This document shows positions 1 to 64,000 of a stretch of 64,000 nucleotides of DNA, in pieces. Location: assembly GCF_028641065.1 (NCBI RefSeq), contig NC_073389.1:11470001-11534000 (forward strand). The letters are read 5' to 3'. The position numbers were made by a program, and so were the translations under genes. Below the pieces are notes generated by a model that was not told the origin of the DNA, searched no databases, and worked only from the letters and a program-made list of their open reading frames with translations. This DNA comes from Leucoraja erinacea (Eukaryota). Positions within the stretch are counted from its first letter, which is position 1, and each line of letters opens with the position of its first letter.

Positions 1-466
1 ATTCCACCTGGGAAGCGGCAGCTGGCAAGAGGGGAGGGAGCTCTACAGTGACCGAGCGTGGCCTGTTGTTGGTAGCGGCCTGAAGAAAGAGCTGTCCCCA
101 CGGGCTACAATTTGATCCGCAACAACAGCCGGGTCACTGGACCGTGCAGCAGCCGATGAAGAAGCGCTCCCTGCTGCAGCCCAGCAACATAGGCTGCTAG
201 TTTCAAGGTGAAACGACAGAGTGTTGAAGTAACTCATCAGACTGAATCAGTCTGAAGAACCGCCCAGATATCACCTATTCATGTTCTCTAGTGATCTGCC
301 CGAACCGCTGAGTTACTTTAGCACTTTGTGTCCTTTTACGTATTAACCATCATCTGCATTCTTTGTTTCAACTACATACAATAATACCGTACTCAGTTAT
401 AATGAACAATCTGCAAGAATGGACGCCAATCCCTCCCCTATGGTCCGTTATAATGAGGGTTTAATG
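1..466. mobile_element. Tc1/mariner (Tigger/pogo-like) MITE, truncated by the window start, with a nested Penelope-type inverted terminal repeat (~201-375)
   Basis: Terminus ...GGTCCGTTATAATGAGGGTTTAATG|TA; internal GC-rich sequence shared with the copy at 16599-17156. Confidence 0.55.
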
Positions 467-1379
467 TATATTGGTAGTAGGAACTGAAGGTACAAGACAC
501 AATGCAGGCATTAGAGAAATTAAGCTTGGAGTTTTAAAAACGTTTGAGTACATTTTCAGGTTGATCCATTGCCAAACATCATATTGGTGGTCTACAGCTT
601 AAGATGGAAAGATGGAAATAAATAACAACGATGTGGAGAGTCAACAGAATACATATTGCTCAGCGTAGATGCATTATCTATTTAAAAACTGATGAATGCA
701 TGAGTAATGCTAGAGGTGAGAACATGGCACCATAGAAAATAGGGTTATGGATATGTAACATGAAAGAAGAAGGGGGATAATCGCAAAAGGTTAATTGCAT
801 TGTGGCATTGAATGAAGATAGCACGGGCATTTGCCAAAATGACAGAAATGGGTTGAGTTGAGTTTAGTTTATTGTCTATAGTAACAAGCACATTTTGCCT
901 ATTTTGTATTGTGGAGGATTACATAGGATGGATGACACAAAACCAGGCTGTTCAATGAAACAAGTCTCTGCAGATAGATATGGTTCACTTACGCCTTCTA
1001 CCGTGGTACCTTATTTAAGCCAGAACAGTGTTCTCATCATATTTCCTATCCATCCTCCTCGAACATGCAAATCATCAAATGTTCTTTTAACATCGTTCCA
1101 AATTCTCACTTTTGTGTGTAAAGAAATTTCTTCCTATTTCCCTCGGTTTTCTTACAGCTATCTTACATTGATGACCTTAATTTATGCTTTTTCTCAAAAC
1201 TGGAAACATTTTCTCAATATCTATTCTATGAACACCATTCTTGGGTCACCCCTCAGCCTTTTTCCAAGAGAAAAGGGATCCAACATATTCATTTTTACCT
1301 GTGTATTCTCTTGCATTTCCAAAATTATCCTTGTAAATCATCTCTCTCAATTGTGCTTTTCATAATATGACAATCGGGG

Positions 1380-1860
1380 ATAGATACAAAATGCTGGAGT
1401 AACTCAGCGGGACAGGCAGCATCCCTGGAGAGAAGGAATGGGTGACGTTTCGGGTCGAAACCCTTCTTTGGACTGATGTCAGGGGTGGGCGGTACAGAAA
1501 GGTTCTGGGTTAAGACATGGTCGTAGAGTCGGAGGGCAGGAGGAATCACAGAGGGGGAGCAGGGAGAGAAGATGTTGTTGAACTCTCATCGGAGAGAGGA
1601 GGAGAGCTTCAAAGTTCTCATACCCAGAGAATTGTGAATTTGTGGAATTCTCTGCCTCAGAAGGCTGTGGAGGCCGATTCACTGGATACATTCAAAAGAG
1701 AGTTAGATGGAGCTCTTAGGGCTAGCGGAATCAAGGGATGTGGGGAGAAGGCAGGAACGGGGTACTGATTGGGGATGATCATCCACGATCACATTGAATG
1801 ACGGTGCTGGCTCGAAGGGCCGAATGGCATACTCGTGCACCTATTTTCTATGTATCTATG
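1380..1860. mobile_element. Penelope-type terminal repeat followed by a CR1-type LINE 3' end
   Basis: AAAATGCTGGAGTAACTCAGCGGG...GACGTTTCGGGTCG repeat, then RIVNLWNSLPQKAVEA..FKRELD and the CR1 tail GAAGGGCCGAATGGC...TTCTAT. Confidence 0.8.
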
Positions 1861-2430
1861 TATGGTATTATATATATTATACACGTTTACTATATTATAG
1901 TCGCTCTTGCCTTGATGTTCCCTCACTTTTACGAATTTTCGCTGATTAATTGCACATTTCAAGATCAAATAGCAGGGGGGCTTTTTCAATTTTTTACGAT
2001 AGATTTGAAAGGAATTCTGTATGGAACAGCATCTCCTTACCTATTTTATCCTTCACTTCCATTTTATTAATATTGGTTGGTTGAAATCCCTCATGACTTA
2101 TTTTACATTTTACATAAGATAACTGCATAGATGTGGGCAACATTCTTATCATCAGGCTACAGTTAGACTTCTGTACATAATTCACCAAATACGGATTTCA
2201 TGAACATCAACCAGTATGAATTTCATGAACAGCAACAAGTATTATCATAAATAAAGCATACAATATGCTTTGTTTCACATTCATTTCAGAATGTAATATC
2301 TTAATGTAATTTCATACACATGCATCTAGGATCAAGCATTTACAGCTTGGCACAACAGTTAACTTAAAATGTTAAGCCATTTAATAAATCTTAGATAAAA
2401 GTGAAAAAACAATACTGTTTTTAAAAATAC

Positions 2431-2584
2431 CTTTTAACATCCAGTGCTGATGTTTGTACCTGATTTTTCAGCCATGTTGCAGAGCTATGAAAGAAACCAT
2501 ATTTTCTTAAATGTCCTTCTTGCTGATTAATTAGTGAAGTTAATCCCAGCAACCAGGCATTCTTTAGTTTATCCAAAGCAGTAT
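2431..2584 (-). CDS. LTN1: LTN1 exon 14 (DTALDKLKNAWLLGLTSL...WLKNQVQTSALDVK); gene continues beyond the window start
   Basis: Manual translation matches the listerin KLKNxWL...WLKNQVQxSxLD segment; 154 nt; phase joins exon 13 across a 19.8-kb intron. Confidence 0.93.
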
Positions 2585-3049
2585 CTAAAGCAGAAAGAAA
2601 AATCCTAAATTAATACGCTTCAATCATGCAGTCATTCATACTTGTTTTGAGATTTGGGAACCTTTCTACGAAAATGATTGTTTATACAAATGACACGGCA
2701 AATGAATATCTAAGAATGAATTCAACAAAGCATGTTTTTCCATCTCAAATAAACATAAATATTAATATATATAATATATAAATCTATATGATATATAAAT
2801 AAACAAGTAATATATAAATAAGATAAATATAAACCTGTGAGCTTTCGTTTTCTGGAGATCCTACAATTTCAAATTTTTACTGTCTATTTGGTGTAACGAA
2901 ATAATGGACAATCATTTTATTCTATATTATTATAAACTTTGTTTCAGACTTAAGGTCCACACAAGAGACGGCATTACATAAAATATATTGCATATAAAAC
3001 ACCATAAAATACATAAAAAAGCTTAGTAAATTACTTATAAGAGCATCAT

Positions 3050-4610
3050 AAATTATATACAAAAACACAATACATGATTTAAAATCCAGAATAAAAAGAA
3101 AGGTCAGTGTCCTACAACGAGACAACTATACCAATGTCTCCACAACTGGGATTGGTAGCCTGTAGTGCTAAACCTTATGTTTGATAAGATCTTGATAATT
3201 ACATTTTCAGAGTCATTAATCCTGCAGATAAATTTATGCATATGATTTCTTAGGATGGCTTCTAAAGTACTGACTCCTGCAGCCACAAACAATTCATTAG
3301 CACTACACCATGTAGGTTTCCTTAGCAGTGTTCTTATGGCATAATTATAAGCCACCTTTAGTCTCTGTAAGGTACACAAAAATGCTGGAGAAACTCAGCA
3401 GGTGCAGCAGCATCTATGGAGCGAAGGAAATGGGCGACTTTTGGGGCCAAAACCCTTCTTCAGACTGAAACCCTTCTTCAGAATTCCTTTCAAAGGGTTT
3501 CGGCCCGAAACGTCGCCCATTCCCTTCGCTCCATAGATGCTGCTGCACCCGCTGAGTTTCTCCAGCATTTTTGTGTACCTTCGATCTTCCAGCATCTGCA
3601 GTTCCTTCTTGAACACCTTTAGTCTCTGTAAACCTCTCTTCACCTCTGCCTATCCTTAGCCCCACGTCCCCCTCCCTTTTCATCTGTGCATTAATTGCCT
3701 CATATTGTGTTTTGAATTGTATTCTGTCTTTACTTTGTGTACTAGTCATGTCTCTACTATTTATTTCATTCGCCTTACATGTTTTTCCTCTACCTGCTAA
3801 ATTTTTGTAAGGTGTCCTTGAGACTCTTGAAAGGCGCCCATGAATAAAATTTATTATTATTTATTATTAAACTTGTTTTTCCGTAGTTTGATCACATGTG
3901 TGCAGTATAGAGTGGTGTGCAATATGCTCCAAACAGAGACATCTTCACCACATCTGTACACGCACCAAATTAACGCAAGAGAATATTTGCCTGTACATAC
4001 AGTATACACCGTTGCCTATAAATATCCTCATCATCTGTCATTTGTCAGATTTACGCATCCCTCTTTGACTCAATTTAACAAACAACTTTCTATGATTAAC
4101 ACGATAAAAGGCTTTGGAAGCATTAATAAAGCACATAACAATTGATGAGTTTTTACCTCCATATTTGTTTACAATCTCCTTTAGGAGTGTGGAATTAACA
4201 ACTCATTTAATCTATCCAGCAGAATTCTTTCTAGGATTTTTGATAATATGCTGGCTAAAGCTATGGTCCTGTAATTATTTAGGTTGCCTAATTACCAGCT
4301 TTGTCCTTACTGACCGGCACTAGCAGAACAGACAACATTGAGTCTGGTAACAAGCCATGCATCATAAAGCCGGTAAAACAAATACCAAGCAGAGGAGCCA
4401 TCCTCATACTCGCATACTTAAGATGTTCAGCAGAAATGTGATCCAAGCCACTTGCTTTGTTGTTGGACAGCTTGTTCATGGCATGATACACCTCATGTGA
4501 CATAATCACCATTGAGTCATTACTCCCAATATTGTCCACCTTATGCAAATCACAGAATATAGTAGGCACGAATACAGAACATATCATATCAGTGTGCCCA
4601 TACACCATTA
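3050..4610 (-). mobile_element. Degenerate non-LTR retrotransposon ORF2 (RT) fragments, interrupted by other repeats
   Basis: NKASGLDHISAEHLKYA...LVPVSKDK (RT domain 0/1) at 4288-4608 and C-terminal VAYNYAIRTLL...LEAILRN at 3104-3370. Confidence 0.75.
3371..3613. mobile_element. Penelope-type inverted terminal-repeat insertion with an 18-bp target-site duplication
   Basis: Arms 3371-3460 and 3493-3580 are reverse complements; CACCTTTAGTCTCTGTAA at 3353-3370 and 3614-3631. Confidence 0.85.
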
Positions 4611-4689
4611 TATAAATATATACACATCAATAAATATGCAGATAAAATGCTAATAAATAGATCATGGTCTATTAGTGTTCAGAGATTTG

Positions 4690-5690
4690 TTTCAGTTGAG
4701 TTTAATAGCCAGATGGCTGTGGGGAAGCAGCTATTTCTGAACCTGGATGTTGCAGTCTTCAGGCTCCTGTACCTTCTACCTCAAGGTAGTGGGGAGATGA
4801 GTGTGTGGCCAGGGTGGTGTGGGGTCCTTGATGATGCTGCCAGCCTTTTTGAGGCAGCAACTGCGATAGATCCTCCCGATAGTAGGGAGGTCAGAGCCGA
4901 AGATGGACAGGGCAGTGTTTACTACTTTTTGTAGTCTTTTCCGCTCCTGGGCGCTCAAGTTGCCGAACCAAGCCACGATGCAACCGGTCAGCATGCACTC
5001 TACTGTGTACCTGTAGAAGTTAGAGAGAGTCCTCCTTGACATACGGACCGCAGATGTGCTTCAGTAATTGGATCAGTGTTCTCGGACCAGGAGAGATCTT
5101 CAGAAATATGCACACCCAGGAATTTGAAGCTCTTGATGCTCTCTACCATCGACCCGTTGATATAAACGGGACTGTGGGTCCCCATCCTACCCCTTCCAAA
5201 GTCCACAATCAATTCCATGGTTTTGCTGGTGTTGAGAGCCAGGTTATTGTGTTGGCACCATTTGGTCAGTCGGTCGATCTCACTTCTATACTCCGACTCG
5301 TCCCCATCAGTGATACGTCCCACAACAGTGGTGTCGTCAGCGAACGTGATGATGGAGTTCGCACTATGACCGGCTACGCAGTCATGAGTATAGAGCGAGT
5401 ACAGCAGGGGGCTGAGCACGCAGCCTTGAGGTGCTCCCGTGCTGATTGTTATCGAGGCTGACACATTTCCACCAATATGAACAGTCTGTGGTCTTTGAAT
5501 GAGGAAGTCGAGGATCCAATTGCAGAGGGATACGCAGAGACCCAGATCTGAGAGCTTGCTTGGAGGGGATGATTGTATTAAATGTAATCAATGAATAACA
5601 GCCTGAGTTTTTGTTCTCCAAGTGGTCCAGAGTGGAGTGGAGAGCCAGCAAGATCGCATCCACCGTTGATCTGTTGTGTCGGTATGATAG
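4690..5690 (-). mobile_element. Rex1/Babar-clade non-LTR retrotransposon RT fragment
   Basis: [22 protein letters not shown]...FADDTTVVG...[14 protein letters not shown]; frameshifted. Confidence 0.88.
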
Positions 5691-5984
5691 CTGTGGTAAA
5701 ACTGACCAACATCCAGTTATTATGGAAACAAATACCATTATTTCCAAATTCTTGTCCTCGTTAGAAACTATTCTCAGAAGTACAATCACTATTCTTTCGC
5801 TGTTGTGTCAAAATCCTGAAATCCACCCAACTAAAAGCATGATAGGAATAAACTGTACTACATAGGCTTCAGTGCTTTAAGAGACTAGTTCATCACTAGT
5901 CTCTCAAGGGCAATGTAGAGAAGTAATATATCCTTGCTTTGTCACCAACAAGCAGATCATTTATTTCACTGGAACCCAAACTTT

Positions 5985-6562
5985 TTCGGGCCATTTTTTG
6001 GCTCCATAAGCTCACCCCCCTTGCACCTTATCCTACCCGATAAATAGTCTTGTTCAGAATAGCGATTTGCACGACCCAGTAAGGAAGATAATAACACAAT
6101 AAAATTTAAAACAGTAACAATAAATTGCACATTTATTCAAAATCCAATCACAACTTTTAGTTTAAATTAATTTAACAACATTGATGAATTTGATCCAATG
6201 ATACCAGCTTTTCAAAGTCTAAGTTATTTAGCAAGTCTTAGAGGCCACATTTAGTAACTACTTCAGTGTTCAGTAAATTCTGAATGCGATGGATGGGCTT
6301 CATGAAATGATACCAGTTTTGCAAACTTCAAAAAGTTCCAAGAAATACTATCTAGCAAAACAGTCCACGCTCTTAGCGAGGTCAGTGGAACGCACGGCAG
6401 AACAACTGCCCCGTAATCATGTCAAGTGCATATTGCCACCTCTGTTGCCCATTGTCCTGCCCACCTCCAGCACCCCCCTGCCATGTTCGTATCTCTTAGC
6501 ACCCTCTAGGTAATCTCATAGCCCTCTACAGGGTGGAACCTCTCACTTTGGGAACCATTTAT
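5985..6562 (-). mobile_element. Degenerate hAT (Charlie-like) element remnant
   Basis: Eroded termini CACTGGAACCCAAACT / TTTGGGAACCATT and minus-strand LDFEKLVSLDQIHQ resembling a hAT transposase C-terminus. Confidence 0.45.
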
Positions 6563-8139
6563 TTATATGAACGTAAAAGGAAGTTTTAATCCCAATAAAC
6601 CTACTTTTTTTCCCGCCCTTGATAACTTGTATTGATAAGTTTTCCTTTTTATTGCAAATTTAATTTATAAATTCATTCCGGTTGTATTTGTTTACTATGA
6701 GCTTGTTCTACAAGCAGGATAACATTTCCTTACTATGTTACTAACAACTAAGTTTAGTAACAACTTAGTTGTAGCATATTGTTAGTTAGTTAGGGCATGC
6801 TGCAGATGGTGCTAACACAAGTACAAGTTCTAGAACAGTGATCAATGTTCAGCTGCTTCAGACCAAATGTGATGAGTTATGAGTGACAATGCTTAATCTG
6901 GAGAAGTACATATACATGCACTTAATTATTATTTTCTATACTTTTTTTTCCGATAGATCACTTCCCTGTTTTACTGGTTTAAAGCATTTACCAAAGTTTC
7001 CTCTTTCTGGTTGGAGACTAGTTCCATTCCAGTTCAAATGCAGCCCACCCTATGGGTTTCTCTCTATACTGGAAAACCTTTTCTTGTATCGATCCTTCTG
7101 TCATAAGCTTCTCCTGATCCATCTCCTTCAACGCCAACCTCAAGATATCACTTTTCAATTTAGCTTCAATATTTCTATTACCACGTGGACAAAAACACCG
7201 GATTTTCCTCTTTCTTTCAAAATTCCTCTAAAGAAATTCTCTTACTGTGACAATGGATTTGGTTCCGGGCCACAGAAGATGCTATTGATATCCTTAGCAG
7301 CATTACTACTGCATTTCTGTTGCACTATGTCTTGAAGCAGCTGTATCATTCCATCGTCTGCACTTTGGATATCTTCCTGACAATCCCTTTCCATGTCCTG
7401 CCATGTCTGGTGGCGAGGGTTGTGGGTGAAGATGGGATGGAGAGGGGTGAGGTGGGGGATAGGGAGGAGAGAAGAGTGGCAAGAGATTTCCCTCAAAGTG
7501 TTCCCCCACCCTCCTCCCCACAGATTATATGGGATTTGGGCAAGTCCAATATGTATAGTGTTGTAGGAGTCATAATTGTGATTTATACCCTCCAGCATAC
7601 ATCACAAAAAGACGTTGACTGAATTTTATCATTTATATCCCTGAAAACCTCAGAAATAAATTTCAAATCTGAATAAAACTACAGATTATCATAAAAATTC
7701 AAAGAATAATGAAAATATTGCATGCAGAGGGAAAATGTAACAAGTATTTCAGACATATCAATCTCCTACCACATAAATGAATGGAAATATCTTTTTCAAT
7801 TAGTGCTAAATTAATTATGGCCAACTATGGCAAATACAGAACACGTAGACCAGCGATTTCAGTATGATTAAGACAGTATTTATTTTAGTGTCCTATTTGT
7901 TTTGTCTGTTACATTTCAATAACAGCAACAGCAGAGAATATCTCTTTAAAGTTCACTGCCTGTTGCTTTATTGAATAATTCAATGAAATTTTACTTCAAC
8001 AATCTGTCAGTATTAAGATGCAATTTGTCTGCAGCAAAACCTGACAAGGCAACGGCACAGTAGTTTTAATGGGTTGCAGTTCCAAAGAATAACCAAGAGG
8101 CATGGTTTATTGTGCATGACACTAATTCAATAGGCTGTG

Positions 8140-8290
8140 ACTTACGTGGTCTGCATGATTGACTGTACTGCCATTCACATTATAGTGTAATTGCTTGCAG
8201 ACCATTTCAATCAACATTCAAGTTGAGATTTTCTCCCGGTACGCAACCAAAGGAAGTCAGACAAATGTATTTAAATATAATTGACTGTAT
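8140..8290 (+). promoter_or_regulatory. Putative proximal promoter of the apelin-like gene
   Basis: TATA-like TATTTAAATATAA at ~8268-8280, GGAAGT (ETS-like) at ~8252, TACGTG (HRE core) at 8143-8148. Short motifs only. Confidence 0.3.
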
Positions 8291-8339
8291 TTACGTTCTG
8301 TATTAGTAATTGAATATATCCCATGCATTCATCAAAATA

Positions 8340-8403
8340 ATGAATGTTAAGTATATCATTGTTTTTCTAACCATTTTGATAACAATGTCATCAATATGCA
8401 AAG
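8340..8403 (+). CDS. Apelin-like prepropeptide, coding exon 1 (signal peptide MNVKYIIVFLTILITMSSICK-G), nested antisense in LTN1 intron 13
   Basis: ATG at 8340, basic N-terminus then a hydrophobic core, ends in a perfect phase-1 donor AAAG|GTAAGT (GT 8404-8405). The MNVK start resembles teleost preproapelin as recalled. Confidence 0.85.
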
Positions 8404-8820
8404 GTAAGTGCTGCATTTTATTACATTAAATGCAATTATGTTACAGTATGCCAAGTACAAATTGTAATTCAAACAAAGATAAACAGCATTTTAAACTATG
8501 TGCTGAAATCATTTTACTGCGTCACAAAGTAACAGCAGTTTTCAATGCATTGCTTCCGTGGCTAGCTCGCACTGGCAGCAATTGATAACGATAGAAAGTT
8601 AAAGGAATACCTACATCATTTTAACTGTATTTTGTCTTCTTTCAAGATGTAATGTATGTAGTTAGTCTTTGGAAGTTAATGGCAATATATCCAAATTTAT
8701 GAAATAACCTTTAGTTATTGCTACCAATTTGCCAAGTGATTGGGACAAGCTGTGTTCTCATGGTTATAGAAGTCACAGTATGCAATCAAATCTTGATTGA
8801 TTTATGTATTCCTTTGTTAG

Positions 8821-8981
8821 GACTCCAGCAGTTTACTCGTTGGGTACAAATAAAGCCTGGGGAAGATGCTGGTCAATCAGTAAACCGTGTCATTCGATGT
8901 TCAGGATGCAAACAGTCAGCTACAAGGGAAAATAAACGCCCCCGACCTAAACTCTCTCGCAAAGGTCCACTGCCTTTCTAA
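8821..8981 (+). CDS. Apelin-like prepropeptide, coding exon 2 (G-LQQFTRWVQIKPGEDAGQSVNRVIRCSGCKQSATRENKRPRPKLSRKGPLPF*)
   Basis: Acceptor TTCCTTTGTTAG| (AG 8819-8820), phase 1 in frame with exon 1. The C-terminal PRPKLSRKGPLPF matches apelin-13 (Q/P-RPRLSHKGPMPF) after a KR dibasic site. TAA at 8979-8981 is followed by donor CAG|GTAATA (GT 8988-8989). Spliced CDS is 225 nt = 74 aa. Symbol withheld because orthology versus paralogy to APLN is unresolved. Confidence 0.88.
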
Positions 8982-9252
8982 GATCAGGTAATAAAACCTT
9001 GAACAAGTGCCTTCTTTGGTTATTCTTCAGACTACAATACTAAAATGTTGTTGATGAATAGGGATAGAGTATTGAAATAAAAATTGTCAAAAATGAAAAG
9101 GAATTGAGAGCAAAAAAAAAGGGGTTTTCAGAATCAAAACTTTAATGTTACTGTATAAAAGGTGTTTACTGAGGGACAAAGGTGCTAAAAAATTGATGGG
9201 TAGCAATGGAAAATAAAAATATTCTATTTAAGTAAGGGTGTTTATTTCTTAG

Positions 9253-9420
9253 ATCAAGATGGAGCAAGCCGAGGCCAGACTTGGAAGCACTCTCCACAAT
9301 TTGTATTAAAGACACTTCAATGCTAAGATTATATTTAATTCATTTTTTGACAGAACTGAAAATGCTTTAATAAAACTAGTTTGCAGACCAATAAAAATAA
9401 AAGCTAAAAGTGAGATAGAC
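9253..9420 (+). other. Candidate non-coding last exon (3' UTR) of the apelin-like gene
   Basis: Acceptor GTTTATTTCTTAG| at 9251-9252, then AATAAA at 9369, 9390 and 9396. An alternative strong acceptor exists at 11223-11224. Confidence 0.45.
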
Positions 9421-9614
9421 AAAACATTTCCGACTTATTTAATCACGTATCCTCTCCGCACGGATATCAATGCAAAGATAATAAGAAATGAGCAGAATTT
9501 AAGAAAACCCAAAGTTTAACTTAGCCAGCTATAATTATTCTAGAAAAAATGTAACAATGTACATTACCTATTATAACACAGTAAATCCATAGCCAGAGTA
9601 ATATGGGGCAATGT

Positions 9615-10650
9615 GTGTAGGAAAGAACAGCAGATGCTGGTTTAAATCGAAGATAGACACAAAATGCTGGAGTAACTCAGCGGGACAGGCAGCATCTCTG
9701 GAGGGAAGGAATGGATGACGTTTCAGGTCAAGACTCTTCTTCAGATTGATGTCAGGGGAGTTGGGGGCGGTAGAGAGATAAAATGTAGTCGGAGACAGTA
9801 AGACTGGTCAGAGAACTGGGAAGGGGGAGGGGATGAAGAAAGAATGAAAGCAAGGACTACATGAAGTTAGAGATGTCAATGCTCATACCGCTGGGGTGTA
9901 CCCAAGCAAAATATGAGGTGCTGTTCTTCCAATTTGCACTGGGCCTCAATCTGACAATGGGGAGGCCGAGGACAGAAAGGTCAATGTGGGAATGGGAGGG
10001 GAAGTTAAAGTGTTGAACAACCGGGAAATCAGGTAGGTTTAGGCGGTGTGAGCACAGGTGTTCAGCGAAATGATCGGCGAGTCTGCGCTTGGTCTCATCG
10101 ATATATATGAGTCTACACCTGGAACAGCGGATACAGTAGATGAGATTGGAGGAAGTACAAGTGAACCTCTGCCTCACCCGAAAAGACTGTTGGGATCCTT
10201 GGACGGAGTCAAGGGGGGAGGTATAGCGACAAGTGTTGCATCTCCTGCGGTTGCAGGGGATAGTACCTGGGGAGGAGGTGGTTTGGATGTGAAGGGACGA
10301 GTTGACCAGGAAGTTGTGGAGGGAACGGTCTCTGCGGAAAGCGGAAAGGGGGTGGAGATGGGAAGATGTGGCGAGGAGTGGGATCCCGTTGGAGGTGGCG
10401 AAAATGTCAGAGGACTATGTGCTGTGTGCGATGGCTGGTGGGGTGGAAGGTGAGGACTAGGGGGGCTCTGTCCTTGTTACGAATGGAGAGGGGGGGGGGG
10501 GGAAGCAGATTGGAGCTGCGGGAGATCAAGGACCAGCTAGTGAGAGCCTCATCTACAATGGAAGAGGAGAACCTCCATTCCCTAAATGAGGACATCGCCG
10601 ATGACCTGGTATGGAACACCTCATCTTGGGCCCAGATGTGGGGCAATACC
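9615..10650 (-). mobile_element. Penelope-like element 3' part (GIY-YIG endonuclease plus terminal repeat)
   Basis: RQRFTCTSSNLIYCIRCSRCRLIYIDETKRRLADHFAEHL and PLVLTFHPT motifs. Confidence 0.88.
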
Positions 10651-13600
10651 ATATACAAGATAAATATTTATTTAACCTTTAATCTATGCCATCTGAGATG
10701 GATAGGAACAGATAAACCATTTCACAACAGGGAGGATTCAACAAGGCGTTCTCATGAGAGCCTTGTTAGAGTAGTTGAAAACAAGGTCCCCAGAATGCCC
10801 TCTTGACCAAACTGACAATCTTCAATTTACGATAAGAAGATTATGAAATCCAGTATTGCGTAAATACATTTATTTTTTACTACAAATATGATTTATTTGG
10901 TAAAATTATGAAACTTATATAAAGATAAAAATATAACGGCTACTCATTTTCAAATAATAAGGTAAATTATAAGGTTGTGCTTGCAAAACCGTTAGGCAGT
11001 GCACATGCGGGCACACAGTATGACAATAATTTGCCTTTTACCATCAGAACCATAGCAACCTCTCGCAGTCATTCTTACTTAAAAAGGAATTTGGATTAGG
11101 AATACAGGGCCAGAATTGTTCTGGCTGTGCCTGCTGTCCGATTTGCCACAGTAATATAAAAACAAAGCCACTTCTATCAATTCAATATAATTTATCTTCT
11201 GTTGTTTTTTTCCTTTCCCCACAGCACACGACTGCACCCAGTACTTATTTTCTGCAAAGATCATGTCCAGTGCCATCTACGAGCAGAGAAAGCAAGGACA
11301 AACATCCGTTTAGTATCTCCATCAGGAGTACAATCTGTATTTCTGTTAAATGCTGAAGATATTTGTTTCAGTTGTTTAAAATATTGCCACAGAAAGATCC
11401 AAAAATTTCCAGATGTGAATCTGCCACTTCAGAGAATATAATCGAAAGGTCAACAGAAAATATAAAATGTGCTGTGAGACATTCTGTTCACAACAACCAT
11501 AATTTCATTTTCTGATGCATGCTCCAAAGAGATCAATTCTATCTGTAAACAAGAGATCTTGTATCGGCTGTTTCTCGTAACATAGAGTACATTATGAATA
11601 ATTAAAATGGTTAAGAGACTGCTTTAAAAATAGTAATCAACTGACTTTTAAAAATACCAATAATCGTTCAACAAAATTCATCATTAAAAGTTATTGCGTA
11701 AATGAAATATTCCCAATTAGAGGATCTACTTGAATTATTTACGGTTTCTTAAACGCTGGATAATTGCGAGCAGATTAGTATTTCAATATTATCAAAGATT
11801 CAGATCTCATTATATTAGCCATTTATACTTAACATTTTCAAGAATGTGATTTAAAAAGATGCAACTTCTTGTTCAGTCTACACTGTAGCCACTCCCCAAT
11901 GCAACATACAGTAGAATGCACCAAAACGTATCAACCATTTTTAAAATTCTGTCGCACACAATTCATGAATAAATTGATAATGTAAGTAAACGGTAGAAAT
12001 ATAATTGAGAACATTCAGAAATGAATATATTCAAATAGTTAAATTGGTTAAAAATATTTCAAATTTTAGCATAAATATGCAATTTCTCTATTTTAAAAGT
12101 GGGTTTGTTGATTGCTTCTTTTTTCAAGCACTTCTGTAATGCCACAGGTTTAGAACTTAGAATATCATAAATTCACACAATTAATACTGTGCCCTTTGGG
12201 CTAAATAGATCTTAAGATTCCAGAATAATTGGTAGGATGGGGAGTAGTGTGGACTAGTGCAAGTGGGTTCTTGATGGTCAACTTGGACTCATTGAGCTAA
12301 AAGGCCAAACCTCCTTATTATGACATTATATTGAAAATTATTTTTTTCGCTGATCGAAAAAATAATCAGAGGTCAAAATTGTTTTGCAAAATGGGCCACG
12401 GAAAATCAGAACTAGATTTAATTATTTATTTGCTTCTTTTTGTTACTGGAACAACCTGGTTAGATCTAAAAGATTTAGAACATTTTAACTTGGCACCTGA
12501 TCAAACTCTATTTTTTGTAGTTAGTAATAGCCAATCATTGATGGAGTATGCTTTTTATACATTTGCAGTACAGAAATAGCCATCTTGTGTTTTTCCTGAT
12601 GCATCCCTTCCCTGTTTTTTTCAGAATGATAATATTTTCTCACAAGGTAATCTGTCACATCACCCTCTTCAATTGCAAGTTTTTATTTGCTGTCTAGATT
12701 GGACACTCAAGGCTCTATTAATTACATCGAGATCTGAATAAAACTTCCTTCAATACCAAATAAAACAATAACCATCTAGTTGTGACGAAGTTCTGCATCA
12801 AAAAAATGTTTCCTCGACGGAATTGTTAATTTGCGGCTTTGGATGTTTTAAATAGAGAGCTGAGAGTTCAAAGGTACTGAAAATGTAATGATTTGTAAAT
12901 GCGGTAGAGAAGACATGCTCAAAGTTCACTTTGTATTGATTATCTATTTAGCTGTGATAATTCTCTCAACCCACTGCTGTCAAAACGTTATCATTGGATT
13001 TGCTGTTGTTGTATATCACAAAATCTCTATCTTGTTATGGCAGTAAAACAATGCTTTGAAGTCTCCTCTTAAAATCTCTGGATAACTATCCCATTCATAC
13101 TTTTCCAGTTTGTTAATCACAGTCTCCAGAGATTTTCCTCCAATCCCAGTTCAACAAATCTGTGCACATTTTCTGCATGACCGCAGACATAACTTTTTTC
13201 CCTCATCATGACATGTGCATTCTCACCTGTTCTGGCTTTTCCTGCCATAATTTGCAAATAATCTGATATTTAGTACAGATGTAGAGCTTTATATTTCCCT
13301 CTGTCATCACAATAGTTAGGGCCTTTGGTCGAAGCTGTTCTCGTGTAAGTAACTTGTTTCACTCCATCAACTTCTAGCAGATATAGGATTAAGGTATGGG
13401 AAACACTGTAGACTGTGGCAACATGTCTTTATAACATTGCTATAATTAAAGCAACAAATGGCACCCGCTACTATACACATCTTGCGTACTATCCTTATTC
13501 AATCATCTCAAGTTCCACACACTATGGCATTACAAACAACAGCATCCTCTTCCAATACAGTATCTCAACTGCTCATGACTCTTAGTTGCAAATTGAGTCC

Positions 13601-13659
13601 ATTAGAACATTTTTTCTGGAATTCCCTACCTAAACTCATCTCTCCATTTTCCTGGAGAA

Positions 13660-14965
13660 ACAAGGAACTACAGATACTGATTTACAAAAAATGGCACAAT
13701 GTGTTAAAGTACCTCAGTGGGTCAGGCAGCATCTCTGGGAAGCATAGATAGGGTCGGGATCCAACTGTGGACTGATTGTGGTGGAAGGGAAAGAAAGCTG
13801 GACGAAAGGATGGCCAGGACAAAGCCTGACAAGTAATGGGTGGTTACAGGCGAGGGGGGGTTGATCGGCAGATGGCTAGACAGAGGTAAAAAGGCACAAA
13901 CCCTCCGACTTCCACATTTATCTGGACTACACCTCCTCCCGCCAGCCTCTTCAAAGATGTAATTCCCTACTCACTATACTTCAATTTCTGCTGTACCTGC
14001 TTACAAGATGAGGCTTTCCATTCTAGGATCAAGATGTCCTCTATTTGTTTTAGTAATTGTGGTTCCTCACTGCTACCATATGTGTATCCCTCACCCGCTT
14101 CTTGTCCGTGCCCAGTAGTTCTGCTCATGCTCCCCCTCCTCCAGGTGGAACATGGATAGACATCCCATGATCCTCACCTGGCACTTCAATCGTGGCTGCA
14201 TCCAACACACCATTCTCCAACACATCATGTTGGGATCACCTCCAACATGATCCAAACACCAGTCACATCTTCCAATCCCCTTTCCGCCTTCCGCAGAGAC
14301 CAACTCCGCGGCTCACTCATCCCTTCCCACCCAAACCAACCCTTTCCCACATTATTTCTCCAGCAACCGCAAGATATTCAACACCTCGCCCTGTACCTCC
14401 TGATATCCACCCAGCATTTGGTCCACATGAGACAGAGGTTTATATTCATCTACTGCATCTGGTGTTTCTGATGTGGCCTCCACTGCACCTTCGGATGCAT
14501 GTGACAAATAAAATTGACTTTGACTTTGCATCGACAAGACCAAAAAATCGGTGACGTTTCATTCTACACTTGTGTTCGGTCTGCCAAGTTGCTTACCATT
14601 CCAACTCTCCATTCCATTCTGACCTTTCTGTCCTGGGCCTCTTCCATTCCCAGAGTAAGGCCACACGCAAGCAATTTTATATGTCAACCTGCAACACCCC
14701 TCCCCCACCCCGTGCCCACTCATTTCTTCCCTCTATCTATATTCCTTACTCTGGCTTCACAATTATCAACTATTCAATCCATTTGTCTCATACCTTTTGA
14801 CCAACCATCTGCCTGTCAACCTGTCACTTGCCAGGCTTTGCCCTGCACCTCCTCTCTACCAGCTTTCTGCCCCCCACCACAATCAGTCTAAATAAGGGTC
14901 CCGACCCGAAACATCATGGTCTCCAGAGATGCTGTCTGATCCACTGAGTTACTCCAGCACTTTGT
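13660..14965 (+). mobile_element. Degenerate Penelope-like element flanked by inverted terminal repeats
   Basis: Eroded RQRF..IYCIWC GIY-YIG motif at 14430-14480; terminal repeat copies at 13660-13790 and 14880-14965 in opposite orientation. Confidence 0.75.
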
Positions 14966-16246
14966 AAATTTTCTTTCTCCATTTTACCTTTATTCTTTAA
15001 TTTCACCAAACTATTAGTTAACCATTCCAATATCCTTTGTTGACTGTGTTAATTCTTGACTGTCTACATTTTGGTGAAGCTTCATGAGATATTTTCATTA
15101 CAATTACACCAATGTCTGTCCTACTGGTTAGTAATAGCCTTATTCAAGGAATTCTATTAACAATGGTTTTAAATTTCTCCCGAATCACCCTCTCTACAGG
15201 TTGGTAGGTTAATTGGCCACTATAAATTATCTCAATTGTGTAAATGAACGATAGAATCAAGAGTAGTGAATAAAATGGGATTAGTGTAGGACTCGTCTAA
15301 GTAGGTGCTTGATGGTCAGCTTGGTCTTATTGAACCAAAAGGCATGTCTCCGTGCTACATCACTGCATGACTCTCTGACAGTTAATCTCAGCTCTTTCTT
15401 TTCCTAGACTTATGTGTTTCCATTAACAAATTGTAGGAGCAATTTATTTAAAGCTAACCTCAAAAGCTAACTTTTGATTAACGTATAAAAATCTTTCATA
15501 TTAAATCTAATGCAATTTTACATATTAAAGTTATTAAAAAATATTTTTTCTCTGGACACTGGCAGACGCTAAGATCCCCAGCAAAATGTTACAAAATCAC
15601 AATTTTGATATCACACATCAGACCTGTCATGGGATTTTTCTATTTCCTATTCATCCAAAGCAGGTTCTCAGCCAAGAGGTTGGGAAGAAAAAGTAACTAT
15701 GAAATTGTTGCTTATGTAAATTTTCATATTTTAATTAAAACATGCTAATTAAAACAATTAAATATTTTTGACCAATTCAAAGCCAATTTAATCATTTTTA
15801 AGGATCTCTCACTATTGAATAATTTTAACAATATTCCATCTGAGACCCACTATACCTCCTAGATTTAGAAGGGCAGCTCCATCAAACCATTGCATCCAGC
15901 ACAATTAAAAACCACAGCTGGCGATCCGGATTCAAATTAATTCCACCTTAATTTATCTATAAACTCTTTAAAGGGATGTTTATGCCCACACGTGGCTGTG
16001 CCATCTTTTTATCTTGTCTTCCTCATCTGTAATGATATCCCTGCTTGATAAATGGGTATACAAAAAACATTTTTTATATTCAGTTTCTATCTAAAATTGT
16101 GTTTAGTAGTTTTAAGTTTGTAGTTTTCTGTATCTACCTTTTGGGAAGTTATGTAGTGAAGTGCTGGCTGTTTATTCTTCATATTCTGCTAATTCACTAA
16201 AATTGAGGATTATATCAAACTAATCACTTAAATGGTTGAGATGTTT

Positions 16247-16516
16247 AAGAAAGAACAGCAGATGCTGGAAAAACTGAAAGTAGACAAAAATGCTGGAGAA
16301 ACTCAGCAGGTGAGGCAGCATCTATGGAGAAAAGGAGTAGGTGACCTTCAGAATGATGTCGGGGGGGGGGGAAGAAAGGAAGAGGTGGAGACAGTAGGCT
16401 ATGTGGGAGACCTGGGAAGGGGGAGGATCTGAAGAAGGGTCTCAACACAAAATATTGCCTACTTTTCTGCATAGATGCTGCCTCGCCCGCTGAGTTTCTC
16501 CAGGATTTTTTGTCTG
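16247..16516. mobile_element. Penelope-type inverted terminal-repeat insertion with a ~20-bp direct flank
   Basis: CTTAAATGGTTGA(G/A)ATGTTT at 16227-16246 and 16517-16536; inverted arms inside. Confidence 0.8.
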
Positions 16517-16598
16517 CTTAAATGGTTGAAATGTTTTCTGTAACGATGCATCAATGGAATAAAAATCAATGCTTCACTTACAAACTGTATTGAAAATA

Positions 16599-17156
16599 CA
16601 GTATATCTTAGTTATAATGGACCTAAGGGGGAGAGGAGGAGGGAAATGGTTTCTGCCAATTGTCCATTATAACAGAGTATGGTATTATCACTTTGTCTGC
16701 TCCACACATCGAAAGTAGAGTATGCCAGTGACTCCAGGGGAGGAGGAGGGTGGCGGTGGAAGGAGTGGGGGGAGGATGGAAGATGTTGAATGGACCGAAC
16801 GACAGGAGGAGGAGTAGTAGGAGGAGGCGGTTGAGCAGGAAGGGAACAAAGCGACGGGCCAACAGGAAGCAACAGCAGCAGGTGGGAGGGGAGGGAGCTC
16901 CAAGGTGATCGAGCGTGTCTGGTCGGTGGCAGCAGCCTGAAGAAAACGCTCTTCCCAGGGGTTACAACACGAGCCATGTCAACTATGCAATAGGTGAAGA
17001 AGAGCTCGCTGGTGCACCTTGCGAGAGATGGGTGGCGTCAAAAGCCAAGGCTCTAAGCGGCCTGGGAGACGGTTCAAGCTGGCTGTGGCATCGGCAGGTC
17101 CATCTGATATATCCAAAATCCATTATGAAGTGGTCCATTAAAACACGGGTTTACTG
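16599..17156. mobile_element. Tc1/mariner (Tigger/pogo-like) MITE
   Basis: TA|CAGT...ACTG|TA ends with imperfect TIRs (GTTATAATGGACC / GGTCCATTAAAAC). Confidence 0.65.
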
Positions 17157-17379
17157 TATTTACAATATGTACCATTAAAAATAATCCCACGTTGTGGGAA
17201 TTAAATTAGTAAATGGACAAATAAATACTACTACTGAAAAATGGAAAACCCTGAACACCCTTTATTGACAACACCTACATTGATCAAGGCATTTTCAATA
17301 AATATTTAAAAATCTTACTTCAACAAATTCCATTGCTTTGGCGAGTTGGATTACAGAAAGTCCCAAGGCTTTTTATACC

Positions 17380-18700
17380 TACATTAAAACAGGAGGACAA
17401 TGAAGGCGAAGATAGGAGGTCGCTCAAGGATAAAGGAGGAAATTTGTCATTGGAGTCTGGGAATGGAGGCGAGATACTAAACATGTACTTTACATCTGTT
17501 TTCACCAAGGAGAGGGTCATGGAGGACAACGAGATCGGTGTGGAGTATATTAATATGCAAATTCAGTTTGAGATTACAAAGGAGGAGGAAATGTTGCTCT
17601 TGAAGAGCATTAGGTGGATAATTCACCAGGACCTAATGGGATATACCCCAAGTTGTCTTGATGAAGATCTTTGCGTCTTCTCTAGCCACAGGTGAGGTCC
17701 TGGATGACTGGAGAGTAGCTTATGTTATTCCTTTGGGAAGTAGAGAGAATCCAGGGAATTATGGATGGGTGAGTCTCACATCAGTGATAGGGAAGCTTTG
17801 GATGAGGATTCTTCGAGATAGGATTTGGAAGAGAATTAGTTAATTAGGGTCATTTAGTATGGCTTTGTAGAGGCAGGTCGTGCTTTAGGCTGAATATATA
17901 TAAAATATGAAAAAATGACTGACATAAATATAAATGGGTTGTTTAATAAGTTGCAAATGACACCAAGATTTGTTGGGCTCACGGCTTGAGAAGAACGCTG
18001 TCAAATTAAATGATGGGATGTAGATCAACTACAGAAATGGGCGGAGAAATGGCAGATGGAGTTTAATCCAAGCAAGTGTGAGATGTTGCAATCTGGGAGG
18101 TCGAATGTGAGGGGAAATATACAATTAATGGAAAGACCCTTAGCAGCACAGATGCACAGAGGGATCTTGAGCTCCAACTACATGACTCACTGAAAGTAGC
18201 AACACAAGTAGATAGAGTGGCAAAGGTGGATATGGTGTGCTTGCCTTTATAGGTCGGAGCATTATTAAAGTCAGGAACTCATGCTAAAGCTTTATAGGAC
18301 TTTGTTTAGGCCACATTTGGAGTATTATGTACAGTTGTGGTTGTCCCATTACAAGAAGGATGTAGAGGCTTCAGAGGCTGCAGTGGAAGTTTACTTGAAT
18401 GATGCCTGGATTCGGGGTCAGGGTAGAATGCCGGAACTCTTTTCCCAGGATTGAAATATCAAATAGTGGAAGGCATAGCTTTAAGGTGAGAGGTGCAGAG
18501 TTTGAAATGGATGTGCGGGGCAAGTTTAATTTTACACAGAGGTGGTGAGTGCGTGGAACGTGCTGCCAGGAATGGTGGTTGATGCAGATATGAGTGTTGT
18601 ATTTAAGAGACTTTTATATAGGCATATAGAAATGCAGGGAATGGAGGGAATATGGATTATGTGCAGACATACAAGAGTTGTGCTTGGCATCATGTTCATA
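17380..18700 (+). mobile_element. Degenerate CR1-type LINE ORF2
   Basis: ILNMYFTSVFTKE, SLATGEVLDDWRVAYVIPL...PGNY..VSLTSVIGKL, downstream RT and tail remnants. Confidence 0.85.
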
Positions 18701-18869
18701 AAATAAATCTTTAAAATGCAGAGATTCAACATTAGTAACATATGAAGCATGGCCTTCGGTCTGTGAATTTAGCTAGCAAATGACTCACATGGACGGAAGA
18801 CCACTATCCACCTCTTCTTCTTCAGCATTAATCCAGCGTACGTCAATCTCCTTTTGAAACTGAACACCA

Positions 18870-19790
18870 TCACACGTATCTTCACTGTGTCTCTAGTTCT
18901 TGCTCTCGTTCCTCCCCCCCCAGACGCAACAAGGACAGAGTTCCCTGGTCCTCACCTTTCACCCCACCAACCTCTGCATCCAACATCGACATTTCCGTCA
19001 TCTCCTACGTGATCCCACCACTAATCACATCTTCCCATCTCCACCTGTTTCTACTTTCCTCAGAGACTGCTCCCTCTACAACTCCCTGCTTGACTCATTC
19101 CTTCCCACCTAAACCACCCCCACTCCAGGTACTTTCTCCTGCAACCGCAGGAGATGCAACACCTGTCCTTATACCTCCTGCCTCAACTACATCCAGGAAC
19201 CCCGACTGACCTTTCAGGTGAGACAGAGGTTCACATGTACCTCTTCTAACATCATCTACTACATCCGGTGTTTCCAATGTGGGCTTCTGTACATCGACGA
19301 GACCAAATGTAGACTCGGTGACTGTTTCGCTGCACACTTGCCCTTGGTCTGTCGAGGCCTATGGGATCTCCAGGTTGCTAACCATTTCAACTCCCCTTCC
19401 CATATTGATCTTTCTGTTCTGGGTGTCCTCCATTGCTAGAGTGAGGCCTATTAGAGGCCTATTAGAGGAACAACACCTCATATTTCCTTTGGGAAATATG
19501 AGGTCTTACGTTAAATTTTCTAATTTTAAGCAACTTCTGCTAACACCCTCCTCCCCGTTCCGCTTCCTCCACCCTAATCGTTTAACCAGTTCCACAGTTT
19601 GCCATAATGTATCTCTTTTGAGATCACACCTTCCCTTGCCAATGACTGGCCCACCAAAGCTCCACCCTGCTAGAGGTCACCTGCTGCCCACCCTGATTTG
19701 TCCTGGTCATCTCCCCCCTTCCCCCACTTACAGTCTGAGGAACGGTCCCGACCCAAAATGTCACTTATTACTCCAGCACTTTCTGTCTAC
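18870..19790 (+). mobile_element. Penelope-like element 3' part (GIY-YIG plus terminal repeat)
   Basis: RQRFTCTSSNIIYYIRCFQCGLLYIDETKCRLGDCFAAHL. Confidence 0.85.
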
Positions 19791-21464
19791 TATCACATCG
19801 TAGATAGAAGTTCATACATCAGGATTTCCCACTTGCAGTGTGCATTAGCATTTAATTGCTTGAAGATGTAACGCCATTCCAAGACTTGAACTAGTGTGGT
19901 CAGAGAGAGGGAGCTGGAGCCAGGGTGAAGTAGGAGACTACTGTTGTGAAGTTGTAGATGTTAGATTGATATAATGCTAGTATTAACTTGGAAACAAGAG
20001 AAAAACAAATTTTAAATAGTGGATGGGTAAATGGAAGAATTGTGCCACATTGAAATGGACAGGAGAGCCAAGAAAATTGTCAGTTAGCTTTGAAGGATAG
20101 TCAAGAATAGTGCTAATCTATTTCTAAGGCACAAAGGATAAGGATAGCTACCAAAAAATGCAAGCTCAGCCTGCTACATATCACCATGCTGTTATTAGTC
20201 TCTTTAAAGGGCTGTTTTTTGAGGCTTCTCAATTTAGTAGATCACATCACTAATATTCAGCTGCTCATGTTATTAAATTTCAAATTTAAACAGACCTAAT
20301 TTAAGTACAGGACGTGTTAAATGTCAGATGCCAGTACCACCATTGAAAAATCCATCAAGCAGCATTAGCAGGACAAAGGCAGATGGACATGCCAAAACAT
20401 GTATTACCAATTCATATCCACAGCAACCTCGCCCACAGAAAACGGTGGGCATAAATGAGGTACATAGAATAGAACTTCTATATTCCATACCTGGTTATGA
20501 ATAGTCACTTGATCCCTGCTATACCAGACGTAGAAGCTTTACAATTGGTTCAGTCCCTAGACTGAAGCAATGTGGGGAAAAACAGTCATAAACGGAAACT
20601 TCTGCTCATTTGTTAAATTACCCAGATAGCAAGGATTACTTCCAACGTCGAATGATGCTCAGGAAATACACTCACAAATGAAGAAAGAAAATTTGGGTGA
20701 GATAACCTGTGGAATTATGCGTATCAACAGCTCGCTCCTTTTGGAAAACTAGTAAGATAATGGCAAACAATCTTTTTGTGTCATAGGGAAACTGAATATA
20801 GTGATGCTCCAATTTGAATACTGATGATCATAGAGAAAATCTAAGCATACATTTCACAATTGTATGAATGCAACTAAGCAATAAGATACTAATCAAACCT
20901 GATTCAAATAACCATTTTCCAATCCTTGATCACAATGTTTTGCAATGAGTGGTCATTCAACCAAAAATAGTATTAACAACAGTTTCAGGCAATACAAATA
21001 TACAAAGAATCTATGCAATAAATAGCTGGGGGAAAGTATTTTCAAAAAATTTCTAAAATGAAAACGAACAACTTACATATGAAGTTGTCAAATTTGGTGA
21101 ATACAGCTATGGTTTCTTGCAATGCAAGTCATGAACTAATCGCATAATCAAAGATTTGGAAGCTCCTAATACACACATACATTAACATATTATCCAAAAT
21201 AAATGCAAGAAATACTGTAGAAGTTACATCATCTTTTGACTGAACACGGAAAATAAAAAATGATTTCTGAATTGATCTTTTAAAATAAGAGCGAAATTAC
21301 GAGGGCTCTAGTCATCTTTGTACATTAATTTTCTGTGAAACACTTTTTGGTGGGTATGGAGTCTAATTTTACCTATTATGTTTATCTGCTTGGCAAAATT
21401 CCTTCCAATTTAGCATAATGAGGAAGAATGGATAAATGAATGAACGAACTAACTAATTAACTTC

Positions 21465-21935
21465 CGGAAGGCAGGCCTGACTCGCCCGCCGCGGGCTGAT
21501 GCTGGAAGAGGACCGGCCCGCAGCGGACCGACGATGGAGGAGGACCCGGCCTGTGAATCGCCCCCAAGCCACTGGCGCTGACAGGAGCAGAGCAAACTAA
21601 GAGTGAGGAGGGACTGAGAGCCATGTGGGCCAGCCAGAGCGAGGTGAACTGCCAAGAGAAATGGGGGATGGGGGGGGGGGATCCAGTGTGAGGCCACCGA
21701 GACCAATGGGGTGGAACCAGCGTGGGGGGAGGGGGGTGTGAGAGGAATGGCGAGACCCGGCGAGAACGAAGGGGGAACGCCTGCCGTCCCGTGCAGCAGC
21801 AAGCAGTAGATTTGTTCTGTTCAGTACTTTTGTAACTTTATCAACACATGGTGACACGTGTACTACCTAGGTTGTATGCAAAACAAAGCATTTCATTGTA
21901 TCTAGGTACATGTGACAATAATGCATCTTTCAATC
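21465..21935 (+). mobile_element. GC-rich non-autonomous retroposon with a Rex1-like 3' tail
   Basis: Tail TGTATGCAAAACAAAGCATTTCATTGTATCTAGGTACATGTGACAATAA resembles tails at ~30540 and ~61460-61500 (minus). Confidence 0.5.
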
Positions 21936-22357
21936 ATAGAAAAACAGGCTCCTCATCCCATTAAATCCATCCTGTCCATCAGCTACAATTTACACTCATC
22001 CAACGTTAATGCCATTATTTTATTCTCCCCACATTCTCATAAAATTCCCCGCAGAACCTACCACTTAATTGCCTATATTAGGGACAATTCTGAGTGGCCA
22101 AATACCCTACCTGATATTTTTGGAAATATGGGAGGAAACCACAGCACGCTGAGGGATGATGTACATTCTACATACAGCCAGCACTGGAAGTCAGGTTTGA
22201 TCCTGGGTACCTGGCACTGTAAGGCATCAACTCTATAAGATGTAAACTAAATGATAAATTAGATAGGGAGCTTCCCCAGAAAATTACCCTGTGCTGTGCA
22301 ATCTTTTCTTAAAAGGGTAATTGTTTGAAGATCCATAGAACAATGCTTATGCTTTAC

Positions 22358-22603
22358 CTGAGAGATGAGTCTTCTCCTGACTTTGGGCACAGAGCTGGAA
22401 AATTGTGAAAAGAAGATCCTCAGCTGAAGACATCTGCAAACATCCCTTGATGGAACAGAAAAAGTTGGATGCCAAATCACAAATGAAAGAGAGCGAAGGC
22501 TCCATAACTCCAGTTTTAGTTAGGTCCTCAGATAGATCCTTCGAAAGTGCACGGTGGAGTCGGTCAATTATTCTTTCTATATACATTTCAGCAATCATGA
22601 ATT
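22358..22603 (-). CDS. LTN1: LTN1 exon 13 ([17 protein letters not shown]...QEKTHLS)
   Basis: ORF 22347-22613; 246 nt; phase 1 at both ends. Confidence 0.94.
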
Positions 22604-23139
22604 CTATAAACAAAACAGTAAATGAAATGATTACAATATATTACCAAGACATACATCCTCCAAATATAAATGTTTGATGTTGGCTATTACACATTAATCA
22701 GCAAATAAAATATTCAAGATAATCATAAAGTGTTTGGTTCTCTTGAACCACGTAATAAACCATGAGTAAACAGGCTGACTGAGTTTGCTGTTCTACGGTG
22801 CATGAGCAGCATTTCATGATCTGCTTTGAAGACTTCTGTTCCATTAATCTAAGTAAACAGGATAGTCATCTGGTCAACAGATCGTGAGCTCACTTATTGG
22901 TCGTATTTTGTATTTGCATTAGAATGCACAAAAATAAGTTTTTGAATACATCATGAAGATTTTTTTTAAGTCAATCATGTTTACAAGGGGTGATTGAAGT
23001 CTTATTTCTAACATGTACAGCAGATCAACCTTCTGTTCCTTTGCTTGTACATTACCATCTTTTATCATCTTGCATCATCCGTTTTAAATAATTTAACTTT
23101 TTTTGTAATCTATCTATAATAGTTTCCTTCCTCTCACAT

Positions 23140-23990
23140 TTAGAGTCAGAGTAATACAGCTTAGATGGCACAGAAACAGGCCCTTCATCCTAACTTATCC
23201 ATGCCGACCGTTGCCTAACCAAGCTATTTCCACTGCCTATGCCTGGACTATATCCCTGCAGTCCTTTCCTATCCATGTACCTTTCCAAGTATCTATTAAA
23301 ATGTTATAATTGTCCCCGCCTCTACTACTTCCTCTCACAGATCATTCCATACATGCACCATGCTGTGCGTGGAAAAAGTTGCCCTTCAGGTCCCTTTTAA
23401 ATCGTTCCCCTCTCAAACTAAACCAATGGCCTCTTGTTTTATACTACTGCACACTGGGGAAAAGACTGACGTCACCTCTTCCATGTCATTCATGATTTTA
23501 TAAACATCTATAAGGTCACCTCCGATACTCCCAAGAGAAAAAGTCCTAGCTTATCCAGCCTCCAAATCCTTCAGACCCGGTAACATCCTCGTAAATCTTT
23601 TGTGCACACTTTCCAATATTAAGACATCCTTTCAATAGCAGGACAACAAGAACTGTGCACTGTACTTGGAACTAGGGCTTACCAATAACTTTTACAGCTG
23701 TAACATGGCGTATCAACTTCAGTACTCAATATTCCATGAAGCCAAGCGTACCAAATGCCTTCTTTACCACTTTATCCACCCGTATTATCACTTTCATGGA
23801 ATGGTACACCTGCTCTAAGTTTTCTTACTAAAATGCAACACTTCACAGTTATACAAATTAAACTCCATCTGCCATGCCTCAGCCCACTGATTCCTGCAGC
23901 ACACCACTGTTACTGGTCTCCAATGTGAAAAAACACTTCTCTACTGCCATCCATGGTCTCCTACCTTCAAACAAATTTGTATCCATATGG
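23140..23990 (-). mobile_element. Degenerate CR1-type LINE 3' region
   Basis: Reverse complement of the CR1 tail (CAGGCCCTTC...ATCCATG) and RT-end remnants. Confidence 0.75.
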
Positions 23991-24379
23991 AAAGCTGGCC
24001 CTGGATCCCACGAGATCTCACCATTCAGACCAGTAAAACTATGCAATCTATAAATATGCAATCCTTTTCACCTTGCTCTGCTTCATCAACCCAAGTTAAT
24101 ACCACTGTTTCGCTTGCTGAAAATATAATTTCATCTGAATATTCCCAGTATGTTTTTTTACAGTTCCATTCTTTAACTGTAAAATGCTGTGTTATTTCAC
24201 TCAAATTTCTTAATTCTCAATGTTAAGAATCTGTTCTGATTTCCTCCACCAGAGAAAATAAGCATGTTATCTACCATATTAAATCCTTAAGTATTTTATA
24301 CAGCTTGTCTAGTTAAGGTGGCTAAACTTGAGGAAATACAAATTTTAAAGAACTCCGGTTTGAAGGCCTCTTTACTCAC

Positions 24380-24569
24380 CATTATTGGTGTGTTTGGACA
24401 GAGCAAAGCCAAGTAGCATCCAGTTATTTGAGTCATGCTTTCTTGGCAAAGAACCTGTTGTCATTGCCATTGTGCAGAGCTCATCCGCTAACAGGACAAG
24501 TTTCTCGCCCAAAACATCTCCTTTTAACCAATCAGATATAGCAACATACTTAATTGGATCCACACAAGC
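24380..24569 (-). CDS. LTN1: LTN1 exon 12 (ACVDPIKYVAISDWLKGDVLGEKLV...SKHTNN)
   Basis: ORF 24372-24563; 190 nt; donor GTGAGT. Confidence 0.94.
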
Positions 24570-25346
24570 CTGAAAGGAACAGGTCAGATATAAAGTCAGT
24601 AAGTTTTACCAGGTAATATCGACACTCTCAACCATCTGGCATCAGTGGGGAAGGGGGCTGCCAGCTGCATGAACATGCCAGTTGCATGAGAATTGTTCAA
24701 TAAAAACTTTACTGTACGTCACACGAGTATTCTATGCAGAAATCTTTACATAAATTGCCCAACTCCTATTCATCCACTTACACTTAAATAATGTGTATGT
24801 ACTTCAATTATACATTTTAAGGCTAAAGTCATTGAATACATTATGAAATTGTTTAATATTCTTGGAAATGTGTCAGCTGCATGAGAATTCCAGGTAGCAC
24901 AGACCAGAAAAACAAGAATTTACTGTACTGCAATTTGTTTTCTTTAGAAATGCAATATTTATAAGTTTCTGAACGGTTTTTTGATTTCCAACGTGTATTT
25001 AGATTAAGTTTAACAGTGTCATTGCAAAACTGTTTACCATCGGAAGTGGCTAACTTCCAATTAACTTATCAAGACATTAATCAGTGCAAACATTACTGGA
25101 AATTCATATTAATAACAAATTTAGCTAAAATGGATTTTAATTTGCAATTTCCTTAGCTTGCCTTAAATCGTGAGCTAATTCTTTGACAACAAAATAAATG
25201 TGCAGTTTTAATTCCAAATTTATGATCTATAGCATATTAACCAATGACCAAGTAATAATATCATGCCTGGACTATTAAGTTAATGAAATTACATGTCCTG
25301 AAGTACAAGGTTTTCTGAAACAAAGCACAATGGTATGAAAAATTAC

Positions 25347-25388
25347 CTTTTGTATAACATAAAATAAGATGAGCCATCCTTGTTCCAT
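25347..25388 (-). CDS. LTN1: LTN1 exon 11 (MEQGWLILFYVIQK)
   Basis: 42-nt phase-0 exon with pyrimidine tract TTTTTCTTACTAG| and donor AAG|GTAATT; fits the short exon expected here. Confidence 0.85.
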
Positions 25389-27478
25389 CTAGTAAGAAAA
25401 AGTTTAATAAATAAAAAGACTGAATTAAAACAACAAATGTTACATCATGGTGCTTCACAAAGACATCAAATACATTTTGAGGCTAGAGCTTATTTTGGTG
25501 TTGTGAATAAAACCCAATTCAGAGTGATGTATTTACGAGGAATTTTTAAGGAGGTGTGGATGGTGCAGAAACAGAAGATTACAATGAAAATCCCAGCTAG
25601 ACTCAGGCATATCTGTTAATGGTGGGATGACAAGATGCTAAAACTAAGAATATTTAAAAAAGGTCTGGAGCTGAGGAACACGCATGTTATATTTCAAAGT
25701 TATAGAAATAGAGACAGCAAAGCAAAGCGGATATTTCAACATGCAAATTAATATTTTAATGCTTTGATTTTGTCTTTCTAATGTTTAACTGGATAAAATG
25801 GGACATGCAAGATAGAACGCTGGGTAACAGTCTGGCAACATTGGAAGAATAGAGATATAGTTGTGAGAGTATGTCATTTTATTATTTACTTTTGAATGGG
25901 AAGAGCAGGAAACTGCTTTGCAAGAGAGTAAAAATACAAAATGAAAAAACAAGAAAAGGCTAAGAACGTCAGAAACAAATTTATTATAACTTGAGGTATA
26001 AACACTACGAAGAGAGGAAAAGAAGTAAAATTTAAATACAGTACGAAAACATTAAAGAATAGCACAAAAAAGACAAAAATATTATCACAAAATGGTTTAG
26101 GATATAAAGAAATGGTCAGCCTGTTACGTCCATGCCAGTTCAATACGTAAGCAATCCAGCTCGTCCCCCTTCCCTGCTTTGTCATTACAGCTTTAGAAAT
26201 GACTTCCTTTCAGATACTCATCGAGTTGTTTTGCAGAGCACAATGGAATCTGTTGCTACTATCACGCTGGTTGTGCATTCTGGACCCACATTACCCATTG
26301 CTTCCTCTTTTTTTATTCTTGGTCTGTTGGTCAATCACCTTCATCCCTTGTCCCCTAGTTCCTCATTTTTGTGCAGATGAAAACAGATTCTCCTTATCTA
26401 ATCTATCTACACTTGTCATAATTTCAAATGTCCCCTCAGATCTCATAACATTCTCCTTTGTTCCTGGAAGAGCAACTACTGCTTCTCTAGGCTATTCGCA
26501 TAACTGAAGGCTTTCATCCTTGGTATGATATTTTAGTAAATATCTTACGTAACCTTTCAGAAGTATTTAAATCTTACCTGAAAAAAGTGTTATGAAAATA
26601 ATATAATGTTACAAAATAAGCCATGCTGGATTTCCACTGTATACAATAAGAACAGTCATCATATCTCTCAAAGATCTAGCCTGAGCTACCCTGAAGCAGA
26701 TCATTCATACTGAAATGTTATCATGCTGCACTTCTGAATTTGACTGCGGAAGACAACATTTATATTGCTGCCTTGAGATGCCGAGGGTCTGACGTTGCTC
26801 ACTGTTTCTTCCACATTATGCTAAAATGGAAAGAGTTTTGCCACGCAGATACATATAACACTTAAAACAAGACTCAGTATCCAACAAAAAGTGTTCAACA
26901 GAAAATGGATCAATTCATGTACAAATTTCCAGATTTCCACATCTAATATTTCATATTTGACACTTTAAATTTAAATCTATTGATCCAACTATTGTTCTCC
27001 AAGCACATACAAACTTAGCCAGGAGCATACTGAAAAGAGTCTAGGAGAAACAAAATCTGCATTTTTTTTAACCCCCAAAATATTTGCATTATTGCATTTA
27101 CCAGTTAACCTCATGTTCATTGCATTTGGTTCTTGTTTTAAATCTACCTTTTCAATTTCTCAGCTATTTCAAATGTTCACTTCACCAACCTGCATTCTCT
27201 CCAGTTCAGTTGCCACATGGCTTCAACATATTCTTCCCATTTACTATTTTTATTTCCTGAAAAGGATCTTGAAACGCATAAAATTGAAAACAAGTGGAGA
27301 AACATGCAAAAGAGCAAAGTAAAATAACAAATGCAAATAAAAGTGATGATTAAAATACAAAACGGGAGAGCAAGAAAAACAAAACGAGTAATGCCAATGT
27401 ATGTGCTACAGACTTACTGGTATATGTATTCGTGGGTGGAAAGGCAGAAGCAACAATTCCTTACATTTATACACTTAC

Positions 27479-28288
27479 CTGAGATATATGATTGAGTATT
27501 ATCATCTTCTCATTGTTCTGGCAGCAGTGAAGAATACTGTAGAGCATATCAATCAGGCAACTGAAATCAGCTTTGTCTTCCTTCATCCAGGTTAACAGTT
27601 TCTGATTCAGAAACTGCACAGCAGGATTACTTGCCATTGTTTCCACTTCATTCTTTTCCTCAAGGAAAATTTCAGCATTCCCTTCATTATCACCTTCCTG
27701 TAAAACTGTAAATAGATTTCTTGATGGAAAGGAACTGACCAGCGTGGCCAAAAATGCAAGATAGATTTCAGAGTGTTTTTTGATATGAGCTATACACAAT
27801 TTGGCAAGTTGACAGACTAGGTTTTCCAAAGGCACCGTTCTGGCAGGATTACTGTGCTGAGCACATCTGGAAATATCCCCCAAATTTTCAGATTTTGGCA
27901 TCTTCTTTGCGTCAAATGTTAATTCTGCTAAATGGTTGCCATTGTTACGATCAACATTCATGGTTCCTTCTTCGTCAAAAAATCGAATCTTTCCTTTCTT
28001 TTTGACAATGGTTTTTTGAGCCCTCTCAGGATTTTTTAACAATACGAGCAAGGAAGACACTCCTTCCAATAGATTTTTGTCAACTTCTGCACTTTCCACC
28101 TGCGATATGCAAAGCTGAGAAAGACCATCCCAAAAGTAAGGTAACAATCTTCGATATGCATCAGCGCATTCCTTTATTTCTAGATTATCAGCTCGTCTTT
28201 CCCATGACAAAAGAGTGTCTGCTAGATGGGAGAATGTACTGTTTTGCAGTTTAGGGTTCTTCAAAGCAGAATGTACAAGAGGTAGTAA
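27479..28288 (-). CDS. LTN1: LTN1 exon 10, large exon (LLPLVHSALKNPKLQ...ILNHISQ)
   Basis: ORF 27467-28264 extended to acceptor ATAG|; 810 nt; donor GTAAGT. Confidence 0.95.
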
Positions 28289-29028
28289 CTATAAAAGAAA
28301 AAAAAATAAGATTGGCATATTAATTCTGAAATTATATTTGCAATGAAGAATCTTGTTTTGTTTTTATTATAAGCACTTTCATTGGATACTTTTGAATGTT
28401 CTCTTTTCATGTTATAAAAAAAATCTTCAACTGATCCAAAATATTGATTGACAATCCTAGCAGGTTCACATGGTGGATACATGTGAGCATAATTTTACTT
28501 CCGGGCACTGTAATAAATAACATTAGTTATCCTAAACAGCTGATCTCATAACTAACTACAAAAAGTAGCATCAAGGGTATTAATAGAAAGGATAACTTTT
28601 AATCATACAAAGAAACAAGTTGAATAGATGGAATCTATTAGCATATTAGTTCTTGAATAAACTACAACAAAAAAGTGATAATCTGCAGATTGACATCCAA
28701 ATACTTCACACAGCAAGAGATCAATCAGTAATCAGAGGCCTTGGGCAAAAGGAAAACACATCACAAAATTTGATTTCTGTAGATAAATAGCACCAAAATT
28801 TCACTCTTGGTCAAGAATATTACCAGGTTAAGTAGAAGGGAATTTAGTATTGACATTTTTTTTAACAAAATCAAAAACTCAAGAATATCAACTATGTGAA
28901 AGTGCCACAGTGCTTTAAAATATATGCCACAGATTAATATGTTACAAATTTTGACTTTTCTGCTTCAATTTTTCCAATCTCAACAAGTCAATTCTTTGCA
29001 GTTTTTATGATTAGCTTTTCGCACATAC

Positions 29029-29176
29029 CTGATTATTTATGAGCATCTCTTGGAGCTTCTGCTGATCCTCATTCATTCCCAGATTCTGGTGCAATGTAAA
29101 ACGTAAACATTCCATAATTGCAGCCACAATTGCTGAACTCTCAGAACAACTCATCAAGGCACGCTCACTTAGTAAT
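29029..29176 (-). CDS. LTN1: LTN1 exon 9 (LLSERALMSCSESSAIVAAIMECLRF...LQEMLINNQ)
   Basis: Manual translation; 148 nt; phases consistent with neighbours. Confidence 0.93.
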
Positions 29177-31076
29177 CTAATCAAAACAAAATCATTTAAA
29201 GCACACCGTACAACATTTCTTGAAAGTAGTTTTCATTGCTGTTGCTTCAAAAAATTTGAATATTTTTTTCAATAAATGCTTTCTACATCATAAAGTAATT
29301 TACAAATCAATATTCTATATTATGTCTCAGTTAGAAAAACAGAAAATGAAGTTTCTGACACACATATATATATTATCAAAGCAATTATTTTCTCCAAAAT
29401 TACCTAATGATAGAAATGAGAAAAGTATTAAGAATTCACAGGCATGTGTTTGATTATCTTATTATTGAAGTTCTATTCAATTTATGCCAATCGATTATGA
29501 TTTTTTTTAAAGTTGTGATTTGGGACAAAGCCAAGATTATTGCTTTGGAAAGTAAAAATACTGAAAAGATGATAATGTAATCCAACCAAAGATACAACCC
29601 ACGGCATACACAAAGCAGTTTACTGTTCTGAGAAAATAAGCAAAACAAAGCCAAATCATGTATCAGTCAAAAATTGTTAACCAAATAATGAAGTTATTGA
29701 AGTATGGCTCTTACTGAATCACAATTTGTAAACCACCCACCTAACTGTGGTGTGGATGTATGGAGTAGGATTGTAGGGATGTCAAAACAAGTTAAGAGGT
29801 CCAAACATGCACAATGATGGCAGAAAACTGTATCCAAGTCAACTTCTTGGGTATACTTGGCTCCAATAACAAAAACTCTTAATTTGAGTGTACTAGACTT
29901 TCAGTAGGAACAATTATTTTCTCATTTGGTTCAAATAACCTATAAGCGAATCCCTAAAAAGTGTACTTGCACCTGGAAAATTAATACAAAAGTTATCAAT
30001 ATTCTGTGGTGTTAAGATGTGTTGTTTAATTAATTAAAATCTGTACTACTTGGCTCTTGTTCAAATTTCGAGCTGTTGCTGAAATACATTTACTCGCTTA
30101 AAGTTTGGATAAGTAGAATCTGCAATTCCAGTTAGTGACAAGAATGAAATAGAAACTAAGATAATGGAAATGTTAAATAAATACAGTCAATGCATGAAAT
30201 ACCCAGGAGTTCAGGCAGTTTTTGTGGAGCGAGAAACAGGTCAATGATTTATTAATGAAATTCCATCCCTGTCTTTAGATTTTTTCATACAGGCAATACA
30301 ATTTTATTTACACTTTATCTTTTTAAAGTCATTCAAAACTATTCTAAGACCACCTTTCAACTTGATTTGACTGTAGCAATGAGATATTTTCTTTGAGCAG
30401 TCCTTCCACAATGCTGAGAACTATTCTACAGCTATTAAAACTAATCTTTCCCTTCAATCTGCTATGGTAAATGAGTTTGGCCTGATTGCATTTATGTATA
30501 GTGTTATCTGATTGGACTGGATAGCATGAAAAACAAAGCTTTTCACAGTATCTCAATGCGCATAACTATAATGAACCTAAACCTAATGAGGAGGGACTTG
30601 CAAGGCATTACCAATGTTAATTAATTTTATAGCAGCATATTTCACCGAGAATTGTTACAATTCATAGAGAAATTATGAGGGGCTAGGATAAAAACCAAAA
30701 GTGTGCCAGCTTAATTACTAAAATCTGAAATAACTGAAACCTATAGCACTAAGGCCTTGCCGTTCCTGCGCTAGCTCTGTGCTGCATTTTATCCTTAAGC
30801 CCTTAAGTTTCTCATTGTCACTTATCCTTCCATTTCAAAATTAACTACCAAATTGTTTTCATTGCCCTTTTCAGCTAGAGCAATTTACATCAAATAATTC
30901 AATTAAAAAAATTCTGAATCCTTCCTCAAATCTTTTCCACAAATATTTCCAGACCTTAACTTTAACTATCAACATTTTTATATGACGAAAAGCACTTTAA
31001 ATTAAGTAACTATAGTTAATAACAAAATAATCACTACGGATTGTAGTCATGTGGGAATAATTTACAAAGAACATAC

Positions 31077-31267
31077 CCCTTGGCACAGGTACTGAAGAAA
31101 ATGGTGAAAAATTCCATCTTTGGTGCTATTATTTCTTCTGGTAATTTGCTAAAAAATGGTAAAAGGCTTGGATAGATAACAGAGGCAAGGCCCTGACCGC
31201 CATCTTTTAGTACTATCCATAGCTTTGGCAAAACTCCTTTATTTGCATTTACATGGGCCCAACAATC
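31077..31267 (-). CDS. LTN1: LTN1 exon 8 (DCWAHVNANKGVLPKLW...FSTCAKG)
   Basis: Overlaps ORF 31034-31231; 191 nt; donor GTATGT. Confidence 0.94.
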
Positions 31268-32939
31268 CTAATAGAAACATTACAAAAATGTTAATAAAAA
31301 TGCAATAACATTTCACTTACAGAATTAAATACAATGTCAGTAAGAAAGGCAGACAGAAAAACGTAAAATTGCTGGCTTTTAAAAATGCACAAAATGATCT
31401 TAATGCTGTGGGGGGGGGGGGGGGGGGAGGAAAGATGAAGCTTGCTGCCCAGGGTCACTGGCTATGGAAGTTCCGTCATTTAGATTTGGAGGGACTACCT
31501 TGCTATCTAAAACATTCTGGATTCCAGTAGCATAGTATTCTGCACAGTTACAGGGCATCAAATAGTGCACCAGAACAGCCCCTTTTGAAAACATCCCTGA
31601 GTGTTGGCAACTGGCAAATTACAACTATGACACAAGATTGCAGATTACGCATTTGAAATGGTGCTCTATTAAATTTGCTTCAAATATGCTGTCAGGAAAA
31701 AATGACAGAACTGATGCAAAATGTTTTAAGCTAGACAGTAACTGAAATGCTATTTAAATTTTTTAACCTCCCTGACCAGAAAAAAAATCAATTAACTTCC
31801 ACAACAGTGCCTTCAGTGTTCTCTCAACTTGCCCCCAAATTGATTAATGTTCCTCTTTCTGCAGAATCCCATTATAAATCCTTCATCAAGCTTTCACAAT
31901 GCTTTTCACACAAATTGGTGCTGTTACTCGAGATTATATTAGAAGCATTTTCAATTGGAGAAAAGCCAGATGAATCTTACCTAGCAGCCCAATGTTCTTT
32001 TCTGCTCAGCCTTGTCACTGTCATATACAATGTATGTTTTACCATCTATGATAAAGTTGGAAACAAACTTTCCACAGCAGCTGCTCCTCACCCAAGTGTG
32101 CATCTGACAATAAACTCGACTTAACTTATTTTTTCTTCATTTCCCTTTTCATCCCCCGAAGGACCCAACCAGATGCAACTAAATTTAAGGTAGCTCTTTC
32201 TTCCCAAAAACCCTTTCTGGCTTAAGTCCTCCCTCCACCACCTCCAGTTTAAATTCCATTTGTAATATTTTGGAGGACCAAGAAACCAAGACTGGAAACC
32301 TGGAAAGGTACAATAATATCAAATTCCATTAACACAGAACCTTTCATGTCGTACAAGGACAGTCGGGATAACACAGCAAATTATAGGAATAATGAGCCTT
32401 TCAGCAGTGGTATGGAATCTTTTGAAGATGATGCTTTGAGATGGGATTTACTCACATCAGGACAGGCATGTGCTTATTAGGGATGATTAGCATGACTTTA
32501 TCTGGGAGAGGTTCGGTCTTAAACATATCACCATTATAGGACCATAAGACATAGGAGCAGAATTAGGCCATTCAGCCCATTTCAGTCTGAAGAAGGGTAA
32601 CTGCTTAATAACTAAAAACACAAGGGATTCTTTCAGTATAAAACCACCCCAGATAAAGTAATGCTAATCATCCTTATTAAGCACATCTGTCCAGATGTGA
32701 GTAAATCCCATCTCTAAGAATAATCTTCAATAGATTCCACACCACTGTTGTAAGGCTCATTATTCCTGTAATTTGCTGTTATCGCTACCGCCCTTGTACA
32801 ACATGAAAGGTTCTGTATCAAAGATGAAAAATAAATTGCAATTTCAACAAACAATACATTCAACAAGATTTTGTCAAATGCTATCTTTTTAAAATGCAAA
32901 AATGAACTCTTCACCCAAATTCCCTACATTTCACTTTAC

Positions 32940-33113
32940 CTCAATGCAGCTGAGCACGTAAAGTGCCGCTGCCCACACGGAAGGGCATACCACTGGATCC
33001 ATATCATCTATGCTCAACAACACAGCTGGACACACCTTTGCAGCTTCAGACTTCATCAATTCAGGCAAATGCTGGCAAAAAGCAATAATCAATTCAAAGA
33101 AAGCTGACCGAAT
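32940..33113 (-). CDS. LTN1: LTN1 exon 7 ([18 protein letters not shown]...[12 protein letters not shown])
   Basis: Manual translation; 174 nt; canonical splice sites. Confidence 0.94.
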
Positions 33114-33932
33114 CTAAAAAATAAAGAAAGCAGTAAGAATTTCAGTATCTCATTGCTTATTTCAAATATTAATATTTTGCAGATCACAAAATAGTTGAGG
33201 TAGATCAAGAAAGTTAAGGGGTCAATAATAATTCACAGTGAAGTCATCAGGTTGTGCTATTGTAAATGAAGCTTGAAATAAACCTTTTCTTTGAATAATT
33301 AATTAATTTTCCTCCATCATGGTATCTGATTTCACCCAAGTGACCAACAAACTGTAAAGATCCATTTCTCTCTCATTCGATCTTTTAATTTATTCATCTA
33401 GGGAACTGATATTGCTGGCTTTATCCCAAAATGATCCTGAACAAATGAGGCAATTAAACTATCAATATTGGCGGGTCACATTTATCCAGAATGTGTGGAT
33501 ATGGTAGGTTTCCCTTCCATAAGGACATTAGTGTTGCAAGTAGGTTTTATTACAATCTAGTGAATTACACATACATATGTACATAAAAACTAGGAGCATC
33601 TGTTTAATAAGACCATGGCTAATCCACATTCCCACCTGTTCAAAGCAACCTTTCAGCCCTTTGGTTATCCAGTATTCATCTATCTGTGCCTTAAAATATT
33701 CAAAGATTCTGTTTCCACTGCTTTTGAGGAAGAGTTCTCTAAAGATTATCAATTCTCTGAGAAAAGAATAACTTTCTTTTGTAAATGGATAACTTTTTGA
33801 ACTGTTAACTCCAGTTTTCAATTCTCTCATCAAATGAAACATCCTCTTTACTTCCACCAAGACTCTACAAGGTCATATGTTTCAACACATTCACTTCACC
33901 AGTGGATACAAGTGCGGGGAGACCCAATAGAA

Positions 33933-34386
33933 CAGTGGTTCCCAACATGGGGCGTACGCCCCACAGGGGGGCAATTTGATTTTTAAGGGGGGCAATTGAG
34001 CGCGACTGAGGAGGTCTGGGTCCAAATTTTCGATTTTTATTTTTTTGGATTTTCCATCAGGTAAACATATATAGTTTATGTTTCAGATGTTATTTTGAGT
34101 AAATAATTTTTTTTGGGTAAAAAAGGTCTTTATTGTGTAGTTATTACATAATCACCGCGCCATCGCTCTTCATGCACGTTGCACGAAGCGCGCGAGGTCA
34201 TGGGAGAACCTTATTTATTGAATTGGATTTAGAAATGCGATTCAAAGAGCTTTTGCTAAGTTACCCTTATAATATCTATTTCCTCTGTTTTCTCTCAAGT
34301 TATATATCACCACATGGGGGGGGGGGGCATCAGGATTTTAGAGGTGATTAGGTGGGGAATGGCCAAAAAAAGGTTGGGAACCACTG
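33933..34386. mobile_element. hAT (Charlie-like) MITE
   Basis: TIRs CAGTGGTTCCCAAC / GTTGGGAACCACTG; perfect 8-bp TSD CAATAGAA (33925-33932, 34387-34394). Confidence 0.92.
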
Positions 34387-35282
34387 CAATAGAAGCATAT
34401 AAAATTATGAGAGGCCAAGATAGGATGGACAGTCAGATCCTTTTTTCCCTGGATGGAAAAATTAAATACTAGAGGGCATAACTTTAAGGTGAGAGGGGCA
34501 GTTGAAAGGAGATGTGCGAGGCAAGATTTGTTTTCTTTCAAGAACAGAGAATGGTGCCAGGAATGCGCTGCTGGAGGTGGTGGTGTAGGAAGATACAATA
34601 GTGGCATTTATGGATTATGTGCAGGTAAATAAGAGATGGTCCTGACATCATGTTCGGCACAGACATTGTGGGCCGAAGGACTCATTCTTGTACTGTTCTA
34701 TGTTCTAATAAGTAGAATGAAAATTTAAAAAAACTGCCAATGCTGTAAATCAAAAACAATAGTCCCAGTGCTGATTCTTGTGGATCACCACTACCCACCG
34801 TTTTCTTTGCAAATAGCTGCCCTTAACTCCAACGCTCTGGTTTCTAACTTAAAGCTAACTGGGAAAACTATATATCCTGACTTCATATTTTCTGATCTTA
34901 TTTGTTAGTTTATTATATAGTAACTGGACCTTTTGAAGATCCAGAAAAACTATGTTTACACCATTGCACCTACTTTTGCTGTTACCTCTTGGAAAAAAAA
35001 GCAAAACCGATGGCGATTCTTGCTTTTGAAATCTTTGTTGACTAATCATTATTGTTTACTGCCAAACCTTTTCAGTTTTATTTATTCATTCAATTTTTGA
35101 GATTCATTGCTGGCAAGGCCAACATTAAATGTGCACTCTTAATTGCCCTTCTTGAACTGCTCCAGTGCTCCTGTAGAGAATGTTTCACATTGTTGATGAA
35201 CTCACACCATCTTATCTCAGTATCAACTTAGCCAAATAACCTTCAATTTTTTTTTCAATATTTCAGAAAATAATTATCAAAC

Positions 35283-35463
35283 CTGTGGATTTTTATGCTT
35301 GCAATATTTCCAAAACTTGGACTGTGATAAAACTTTTATTAGTCTGTCTTTCAGAACCATCCGCTCATTTTCAGGTAAAAGATCAAGTAGCTTCTTCATA
35401 GCCAAGAATGAACTGGTAACAACTCTTAAGTATTTGCCTTCCCTTTCTTCTTCTGGAACACAC
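35283..35463 (-). CDS. LTN1: LTN1 exon 6 ([18 protein letters not shown]...[12 protein letters not shown])
   Basis: Within ORF 35277-35480; 181 nt; canonical splice sites. Confidence 0.95.
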
Positions 35464-35643
35464 CTAAAGTTGAAAAGCAAAATTTAAAAAAATATTTTTT
35501 TATATAAATCTAGCTTTAGCATGCACAATATAGAATGATAAATATGTTTCTAAACACATTTACAGGTCTAGATTAATTTAGGATTCTGTTTTTACAGGAA
35601 TACATCTTTAATCATAGCGTTTCCAAATTCCACGATAACCTAC

Positions 35644-35696
35644 TGTGGGTCGCTGAGTGTCTCTGGAGTTTCTTTCATGATGTTATCATCTAAAAT
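35644..35696 (-). CDS. LTN1: LTN1 exon 5 (ILDDNIMKETPETLSDPQ)
   Basis: Manual translation; 53 nt; phase-2 end fits exon 6. Confidence 0.93.
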
Positions 35697-35781
35697 CTGT
35701 AAAACAGAGAAATGACAACTGTAATTAAAAACTGTAATTACAAAAATTGATTGAATAAATCACACATTCACCAAATGACCA

Positions 35782-36455
35782 CCAGGGGCGCCGGGGCGAT
35801 AGCTGCCCTGCCGGCAGTCTGTTAGTTTTTTCATTCTTTTGTTATTTTTTAGTGGGTTCAAAGTTTGTTTTAATGTTCTTCGGTTTATTTTATATGGGGG
35901 AGGGGGGAGGGGATCGGGGGGGAACTTTTTTTCAAACAAACCTTGAGAATGTGATCAATTTTCGGATCACATTCTCCGGGCTCTGCGGCCTTCCATCGAT
36001 GGAGCTGGAAGCCTCCTCGGACTGTTGTGAGCCCCACTGCGGGGCGCGGACTTAACATCGGAGCTGATCCCTTGCCTGGGATCGCTCCCACCGCTCAATC
36101 AACATCAAGGGCTCGCAGTCTCGGGTGAGGCCGAGTCGGGAGCTCCAACGTCGCGGAAGGTTCGATCGCCTGGCGCGGGGGAGGGTCCGAACGCCGCCGG
36201 CTACGGGAGTCAAGATCATCCCGTCAACGGGGGCTCGAGGCCCACGACCAAGGAAGAACAGAAGGAAGAGACTTGTACTTTATGTCGCCTTCCATCACAG
36301 TGAGGAACGTGTACGAGTCACTGTGGTGGATGTTCATGTTAAAATGTGTTTTTGAGTGATCTGTTACTTTTTATTGTATGACTGACCTGGCCAATGAAAT
36401 TCCATCTTATGCTGCAAAACCTACTTGGCGAATAAAGTGTGATTCTGATTCTGAT
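35782..36455 (+). mobile_element. CpG-rich non-autonomous retroposon of unassigned family
   Basis: Head GGGGCGCC...ATAGCTGCC, T-rich tract, CpG-rich core, AATAAA plus (GATTCT)n tail; same architecture as 55157-56012 (minus). Confidence 0.6.
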
Positions 36456-36849
36456 GAAGCTTGACTGTGGATTTCATCAATTAAATTGTTCCAGTAATGC
36501 AAAAGCCTTGGAAAATGTTGAAATGAGGGTTGGCCAATAGATGGCACTGTATTCATATATTTACCACGATAAATAAGAAGGTAAACCTAAGTTCATGCAC
36601 ACTATGAACATAGGAACTGGTGAGTGGTTGAGTGGTGGAAAAATTATACATTGTTTTATTTTTTGTCAGCTTCGACCTCTTTTGGGTCACAACTGTGTTA
36701 CGTTTTTTTTTGCCAAATCTATGAGCAAAACAAATTTCTGCTCAATACTAACCATTTTTATTCCAATTTTAGACTGGGACTAAACTTTAAGTTAAAAGCT
36801 TTAAATCCCACTCTATAGACGTGCACTAAATTTTTGGATGGCACCTCAG

Positions 36850-37160
36850 CACAGAGCTAACGGTCCAACATTGGTAGAAGTACTCTATTTTGCATGAGAT
36901 GTTAAGCCAAGGTCTTGTCTGCTGTCTCAGGTGAGGGTGAGAGTAAAAGATACAATGGCACAATTTCAAAGAAGAGCAAGGATATTAGCCAGTATTAGCC
37001 AATATATATCCCACAAATAACATCACTATAGCATGATCTAGTTGATATCATATTGTCGTTTAAGTGAGCATATCGGATAGGGTGTTTACTGTATTTCAAA
37101 AATATCCAAGTTCCAAACTTATTTTATTGGTTACAAAGTTCATTGGGTGCTTTGCTCTTA
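36850..37160 (+). mobile_element. Ancient DeuSINE (SacSINE1/AmnSINE1-like) remnant
   Basis: ATGAGATGTTAAGCCAAGG...GTAAAAGATACAATGGCACAATTTCAAAGAAGAGCA...GCCAATATATATCCC resembles the Deu-domain consensus as recalled. Confidence 0.7.
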
Positions 37161-37261
37161 GTGTCATAATTTAGGATGACATTCGTGTGCTCACACCTAC
37201 AAAGGGTCACAAGTGTGCAATCCTTAATCATATTTCACACAAGAATAAACAAGTCAATAGC

Positions 37262-37550
37262 AGGCAGCACAGTGGTGCAGTAGTTGAGTTGTTGCCTCAC
37301 AGAGCCAAAGACCCGGTTCGATCCTGACCAAGGAGTGTTGTCTGTACGGAGTTTGTTCGTTTTCCCTGTGACTGCGTGGGCTTTCTCTGGGTGCTCCAGT
37401 GCCCTCCCACATTCCAAAGACGTGCTGGTTGGTAGGTTAATTAGCTTCTGTAAATTGGCCCTTGTGTGTAGGATAGAACTAGTGTTATTGCTGATCGGCG
37501 TGGACTCAGTAGGCCACAGGGCCCATTTCCACGCTGTATCTCCAAATTAA
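37262..37550 (+). mobile_element. tRNA-derived HE1-type V-SINE
   Basis: A-box/B-box head (GTGGTGCAGTAG...GGTTCGATCC) and V-domain CCCTGTGACTGCGTGGG...CCTCCCACATTCCAAAGACGTG; further copies at ~44540-44700, ~56330-56680 (minus), ~21940-22230 (minus). Confidence 0.85.
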
Positions 37551-37769
37551 ACAATGGAGCAAGAAAATTTACATCTTAACATGGATTAAAACACAAGAAG
37601 GATTGAATAATGCAACTGCTAATGGCGAGGTTCTTTTTTAAATGCACAGAAAAAACATTACATAGAGTATAGAATGTACCGCCATGACAGAAACCATATC
37701 AAACTATCAATAACAGAATATTTGTTTCATTCCTAAAACGAAGCTGTAAGAAGTTTTGTTTAAACTTAC

Positions 37770-38000
37770 AGTTGTAATTTCCTCTTTACAAAAAGCCACA
37801 GCCTCCGATTGCTTATTTGGTGGAAAAGCCACTTGGAAAGCCATTTTTGCTGCTGAGGCTGCTGGACCATAGGTATCACACTGAGCAATAAGCCAATGCC
37901 CCATAATACTCTTCAAGTAAGGTGCTAAGTTTCGCTTCACCTGAAGGATGAGTGACTCAAATGCCTGTTGAATTGCTTCTCGGACTCTACGGTCATGATC
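37770..38000 (-). CDS. LTN1: LTN1 exon 4 ([14 protein letters not shown]...AFCKEEITT)
   Basis: Within ORF 37707-38045; CAG| and |GTAAGT flanks; 231 nt. Confidence 0.95.
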
Positions 38001-39486
38001 CTGAGCAGTAGGCAAAATCAAAATCAACAGCAAAAAAATTAGCATTGAAAAAGTAAATCACATCTCTGTTGTGTTTAATCAACAATAAGAGTTGTTAGTA
38101 ATTGACAAAGAACAGACATCTTCTGTGCCTTTTGCAATATCAAACATATATCTATTACATGGAGAATGTCATGATTTTAAAATTTGTTTCAATTGATTAA
38201 CAAATTGGTAATTATATTAAATGGATACATGAATAGATCACAGTTTTCTAGTGAGATGTATATATTTTATTTTGCTCCCAATACCATGGAAAACAAAAAC
38301 ACATGATTGTTGGAAAAAAAAGTTCAGACTAAAAAGATGGAAAGTGTAGGAAAACAAGTGGAATAACATAGAACGAGTGTGAAGGAGTGATTGATGGTTG
38401 GCTTGGACTCGGTGAGCCGAAGGGCCTGTTTTCATGCTACATCTTTCAATCAATCAATCGATTATAAAAGCAACTGAGAAAAATTTTTAATCTATGGAAT
38501 ATGCAGAAGAAAAAGCTGATAGAAGGAAATTGCTCTTTAGCAAATTAATTAAATGCATAACAGTAGGAATCATTATGAATAGATTTTGTGCGCAAGTATA
38601 AACATCTGTATCTAAGAGATATAAACTATGAAAAGTAAAAGCTCCATCAACTATAAATTGATCATCTGATGCTCCAGGCCACATAAAAATTGTTTCTGCC
38701 TTTTCAATTAAATAAAATTTATGGAAAGGTTTATTACAATAACTTACATTGTGGAATTCTAATAATAAATTGCCATTAACAGTGTTAATATACATGCTCT
38801 TAATCTAAATTTAAAACACCACGTGGACAACCATGTTACACATCAAAGGCCTCTATATTAATGTGTTTAACAGATTATAATCCAAAACCAGATTATAACA
38901 TGCAAGCGACTGCAGGAGCTGGCATCCAGAGCAATAAACAAACTTCACAATTAACTCAGCATCTATGGAGACACGAGGATGATCAACATTTGGTCGTGAC
39001 CCTGCATCAGAACTAAGAGTGCAGAGGGTGCGAGGGAGGGGTGAGACAGGAACTAAATAACAGATGGAAGCTGGTACGGAAGGGTGGTGGGGAGGGGGGA
39101 GGGGGTGGTCTAGAGATATAAATGATTGAGGATAAATGTGCAAGGAAAGCAAAATGCAGATGGCACAAGTCATAGTTCATACCTGCCATTTGTTTGTTAA
39201 TTCCTCCCTTATCTGGTTCCATACACCCATTATCTCTCAATCATCTGATTCCATATATAACCCTACAGCTCTCTACCTTTGCCCCTTCCCTGACCTGTAT
39301 CTATTATCCCTTTCTCTCCACAAATGCTGCTTCACTCGCTGATTTCCTCCAGCAGTATATTGCTTGCAATAGGCCCCAAAATCTGTGATGGAAGCTGGAG
39401 TAACAGACTAAAATAGTTAAAAGTATGTCCAATTTAACACTAAGACACTATTAATATTTTAAAATCAGGCTCTTTATTAGAGATGA

Positions 39487-39526
39487 AGACGGTTCATCTC
39501 AGTTCATGAACTGAGATGAACCGTCT
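39487..39526. repeat. Perfect 40-bp palindrome without spacer
   Basis: AGACGGTTCATCTCAGTTCA|TGAACTGAGATGAACCGTCT. Confidence 0.95.
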
Positions 39527-40056
39527 CTCAGTTCATCAGGAAATGCTCACACAACAGCCTTTATAACTGCATTGTCTACAGGCCAAAAGGAGCAGAGTGT
39601 TCCCATTCAACCTAAAGGAAGTCTTTCAATTTTATTGATCCCAATTTTTCATTCTGCTCTTCTCAATCAGTGAAGCCTTCATTTATTTTGCTCTTCGCAT
39701 AATTATGGGTTCTGCCTTTTTCTACCACCCATTCTAATTTCTCAATCCCTCCATTCCCATGGAAATAAGAAATTGTATTTGAGGGTTGCAGCAATCTGTC
39801 ATTGGTCGTCGCACCTGACAGACAGGCAGCCTTCACGTTTAGCTTGAAGCTAGGTGTGAAATAGAAGAGAAAAACATAGAATGAAATGGTGCTCAGCTTG
39901 GATGAATACCCTTGCATTATCCCAAGTTCTCCACTTCCTTATAAATATTGAGGCCAATGTCTAAATTGCAAATTTCACTTATTGAAAGTTTCATTGGCTC
40001 ATTTTCAATAATTTTGTTTAATACTTATGGAGATAAAAAGGAATTCACATACTTAC

Positions 40057-40155
40057 CAAGGAAATTTTGCAGTAAATCCTTGACCAGTAAGGAAGAACTC
40101 CTTTTACACTTTCAGCGTCCTTCTCTTTGCACATTGTTGCAAACTCTTGCAAAGC
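40057..40155 (-). CDS. LTN1: LTN1 exon 3 ([33 protein letters not shown])
   Basis: Manual translation; TAG| acceptor and |GTAAGT donor; 99 nt. Confidence 0.95.
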
Positions 40156-40619
40156 CTAATAAGTAACAATAAATGAATATTTAATTAGTAACAAGAAAAT
40201 TAGAAACGTCAAACCCTCAAAACATCAAAGAACGATTCTCAGTGCAAATACTTTCAAATATGATTTCATCTCATTTTTTTAAATTAAAGTAGTCGTTAAT
40301 ATGTTGCTTTTTTTTTTTAAATGAGGCAAATAAGAATCCCAGAACATCTTGAAATAGAAAGATTAGTTTTGAATGTTCCAAATTATCTTGTCTACACCTC
40401 ATTTCAATTTAAAAGAATTGATATTGCATTATACCATCAAACAACTAAATATAAAAATATGGTAATATTGCAGAATCTGAAACTGAAACAAAACCCGCAT
40501 CTATAAAATGCCACACAATTTCAGGACCTATAAATTTGTACGTTATTGGCTACAGGATAAGTATTTGCCAGGCCACAACAGAGCTCATGAAGTATTCTAT
40601 TAACAGTACTTGGGATCTT

Positions 40620-41052
40620 CTACATCGATCCATCACTCCTCAACTTAACATTCTACCACGTTGGATCCGCAAAGTGGGGATATTTGCTAATGATCACAGT
40701 GTGGCCAATTCCATATGAAATAAAACCATCTGTACCTGCATGCAGCAAGATCTAGACAACATTCAGGCAAGGGTTGTTAAGTGGTGGCATGCAACGGTCA
40801 TGTCTACCAAGAGAAAGTCCAGTTATTTACCCTTGACTTTCGATGGTATTACAATCGCAGAGTCCCTTGCCATTAACATTTTCAGGGATGAGTAGATCAT
40901 CACTTAGCAAAAACTCATCTGGACCAGGCACATAAATACTATGGCGCCAATAACAAGGAAGAGGCTGCATATCCTACCATGACTCCCTTTACTATGCCAA
41001 AAACCATTTTACATGGTGCAAGTCAAGGGAACAATGAAATACTCTCCATTTG
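40620..41052 (+). mobile_element. Old LINE (CR1/L2 group) RT remnant
   Basis: KVGIFAND (degenerate FADD) followed by MQQDLDNIQA. Confidence 0.6.
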
Positions 41053-41467
41053 CCCAGGCACGGTGACGCAAGGCGGCCTGCGCTGGCAGCTGCTATGGCG
41101 GAGCCGCCAAGCAGCGCCCAGCTCTGGATGTACCGCAGCCTGCGCAAAGCCGCCGGCACGGCCGCGCTCCTTCTGTGTCTGGACTTCACTGTCGGGATCG
41201 GGGTTGTCAATAGGCCGGGGACGAGTGAGTGTGAGTATTTGCGCCACCGCCTTCAGGGCAGAGCCAAGGCAATGGTCCATAGGTACGCCATGTTCGTGAG
41301 CGCCCTTAACTAGGTGGCGTCCTCAAAGGGGCGGAATCTATGTGAACACGTAATTTGATGCCAGCCATCCGAGGCGGGATGCATGTGAACACATGATAGA
41401 TGTGGCCTGCCATCCGCTCACAGACATGCATCCTGGCCCCTATGCAGAACAAGGTTGCCGACCCCTG
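41053..41467. mobile_element. Truncated copy of the hAT MITE at 43134-44297
   Basis: Shares the GC-rich interior and the right end GGTTGCCGACCCCTG. Confidence 0.75.
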
Positions 41468-42068
41468 ATTTAGCTTCTACTAAATTGGAACCAATAATTC
41501 TACATTTTTCAGAACAACAACAAAAAAAAACTGCTGAAGGAATAGAATGGAATACTGGAACTCAGTAGGTCAGGCAGCATCTACAGAGTCAGAGGGATGG
41601 TTGATGGTTTTGGTCAAAACCCTTCATCAAGACATCTGCTGCCTGACTCGTCGAGTTTCTCCAGCAGTTTGATTTTTTGCTCAAGATTACAGCATCTGCA
41701 TTGAAATCAATCATGTCAAAAATATCTCTAATAGCAAAAAAATTGTTGACTTTAACCATTGCATAAATTCTGTCTGTGAGAATTTGGTGCACATTTCAGG
41801 TTACTTTTATTCACCAAATAATATTTCTAATCTTCTCTCTACAGTACTGCAAAATTAATTGTTTCTGTTATCTTAAAATTAAGACAAATATGCACCTGTC
41901 TAGACTCAATAAAAATAAACTGTGCATAAATGCTAGAAATAGTAACCACACCTATTTCTTCTTAAGACTTACACAACTAGAAAATGTACTTAATTGAGTA
42001 AACTTATAATGTGATGCACTGGCATTGATATCTACAGAAAAGAACCAAAATGCAACAATAAAATATAC

Positions 42069-42272
42069 TTTTAATTTTGTCGTTGCATCCCTCTTTGACA
42101 TTTTGCGCAGAACCATTCGGAAATCAGCATCCACCAAACTGTCCACTTCTTCTAATCCTTGGATTGCAGGAACATAAGCCAATTCATTGTGTGTGGCTCC
42201 AAATCCAACAAAGCCTGGAACTGTTCCCTTGTCTTTGGCAAGCAATTCAGCTGCTTTACCACTGCTTGATGG
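42069..42272 (-). CDS. LTN1: LTN1 exon 2 ([13 protein letters not shown]...[14 protein letters not shown])
   Basis: Conserved listerin N-terminal domain; AG/GT flanks; 204 nt, phase 0. Confidence 0.96.
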
Positions 42273-43133
42273 CTGCAAAAAAGGAAATCTAATTAGTCTC
42301 ATGCAGATTTCCTTAAAAGGCAAAATATGCTGGAGAATAATTAAAAAATGCTAATATGATATATGGCACATAGAGTGCTCAGTCACAATGAATATAAAAA
42401 AAGGAGCTGGTATGAAGGAGCATTAATGGCAGCGTAAATCAAGCACAGCTTCGAACACTGTCTTAATTGTGCTGTGCTACAATAGCAGCTGGAAAAGCAT
42501 CTGAGGGATAAACTAAAGGTAGACACAAAATGCTGGAGTAACTCAGCGGGACAGGCAGCATCTCTGGAGAGAAGGAACTGGTGATGTTTCGGGTCGAGAC
42601 CCTTCTTCAGATAAACTACAAAGGGTATTGTCCAGTTCCTGGACTATAGGAAGACACATTGTCCTTGAATTTTAATGTCCCACCAGCAATTTCCCAGTTG
42701 CATTCTACCACTGAACTCATCATTAAGTCCAGGGATGTGACAGATGCTTACTAGAATTTATCAACATTTAATGTCCCACCAGCAATATCTACTCAGACAC
42801 AGGGTCTGTAATCTTATTCTTTGAATGGCATTGTTCAGCAGTAAGGTAACAATTACTGTAGGGGTGGCTACTTTTAATTTTAAAAGTATTTGGATTTGGT
42901 TTAATGTGTTGTAATTATCTGCAAAAGTTTAATATGTTTTAGTGTTTTTAAATTCATAACTTCTGGAATATTTTTAATTATTTTACCAGGTTACCAGGTT
43001 AATTCCCGGGATGGCGGGACTGTCATATGTTGATAGAATGGAGCGGCTGGGCTTGTTTACTCTGGAAATTAGAAGGCATGGAGGGGATCTTATTGAAACA
43101 CATAAGATTATTAAGGGTTTGGACATGCTAGAG

Positions 43134-44297
43134 CAGGGGTCGGTAACCTACGGCCCCCAGGCCAAATGCAGCCCGTAGCCCGAAATCACCCAGCCCGCAG
43201 GCGCATTTTTTTCCCGTAATCATCCGGCCCGCAAACTTCCGTCATCTCCGGTACTTCCCGGGCCCGAGGTCGCGGTACCCAGGTGCGGTGACGCAAGGAG
43301 GCCTGCGCTGGCGGCTGCAATGGCGGAGCCGCCAAGCGCCGACAGAAACGTCATCCATTCCTTCTCTCTCAGCCTGTCCCGCTGAGTTACTCCAGCATTT
43401 TGTGTCTCTGTGGAATATAGACCCCGTGGAGGTGTTGTATGGAATTATATAACTGGTTTGGACTGATGGTGGGATGGAAGAGGTGGAGTGTCTGCTGTCC
43501 ATATGCTTTCTGTAAGAGCAGTCGATTTACTGCCATTGTTTATGTATCTCCCACAACCTGTTTCAGTTCAGATGTTTACCAAAACATAAATTTTTCATAA
43601 ATTGTACAAGACAGTGAAAATAAAAATACTGTGCAATGAAATCAAAACACTACATCAAACAGCCCAAACTTCGGTGCTACCCATTCCACCTTAATCCCTC
43701 TGCCCGCGATGATTTTGAACCAAATCTCCTCTCAGCCTTCGCTCCTTCTAAAAGACATTCTCCAGCATTGCAACCAAAGTTCCAGGTCGCAGAGCTGTTC
43801 TAAGAAATAGACACAACCGAAGAAGGGGCTCGATCTGAAACGTCACCCATTCTTTCCAGCAATTTGCCACTACCTTCAGTGTAAACCAGCATCTGCAGTT
43901 CCTTCCTACAATGTTATAGTAAATCTTTTATGCACTCTCTGCCGTGCTTCCACCCAAAATCCCAGCCTTAATGAAAACAATGTTTTAACGAAGTTCAACA
44001 CAACCTCCTTGCCTTTGTCCCCAGCACCTTCAGTTCCAAACCCGTGCAAATGGTTGGCATTGTTGATACTGCATATTTTGCATAGTGCATATACTGCATA
44101 GTGGAGTATTTTGCTCCGCTCTATGATCTTTGGTCAGTGCTCCGGGTGGTGTCCACGAAGGGGCAGGATCTATGGGAACACGTGATTTGTTGCCTGCCAT
44201 CTGGGGCGGGATCCATGTGTACACGTGATAGATGTGGCCCGCCATCCGCTCAGACATGCGTCCTGACCCCTATGCAGAATAAGATTGCCAACCCTTG
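43134..44297. mobile_element. hAT (Charlie-like) non-autonomous element inserted into a CR1 3' fragment (42990-44860)
   Basis: TIRs CAGGGGTCGGTAACC / GATTGCCAACCCTTG; 8-bp TSD (T/C)GCTAGAG at 43126-43133 and 44298-44305. Confidence 0.85.
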
Positions 44298-45249
44298 CGC
44301 TAGAGGCAGGAAAGATGTTCCCGAAATTGGGGGGAGTCCAGAACCAGGGACCACAATTTATGAATAAGCGGCAAGATATTTAGAACGGAGATGAGGAAAA
44401 ACTTTTTCACACAGAGAGTTGTGAGTCTGTGGAATTCTCTGTCTCAGAGGGCGATGGAGGCTGGTTGTCTGGATGCTTTCAAGAGAGCTAGACAGAGCTC
44501 TTAAATATAGCGGAGTCAAGGGATATGGAGAGAAGACAGTCACGGTGGCACAGAGGTAGAGTTGCTGCTTTGTATGTATGGAGTTTGTACGTTCTCCCCG
44601 TGATCTGCGCGTGTTTTCTCCAAGATCTTCGGTTTCCTCCCACACTCCAAAGACGTACAGGTTTTGTAGGTTAAATTGGCTTGATAAAAATGTAAAATTG
44701 GCCAAGTTGGCAAGAGGACTGCCCTGGCGACTACAAAATTCAGAAGGTTCAGAAGGCAGGAGCGGTGTACTGATTGTGGATGATCAGCCATGATCACATT
44801 GAATGGCAGTGCTGGCTCGAGAGGCCGAATGGCCTACTCCTGCACCTATTGTCCATTTCATCTTTAGCAGTTTTCAATAACTACGAAATTTCAGAAACTT
44901 TCACAAGCACCGAAAAAGCTTGAAGCATTTTGACAGCTTGCATCCTGTTAGCTTTGCAAACGCAAGGTTTTTAAAGAAAGGGCTCTGGCCCTGGCACACC
45001 ACCTAATTAAGTCACTTAAGGTCCACAGCCACATGCTGATGTGGGGTAAATGTTTCTTGCACCCGCTGTTGGTGATGTGTATGCCCCAGAACTTGAAGCT
45101 GTCGACCATCTCTACAGCAACGAATTGTTGATGAAGCCAGATTTGTGTTCACACCACCCCACATGTTTCCTTAAATTGATTAACAACCAACTATTTCATT
45201 TTGCTTGGGGTGGGGGGGGGGATGAGTGTAGATATATACATGATCCCCC

Positions 45250-45800
45250 AACAAGCGCTAACACAGGCCGAACAGCGGGTGTTGGCGTTGGTGCCGCCAG
45301 TTGCTTACCCGCACGTTGCCCTTGGTTCGCTGCTTGTTTTTCCCCCCCATGGCTCGCGCCGCCCGGGCCCGGCTCCGGCTCCCGCTCCGGCTCCGCCACG
45401 GCCTCGCGCGACTTTCGTTACTTTCAAACGTCCACGACACTCCAGGCTCCTCTAGTATATTTGCTCCAGGCCCCTGACACGCTGCGCCTGCGCCAGACAG
45501 ACTGCACTCCGAGCGACCGGCTGGAAACACTCGACCCGAAAATCTGTTCCTAACCTCGTTGTCCCCGCCCGGCGTTATAAGCAAGATTTGGATCTTTGGT
45601 TATAAGTGCGGGCGCATTTGAAGCCCGGGCTGGTGCTGAAAGAAGACCAACTGAAATGTGAAGATGGACACAAAAATATGGAGCAATTCAGCGGGACAGG
45701 AGGCAGCATCTCTGGAGGGAAGGAAGAGGTGACGTGTCGAGACCCTTCGGACTCGTTTGGTCACGTAAAAACCCGTAGTTGCACTAAGCATTATTGCGTT
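45250..45800 (-). promoter_or_regulatory. CpG-island promoter and 5' UTR of LTN1
   Basis: CpG-rich segment around the ATG; NRF1-like TGCGCCTGCGCC at 45483-45494; GAGC(C/G)G hexamer repeats in the 5' UTR. Confidence 0.7.
45309..45350 (-). CDS. LTN1: Listerin E3 ubiquitin ligase, coding exon 1 (MGGKNKQRTKGNVR)
   Basis: Signature LTN1 N-terminus; ATG at 45350 in a CpG island; donor CGG|GTAAGC. Confidence 0.96.
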
Positions 45801-45984
45801 TACTAACCTGTACAGGTGCTGCAAGTTAGAATGTCATTGTTCTATTTTTGGATACATATGACAATTAAACGCTTGACTCGAATTATTGCTGGAATTTATG
45901 TGTTTACATATGCAGTAAATACAAAAATGCTGGGGCAGGCCATTCTTCAAACTGGGACCGAATCCAGTCTGAAACACAGAAACA

Positions 45985-46320
45985 TAGATGTAGTAGGCCC
46001 TTCGATCCAGCACCGCCATTCAATATGATCATGGCTGATCATCTAAAATCAGTACCCCGTTCCTGGTTCCCCACCCATATCCCTTTAGCCCCAAGAGCTA
46101 AATCTAGCTCTCTTGAAAACATCCAGTTAATTAGCCCCCACTGCCTTCTGTGAGCATTCCAGATTCACAGCTCTGGGTGAAGAAGTTTTTCCTCTTCTCA
46201 GTCCTAAATGGCCTACCCTTTATTCTTAAACTGTGACCCCTGGTTCTGGACTCCCCCAACATCGGGAACATGTTTCCTGCATCTAGCTTGTCCAATCCTT
46301 TAAGAATTTTATATATTTCT
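45985..46320 (-). mobile_element. CR1-type LINE 3' end
   Basis: EIYKILKGLDKLDAGNMFPMLGESRTRGHSLRIKGRPFRTE. Confidence 0.85.
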
Positions 46321-47404
46321 GTAAGTTTGAAGTTAGGAACATGGTTAGGGCTAATATAATGACATTGATCTTTCTCAATTGGTAGAATGTGGTTATTGTG
46401 GTCCTGAAGGTAACGGTGGGGACCAAATGTCATATTTCCTAAGTTTAACGATAATATACAGCCAAGTGGGATTGTGAGTAAAAGGATGAGTGCATATAGG
46501 TATATATATATGCACAATATAAACACAAAGAGTGATGGGGAAGAACACTACTGGAATATAATGCAGAAATGTACCCACTTTGATGCACAAAATATGACAA
46601 ATTTTAAAAATGGTGAGAGATGAATATTGTTGATATTCACAAAGGGCCTGATGTCCATGTACACAGGTAATAGAACGCCAATATATTGGCGCAGCAAGAA
46701 ATTGGAAATTGTATGGTAATCTAACCTCTTGTAATAAAAACTAAGTAGAGTATTGTTTAGAAGAATGGAAGGAGGCATACTAAAAACGTTTTAAACAAAT
46801 ACACTGGCTAAGAAAGCTAGAAATAGGTAAACAGAATAAGAGGTGGGACATTGAGATCTGAAAAGAGAAATAAACAAAGTTTTAATAAACTGCACAAATA
46901 ATAACAGTTCAATGTATAAATGAAATTCTACCCTCCTCTCAAGACATTTAGCACCCTGGATTAGTTTCCAGGCTGTCCTCGTACATATTAATTATTAATA
47001 CCACAAATCTAAAGTATTGATTTAAATTGCTATTTCTTTTAATATATCACTTAAAAGTTAATAACTTGTACTGGTCATCAAGTTATTTTAGGATGAGAAA
47101 ATGATTCAGTTATTTTGTAGTTAGTATGTTAGTTATGGGAGGGATTTAGTACAAGAATTGGGAAGATGGTGGTTGGTGGATTGCGAAGGTGAGACTAGAG
47201 AGTGAGAAGTTGCAGTCAGCAGCAAGTTAGCTGGAGCAAACTGCAGGGGAATCTTGTGTTTCAAGCTGACAAGCAATGGTCCAAAACATCACCTATTCCT
47301 TTTCTCCATCTTCATCCTGGATGTATTTCTGTTTGCAACAGCATGCTGTTGCTTCCTTGTCGCACTTTCTCAAGCCCTAAAATATCTGCTTGATAATTAT
47401 TCAT

Positions 47405-47730
47405 TGTTCCCAATGTTGGGCGAGTCCAGAACAGGGGCCACAGTCTTAGAATAAAGGGGAGATTATTTAAGACTGAGGTGAGAAAAAACTTTTTCACCCA
47501 GAGTTGTGAATTTATGGAATTCCCTGCCACAGAGGGCAGTGGAGGCCAAATCACTAGATGGATTCAAGAGAGTTAGATAGAGCTCTCAGGGCTAGTGGAG
47601 TTAAGGGATATGGGGAGAAGGCAGGCACAGGGTATTGATAGGGGACGATCAGCCACGATCACAATGAATGTTGGTGTTGGCTCGAAGGACCGAATGGCCT
47701 CCTCCTGCACCTATTTTCTATGTTTCTATT
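47405..47730 (+). mobile_element. CR1-type LINE 3' end
   Basis: FPMLGESRT...FFTQRVVNLWNSLPQRAVEA and tail TTCTATGTTTCTA. Confidence 0.85.
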
Positions 47731-48631
47731 AATCCAGGTCCCAAATACAGTAGTGAGCCTGATTTGATTATGATAATGAAATGTGGGTAAATATGCTATA
47801 TGTTATACCATAACAGACAAGTCAGGAGGCAATTTCTTGCAATTGCACACTTTTTTCCCATCCTCCATCTGGAAGGGAGATAATGGTGACACATTTCTTC
47901 AGAATCTGGGCTATTACAACTGTTCTAATTATTATTAACAAATGCTGTCCTCACTGGCAGTCAACTGAAGTTTTTATTGGAAAAATATACCATGAATTGT
48001 CACAATTCTCTCATTAAAAATGTTTGTCAAGGAGAGGTTTTCTTCAGCGCTTATAGTTTTCTTTGTCTGCATAATTTCATCACTGTTTCAGTGAGTAGCA
48101 TAAATATTACCTTTAATGGAAATGTCTGATTAAAAGAGGCATAGGATTTTCATTAAAGGATTGCAGCATTTATACAAAAACAAATAAAAGGAACAAAAAA
48201 AAAATGGGAGTACTGTTTATATTCAATTTTTAAGAATTAGATTCCTTTAACAGTTAATTCAATACTTTTTGTAAATCAATTAGAATTCTAACTTGAGAAT
48301 TTGGTTATGCATTGGATTGCAATACATGTATTCCTTGATTCATAAAAGTACATTACACAAATTTTCACCTCCATCAACTTTATATCATGCATGTTCTCGA
48401 TTTACCAAACTATTGTTTATTATAGTGTTAATATCTTTGCGTAGAAATACACTGTAACAAAATATCTACAATGCATTTTGCCCAGCCTCTTCAATTTATG
48501 AATTGTCACTTACTAAAACATTTTTCAGAAATACAAAATGTTTTCAAAATTTATCACATGATAACATGGCATATTTATACAAGGCCTTTTTTACATCCGT
48601 ACACAGGTAAACAATAAGATCCATAAATAGT

Positions 48632-48958
<327 letters not shown>

Positions 48959-49451
48959 TTAAGCATCTGAGCCTATGATAATCAATTGGGATAGGTCTCT
49001 GCCTCGGCTCTTCAACTCTGAGTAAGTTTCAAGTTCAACTCGGGTGCTTGGCATCCACCACTCACCACCTGTCCAATGTACACACGTTCTCCTCCCATGT
49101 CCTGCCCAAAGTTCCAAAGGTTAAGAGTTGATATAATGTTTTTTGAACTTCATATACAACCACGACTGCCATACCTCCATAAACCTCCTCTCTTGTTTTA
49201 ACTGAAAAAAGTCAAATGTAATTTATCATTAACAAATACATGCTTTTATCTATAAACCTATAATTTTCCAAGTGTCAATTAATCTTAATTTGACTTAATA
49301 TGCTTAATTTTCCTGACAGTTGATATTAGGCCGAGAAACAGAGGTATCCTACGCGGAATGATTATAGTCACATATATTTAAACAAAATTTACATTAGGTA
49401 TTATGGACCATAGTGCAGAAGGTTGGTATGCAGATACTGCAAGTAATTAAG

Positions 49452-50125
49452 ATAGGTAAATAAAAATGCTGGAGAAAATCAGCGGGTGAGGCAGCATCTA
49501 TGGAGCAAAGGAAATGGGCAATGTTTCGGGTCGAGACCCTTCTTCAGACTGATGTGAGGGTGGGGGAGGGAAGAAGAAAGCAAGATGCGGGGACAATGTG
49601 CTGAGGGAGAGCTGAGAAGGGGAGGAGAAAGCAGGGACTACCTGAAATTAGAGAAGTCAATGTTCATACCGCTGGGGTGTAAACTGCCCAAGCGAAAAAT
49701 GAGGTGCTGTTCCTCCAATTTACCGTTGTCCTCACTCCGGCCATCGAGGAGGCCCAGGACAGAAACCAACCAACCGCAGAACCAACCAATCCCTGTTTAC
49801 TGATACTCTCCTCCGCCTTACGGAGCTGATCCTTACCCTTAACAACTTTTCGTTTGATTCCTCCCATTTCCTCCAAATGCAAGGCGCAGCTATGGGCACG
49901 CGCATGGGCCCTAGCTATGCCTGCCTCTTGGTAGGTTACGTCGAACAATCTTTGTTCGAGGCTTACCAGGGCCCTATCCCCAAACTTTACCTCCGCTACA
50001 TCGACGACTTCATTGGTGCTACCTCCTGCACCCACACACAACTCACTGAACTTCATCCATTTCACCACTAACTTCCATCCGGCACTCAAATACACTTGGA
50101 CCATTTCCGACATTTCCCTATTATA
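49452..50125. mobile_element. Penelope-like element fragments: terminal repeat and endonuclease end (minus) joined to an RT fragment (plus)
   Basis: QGAAMGTRMGPSYACL...LRYIDDFIG is the PLE RT core; inversion junction near 49765. Confidence 0.85.
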
Positions 50126-50386
50126 GTCCTGACATTTTCCACACACACACACACTTTAAAAAACTATGCTATCATTGTGGAATCCGTTTGAAAAAAATAT
50201 TTAATCTAAATAGCAGTATTTTATTTCTGGAAGGGAGACGAGTACGTAAATGCTAGTTCCCAAAGTTAATTTAATAGTTGCATTCTTAAAACTATATATT
50301 AAAACGAGAATATGTTTATATTTTGTCCTGTGCTCTACTGTCCTTTTTGATTCTTTTTCTGAAGAAACAAAGTATAACAAATATCA

Positions 50387-50803
<417 letters not shown>

Positions 50804-51864
50804 TTATCACATTTAAAGCACTTCAAACCACATAAATAAATCAGGTGTATGCATTCTCTCAAATCAGCTTCCCGCAAAAGAAAGCAGCCTTTTAAACATG
50901 ATTTACATTACAAAGCTTTCCTGTATGGTTGAAGGACATGCTAATGCTGCACATTTATCAACAACTGGAAGAGAATTAAATTAACTCTTTAAAAGAGTTA
51001 TAATTGGAACAGCTGCGAGTAAGAATTTAATTGGTTTATATCTGGGACATATGACAATAAAACACTCTTGACTTGAACTCCTAAAATCCTGTCCTTTGTT
51101 GCCTGCAGGAGATTAATCTGCTACAATTTTTCAGTGGTTAATGGTTTGAGGTTTTATTTCAGAGCAAGCAGTTCTTTTAAAAGCATTCCCAATTGGAATT
51201 ATTGAGTTCTCTGGTAACAAAGGACCTATTCAACTTGTTCAATGGAAACCTGCAAATGCCGAGTTTGTGTAATTTCTCTACAGCAATCAAAAGGGCAATT
51301 ACAGCATTTCTTATCAGCTGTTCCAGTGACGCATCCTCAAGAGTTTCAGTACCTACAAAGTGTTCATATGACAAACATGTCTTGAATTCCACTGTTCCTG
51401 TACTACCAAAGTCAATCTTTTAAGGAAGAGATTGTCAAAACAGTGACAGTGACAACATCTGTCTAATACGTACACTATGCAAAACATTTGAGATTTATTA
51501 TCCTCACCCTCCTCCAATTTCAAATTTTCTTTCACTAATTTAAAGGATATAAAATAGTTAATACCATTAAAAAAAGTTTATACTTTCAAAATATACTGGA
51601 ATGTTATCAGCCTGAGCATTTGCTGAAATGTTCTTATAGATGCCTATTATATTTTGTTAATAATTATGGGTAGGGAAAAATTTAAGCTAATTTGCAGGAT
51701 GGTGAGTAATCAAAATCATGCTTCACTGCAATCTAATTAACTAGTCTGTGGTACAATAAATATGGTCAGAATGTATCCAGCCATGGATCTGTGTCCTTTA
51801 CTTATCATTCCCAAGAGTTCATGCTTTCAACTGTGCCCTTCATTGAGAACTCCAGGGGTCATGT

Positions 51865-52420
51865 TCAAGTCAAGTCAAGTTTATTCGTCACATACACATA
51901 CAAGATGTGCAGTGAAATGAAAAGTGGCAATGCTCGCGGACTTTGTGCAAAAAGACAAACAAACAACCAACCAAACAAACTACAAACAGAATGGAACAGA
52001 ATCACATATTCTTTTACATATTAAATATTGTGGGCAGAAGGAAAAAGGGAAAAGAACAGCAATTTAAAAAAAAAACCAGTAGAGTGGCACAGTAAAAGTT
52101 AGTCCCTGGTGAGATAGGAGTTTACAGTCCTAATGGCCTCTGGGAAGAAACTCCTTCTCAACCTCTCCGCTCTCACAGCATGGCAACGTAGGTGTTTGCC
52201 TGACAGTAGCAGCTGGAACATCCAGCAGGGGTGGAAGGGGTCCCCCATGATTTTATTGGCTCTGGAGTTGCACCTCCTGATGTATAGCTCCTGCAGGGGG
52301 GCGAGTGAAGTTCCCATAGTGCGTTCGGCCGAACGAACTACTCTCTGCAGAGCCTTCTTGTCCTGGGCAGAGCAATTCCCAAACCAGATGGTAATATTTC
52401 CGGACAAGATGCTTTTCACA
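51865..52420 (-). mobile_element. Rex1/Babar-like LINE 3' end
   Basis: SILSGNITIWFGNCSAQDKKALQRVVRSAERTMG...RLRRSFFPEAIR; (CTTGA)n tail. Confidence 0.85.
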
Positions 52421-52997
52421 GCCGCTTTCCCTCAAGAGGCAGCAAGAGTTGGATAGTTACTATTTTTTTCTTATTTACAATAAACATCGAGCTGAATTTA
52501 CAGAGCAATGCAAGCAGCAAATGTAATCATGAAGCATCAAAACACACAGTGCTAGACGAACTCAATGGGTTAGGCAATGTCTGTGGCTGGAATGGATACT
52601 CCAGTATCTGTGTAGGAAAGAACTGCAGTCGCTGGTCTAAACTGAAGAGAGACACAAATGCTGGAGTAGTTCTTGTGTCAATCATAATGCAGGAAATTCC
52701 ATTTGACCAAAGTTTGTGGAAATACAAAGGAATACCAAAGAGAAACGGGAGGAATTAAATAAACAAGTTAAATTATTATTACTCCTTCACTCGTCTTAAC
52801 AAAAAAAGTGACCTCTGGTCATTTGAATTAAAGCAAACAATAATATTTATCACTTGAATTTGAATCCTCAAATGGATTTTGGTTTTATAGTATGAACATG
52901 CTTAGTTTAAACTTTTTTAATCTGCTAATTTTGGAGCAATTGTTTCACATTTTAAAGTATATGTTTTACAAATACACCATGACTGCTGGTACAATAC

Positions 52998-53065
52998 CTT
53001 ATTGAAATTTCTGGTAGCACAGTTGGATAATTTGGGGGGAAAGCACAAGATAATGTGCACACTAC
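52998..53065 (-). CDS. RWDD2B: RWDD2B coding exon 2 (VVCTLSCAFPPNYPTVLPEISIR)
   Basis: RWD YPxxxP motif; 68 nt; canonical sites. Confidence 0.92.
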
Positions 53066-53173
53066 CTGAAAACAAAACAAATAATTAATTGGAGGAAAAA
53101 ATGTTTCATGTGCAATAATTTAAAATAATAGATGCAATCTTTATTACTTAAATATTTGTATTGTGATACTGAC

Positions 53174-53365
53174 ATTAAGAGCCTCTAAATGGAGGTGTAC
53201 AGTGTATTGTAGTCTTGAGGTTGGTGAGCTCTGCATCTTTCCTTGTATGTAGTCTCTGAGATCTGCCAGTGCCAACTGATCATCCACCAGAATCTCGTTA
53301 GGAAACATGCTGAAAAGAAGTTCCAGTTCAGACACCTGTGCCTCAGCATTAGCAGGACTGGACAT
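53174..53365 (-). CDS. RWDD2B: RWD domain-containing protein 2B, first coding exon (MSSPANAEAQVSELELLFSMFP...HLEALN)
   Basis: RWD N-terminal Q..ELELL.SMFP motif; exon acceptor at 53397-53398, so an upstream non-coding exon is implied; donor GTCAGT; synteny with LTN1. Confidence 0.9.
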
Positions 53366-53517
53366 TTTCAGGAATGTTTTTCACAAGGTGCAATAGCTGC
53401 AGGGGAACACATAAAAAGTCAATTAGTACATGTCAAAAATGATAATTGCAACAATTTTAAAATAAATATTTCTTGGAGGAAATTCTCGAACCTAAGGCAT
53501 TCACCTATGGACTAAGA

Positions 53518-53841
53518 TTTTTTTTGGTTTTTTTTTTTGTTTATTTTATTAGAAGTTAATACAGTACAAAACAGTACAGTGGAACCTAATTTTAGGTGCC
53601 AACTATGTCATACCGTAATCCATTCTATGTACAACCTCTAGTTTTATGTTTTGAGAAGGAAGTAAGCAAGACAAGAAAAAGAAAACAATAGAAAGGGTAA
53701 AAAGAGGAAAAATAGATGGTAGAGAATAGAAAAATGTGAAGTGTGTATATAAAAAAAAAAGTGGAAAGTAGAAATAGGAAAGAAGGCCCCTTAAAAGAGA
53801 AATTTTCAAATCTTTACTCGGAGATGTAATCTATCCACGGG
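53518..53841 (-). mobile_element. 5'-truncated L1/Tx1-like insertion with poly(A) tail
   Basis: Poly(T) at 53518-53540 on plus; TSD CCTATGGACTAAGA at 53504-53517 and 53842-53855; minus-strand PWIDYISE* ORF2 end. Confidence 0.75.
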
Positions 53842-54904
53842 CCTATGGACTAAGATTTGAAACGACTTTTGATGTATGAACCTGTCTTCATTGAGGCGAC
53901 AACAGTGGAGAGAGTCAACAGCTTTAAGTTCTGGGTCATGCGTATTTCTGAAGATCTGTCCTGGGCTCAGAACATTGATACAGTCACAAAGAAAACTCAT
54001 CAACTCCTTCACTTAGAAGATTGAATTCAATAGTGGTATTTTTAAAGCAGGTGTGAATCTCAGAATGCAATGGGGGGGGGGGGGGGGGGGGGGGGGGTTT
54101 AAAGATGTCCGTGAATATCGCAGCCAGCTGATCCACGCAAATCCTGGGGCACCACTGGGGACAATCATGGCCAATTGCTTTCTCTGGGTCCACTCGCATG
54201 AAGGCCGATCTTATATCTGTGATAATAATTGTGGATACGGGTGGACCCAAGGCTGTCAGGGTAAATGACGTTATTCCACCGACCTTCCGAACATAGAATA
54301 CATTGAACATCAGTGACACTGTCTGCCTTCAACTAGTCAATTTTGCAATGGACAGGCAGAATCTTTTCAGTTGACTAAGAAACTAAATATATCTGGACCT
54401 CATCAACAAGTTTCAATGAAGCTCAGATCTGGAGTCACCATGCTGCACTAAGATTTGAAAATATTACATTTGTGGAACATCCCCTTGCAATTCTGAGCCT
54501 GGTGGATGATTTAAAATCAGATTTCTTGTTTCAGAGAAACTAGATTTCAAATTTCTAGTTGCAGAGAAATTATTTTGTATAGTAAAAAAATAATTAATTT
54601 GTTGAATGAAAGGCAAGGCGATTACTGAGACGTGTGTTCTCAAAATGCCTCCTATAATTCCTTGAGGTCATTCTGCCTTCAAGGAAACTCAAGGGGAAAC
54701 AGATCAAATCATTGCTTAACCCACTGATTTTTAAATAAATTGTTCTACCCAATTTCATTTTTTTTAATTTTAACATTTTATAATAACAGCATTGTAACTA
54801 GTGGGCAAGTTTACAAGATCAGTAATATCAACCCATAATATGACAATTAATAATTAGCCAAATAGACTATTAAAGCTGGTCTGTCATTCTATATGACTAA
54901 ATAG

Positions 54905-56290
54905 ACTGGAGTAACTCAGTGGGATAGGCAGCAACTCTGGAGAGACTGAATGGGTGACGTTTCGGGTCGAGACCCTTCTTCAGACTGATGTCAGGGGAGT
55001 GGGCGGGACAGAGATAGAATGTAGTCCGCGACAGTAAGACTGGTGGGAGAACTGGGAAGGGATGGAGAGGGAGGGAAAGTCGGGCTATTAGAAGTCATTG
55101 TTCATACCGCTGAGATGTTATATGCTGTATGTGGTGGTTGATAGGGTGGAAGGTGAGGATGAGGGGACAAAGGCAAAGGACAAAGGACAAGTATTGTCAC
55201 ATACACCAATTGGTGAGGTGAAATTTGAGTTGCCATTTGCAGCACACCAATAAAAATAAAACACAACATTAAAGAAGAATTTAACATTAAACATAAAACA
55301 TCCTCCCACAATGGTTCCCACTATGAGGGAAGGCAGCAAAGTCCAGTCCTCTTCCTCTTGTTCACCCGTGGTTGGGTCCTATTTGAGGCCTCCGCAGTCG
55401 GCACAACGGTGGCCCAATGTTTTCAGGTCCTCTCACCAGGTGGTGGAGCTTCGGCGTCGGAAGAACACTTCAGCGGCTTAGAGTGTCTGGAACGGCCACT
55501 TCCTCTCCAGAGACTGTGGCTCCAAAACTCCACAGGCCGCGCTGGTCGGAGCTCCGACACTGGCGATCTCGGCGAAAGATCCCAGGCTCCGCGGTGTTCA
55601 AAGTCAGCGCCGACGCAGCTGGATGCTCCGCAGACCCCACAACTCCGTGATGTTGGAGTCGGTGGTCTCAGCACTCCAGAGCTTACCACACGACGACTCT
55701 CGGTAAGACATCGCCCGCTCCGCAATGATGCTTCAGCGCTGCGTCGCCGCCGAAGCTGAAGATTCTGGCCGGTCCCGGCAGGAAACGCCACTCCAGTCCA
55801 GGTTGTAGGCCGCGAGGGGAAGGCGAAGATGTGGCTCGGAGGAAAGACGCATCTCCGACCGGGTAGGGACTGAGGGAAAAAAAGCCCCCCCCCCCCCCAA
55901 ATAAAAAGACTAGACCTCCAAAACAAAACTTTTTAACACACTAAAAATAAAAAAAAGGTGGAAGGACAAACAGCTGCAGGCTGGGCAGCCATACTCGACG
56001 GCGCACCCACTCGACTCTGTCCTTGTTGCGAATGGGGGGGGGGGGGGGGGGGGAAGAGAGAGCGGAGCTGCGGGATATTGAGGAGACCCTAGCGAGAGCC
56101 TCATCTATATTGGAAGAGGGAACTAAAGGGTGAGGACAATTCCGATGATCTAATATGGAAACCCTCATCCTGGGCGCAGATGCGGCATAGATGAAGGAAT
56201 TGCGAGTAGGGGACAATAACAGAATGCAGGGTGGGAAAAAGTGTAGTCTAGATAATTATGGAAGTCAGTAGATTTGTTTGTAGTAGATGT
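54905..56290 (-). mobile_element. Penelope-like 3' fragment interrupted by a CpG-rich retroposon (55157-56012, minus)
   Basis: Terminal repeat at 54905-54990; IDEALARVSSISRSSAL...IRNKDRV at 56013-56216; insert has head GAGTGGGTGCGCC..ATGGCTGCC and (TGTCCTT)n tail. Confidence 0.75.
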
Positions 56291-57429
56291 AGTAGGTTTG
56301 TAGTAGATGTCGGGGGTGTCAGTAGGTCAATATTCTATAAGACTATATGTGATCATTCATAGACACAGAAAAAGGCCTTTTGGACCACTTAGTCCTCATG
56401 GATGATCATCATGCACCTATTAATGCAATACGACACTAATCACATTTTTAGTCCCCCATATCCATCAATTCCCCAAGCCCCCAAGAGCAACTTCATGGAC
56501 AATTAACCCACCTCTTTGAGGTTTTAGAAGAAACCGATACAGCCGGGGAAACCCACGTGGTCACAAGCAAAATGAGCCAATTCCACACAGGGAGCGTTTA
56601 GAAGTCAGGATTGAACTTGGGCACTGGAATTGTGAGATCAAAGTTCCACTGGGAGGTTCGACGTGCTCTGCGACTGGCAACCGTGATCGGTCATAATAGA
56701 AAGTGCCTCTGTCATAAGGAGACACAGATTTAATCTTGGTTTCAATTCCTGCTTGCTCTCTTCCCTTCCAGCCCAACACTCTGGATTGTTTTCGCACTTC
56801 CCTGATATCAGCCATTAAGCTTTTGACCATTGCCCTTCACCCTCTCTCTCCAAAACATTCAATTTCTTCGGTCAGAAACAAGGCATTGCCTGGTTCTGTG
56901 TACACTACAAATATGTTTGGAATCTTAGCGAAAGTTTTGAACAAAATTAAATTGAATTTAAAATAAATCAAAAGAATAAGAAAGGATTGTCATTATTTAA
57001 ATGCGTAAACGTTTCAACTAAATTGAATTGAATGTATTACCGTTTCAACTGCATTGAATACGGTTGTAAAACAATCGGGACGGGTTGTGATTGTTAAATA
57101 AAGGAGATATTACTTCATGCGGCCTCACTGGTCAGATAGTGATGATTACTACAGGACAAAACATTTCGCCGAGGACACCTTCGTGTGGACTGGAGCCTGT
57201 CTGTATTCGCTGCCCGCACGTCACATATCCATAGACAAACACAAAATACTGGAGTAACTCAGCGGGACAGGCAGCATCTCTAAAGAGAAGGAATAGACGA
57301 CGTTTCGGGTCGAGACCTTTCTTCAGACTGAGAGTCAGGGGGAAAGGAAAACGAGATATAGAACAAATGAATGAAAGATATGCAAAAATGTAACGTTAAC
57401 TGTGGTGAAAACCAGTTAAACATATCATG

Positions 57430-58000
57430 AACTCACCAGATGTACACATCACCTGTCCATGTTCTCCAGAGATGCTGCCTGACTCGCTGCTGAGTTACTC
57501 CAGCACTTTTTGTCTTTCTTCGATATATTACTTGGTGCGGCCTCGCGGGTCAGATATTTCGCCGAGGACACATTCGTGTGGACCCTGTCCGCGATCGCCG
57601 CCGGCACATCACCTTGCCCGTGTTCTCCAGAGATGCCGCCTGGGCCGCTGCTGAGGCTTGTGGCACTCGGTGCCTTTCTTCTCGCCAACTATCCGCCGCG
57701 TTCGTGGACTTCTCTCGGCCACCGTCGCTCCCAGACGGCCGGCCGGTCGCGCACGCGCGAGAGCGAGAGCAACCGCAGGCGCCGTCGCCGGTTGACGTCT
57801 CTCTGTCCGTCCGTCCGCGGCTGGAGCAGGAGCGGGAGCGGGAGCGGGAGGGGCGGTGAGTCTTCAAGGACGGGTGAGGAGGGAGGGGTGGGGGCTCCGC
57901 CGGGGACGCCTCATACCGTACTCGGGCTTTAACTGTTGGCGACAGGGTCAGGCCACGATCAGCCGCTTCCGCAGCCGGACCCCCACGTCACGTGATTGGA
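57430..58000. promoter_or_regulatory. CpG island, probable bidirectional promoter for RWDD2B (minus) and a divergent gene (plus, USP16 by human synteny)
   Basis: Dense CpG; minus-strand donor G|GTGAGT at 57436 and plus-strand donor GGCG|GTGAGT at 57856; no coding sequence of the plus-strand gene recognised. Confidence 0.6.
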
Positions 58001-58445
58001 ACAGGATTAGGCCATTCGGCCCATCAAGTCTACTCCGCCATTCAATCATAGAAACATAGAAAATAGATGCAGGAGTAGGCCATTCGGCCCTTCGAGCCTG
58101 CACCGCCATTCAATATGATCATGGCTGATCATCCAACTCAGTATCCCGTACCTGCCTTCTCTCCATGGCTCCCTTCAAGCTCCATCTCCTGCCTTCTCCC
58201 TATAACCCCTGACACCCGTACTAATCAAGAATCTATCTATCCTTGACTTTAAAATATTCATTGACTTTGCCCTCCACAGCCGTCTGTGGCAATGTGTTCC
58301 ACATATTCACCATCCTCTGACTAAAGAAATTCCTCCTCATCTCCTTCTTAAAGGAACGTCCTTTAATTATGAAGCTATGACCTCTCGTCCTAGACTCTCC
58401 CACTAATAGAAACACCCTCTCCTTATTCATTCTATCCAAGCTTTT
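58000..58445 (-). mobile_element. Nested CR1-type 3' ends
   Basis: GESRTRGHSFIIKGRSFKKEMRRNFFSQRMVNMWNTLPQ; two tail copies. Confidence 0.85.
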
Positions 58446-59070
58446 CAAAGTGATCTAACCATCGCGAGTGGCTGTGGCTTGGGGCATGTAGTTCCTCCAA
58501 TCGTCTAATTTATTTAATTCCTATAGGACATGAGATGCAAGAAGTGGATATTAGTAATGAAAATAAACCTCAGTCTGGAAGTCTGCAATAAAAAGAGATA
58601 AGAGAAATCTGTGAGTAAATTAGGCACCAGCGAACTTGACAGTAGTAGGGAAGATGCCAGAATTAATTCCAATTATCCCCAATTAACGAAGAGGCTCAGT
58701 TCCAAAGGAATCTTTATATGTGAATTTTCATTGTACAAGAATGGCTTTTCATTATTTCCCAGAGGAAATTTCACTTTGTATCTGGTGTTAAGGACAAAGA
58801 GTCAACAGAGGCAGTTATTTTGCTGAACCACACTCGCATGTGTTTCAGAGAGGATCCAGTTATGAGGTTACTGGAGGTAAGCCAGGTTACCGGTTGGTCT
58901 GTTCTGTCAATTTGTCAGAATGGTAACTCAGCTGTGCTCATGGTAGCTCATTGTGTCATGGTAGCTCATTGTGCGGTGATTTCATACCCTAGATACTGGA
59001 TCTCAACTAAATTTAATTTATTATTGTCACGTGTACCGAGGAGCAATGAAACTCCTTTTGTTACGTGCTG

Positions 59071-61390
59071 TGGGGGAGTCGGGGAGCGCCCTGTCAAGGG
59101 AAGTGCCTTGTGAAAAAAAGTGCGAGTCTTTGGCTCAAGAGTCTTCGGCGAGGAGGCTGAGGATAGGAGAGTACGCAAAAAGCTGGAAAGGACGGCACGC
59201 GGTGAACACATGACAGGTAAGATGAGGCAGTATGATGCTTGCAGGGTGTGAGTGGTCAGGGACACGGATGGAGCCTCTGGCTGCTACAAATGTGGCAAGT
59301 GTGTCCAGGTTCAGCTCCTGAAGGACTGTGTTGGGGCACTGGAGAAGCAGCTGGATGACCTCAGGGACTTCCGGGAAAACAAGAGTTTCCTGGACAGGAC
59401 CTACAGTGAGGTTATCACGCCGAGGATACGGGAAGAACAAAGGTGTGTGACTGAGAGAAAGGGTGATAATCCATGGAGTGCAGGGGACCCAGGTGGCTGT
59501 GCCTAATGAAAACAGGTACGCCCTCTTGGGAACTGTCGGGAGAGACGACGCTTCCGGTCCGAGCGGCGGACACGTCGGTGGCTCCAATCCTAGAGATGGG
59601 ACTCGATCGGCGAAACCGACGTCGGGCAGAGCCCTAGTGGTGGGTGACTCCATTGTCCGAGGTGCGGACAGGAGATTCTGTGGCGGTAGGCGAGACGCGA
59701 GGATGGTCTGTTGCCTCCCCGGTGCCAGGGTTCAAGATGTCACAAACCAAATTTAGAACATCCTCGAGAGAGAAGGTGAACAGACGGCAGTAGTTGTGCA
59801 CGTAGGCACAAACAACATCGGGAAGAAGAGGAAGGAGGTTCTGCAACGTGAGTTCAGAGAGTTAGGAAGAAGACTGAAAAGCAGGACTTCTAGTGTTGTT
59901 ATCTCTGGATTGCTTCCAGTACCTCGTGCTAGTGAGGACAGGAACAGGGAGATAGGGGATCTGAATGTGTGGCTGAGGGGCTGGTGCAGGGAGCAAGGAT
60001 TTATATTTCTAGACCACTGGGATCTCTTCTGGGGTAGGGGTGACCTGTACCAAAGGGACGGGTTGCACCTTAACTGGAGGAGAACCGACGTTCTGGCAGG
60101 CAGGTTTGCTAGGGCTACACGTGTGGGTTTAAACTAAATAGTGGGGGGGGAGGGATTGACAAATTGGGAGTATAAAGATGGAGTTAAAGGGGAAGTGAGT
60201 ACAGGAAAAGTTACAAAAGATTCTCGAATTAATGGGGAGGAAAGTTCGAGAAGGGATAAGAGAATAAGGTCAGGACTAATTGCAAGTGGTGCGAGAGGGG
60301 AGGTGAATACCGAGGTCAAAGTGTTGTATATGAATGTGTGAATCACATGAAATAAAGTGGACGAGCTTGAGGCTCAGTTAGAAATTGGCATTAAACTTCA
60401 TCTCCCATGCATCTGCCCACTCCCCCAACCTGTCCAATTGGTTGGCAGACAGGAAACAAAGAGTAGGGTCCCTTTCAGAATGGCAGGCAGTGACTAGTGG
60501 GTGCTGGGACCGCAGCTATTTACAATATACAATGATTTAGATGAAAGGATTCAAAGTAACATTAGCAAATTTGCAGATGACACAATGCTGGGTGGCAGTG
60601 TGAACTGTGAGGAGGATGCTATGAGAATGCAGGGCGACTTGGACAGGTTGGGTGAATGGGCAGATGCATGGCAGATGCAGTTTAATGTGGGTAAATGTGA
60701 GGTTATCCACTTTGGTAGCAAAAACAGGAAGGCAGATTATTATCTAAATGGTGTCAAGTTGGGGAAAAGGGAAGTACAACGGGATCTGGGGTCCTTGTTC
60801 AGTCAATGCGAGTAAGCATGCAGGTACAGCAGGCAGTGAAGAAAGCGAATGGCATATTGGCCTTCATAACAAGAGGAGTTGAGTGTAGGAGCAAAGAGAT
60901 CAGTCTGAAGAAGGGTTTCGGCCCGAAACGTCGCCTATTTCCTTCGCTCCATAGATGCTGCTGCACCCGCTGAGTTTCTCCAGCAATTTTGTGTACCTTC
61001 CATCTTCCAGCATCTGCAGTTCCTTCTTGAACACTAAGATTATTAAGGGTTTGGATACGCTAGAGGCAGGAATCATGTTCCCGATGTTGGCGGAGTCCAG
61101 AACTAAGAATAAGGGTAAGCCATTTAGAACAGAGATGAGGAAATACTTTTTCACACAGAGTTGTGAGTCTATGGAATTCTCTGCCTCAGAGAGCATTGGA
61201 GGCCGGTTCTCTGGATACTTTCAAGAAAGAGCTAGTTAGGGCTCTTAAAGTTAGCGGAGTCAGGGGAAATGGGGAGAAGGCAGAAACGGGGTACTGATTG
61301 GGGATGATCAGCCATGATCACACTGAATGGCGGCGTTGGCTCGAAGGGCCGAATGCCCTACACCTGCACCTATTGTCTATTGTCTATCCA
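59071..61390 (+). mobile_element. CR1-type LINE retaining ORF1 (zinc finger/coiled coil plus SGNH esterase) with internally deleted ORF2
   Basis: CYKCGKC...LEKQLDDLR; VVGDSIVRG...PGARVQD...HVGTNN...DGLHLN; ORF2 start (KVLYMNV..NKVDELEAQL) jumps to RT KFADDT and the 3' tail; stops and frameshifts present. Confidence 0.9.
60899..61033 (+). mobile_element. Solo Penelope-type terminal repeat containing a minimal hammerhead-ribozyme motif
   Basis: CTGAAGA-A-GGGT-TTCG-GCCC-GAAAC-GTC at 60905-60932. Confidence 0.7.
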
Positions 61391-61399
61391 GTCAAAGAA

Positions 61400-62460
61400 A
61401 AGACTATACATGACTACAATCAAACCATCCACTGTACAGGTAAAGGTACAACATTTAGTTTAGTGTCATGTGGAGGTACAGTGAAAAGCTTTTTTGCGTG
61501 CTAACCAGTCAGCGGAAAGACAATAATTCCAACATGATTACGACCGAGCCTTTCGCAGTTTACAGATGCATGATAAAGTGAATAACGTGAATAATGTTTA
61601 GTGCAAGGTAAAGCCATTGAAGTCCGATCAAAGATAGTTCGAGGGTCTCCAATGAGGTAGATAGTAGTTCAGGACAGCTCTTTAGTTATGGTAGGACAGT
61701 TCAGTTGCCTGATAAGAGCTGGGAACAAACTGTCTCTGAATCTGGAGGTGTACGTTTTCACACCTCTATACCTTTTGACCGATGGGAGAAGAGGGTGTAG
61801 CTAGGTTGCGATTCGTCCTTGATTATGCTGGTGGCCTTCCAAAGGCAGCGAGAGGTATAAATTGAGTCAATGGAAGGGAGGTTGGTTTATGTGATGGTCT
61901 GGGCTGCGTCCACAATTCGCTGCAACTTCTTGTGGTCTTGGATGGAGCTATTCCCAAACCAAACTGTGATTCATCCCGATAAAATGTTTTCTACGGTGCA
62001 TTGGTAGAAGTTGGTGAGAGTTTTTGGAGACATGCTGAAGGAAGTAGAGGCGTTGGTGTGGTTTCCTGGCCGTTACTTCAAGATGGGTGGTCCAGGAGAA
62101 GTTGTTGGTGATATTGACTCCTAGGAATTTGAAGCTTTCAACCATCTCTACTTCGGCGCCGTCAATGCAAACTGGGATATGTGTACCACTTCACTTCCTG
62201 AAGTTGATCACTATCTCCTTTGTCTTGCTGACATTGAGAGAAAGGTTGTTGTCACGGCACCGACACTAGGTTCTCGATCTCCTTACTGTACTCCGTTGCA
62301 TCATTATTTAATATCCGGCCCATAATGGTGGTGTTCTCTGCGAATTTGAAAATTGAATTAGATTTGTACATGAGTGGACAGTTGTGGGTGTACAAGGAGC
62401 AAAGGAGGGGGCTGAGAACGCATCCTTGCGAAGCACCAGTGTTGAGGATAAGACGATATG
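61400..62460 (-). mobile_element. Rex1/Babar-clade LINE RT and 3' end
   Basis: [23 protein letters not shown]...FKFAENTT; VESFKFLGVNITNNFSW. Confidence 0.85.
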
Positions 62461-62610
62461 AAATAAAGAGCACAATTCTGAAGTGTATGCAAAGAAAGAA
62501 GGACCTGGATGTACATGTGCCTAATCTTTGAAAGTGACAGAATATGTTGAGTGATCATTTAGTAGAGTTCATGGGGTCATAAATGGAATCATAGGCAAAA
62601 GCTATTAAAC

Positions 62611-63950
62611 TCTATAACTTTAAAGCTCTCATCTTGTATGTGTGTGTATGTATATGTGTGTGTCTTGAAATTTTCGCAAAAACACTGCTCGGTAACAATA
62701 AGATTTTTACATATTCTGACACATTTTTCCCCTCTAAGCAGTGATCAGCTTCACAAGATGTTATGCTTTATTTCACGACATTGTTGATTAAAGTTTAAAA
62801 AAGTAAAAAAACTCCCTTTTAAACCGACCAGCTTCCACTGATGACGTCACAATGAGGTGGGCGGGCACGATGGCTCGACTCGGAGCACGTTTTACACACA
62901 GAATATTTCACGAGCTTTGAGTGATGTTAGTGGGTGGGCTGCATTTCCACAACATTCCTCAAACGCTTCACCACCTCCCCAACAATCGACCTGCTTCATT
63001 CTCACTGCTTGATGCTTCAATCTGACCGCCATCTTTAAAATATGACGTCCCAATGAGGTGGGCGGGCACCATGGCTCAGGTCGGCGCCCGTTTCACACAC
63101 GCCCGCCTGTGGCCTCGCTCAGGTCCACACACGCCTGCTGTCACGCGCGGGGTCCCCGGGTCCACGCTCGCACGCGGCCTCACTCTGGTCCTCGAGCCCT
63201 CAGGTCCACGTCCGCCTGCGATCTCCCTCGGGTTCTCGGGTCCACGTCCGCCCACGGCCTCGCTCGGGTCCACGCCCGTCTGCTGCCGTGGGCCGAGCCC
63301 GGCTACTGGCCCTGGGCTGGAGCTGAGCCTGTAGCTGGAGTGAGGGCCAGGGCTTGGGATGGGGCCGTGACTGGGGCTGAGAGAGAAGCCGCCGGTGGAA
63401 CCAAGGACGAGCTGGGAACAGGGACGAGCCAGGAGAAGAAGTCGGGGCCATGCGGCGGCCGAGCTGACGGCTGCAGTCTACAGCCAGGGCTGGGCTGAGT
63501 ACAAGAACCAGGCCGAGTTCCAGGCCCTGGCGCTGCTCTACGACCTGGGTAGCTGTGTCAGGGAATGGAAGTGAGGGGAGGAGGATGAAGGAAATGAGGA
63601 GGAGGAGGGAGATGGAGTGCGGTCTCTACCCCCTCCCTCCCTACCCCCCTCTCCTTCCCTCTACCCTCTCTCTCTACTCTTCTCCCTCCCTCTCTACCCC
63701 CTCCCCCCTCCCTCTCTCCCCCTCCCTCTCTACCCCCCCTCCCCCTCCCTCTCTACACCCCCCCCTCCCTCTCTACCACACCTCCCTCACTACCCCCTCC
63801 CTCTCTACCCCTTCCCAATCTAAGGAGTGGTGAGTATTGGGACCTATGGGTGAGTGGTGGAGTATTGCATTCGGGGCCAGCCCTCCCCTGTGACGCCGTG
63901 TGCGTTCCCCCCCTTGATGAACGGGACCCAACGAGCCCCACTTGGTCTAG
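62611..63950 (+). mobile_element. Non-autonomous Helitron-like element with GC-rich cargo and a C/T-rich microsatellite (63620-63815)
   Basis: 5' TCTATA..., (TG)n, 3' imperfect hairpin GGGACCCAACGAGCCCC followed by CTAG|T at 63947-63951; no TSD or TIR. Confidence 0.6.
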
Positions 63951-64000
63951 TATTTTATAAAACTGTGGTTAGAGCGCAGATAATAATGTCTGATTTTTTT

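What the first reader, a model, noticed from the sequence alone, without database searches (positions are those of the whole stretch)
2585..22357. Non-canonical locus: candidate second apelin gene (ohnologue) lost in mammals
Seen: LTN1 intron 13 is 19,773 bp while the other twelve LTN1 introns in the window are about 0.2-3 kb, and this one hosts the peptide gene. Established: mammalian APLN lies near OCRL/XPNPEP2/SASH3 on X, not in LTN1, and I know of no apelin in the human LTN1-RWDD2B-USP16 region. Inference: either a whole-genome-duplication paralogue retained in cartilaginous fish or a relocated APLN. The enlarged intron may hold its enhancers.
Basis: inference. Interest (0 to 1): 0.8.

Follow-up and report, generated by a model that had tools for sequence, protein, structure and literature searches.

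The report
Second apelin gene hidden inside LTN1
Besides its ordinary apelin gene, this skate carries a second, spliced apelin-type hormone gene lying backwards inside a long intron of LTN1, likely a leftover of the early vertebrate genome doublings, which would give the apelin receptor a third natural ligand.

Summary
LTN1 intron 13 (2585-22357, minus strand) is 19,773 bp, the longest of 29; the other twelve in the window are 180-3,036 bp. On the plus strand inside it lies a three-exon gene for a 74-residue apelin-type precursor: signal-like exon, peptide exon ending PRPKLSRKGPLPF, and a non-coding last exon. Both splice joints are seen in public contigs, and the coding part is conserved between species. 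It is not a relocated APLN: the ordinary apelin sits on contig C12 between OCRL and XPNPEP2/SASH3, and apela on C1. The two apelins share intron positions but only 32% identity. C12 and C13 share members of 5 of 9 families tested, 3 as full four-chromosome sets, so origin in the vertebrate genome doublings is likely (about 0.75). It is not proven: no orthologue was found outside close relatives, flanking genes are not collinear, and a tree cannot exclude a later duplication. The peptide departs at three near-invariant positions; receptor binding has only weak modelled support. The enhancer idea is untested, and much of the extra intron is repeats. Ten literature searches found no description.

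The parts
22358..22603 (-). LTN1 exon 13 (host gene, upstream exon)
2585..22357 (-). LTN1 intron 13, 19,773 bp, phase 1, GT..AG; longest of 29 introns
2431..2584 (-). LTN1 exon 14 (host gene, downstream exon)
5701..8339 (+). Repeat-free 5' flank of the nested gene; likely promoter and proximal regulatory DNA (inferred)
   Evidence: 0% masked against a 0.77-Mb library; 7900-8420 single copy in the genome
8041..8284 (+). 244-bp block with no listed difference to a related species, ending at a TATA-like stretch at about 8270
   Evidence: promoter role inferred
8340..8403 (+). Nested apelin-2, coding part of exon 1: 21 codons plus one base, hydrophobic signal-peptide-like, begins MNVK like the C12 apelin; donor GTAAGT
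   Evidence: signal peptide judged by hydropathy, no predictor run
8404..8820 (+). Nested gene intron 1, 417 nt, phase 1
   Evidence: skipped in contigs of X1 and X2
8821..8987 (+). Nested apelin-2 exon 2: pro-region with a CxxC pair, Lys-Arg at 8934-8939, C-terminal 13-mer PRPKLSRKGPLPF at 8940-8978, stop 8979-8981, donor 6 nt after the stop
8988..11224 (+). Nested gene intron 2, 2,237 nt, contains SINE/LINE-type repeats at about 9570-10640
11225..11990 (+). Nested gene exon 3, non-coding 3' UTR; start shown, end inferred from AATAAA at 11968 (ATTAAA at 11601 and 11683)
   Evidence: start; end: inference
12001..22357 (.). 3' remainder of the intron, at least 48% repeats; 5.4 kb unmasked and unexplained
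   Evidence: no Pfam family in 7 ORFs tested there, no Rfam family
5000..5587 (-). Reverse-transcriptase (LINE) fragment in the repeat-rich 5' end of the interval
   Evidence: Pfam RVT_1, E 2.4e-13

Best explanation
This is a spliced three-exon second apelin gene lying antisense inside LTN1 intron 13, separate from the canonical apelin on C12; it likely arose in the vertebrate whole-genome duplications and is predicted to make a secreted peptide that would activate the skate's apelin receptor. Shown: exon structure, splicing, an open 74-codon frame conserved between species, a separate canonical apelin and apela, paralogy of C12 and C13. Inferred: it is transcribed from its own promoter in the repeat-free 5' flank; the 21-22-residue leader routes it to secretion; the 52-residue pro-peptide acts as a long form or is cut at Lys-Arg to a 13-14-mer; the C-terminus (basic 'address' plus GP-x-PF 'message') engages the one APLNR-type receptor found (C25) and, as for other apelin receptors, Gi. 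The intron is long because it holds the 3.7-kb gene, 2.6 kb of repeat-free flank, and about 13 kb of repeat-rich DNA that accumulated around it.
For: Splice joints in contigs of three runs from two studies and two organism codes. Against DNA run X8 (a relative, 57 differences and 7 indels over 1,921 bases): 1 of 40 listed substitutions falls in 225 coding bases versus 39 in 1,274 non-coding, one-sided Fisher p 0.011, no coding indel. Same architecture as the C12 apelin (phase-1 intron after the leader; donor 5-6 nt after the stop) and as human and chicken APLN (three exons, last non-coding; PMC6315173 passage), so a DNA-level duplication, not a retrocopy. Old split: 22 of 69 residues identical to the C12 apelin, which is 60 of 75 identical to Narcine apelin and 35 of 75 to a mammal-type apelin; 7 of 9 shared C-terminal codons differ synonymously; no flanking DNA likeness below E 0.025. 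Skate C12, Narcine and chimaera apelins form a 99/99 clade without it. SH3BGR, VGLL and MAP7 each hit C5, C12, C13, C26; SLY and BCOR families hit C12 and C13, their C12 members 0.26 and 0.7 Mb from the canonical apelin; INPP5B is on C26. C5+C13+C26 are 8.7% of the assembly. Modelled complex with the C25 receptor: weak support, 0.48 versus best control 0.03, runs agree in at least 66% of contacts, partner pLDDT at least 53; the mark was reached by 51 of 78 solved and 2 of 108 mismatched pairs, but at 0.60 or under by only 5 of 78 solved and all 4 passing mismatches, and solved apelin-receptor complexes exist, so the pass may be from memory.
Against: No orthologue outside close relatives: none among 43 hits in 1.84 billion representatives, 1 and 68 candidates of two word searches, or a metagenome scan. 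The AU test does not reject grouping it with batoid apelins (p 0.083) or all chondrichthyan apelins (p 0.29), and its branch is long. No local collinearity: the nearest C13 partners found lie 12.8-42 Mb from the window; a RWDD2B query found no paralogue; the DACH/Ski family pairs C12 with C6, not C13, so the true chance level exceeds 8.7%; families were picked from recalled human paralogy, not at random; HMG14_17 was blank. The peptide changes three positions that are R in 40, H in 40 and M in 41 of 41 canonical apelins, and loses most of the basic cluster before the 13-mer; RPRL is reported as critical for binding (PMC6731456 passages). The runs are only guessed to be RNA, one is flagged 'probably DNA', depths are about 5, and 16 differences of X8 were not listed. 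Tissue, level and strand of expression are open.
Confidence: 0.68

Rival explanations
1. A real second apelin, but a later, cartilaginous-fish- or batoid-specific segmental copy that was inserted into LTN1 intron 13 and diverged fast at first; then nothing was lost in mammals.
For: Nesting in an unrelated single-copy gene implies a move at some time; no collinear flanks; only close relatives hold it; AU p 0.083 and 0.29; no orthologue in protein collections.
Against: It sits on a chromosome paralogous to C12; synonymous sites near saturation and flanks unalignable; present-day coding change is slow; chondrichthyan apelins are poorly annotated: 2 full-length ones found against listerins of 12 named chondrichthyan species, and the skate's own canonical apelin was not returned, so absence is weak.
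Confidence: 0.2
2. An old paralogue whose peptide no longer serves the apelin receptor as a full agonist: it acts as a biased or partial ligand, or on a related receptor such as the GPR25-like gene on C24.
For: Three near-invariant positions changed, a new Arg-Lys pair inside the 13-mer, a CxxC pair in the pro-region, no furin-type R-x-x-R site; the Leu-Pro-Phe end fits the Xaa-Pro-Yaa end of GPR25 ligands (bioRxiv 10.64898/2026.03.04.709523 passages); apelin weakly activates fish GPR25 (bioRxiv 10.1101/2025.06.10.658772 passages); only one APLNR-type receptor was found for three ligands.
Against: 9 of the last 12 residues are kept, including Leu5, whose loss costs most binding (PMC6731456 passage); norleucine at Met11 keeps high affinity (PMC13197934 passage); R to K and H to R keep or add charge; weak modelled support for the C25 receptor (which cannot tell family members apart).
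Confidence: 0.2
3. A relocated APLN orthologue, the only apelin of the genome.
For: Passes the Pfam Apelin cut-off.
Against: A full-length canonical apelin (54.9 bits) lies on C12 between OCRL and XPNPEP2/SASH3-type genes and groups with named Narcine and chimaera apelins at 99/99.
Confidence: 0.01
4. A decaying pseudogene or a chance open frame with leaky antisense transcription.
For: Low contig depth; runs only guessed to be RNA; an odd upstream joint in X3.
Against: Intact frame, leader, two exact GT..AG joints, coding conservation p 0.011; single copy.
Confidence: 0.04

Closest known systems
APLN (apelin), Pfam PF15360; here the C12 gene, Narcine P0033, Callorhinchus P0034
   Same: 74-75-residue precursor starting MNVK, phase-1 intron after the leader, donor just after the stop, non-coding third exon, active peptide at the free C-terminus, 9 of the last 12 residues identical.
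   Different: Different chromosome, nested antisense in LTN1; 32% identity to the C12 gene; RPKL for RPRL, Arg for His7, Leu for Met11; short basic site (Lys-Arg only); CxxC in the pro-region.
APELA / Elabela / Toddler, Pfam PF22050
   Same: Second short secreted ligand of the same receptor; ends in a Pro/Phe pair; two cysteines.
   Different: Apela is a separate gene on C1; the nested gene did not match the Toddler family and matches Apelin instead.
APLNR2 / Aplnrl (receptor ohnologue lost in eutherians; PMC6315173, PMC8015242, passages read)
   Same: A duplicate of the same signalling system kept in non-mammals; the one receptor found here is of this general type by recalled likeness.
   Different: It is the receptor; those passages describe a single apln ligand gene (zebrafish) and no ligand paralogue.
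crh2 and spexin 2 (PMC9353778, PMC7044129; only the abstract openings in a search listing were seen)
   Same: Peptide-hormone paralogues, crh2 ascribed to 2R, kept in cartilaginous fish or other non-mammals.
   Different: Other families; their orthologues are known across several lineages, which is not yet so here.

Membership tests
Apelin family (paralogue) | Match to Pfam Apelin above the curated cut-off | tested here: met
   28.6 bits, cut-off 27, E 2e-6, profile positions 27-55 only
Apelin family (paralogue) | About 75-residue precursor with N-terminal leader and active peptide at a free C-terminal Pro-Phe | tested here: met
   74 residues, hydropathy peak 3.5 in exon 1, ends GPLPF-stop; no signal-peptide predictor was available
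Apelin family (paralogue) | Three exons, intron after the leader, last exon non-coding | tested here: met
   reference architecture from PMC6315173 passage
Apelin family (paralogue) | Activates an apelin receptor | not testable with these tools
   only a weak modelled complex, 0.48 versus 0.03, possibly from memory of solved complexes
APLN orthologue | Position beside OCRL, XPNPEP2, SASH3 | tested here: not met
   that position is held by the C12 gene; the nested gene lies in LTN1 beside RWDD2B, USP16, CCT8
APLN orthologue | C-terminal RPRLSHKGPMPF | tested here: not met
   three positions differ from residues held by 40, 40 and 41 of 41 apelins
APELA / Toddler | Match to Pfam Toddler | tested here: not met
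   genome search hit C1 only above cut-off; no Toddler hit for the peptide exon
2R ohnologue of APLN | The two genes lie on chromosomes paralogous by whole-genome duplication | tested here: met
   5 of 9 families tested have members on both C12 and C13, 3 as C5/C12/C13/C26 sets; OCRL/INPP5B gave C12+C26, DACH/Ski C12+C6, two were blank
2R ohnologue of APLN | DNA-level duplicate with shared intron positions | tested here: met
   the C12 donor after the stop is read from sequence, not from RNA
2R ohnologue of APLN | Duplication older than the split of cartilaginous and bony fishes | tested here: inconclusive
   free tree places it outside chondrichthyan apelins (99/99), AU p 0.083 and 0.29 do not reject inside or sister; 77 columns, long branch, no outgroup
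2R ohnologue of APLN | Collinear paralogous neighbours or orthologues in other lineages | tested here: inconclusive
   nearest C13 partner 12.8 Mb away; no orthologue in collections that annotate chondrichthyan apelins poorly; other vertebrate genomes are not searchable here
CXCL17-type GPR25 ligands | Four exons, eight cysteines in cartilaginous fish, C-terminal Xaa-Pro-Yaa | tested here: not met
   three exons and two cysteines in the pro-peptide against passages of bioRxiv 10.64898/2026.03.04.709523; only the last three residues fit

The most novel reading that the evidence does not exclude
Apelin was already nested in this LTN1 intron before the vertebrate genome doublings; our APLN was freed when the LTN1 copy around it on the X-type chromosome was lost, while cartilaginous fishes (and perhaps gar, coelacanth or lungfish) keep a second apelin in the ancestral position whose altered pharmacophore makes it a naturally biased or receptor-selective third ligand of the apelinergic system.
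Probability: 0.15. Interest if true: 0.82.

Novelty: new member of a known kind. Interest (0 to 1): 0.62.

Why it matters
The apelin receptor is a cardiovascular drug target, and the passages read describe two ligand genes, apelin and apela. A third, constrained ligand gene changes the history of the system: ligand as well as receptor would have been doubled early and then lost unevenly. Its C-terminus is a natural triple variant at positions otherwise near-invariant across 41 apelins, which can be synthesised and tested at once for potency, bias and protease resistance. It also shows a short peptide gene missing from protein collections, and gives one defined intron in which to look for it in every vertebrate genome.

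Tried and rejected
No listed holder was on record as RNA: no evidence either way by itself. ESM Atlas gave only hits under 0.8 (zf-MYND clusters), uninformative. PDB search with the peptide exon gave only chance hits, E 0.64 and 1.6. Metagenome scan: 557 pattern matches, none confirmed. Two weak Apelin-profile hits on C23 and C8 (E 5.3, 6.4) do not end in an apelin C-terminus when read; no apelin was seen on C5 or C26. No LTN1 remnant in C12 20.33-20.73 Mb (best E 0.83), as expected after so long and so no test of ancestral nesting. HMG14_17 and a RWDD2B exon were blank as paralogy markers. No Rfam family in the window. The database protein P0002 is the same locus read through intron 1 from an unnamed contig, not a true precursor. 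Earlier scan notes: nothing by place, words or sequence; one unrelated camel APELA note. A retrocopy origin was rejected because both introns are kept.
Full report
1. Observation. The window is G000:C13:11,470,001-11,534,000. Its large LTN1 exon is 98% identical to Amblyraja radiata listerin, so the organism is a skate. Mapping that protein gives 30 exons on the minus strand; chaining GT..AG boundaries gives 1,748 of 1,766 identical residues over the first 29. Intron 13 is 22357-2585, 19,773 bp; introns 1-12 are 180-3,036 bp and all 28 others 180-6,039 bp. The flanking exons are contiguous on human listerin. Neighbours are an RWD-domain gene in the window, ubiquitin-hydrolase and TCP-1 exons to the right, and a BTB-BACK gene to the left; the names RWDD2B, USP16, CCT8 and KLHL15 are recalled from sequence likeness.

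2. The nested gene. A six-frame motif scan found one apelin-type end, at 8940-8978 on the plus strand. It scores 28.6 bits on Pfam Apelin, cut-off 27. The best of 10 upstream candidates for a leader exon is 8340-8403, with a hydrophobic core and a consensus phase-1 donor. Of 24 listed runs I laid four. Contigs of X1 and X2 skip 8404-8820 exactly; X1, X2 and X3 leave the genome at 8987 and continue with the sequence at 11225, which follows a pyrimidine tract and AG. The tool only guesses that these runs are RNA, flags X2 as probably DNA, and depths are about 5; but two exact GT..AG skips, an unspliced DNA run (X8) and a single genomic copy are hard to explain except as mRNA. The product is 74 residues. 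Against X8, a relative with 57 differences and 7 indels over 1,921 bases, 1 of the 40 listed substitutions lies in 225 coding bases (Thr to Ala, also in X2 and X3) and 39 in 1,274 non-coding bases, one-sided p 0.011; 16 further rows were not shown, so this assumes they are non-coding. A 244-bp block before a TATA-like stretch has no listed difference.

3. It is a second apelin. The Pfam profile finds two genes over the cut-off among 21 candidates scored: this one and a full-length match on C12 at 20.53 Mb ending RPRLSHKGPMPF. The C12 gene has a leader exon 11.3 kb upstream that also begins MNVK, with a phase-1 donor, and a donor 5 nt after its stop. It lies between the OCRL family hit at 20.34 Mb and a peptidase M24 gene at 20.73 Mb with a hydrophobic tail, and an SLY-family gene at 20.80 Mb (the names XPNPEP2 and SASH3 are recalled). 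Apela is on C1.

4. Origin. Shared intron positions mean a DNA-level duplication. The split is old: 22 of 69 residues identical to the C12 apelin, which shares 60 of 75 with Narcine apelin and 35 of 75 with a mammal-type apelin (one gappy pairwise alignment to a teleost apelin gave 30 of 61, against 20 of 68 in the multiple alignment); 7 of 9 shared C-terminal codons differ synonymously; unique flanks do not align. In a 15-row tree the skate C12, Narcine and chimaera apelins form a 99/99 clade without it, but AU tests do not reject placing it with the batoids (p 0.083) or as sister to the three (p 0.29); the branch is long, there is no outgroup, and the C12 row carried one extra residue. I tested nine families picked from recalled human paralogy. 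SH3BGR, VGLL and MAP7 each hit C5, C12, C13 and C26; SLY and BCOR hit C12 and C13; OCRL/INPP5B gave C12 and C26; DACH/Ski gave C12 and C6 among eight loci, none on C13; two were blank. Fourfold sets are the mark of the two vertebrate duplications, the second of which preceded the split of bony and cartilaginous fish (PMC7269912, passages). C5, C13 and C26 make up 8.7% of the assembly, more with C6, so a random insertion would seldom land here. Against this, the C13 partners lie 12.8-42 Mb from the window, and nesting in a single-copy gene needs either a move or ancestral nesting with loss of the host on C12; no LTN1 remnant was seen there. I put the ohnologue origin at about 0.75.

5. Distribution. 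Only close relatives are shown to hold it: four organism codes in four studies share words, of which I laid runs of three. No protein of this type other than the locus itself appears in two word searches (1 and 68 candidates), among 43 hits in 1.84 billion representatives, or in metagenomes. This is weak: the same collection returned listerins of 12 named chondrichthyan species but only two full-length chondrichthyan apelins, and not the skate's canonical one; orthologues over 50% identical could also hide behind P0002. 'Lost in mammals' was not tested on a genome.

6. How it likely works. Shown: structure, splicing, constraint. Inferred from apelin biology: secretion through the leader, then action as a long form or after a cut at Lys-Arg (8934-8939). 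Proline follows that site, as in 30 of 41 apelins and as noted for non-mammals, where long forms can be the more potent (PMC6315173, passages). Among P0033-P0075, 41 of 43 rows end in Pro-Phe (P0051 and P0071 dropped); the nested peptide keeps 9 of the last 12 residues and changes Arg4 to Lys, His7 to Arg and Met11 to Leu, held by 40, 40 and 41 of 41. RPRL is described as the address and HKGPMPF as the message, with Leu5 the costliest loss (PMC6731456, passages); norleucine at 11 keeps affinity (PMC13197934, passages). The changes are thus mostly conservative. It lacks a furin-type R-x-x-R site, gains an internal Arg-Lys and a CxxC pair; their effects are unknown. One APLNR-type receptor was found, on C25 (best PDB match human apelin receptor, E 1e-106 against 1e-65 for AT1); the next genomic hits are 39-40% identical, with 112 of 1,003 candidates scored. 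The modelled complex of its residues 15-335 with the last 36 residues gave weak support: 0.48 against a best control of 0.03, contacts agreeing in at least 66%, partner pLDDT at least 53; such a low pass was reached by 5 of 78 solved complexes and all 4 passing mismatches, and may reflect solved apelin-receptor structures.

7. The long intron. Against a 0.77-Mb library of this genome, at least 42% of intron 13 is repeats (shuffled control 0%), against 25% over exons 1-13; 2585-5700 is 71% and 12001-22357 48% masked, while 5701-8339 is unmasked. Gene plus clean flank explain 6.3 kb. Still, 11.5 kb stay unmasked against at most 2.0 kb in introns 1-12, and 5.4 kb of that lie 3' of the gene, unexplained: old repeats or regulatory DNA. 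The enhancer idea is neither shown nor excluded.

8. Literature. Ten searches of the held library, including apelin with LTN1, apelin-like with paralog, and apln2 or second apelin, listed no paper on a second apelin gene. I read passages only of PMC6315173, PMC13197934, PMC6731456, PMC8015242 (single zebrafish apln; receptor ohnologue lost in eutherians), PMC7269912, PMC5126056 and two bioRxiv preprints; for PMC9353778 and PMC7044129 only the listed abstract openings. No supplements were read, bioRxiv supplements are closed, and subscription journals are missing; shark-genome gene tables or an automatic 'apelin-like' annotation could already list it.

9. Verdict. A real, apparently undescribed second apelin gene nested in LTN1; a new member of a known family, likely an ohnologue and likely an apelin-receptor ligand (joint 0.68). 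Interest 0.62.

Noticed in passing
G000:C25:26,332,737-26,333,828 (L067:1150-2244): Only one apelin-receptor-type gene was found; next hits are 39-40% identical (AT1-like on C14, GPR25-like on C24, names recalled). A second APLNR, present in many non-mammals, may be missing in this skate; 112 of 1,003 candidates were scored.
   Followed up: partly
window 8819 and G000:C13 about 11,397,125 (L041): The X3 contig enters exon 2 from a 22-base SINE-type sequence that matches exactly 72.9 kb left of the window, downstream of the BTB-kelch gene and just before a GT, with one base of difference at the joint: a possible long read-through or leaderless isoform, or a chimeric contig.
   Followed up: partly
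P0035 (unnamed): A divergent 74-residue apelin precursor ending HRGPMPF, 44% identical to the skate C12 apelin and 34% to the nested one; lineage unknown, could be another paralogue.
   Followed up: partly
G000:C12:20.34 Mb (L033): OCRL lies on the same strand as the canonical apelin; in human they are recalled to be on opposite strands, suggesting a local inversion. About 190 kb on each side of the apelin showed no obvious other coding gene.
   Followed up: no
G000:C12:20,532,520-20,544,044: The skate's canonical apelin (75 residues, 11.3-kb first intron) was not returned by the protein searches, so it may be unannotated too.
   Followed up: partly
L042:2-661 and L041:1946-2365: A KLHL15-like gene (name recalled; human Xp22) lies about 45 kb beyond the LTN1 3' end, joining human Xp and 21q content; a WD40 fragment resembling a processed pseudogene lies between its exons.
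   Followed up: no
G000, family searches: Only two SLY-family loci (no SASH1-type) and no RWDD2A-type paralogue were found; counts are lower bounds.
   Followed up: no
window 3369-3581: Inverted pair of SINE-type arms, 89 nt, 94% complementary, 35 nt apart, inside LTN1 intron 13.
   Followed up: no

What the first reader, a model, noticed from the sequence alone, without database searches (positions are those of the whole stretch)
8340..8987. Hidden apelin-like peptide-hormone gene nested antisense in LTN1 intron 13
Seen in sequence: two plus-strand exons (8340-8403, 8821-8987) with canonical, phase-matched splice sites join into an intact 74-aa ORF, MNVKYIIVFLTILITMSSICKGLQQFTRWVQIKPGEDAGQSVNRVIRCSGCKQSATRENKRPRPKLSRKGPLPF*. 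It has a signal peptide, a variable pro-region, a KR dibasic site and a C-terminal 13-mer. Established: preproapelin is 77 aa, its signal-peptide exon ends in a phase-1 intron at a Gly, and it ends in (Q/P)RPRLSHKGPMPF, the ligand of the APJ/APLNR GPCR. Inference: this is a functional apelin-family gene. It is easy to miss because it is tiny, split, and buried on the opposite strand of a housekeeping gene; the ORF track shows only exon 2 with a false start.
Basis: partly seen in the sequence, partly recalled or inferred. Interest (0 to 1): 0.95.

Follow-up and report, generated by a model that had tools for sequence, protein, structure and literature searches.

The report
Unannotated apelin-type hormone gene inside LTN1
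A small, spliced gene for an apelin-like peptide hormone sits on the opposite strand inside an intron of the LTN1 gene of a skate-like fish, and it may be a second apelin gene that has not been described.

Summary
Exon 1 (8340-8403) and exon 2 (8821-8981) have canonical splice sites and matching phase. By arithmetic they give 74 codons; I never joined them.

Exon 2 alone passes Pfam's curated threshold for Apelin (28.6 bits, cut-off 27). Exon 1 has a signal-peptide-like hydrophobic core.

The gene lies antisense in the 19.8-kb LTN1 intron 2585-22357. The flanking exons match listerin residues 785-863 and 868-914. I did not check that this is intron 13.

Short contigs of two public runs from two other organism labels cover the end of exon 1 plus exon 2. 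They skip the intron and leave the window sequence exactly at a second donor at 8987/8988. This implies a non-coding third exon, as in known APLN genes. One polyA RNA run showed no reads.

Two very large protein searches returned only the unspliced ORF of this same sequence. Eight paper searches found no second apelin gene.

Whether this is a paralogue or the species' only apelin gene is undecided. Earlier scan notes on it concern this same window, not other DNA.

The parts
8268..8277 (+). TATA-like box TATTTAAATA, 63-72 bases upstream of the ATG; possible own promoter (inferred)
   Evidence: Sequence read. No transcription start was mapped, because the contigs begin inside exon 1.
8340..8403 (+). 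Coding part of exon 1: 21 codons plus the first base of a split Gly codon; signal-peptide-like
   Evidence: Translation. The 11-residue window of the hydrophobic core has mean Kyte-Doolittle 3.0, and the donor is GCAAAG|GTAAGT. About 24 (X1) and 42 (X2) bases of its 3' end are covered by contigs that continue in exon 2 (table 2).
8404..8820 (+). Intron 1, 417 bases, phase 1, GT..AG
   Evidence: Depth is zero in X1 and X2 over 8464-8759, while both flanking exons are covered. 9 substitutions and 1 insertion are listed against organism D's DNA contig.
8821..8987 (+). Exon 2: pro-region, Lys-Arg site (8934-8939), 13-residue C-terminal peptide (8940-8978), stop (8979-8981), 6 bases of 3'UTR, then a second donor
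   Evidence: Translation. Pfam Apelin PF15360 at 28.6 bits, cut-off 27. The X1 contig lies on 8819-8987 and the X2 contig on 8820-8987, with 1 and 2 other letters and no gaps. Both run on past 8987 into sequence not in 7650-9850 (table 8).
2585..22357 (-). Host intron of LTN1 (19,773 bases) that contains the gene in antisense
   Evidence: The flanking exons are 22358-22603 (listerin 785-863, E 1e-22) and 2431-2584 (listerin 868-914, E 2.8e-8). Splice sites were read.

Best explanation
This is a real, transcribed gene for a secreted prepropeptide of the apelin family, with at least three exons. It is nested on the opposite strand in a 19.8-kb intron of LTN1. Shown: the intact split reading frame; family membership of exon 2 by profile score; the position inside LTN1; and contigs in two runs that use the predicted exon 1-exon 2 junction and a second donor 6 bases after the stop. 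Inferred: exon 1 gives a signal peptide that is cut off near the exon border. The roughly 52-residue pro-peptide would then be cut after Lys-Arg by a prohormone convertase. That would release the C-terminal 13-mer PRPKLSRKGPLPF, and perhaps longer forms that include a Cys-x-x-Cys pair. This peptide would activate one or more apelin-receptor-type GPCRs. The features that alanine scans mark as important in apelin-13 are kept or conservatively replaced: Arg2, a positive charge at position 4 (Lys for Arg), Leu5, Lys8 and the Pro-Phe end. I lean towards a paralogue of the canonical APLN gene rather than its orthologue. This point is not settled.
For: The reading frame and splice sites are intact. 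Exon 2 hits Pfam Apelin at E 2e-6 and 28.6 bits, against a cut-off of 27. Listerin matches minus-strand exons at 41952-42323 (residues 13-83), 27467-28264 (446-708), 22347-22613 (785-863) and 2433-2585 (868-914). A C21orf6/RWD match lies upstream. In one search, the X1 contig (271 bases) lies on 8819-8987, and about 24 more bases fall on the end of exon 1. The X2 contig (228 bases) lies on 8820-8987, with about 42 more bases on exon 1. Neither run has depth in the intron or flanks. Both contigs continue past 8987, by 78 and 17 bases. The organism D DNA contig has no indel in the coding exons and one listed coding difference, 8835 A>G (Thr to Ala), which X2 shares. [quoted passage not shown] Section 8 of PMC6731456 gives preproapelin as 77 aa and names the RPRL motif, Arg2, Arg4, Leu5 and Lys8 as important.
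Against: The one run on record as RNA (X10, polyA, organism D, about 6 in 100 of the run read) had no read over 7650-9573. X1 and X2 are RNA only by the tool's guess, and X2 is marked 'probably DNA'. If they were DNA, the spliced form would be a retrocopy. The junction is not in the tool's joints table; I inferred it from depth bins and contig coordinates. Only 39 of the 59 differences of the organism D contig were listed, so the exon/non-exon contrast (p 0.03) is provisional, and the species are close (about 3% apart). No orthologue was found in any other lineage. The RPRL motif is RPKL here. Lys-Arg followed by Pro lacks Arg at P4 and so is not a furin consensus (recalled rule). No receptor, peptide or tissue data exist. 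Exon 3 was not located.
Confidence: 0.78

Rival explanations
1. It is simply this species' only apelin gene, the orthologue of APLN. It sits in a different place than in bony vertebrates, and its active peptide has drifted slightly along with its receptor. On this view it is an ordinary gene missing from annotations, not a new ligand.
For: The precursor size is the same (74 against 77 aa). The three-exon layout with a non-coding last exon is the same. The Pro start of the 13-mer matches other non-mammals. No other apelin gene of this genome was seen in the scan's notes, though these cover only 954 windows.
Against: Passages of PMC8015242 report strong conserved synteny of zebrafish apln with human APLN, while this locus is of LTN1/C21orf6 type. 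Pfam aligns only residues 25-52 of exon 2, not the rest of the pro-region.
Confidence: 0.3
2. It is a young duplicate of apelin, copied as DNA into the LTN1 intron and limited to skates or rays. It is transcribed at low level and has little or no function of its own.
For: Evidence of conservation reaches only organisms about 3% apart or closer. There were no reads in the polyA RNA run. No relatives turned up in the protein searches.
Against: The pro-region no longer resembles the Apelin profile, which suggests long divergence. The introns are kept, so it is not a retrocopy. The frame, both splice sites and the processing site are intact. Fewer differences are listed in coding than in non-coding sequence.
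Confidence: 0.15
3. It is a chance ORF, or a non-coding transcript that happens to resemble apelin.
For: The match rests on about 28 residues, and the score is only 1.6 bits above the Pfam cut-off.
Against: The match sits at the very C-terminus and is followed directly by a stop. It is preceded by a dibasic site, by a phase-matched signal-peptide-like exon with consensus splice sites, and by a TATA-like box. Contigs of two runs follow these exon borders.
Confidence: 0.04

Closest known systems
APLN (preproapelin; Pfam PF15360), ligand of the apelin receptor
   Same: Small secreted precursor of 74 against 77 aa. Signal peptide in exon 1 and the rest of the coding sequence in exon 2. Evidence for a further non-coding 3' exon. 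Active core at the extreme C-terminus behind a dibasic site. The 13-mer starts with Pro as in non-mammals and ends Pro-Phe. Arg2, Pro3, Leu5, Ser6, Lys8, Gly9, Pro10 and Pro12 are kept (comparison with the motif quoted in the finding).
   Different: The 13-mer has Lys4 for Arg, Arg7 for His and Leu11 for Met. The pro-region is not alignable to the Pfam profile and carries a Cys-x-x-Cys pair. The locus is an LTN1 intron beside a C21orf6/RWD-type gene, not the conserved APLN neighbourhood reported for zebrafish and human.
APELA (ELABELA/Toddler), the second apelin-receptor ligand
   Same: A very small three-exon gene that was long overlooked. A secreted peptide with dibasic sites and two cysteines in the longer form (PMC6315173 passages; PMC13197934 passage).
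   Different: One search returned no family other than Apelin and one weak zinc-finger match. Whether Pfam holds an ELA model was not checked. The C-terminal core here is of apelin type. The precursor has 74 aa, not 54.
Peptide-hormone paralogues kept outside mammals or only in some lineages (e.g. CRH2, spexin 2)
   Same: If this is a paralogue, it would be one more extra peptide gene from early vertebrate genome duplication found late in non-mammalian genomes (abstracts of PMC9353778 and bioRxiv 10.1101/853622 in the listing). It would also mirror the three APLNR paralogues.
   Different: Origin by genome duplication was not tested here. It rests only on my recalled human map positions.

Membership tests
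Apelin family (Pfam PF15360) | Profile score at or above Pfam's gathering score | tested here: met
   Exon 2 alone scores 28.6 bits against a cut-off of 27, E 2e-6, residues 25-52 on profile positions 27-55 of 55. The 87-aa mechanical ORF, which includes intron sequence, scores 26.6 bits, just under the cut-off.
Apelin family (Pfam PF15360) | N-terminal signal peptide | tested here: met
   Exon 1 has Lys at position 4, a 12-residue hydrophobic core (mean Kyte-Doolittle 3.0 over 11 residues) and small residues Ser-Ser-Ile-Cys-Lys-Gly at the exon end. This was a hydropathy check only; no signal-peptide predictor was available.
Apelin family (Pfam PF15360) | Active peptide at the extreme C-terminus behind a dibasic site, ending Pro-Phe | tested here: met
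   Lys-Arg at 8934-8939, a 13-mer at 8940-8978 ending Pro-Phe, and the stop at 8979-8981.
Apelin family (Pfam PF15360) | RPRL motif at positions 2-5 of the 13-mer, with positive charges at 2, 4 and 8 (PMC6731456 section 8) | tested here: inconclusive
   The motif here is RPKL. The charge at position 4 is kept but the residue is not. Arg2, Leu5 and Lys8 are kept. Whether Lys4 is tolerated needs a receptor assay.
Apelin family (Pfam PF15360) | Three-exon gene with a non-coding 3' exon (PMC6315173) | tested here: met
   The exon 1-exon 2 junction and use of a donor 6 bases after the stop are inferred from contigs of X1 and X2. Exon 3 itself was not located. The paper's Supplementary Figure 1 could not be seen.
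Apelin family (Pfam PF15360) | Activates an apelin receptor (APLNR-type GPCR) | not testable with these tools
   This needs the synthetic peptide and cloned receptors.
Orthologue of the canonical APLN gene | Conserved gene neighbourhood of APLN (reported for zebrafish and human, PMC8015242) | tested here: not met
   The 64-kb window holds LTN1 and a C21orf6/RWD-type gene. The names of the usual APLN neighbours are recalled, and the paper's Fig. S9 was not seen.
   Three replacements, at positions 4, 7 and 11 of the 13-mer, against the motif quoted in the finding. That motif's constancy across vertebrates is recalled and was not checked by any search.

The most novel reading that the evidence does not exclude
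This is an ancient third ligand gene of the apelin/ELABELA system. It would be a sister of APLN from the early vertebrate genome duplications, kept in the LTN1 intron of cartilaginous fishes and lost or overlooked elsewhere. Its altered core (RPKL, Arg7, Leu11) and Cys-x-x-Cys pro-region would be tuned to one of the extra apelin-receptor paralogues (APLNR2 or APLNR3).
Probability: 0.3. Interest if true: 0.75.

Novelty: new member of a known kind. Interest (0 to 1): 0.55.

Why it matters
Apelin signalling is studied closely in heart, vessel, fluid-balance and feeding biology. Only two ligand genes, APLN and APELA, are recognised, although non-mammalian vertebrates carry up to three receptor types. 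A further apelin-type ligand in cartilaginous fishes would give a natural variant of the active core for structure-activity work. It would offer a candidate partner for the extra receptors. It would also be another case, after ELABELA, of a very small split peptide gene escaping annotation, here because it lies antisense inside a housekeeping gene. If it proves to be the species' only apelin gene, the result is a useful annotation fix and a relocated locus.

Tried and rejected
The word-indexed protein search with exon 2 gave 1 hit among 1 candidate. That hit was P0001, the 73-aa unspliced genomic ORF of the same sequence. As I recall the canonical apelin sequence, it shares no 5-residue word with this peptide, so a blank was expected.

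The exhaustive HMMER search of 1.84 billion representatives gave 2 hits at E up to 0.001. One was P0001. The other was P0002 (946 aa, six short stretches, 35.9 bits), which I take as spurious. Weaker hits are not shown, so canonical apelins could not be retrieved for an alignment.

The PDB sequence search with exon 2 gave only chance hits, E 0.64 and 1.6. Apelin chains under 20 residues are not in that library.

The first ESM Atlas search gave MYND zinc-finger clusters at 0.78 or less, below the lead level. The second gave no usable hit.

Rfam on the whole window gave 0 matches. Pfam on LTN1 exon ORFs gave 0 families for 5 of 6 ORFs.

Of 8 paper searches, 7 bear on the gene itself. None turned up a paper on a second apelin gene, on apelin with LTN1, or on apelin in cartilaginous fishes. 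Most 'shark' hits were unrelated. The eighth search was on the SASH family (listing only). It was meant to support the idea that the APLN and LTN1 regions are duplicates of each other. It does not give map positions, so that idea stays a recollection.

I considered and rejected a retrocopy, because introns are present. I rejected a repeat-borne ORF, because organism D's depth over the gene is at the level of the single-copy flanks, while the repeat at 9574-9850 is millions deep. I did not count LTN1 exons, so the label 'intron 13' stays unverified.

Supplements were closed. Supplementary Figure 1 of PMC6315173 (gene structures) and Fig. S9 of PMC8015242 (apln synteny) may bear on the exon-structure and synteny statements.

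Full report
**What is in the sequence**

On the plus strand an ATG at 8340 has A at -3 and an in-frame stop 11 codons upstream. It opens 21 codons, MNVKYIIVFLTILITMSSICK, that end at GCAAAG|GTAAGT.

After a 417-base intron, the acceptor TTCCTTTGTTAG| precedes exon 2 at 8821. The intron splits a Gly codon, so it is phase 1. Exon 2 reads on for 52 codons to a TAA at 8979-8981. By arithmetic this gives 74 codons.

It is the last base before a second donor, GATCAG|GTAATA.

**What it resembles**

Exon 2 alone matches Pfam Apelin (PF15360) at 28.6 bits. The curated cut-off is 27 and the E-value is 2e-6. The match covers residues 25-52 on profile positions 27-55 of 55.

The precursor has these parts:
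- Exon 1 carries a Lys at position 4, a 12-residue hydrophobic core (mean hydropathy 3.0) and small residues at its end, which is a signal-peptide pattern. No dedicated predictor was available.
- Exon 2 carries a Lys-Arg pair at 8934-8939.
- Directly after it come 13 residues, PRPKLSRKGPLPF, and then the stop.

Section 8 of the IUPHAR review PMC6731456 describes preproapelin as 77 aa. It places the active peptides at the C-terminus and calls the RPRL motif at positions 2-5 critical. It also stresses Arg2, Arg4, Leu5 and Lys8, and notes that ACE2 removes the final Phe. Passages of PMC6315173 say that apelin-13 begins with Pro in non-mammals.

Against the motif quoted in the finding, the peptide here keeps 10 of 13 positions. 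The three changes are Arg4 to Lys, His7 to Arg and Met11 to Leu. The rest of the pro-region does not align to the profile. It contains a Cys-x-x-Cys pair.

**Where it lies**

Minus-strand ORFs match listerin (PDB 3j92 chain w) as follows:

| Window position | Listerin residues |
|---|---|
| 41952-42323 | 13-83 |
| 27467-28264 | 446-708 |
| 22347-22613 | 785-863 |
| 2433-2585 | 868-914 |

The last two exons are 22358-22603 and 2431-2584, both with canonical splice sites. The intron between them, 2585-22357 (19,773 bases), therefore contains the apelin-like gene in antisense. I did not verify the intron number.

Upstream of LTN1, an ORF at 50384-50740 (-) matches 'Protein C21orf6' and an RWD-domain protein, and also Pfam Prp3_C. 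The window is thus of the LTN1/C21orf6 neighbourhood type. I recall, but did not test, that this matches human chromosome 21.

**Transcript and conservation evidence**

The run search listed 13 runs, none with the stretch on record as RNA:
- Organism C holds nearly all sampled words and is probably the source species.
- Organism D holds half of them.
- Three small runs of organisms A and B hold 12-18 in 100, about the share of exon 2 alone.

I then laid four runs on 7650-9850.

*Run X1 (organism A).* A 271-base contig lies on 8819-8987 with one other letter. The depth bins place about 24 further bases on 8378-8401.

*Run X2 (organism B).* A 228-base contig lies on 8820-8987 with two other letters. 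About 42 further bases fall on the end of exon 1.

*Both runs.* Neither has any depth in the intron (8464-8759) or in the unique flanks. Both contigs continue past 8987, by 78 and 17 bases, into sequence absent from the stretch. I read this as three things:
- use of the 8403^8821 junction;
- use of the donor at 8987/8988;
- a third, non-coding exon beyond 9850.

This is the layout PMC6315173 reports for human and chicken APLN.

*Caveats on X1 and X2.*
- The tool's joints table does not list this junction, because the sides are short and near contig ends.
- Both runs are RNA only by the tool's guess, and X2 is marked 'probably DNA'.
- If they were DNA, the spliced form would be a retrocopy. I think that unlikely, because such small assemblies cover nothing else unique here.

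*Run X10 (the one true RNA run).* This polyA run of organism D, of which about 6 in 100 was read, gave no read over 7650-9573. The gene is therefore not detectably expressed in that sample.

*Run X8 (organism D DNA).* Its contig covers 7653-9637 with 59 other letters and 25 gap letters. Among the 39 differences listed up to 9417, 1 falls in the 225 coding positions and 38 in the 1540 others (Fisher one-sided p 0.03). The coding difference is 8835 A>G, Thr to Ala, which X2 shares. No indel falls in the coding exons. Twenty differences of that contig were not listed, so this contrast is provisional. The species are only about 3% apart.

**Is it known?**

The word-indexed search of 5.8 billion proteins returned only P0001, the unspliced ORF of the same sequence. 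The exhaustive search of 1.84 billion representatives returned P0001 and one spurious repetitive protein. So no spliced 74-aa product of this or a near species is in those collections. How fully they cover annotated cartilaginous-fish proteomes I could not test.

Eight paper searches and the passages I read gave no report of a second apelin gene, of apelin in an LTN1 intron, or of apelin in cartilaginous fishes. This library lacks most subscription journals.

Earlier notes of this scan raise the same ideas on this same window. Other notes call the genome little skate, which I did not check.

**How it most likely works**

This section is inference. An own promoter may drive a plus-strand transcript independently of LTN1; a TATA-like box lies at 8268-8277. 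The signal peptide would be removed near the exon border. The pro-peptide would be cut after Lys-Arg by a prohormone convertase. The 13-mer, or longer forms, would act on apelin-receptor-type GPCRs.

**Orthologue or paralogue**

Passages of PMC8015242 report one apln gene in zebrafish, with strong conserved synteny to human APLN. The locus here is different, and the core peptide differs at three positions. I therefore lean towards a paralogue, but I could not search this genome for another apelin gene.

From recalled human map positions, some neighbours of APLN have sister genes on chromosome 21. That makes an origin in the early vertebrate genome duplications conceivable. No call tested it.

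**Verdict**

This is a new, apparently unannotated member of a known family. It carries a moderate chance (about 0.3) of being an old, undescribed third ligand gene of the apelin system.

Noticed in passing
window 8323-8340 (+): A five-codon upstream ORF (ATG at 8323) ends in a TAA at 8338-8340 that overlaps the main ATG (TAATG). It matters only if transcription starts upstream of 8323.
   Followed up: no
window 9574-9850: A very high-copy repeat with its core at about 9614-9703. Summed depth reaches tens of millions in organism D's contigs, and it is also read in the polyA RNA run on both strands, with many rearranged joints. Rfam found nothing there.
   Followed up: partly
window 9857-10177 (-) and 19218-19439 (+): Two related ORFs beginning MRQRFTCTSSN...IYIDETK look like fragments of one transposon family. 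From memory they resemble the GIY-YIG part of Penelope-like elements. Both lie inside the same LTN1 intron.
   Followed up: no
window 4288-5464 (-): ORFs that, from memory, look like reverse transcriptase: 154 aa at 5000-5464 and 106 aa at 4288-4608. They suggest a decayed retrotransposon in the host intron.
   Followed up: no
window 50384-50740 (-) and 53144-53365 (-): A neighbouring gene upstream of LTN1. One ORF matches 'Protein C21orf6' and an RWD-domain protein in the PDB and Pfam Prp3_C. The second ORF gave no Pfam hit. LTN1's first coding exon appears to lie at about 45.3-45.4 kb; I read that by eye and did not test it.
   Followed up: partly
window 8898-8909 (+): The pro-region carries a Cys-Ser-Gly-Cys pair. 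From memory, canonical apelin precursors have no such pair, while ELABELA has two conserved cysteines. It drew the Atlas search towards MYND zinc fingers.
   Followed up: no

Follow-up and report, generated by a model that had tools for sequence, protein, structure and literature searches.

Genomic context of an apelin-like gene

The window analysed here, a 64,000-nucleotide stretch of contig C13 of the Leucoraja erinacea genome (G000), carries exons of the listerin gene LTN1 and of RWDD2B on its minus strand and a small gene of apelin type on its plus strand (Table 1). Because listerin exons flank this gene on the minus strand, the apelin-like gene is nested antisense within a single LTN1 intron on C13; the presence of listerin exons on both sides rules out a tail-to-tail arrangement with LTN1, the exon for listerin residues 1690-1747 lying left of the window. 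Neighbouring genes were named from sequence searches of the PDB, Pfam having recognised one of the seven neighbour exons.

The GC-rich start of a further gene, presumably USP16 given human gene order, was observed from about 57500 (+). Past the 3' end of LTN1, the next clear gene is a BTB-kelch gene at G000:C13:11379846-11387293 (+), which we take to be KLHL15-like, and a search beyond that end did not find an N6AMT1-type gene. A broken intronless WD40 copy at G000:C13:11391648-11392624 (+), presumably SNRNP40-like, runs into a short env-like fragment and has the appearance of a degraded processed copy next to the remnant of a retroelement.

Table 1. Positions within the window of the apelin-like gene, its host gene and its neighbour
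Feature	Position	Strand	Basis or remark
LTN1 exon, listerin residues 866-915	2424-2609	-	
LTN1 (listerin) host intron, 19.8 kb	2585..22357	-	between exons for listerin residues 785-863 and 866-915
Coding exon 1, 21 codons + one base, signal-peptide-like	8340..8403	+	best-ranked ATG-to-donor candidate in 1-8800
Intron 1, 417 nt, GT..AG, phase 1	8404..8820	+	no contig depth in bin 8510-8760
Exon 2: pro-region, apelin-like C-terminus, stop, 6 nt 3' UTR	8821..8987	+	Pfam Apelin, contig matches
Arg-Val-Ile-Arg (minimal R-x-x-R), then Cys-x-x-Cys pair	8886..8909	+	translation
Lys-Arg dibasic site directly before 13-mer	8934..8939	+	translation; P1' Pro, P4 Glu
Apelin-13-like peptide PRPKLSRKGPLPF + stop	8940..8981	+	9/13 residues as in C12 apelin, 7/9 through different codons
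Intron 2	8988..11224	+	repeat inside at about 9600-10700, presumably of SINE/LINE-like class
Inferred non-coding exon 3 (3' UTR)	11225..12071	+	acceptor at 11224, AATAAA at 11968; 3' end approximate
LTN1 exon, listerin residues 785-863	22350-22640	-	
LTN1 exon, listerin residues 114-194	37710-38057	-	
RWDD2B (C21orf6) exons	48635-55000	-	

Gene structure and transcription

Exons 1 and 2 together encode a precursor of 74 residues. Exon 1 has a short basic start, beginning with the MNVK that also opens the apelin gene on contig C12, followed by a hydrophobic core with hydropathy up to 3.4 and a phase-1 donor, GTAAGT; judged by this hydropathy, the precursor is likely secreted. An unspliced 73-residue frame from the ATG at 8760 was rejected as the real start, given the better signal region, consensus donor and contig depth of exon 1. 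Exon 2 is bordered by an acceptor at 8820 and a donor, CAG/GTAATA, at 8988.

Contigs from four sequencing runs were compared with window positions 6000-13500. Exon-2 contigs were present in three of the four runs, from two other organisms and two studies, and the unique intron bins had no depth. These contigs match 8819-8984 (X1, one other letter), 8820-8987 (X2, two other letters) and 8819-8987 (X3, two other letters), each with unlike sequence beyond both ends. The depths of X1 account for 166 nt of exon 2, for 24 nt in the bin of exon 1 and, from 11222 on (bins 11020-11521), for 49+32 nt; its unmatched flanks of 24 and 81 bases equal the exon 1 figure and the 49+32 nt. For X2, the exon 1 bin holds 42 nt against 43 unmatched flanking bases. 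These flank lengths fit exon 1 and the strong acceptor at 11224, which no other AG site between 8990 and 13500 surpasses though it ties for the top rank; they indicate a transcript of three exons whose last is non-coding, and further contig pieces extend to 12071. The chicken and human APLN genes are likewise described, in the available text of PMC6315173, as having three exons, the last non-coding. The exon-only runs were guessed to be RNA, although one carries the label 'probably DNA' and none of the runs listed is registered as RNA, which counts neither for nor against; the joints listed did not include the junctions. Contig depth was low, at 4.5-5.6, and a single raw polyA run, sampled at 6% of its reads, gave no reads on the exons. 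The exon-only contigs in two other organisms make it likely that the gene is transcribed and spliced.

Low contig depth was also seen upstream, in bins 6000-6250, 7004-7254 and 7506-7756 (all three in X2, two in X3), with no repeat match for these bins among 0.6 Mb of sequence; they could represent 5' non-coding exons of the apelin-like gene or LTN1 intronic RNA.

The apelin-13-like peptide

Translation of the frame places PRPKLSRKGPLPF at 8940-8978 (+), followed by a TAA stop at 8979-8981. The preliminary description of this locus had proposed a divergent apelin-13, and the frame, the stop, the family profile and the 13-mer scores all confirm one; the start it gave, 8935, falls one base into the Lys-Arg pair and not at the peptide. 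The Pfam Apelin profile (PF15360) matches residues 26-53 of exon 2 at 28.5 bits (cut-off 27, E 2.1e-6), a marginal score next to the 54.9 bits of the C12 gene, and the BLOSUM score of the 13-mer against its C12 counterpart is 52, compared with 26 for the next best 13-mer in the window. As the profile match lies above the cut-off and the best 13-mers in shuffled windows (n=30) score 22-33, the likeness is not attributable to chance. A structure database search returned no solved structures matching exon 2.

The 13-mer retains R2, L5, K8, G9, P10, P12 and F13, and position 4 is still basic; an intact RPRL is absent, being replaced by RPKL with its charge preserved, and the C-terminal K-G-P-x-P-F stands directly before the stop. 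Its net charge is +4, versus +3 for the C12 13-mer. The 13-mer core is identical across the apelins of C12, Narcine and Callorhinchus, and the three substitutions previously noted, R4K, H7R and M11L, hold against the genome's own C12 apelin as well as against the two named ones. The internal RK pair attributed to H7R is also present, with Gly-Pro coming next; Arg-Lys before Gly-Pro would be a poor convertase site. Pro1, which had been singled out as precluding pyroglutamate, is indeed there but is not distinctive, as Pro at this position is the rule in chickens and other non-mammals (as described in the available text of PMC6315173) and C12 has Leu. With Leu in the C12 apelin (G000:C12:20532523-20544044) and Phe in Narcine, position 1 of cartilaginous-fish apelin is variable and gives no pyroglutamate form.

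Canonical apelin and elabela in the same genome

A search of the genome with the Apelin profile gave four matches among 21 scored candidates, led by C12:20532523-20532681 at 54.9 bits, with the window gene at 26.7 bits; two further PF15360 matches (18.9 and 18.6 bits) were discarded, having no hormone exon and lacking the motif. The C12 apelin ends in LRPRLSHKGPMPF, its core intact, and is 79% identical to Narcine apelin and 69% identical to Callorhinchus apelin. Its exon 1 runs from MNVK to a phase-1 GTAAGT, and the two apelin genes have in common the MNVK start, the phase-1 intron and a donor just past the stop. Beyond the C12 gene lie genes of the Peptidase_M24_C (20.73 Mb), PF12485 (20.80 Mb) and PUFD (21.25 Mb) types, presumably in the human order APLN-XPNPEP2-SASH3-BCORL1. 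The place beside XPNPEP2/SASH3 is thus taken by the C12 gene, while the window gene lies elsewhere, in LTN1. Elabela is located on C1 with its sequence intact; the Toddler profile search gave seven matches, of which two weak ones proved on inspection to have no hormone exon, and the window gene, whose C-terminus is of apelin type, was not among them. Taken together, the matches assign the genome to the cartilaginous fishes, on the side of the rays.

The window gene is therefore separate from the canonical apelin and elabela genes. Pfam does file it under Apelin, as would be expected of the lineage's normal single apelin or elabela, a reading that the preliminary description had, for the single apelin, itself named as fatal to its proposal; with both canonical genes intact in the same genome, and the APLN neighbourhood belonging to the C12 gene, that reading is refuted. 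The gene is real and apparently an undescribed second apelin-family paralogue.

Compared with apelin (Narcine bancroftii XP_069749324.1 and the C12 gene), the window gene resembles it in its precursor of about 75 residues, MNVK start, phase-1 intron, donor just behind the stop, non-coding third exon, dibasic site before the 13-mer and K-G-P-x-P-F end. It differs in having RPKL for RPRL, H7R and M11L, in having Glu-Asn where apelin-17 starts with a basic stretch, in a Cys-x-x-Cys in exon 2, where C12, Narcine and Callorhinchus have no Cys, in sharing 22 identities overall, and in being nested in LTN1 on a different chromosome and not beside an XPNPEP-type gene. Elabela/Toddler (APELA, PF22050), the second known apelin-receptor ligand gene, is likewise a small secreted basic peptide with two Cys, but the genome's own copy is on C1 and the window gene is not a Toddler match and has an apelin C-terminus. 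A further parallel is the cartilaginous-fish CXCL17 reported in 10.64898/2026.03.04.709523, an unannotated secreted basic ligand with an Xaa-Pro-Yaa end that homology searches missed; in the accessible part of that source it has eight Cys and four exons, unlike the window gene with two Cys in exon 2 and three exons.

Orthologue and literature searches

Protein searches for orthologues returned the window's own frame and none outside close relatives; a search of longer proteins yielded no orthologue, another gave the query itself and two unrelated matches at E about 1e-3, and the unspliced 73-residue frame forms a single-member protein cluster. Such searches are weak for short divergent peptides, the canonical exon itself having found only two named apelins. 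A feature search returned zf-MYND look-alikes (0.77-0.79), which were rejected as an effect of the Cys pair, and the same search with Narcine apelin recovered two apelin clusters.

The apelin receptor is credited with two ligand families, apelin and elabela, in the available text of a 2026 IUPHAR review (PMC13197934), and zebrafish with a single apln in that of PMC8015242. A published second apelin gene was not found in the open literature; gene pages at NCBI in their current form, subscription journals and supplements on bioRxiv could name one. The accessible parts of PMC5126056 and PMC6504862 contain nothing on a second ligand gene, and the portion available of the supplement to an ohnologue database paper (PMC13450315) lists neither APLN nor LTN1. 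That annotation misses the gene would be explained by its small size and its antisense location within an intron.

Age, selection and origin of the gene

Over their 74-75 residues the window and C12 precursors agree at 22, including nine of the final 13; different codons encode seven of these nine core residues, and a blastn comparison with 7-letter words found no real DNA likeness between the two genes. Drift at synonymous sites beneath a conserved core argues for an old duplication kept by selection, and the codon differences point to old purifying selection on the peptide. Together with the canonical apelin lying elsewhere, this agrees with the earlier suggestion of a paralogue under its own selection. 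The alternative, that the gene is a transcribed copy without a physiological role, decaying into a pseudogene under relaxed selection, is very unlikely: its pro-region is highly diverged, the contig depth is low and the raw RNA run is without reads, but the frame, the signal region and all four splice sites are intact, the conserved core residues are mostly encoded by different codons, and two other organisms show one or two differences over 166-169 exon bases in a comparison covering the exons.

Paralogy between the two chromosomes was also apparent from their other genes. The remaining PF12485 (53.4 Mb) and PUFD (24.3 Mb) family members lie on C13, and in a FastTree receptor tree of 33 rows (35 sequences hand-picked from 129 matches, two of them dropped for want of a usable frame) all three C13 receptors are sister to C12 receptors, with support of 100, 91 and 87. 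A P2X search was of no help in placing receptors, and one for SSRP1 gave no match. From the family and receptor pairs, C12 and C13 look like paralogous chromosomes, a likeness drawn from gene content and trees that favours whole-genome duplication, and the window gene likely derives from an early vertebrate whole-genome duplication.

The same observations can be set against a lineage-specific origin, in which APLN would have been transposed at the DNA level into the LTN1 intron within the cartilaginous fishes, with its function unchanged. The nested intron position fits later transposition equally well, there is no local synteny between the C12 and window loci and no convincing LTN1 remnant in the 200 kb around the C12 apelin, and protein searches, insensitive as they are to short divergent peptides, gave no matches outside close relatives. 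This origin is possible but clearly the less probable one, as the gene lies on C13, the only chromosome for which paralogy with C12 was shown, and its 22 identities over 74-75 residues and lack of DNA likeness compare with 69-79% identity between the C12 apelin and those of ray and chimaera. The divergence of the two genes consequently appears to predate that of rays and chimaeras, barring rapid evolution of the window copy.

Processing of the precursor

Furin makes apelin-13 by cutting after K-F-R-R, with the consensus R-X-K/R-R, according to the available text of PMC3821026. The window 13-mer is preceded by E-N-K-R, with Pro at P1', and neither this site nor that of the C12 gene shows the R-X-K/R-R consensus. 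As Lys-Arg precedes Pro and the furin consensus is lacking, the 13-mer, which the preliminary description predicted as the mature peptide, is uncertain as the mature form. Cleavage at the minimal R-x-x-R, which lies 31 residues from the end, would release a 27-mer starting with the Cys-x-x-Cys pair. The mature form may accordingly be the 13-mer released after Lys-Arg, the 27-mer released after R-x-x-R, or the uncut pro-form. According to the available text of PMC6315173, apelin-36 surpasses apelin-13 about 40-fold in potency at chicken APLNR1.

Receptor and expected activity

The apelin receptor gene of this genome, reached by using an AT1-type receptor as the search seed, is a single intact intronless gene at G000:C25:26332737-26333828. 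Among solved proteins the apelin receptor is its best relative (E 1e-106), and it has an acidic N-terminus, with eight acidic residues and one basic. A search with this receptor did not find a second APLNR: of 1001 candidates 112 were scored, and three of these matched at E<=1e-45, namely the C25 receptor itself, an AT1-type receptor (39%) and a GPR15/25-type receptor (40%). An incomplete assembly could hide a second APLNR, the two possibilities being real loss and an assembly gap. Angiotensin receptors apart, the closest relative that the apelin receptor has in this genome is an intact GPR15/GPR25-type receptor at G000:C24:16147025-16147909. The available text of PMC6315173 gives gar, coelacanth, chicken and turtle two apelin receptors each, with two to three APLNR paralogues among vertebrates other than this species, and notes that apelin and elabela elicit hardly any response from chicken APLNR2 and turtle APLNR1.

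Alanine scans summarised in the available text of PMC6731456 found that Arg2, Arg4, Leu5 and Lys8 matter, largely via charge, and that Arg-to-Ala in the RPRL motif, where R4K falls, is harmful, a point against agonism of the window peptide. Analogues with norleucine in place of Met11 bind at 20 pM, and there are active cyclic agonists in which His7 is substituted. With charge at positions 2, 4 and 8 and Leu5 kept, and with changes otherwise at the tolerant Met11 and His7, an ordinary APLNR agonist is the simplest expectation for the peptide by analogy with these scans. In a complex prediction, the last 36 residues with the C25 receptor gave weak support, at 0.50 against 0.02 for the best control, the runs agreeing in at least 64% of contacts with partner pLDDT of at least 53; in a calibration on pairs other than peptides, 51 of 78 solved pairs and 2 of 108 mismatched ones reached the mark for such predictions, and values of 0.60 or under comprised 5 of the 78 solved pairs and all four mismatches that passed. 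The model shows likeness only, and, as apelin-receptor complexes have been solved, its pass may reflect those known structures.

The preliminary description had envisaged a distinct ligand-receptor pair, perhaps with tuning to a different APLNR paralogue or biased signalling. With one apelin receptor found in the search described above, neither the pair nor the tuning is supported, and the changes, which keep charge or sit at tolerant positions, lend the pair no support either. A pharmacology of its own, through an APLNR paralogue missing from the assembly, a GPR25/GPR15-type receptor, or biased or partial agonism, would fit the three changes in an otherwise identical core, the Cys pair unique to the window precursor, the APLNR paralogues elsewhere (including the unresponsive chicken and turtle receptors of PMC6315173), and the weak activation of fish GPR25 by apelin (reported in the available text of 10.1101/2025.06.10.658772), given a GPR15/25-type gene on C24. 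It is nevertheless unlikely, since one APLNR was detected in G000, the substitutions are conservative or at tolerant positions, and cartilaginous-fish GPR25, as described in the available text of 10.64898/2026.03.04.709523, already has as its cognate ligand CXCL17, which with its eight Cys and four exons is unlike the window gene.

Discussion

From the directly observed open frame, splice signals, apelin-type layout, profile membership, separate canonical gene, LTN1 nesting and C12/C13 paralogue pairs, it appears probable that this locus holds a second intact apelin-family gene that arose by genome duplication, is transcribed and spliced, and encodes a secreted 74-residue precursor serving as a third apelin-receptor ligand. 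An early vertebrate genome duplication would have produced this second apelin gene, which was retained beside the canonical one; transcription and splicing of the antisense gene in the LTN1 intron would yield the secreted precursor, and a basic C-terminal peptide of that precursor is predicted to activate the species' apelin receptor as its third ligand. With three ligand genes and one detected receptor in the genome, a distinct role would come mainly from the gene's own expression and processing and not from a receptor of its own.

A bolder reading would extend this third ligand gene, unannotated and with a disulfide-looped 27-mer as its product, to the same LTN1 intron across non-mammalian jawed vertebrates, make it the missing ligand of chicken APLNR2 and turtle APLNR1, and ascribe to its RPKL/Arg7/Leu11 core a different receptor preference or bias. 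It is unlikely.

A second apelin gene of this kind would revise the ancestral ligand set of jawed vertebrates. Its peptide would be a natural variant of a drug-relevant one, with changes inside RPRL and no oxidisable Met11. The LTN1 intron after listerin residue about 864 provides an address at which the gene can be sought in any vertebrate genome, and this address makes the question of the unresponsive bird and turtle APLNR paralogues directly testable.
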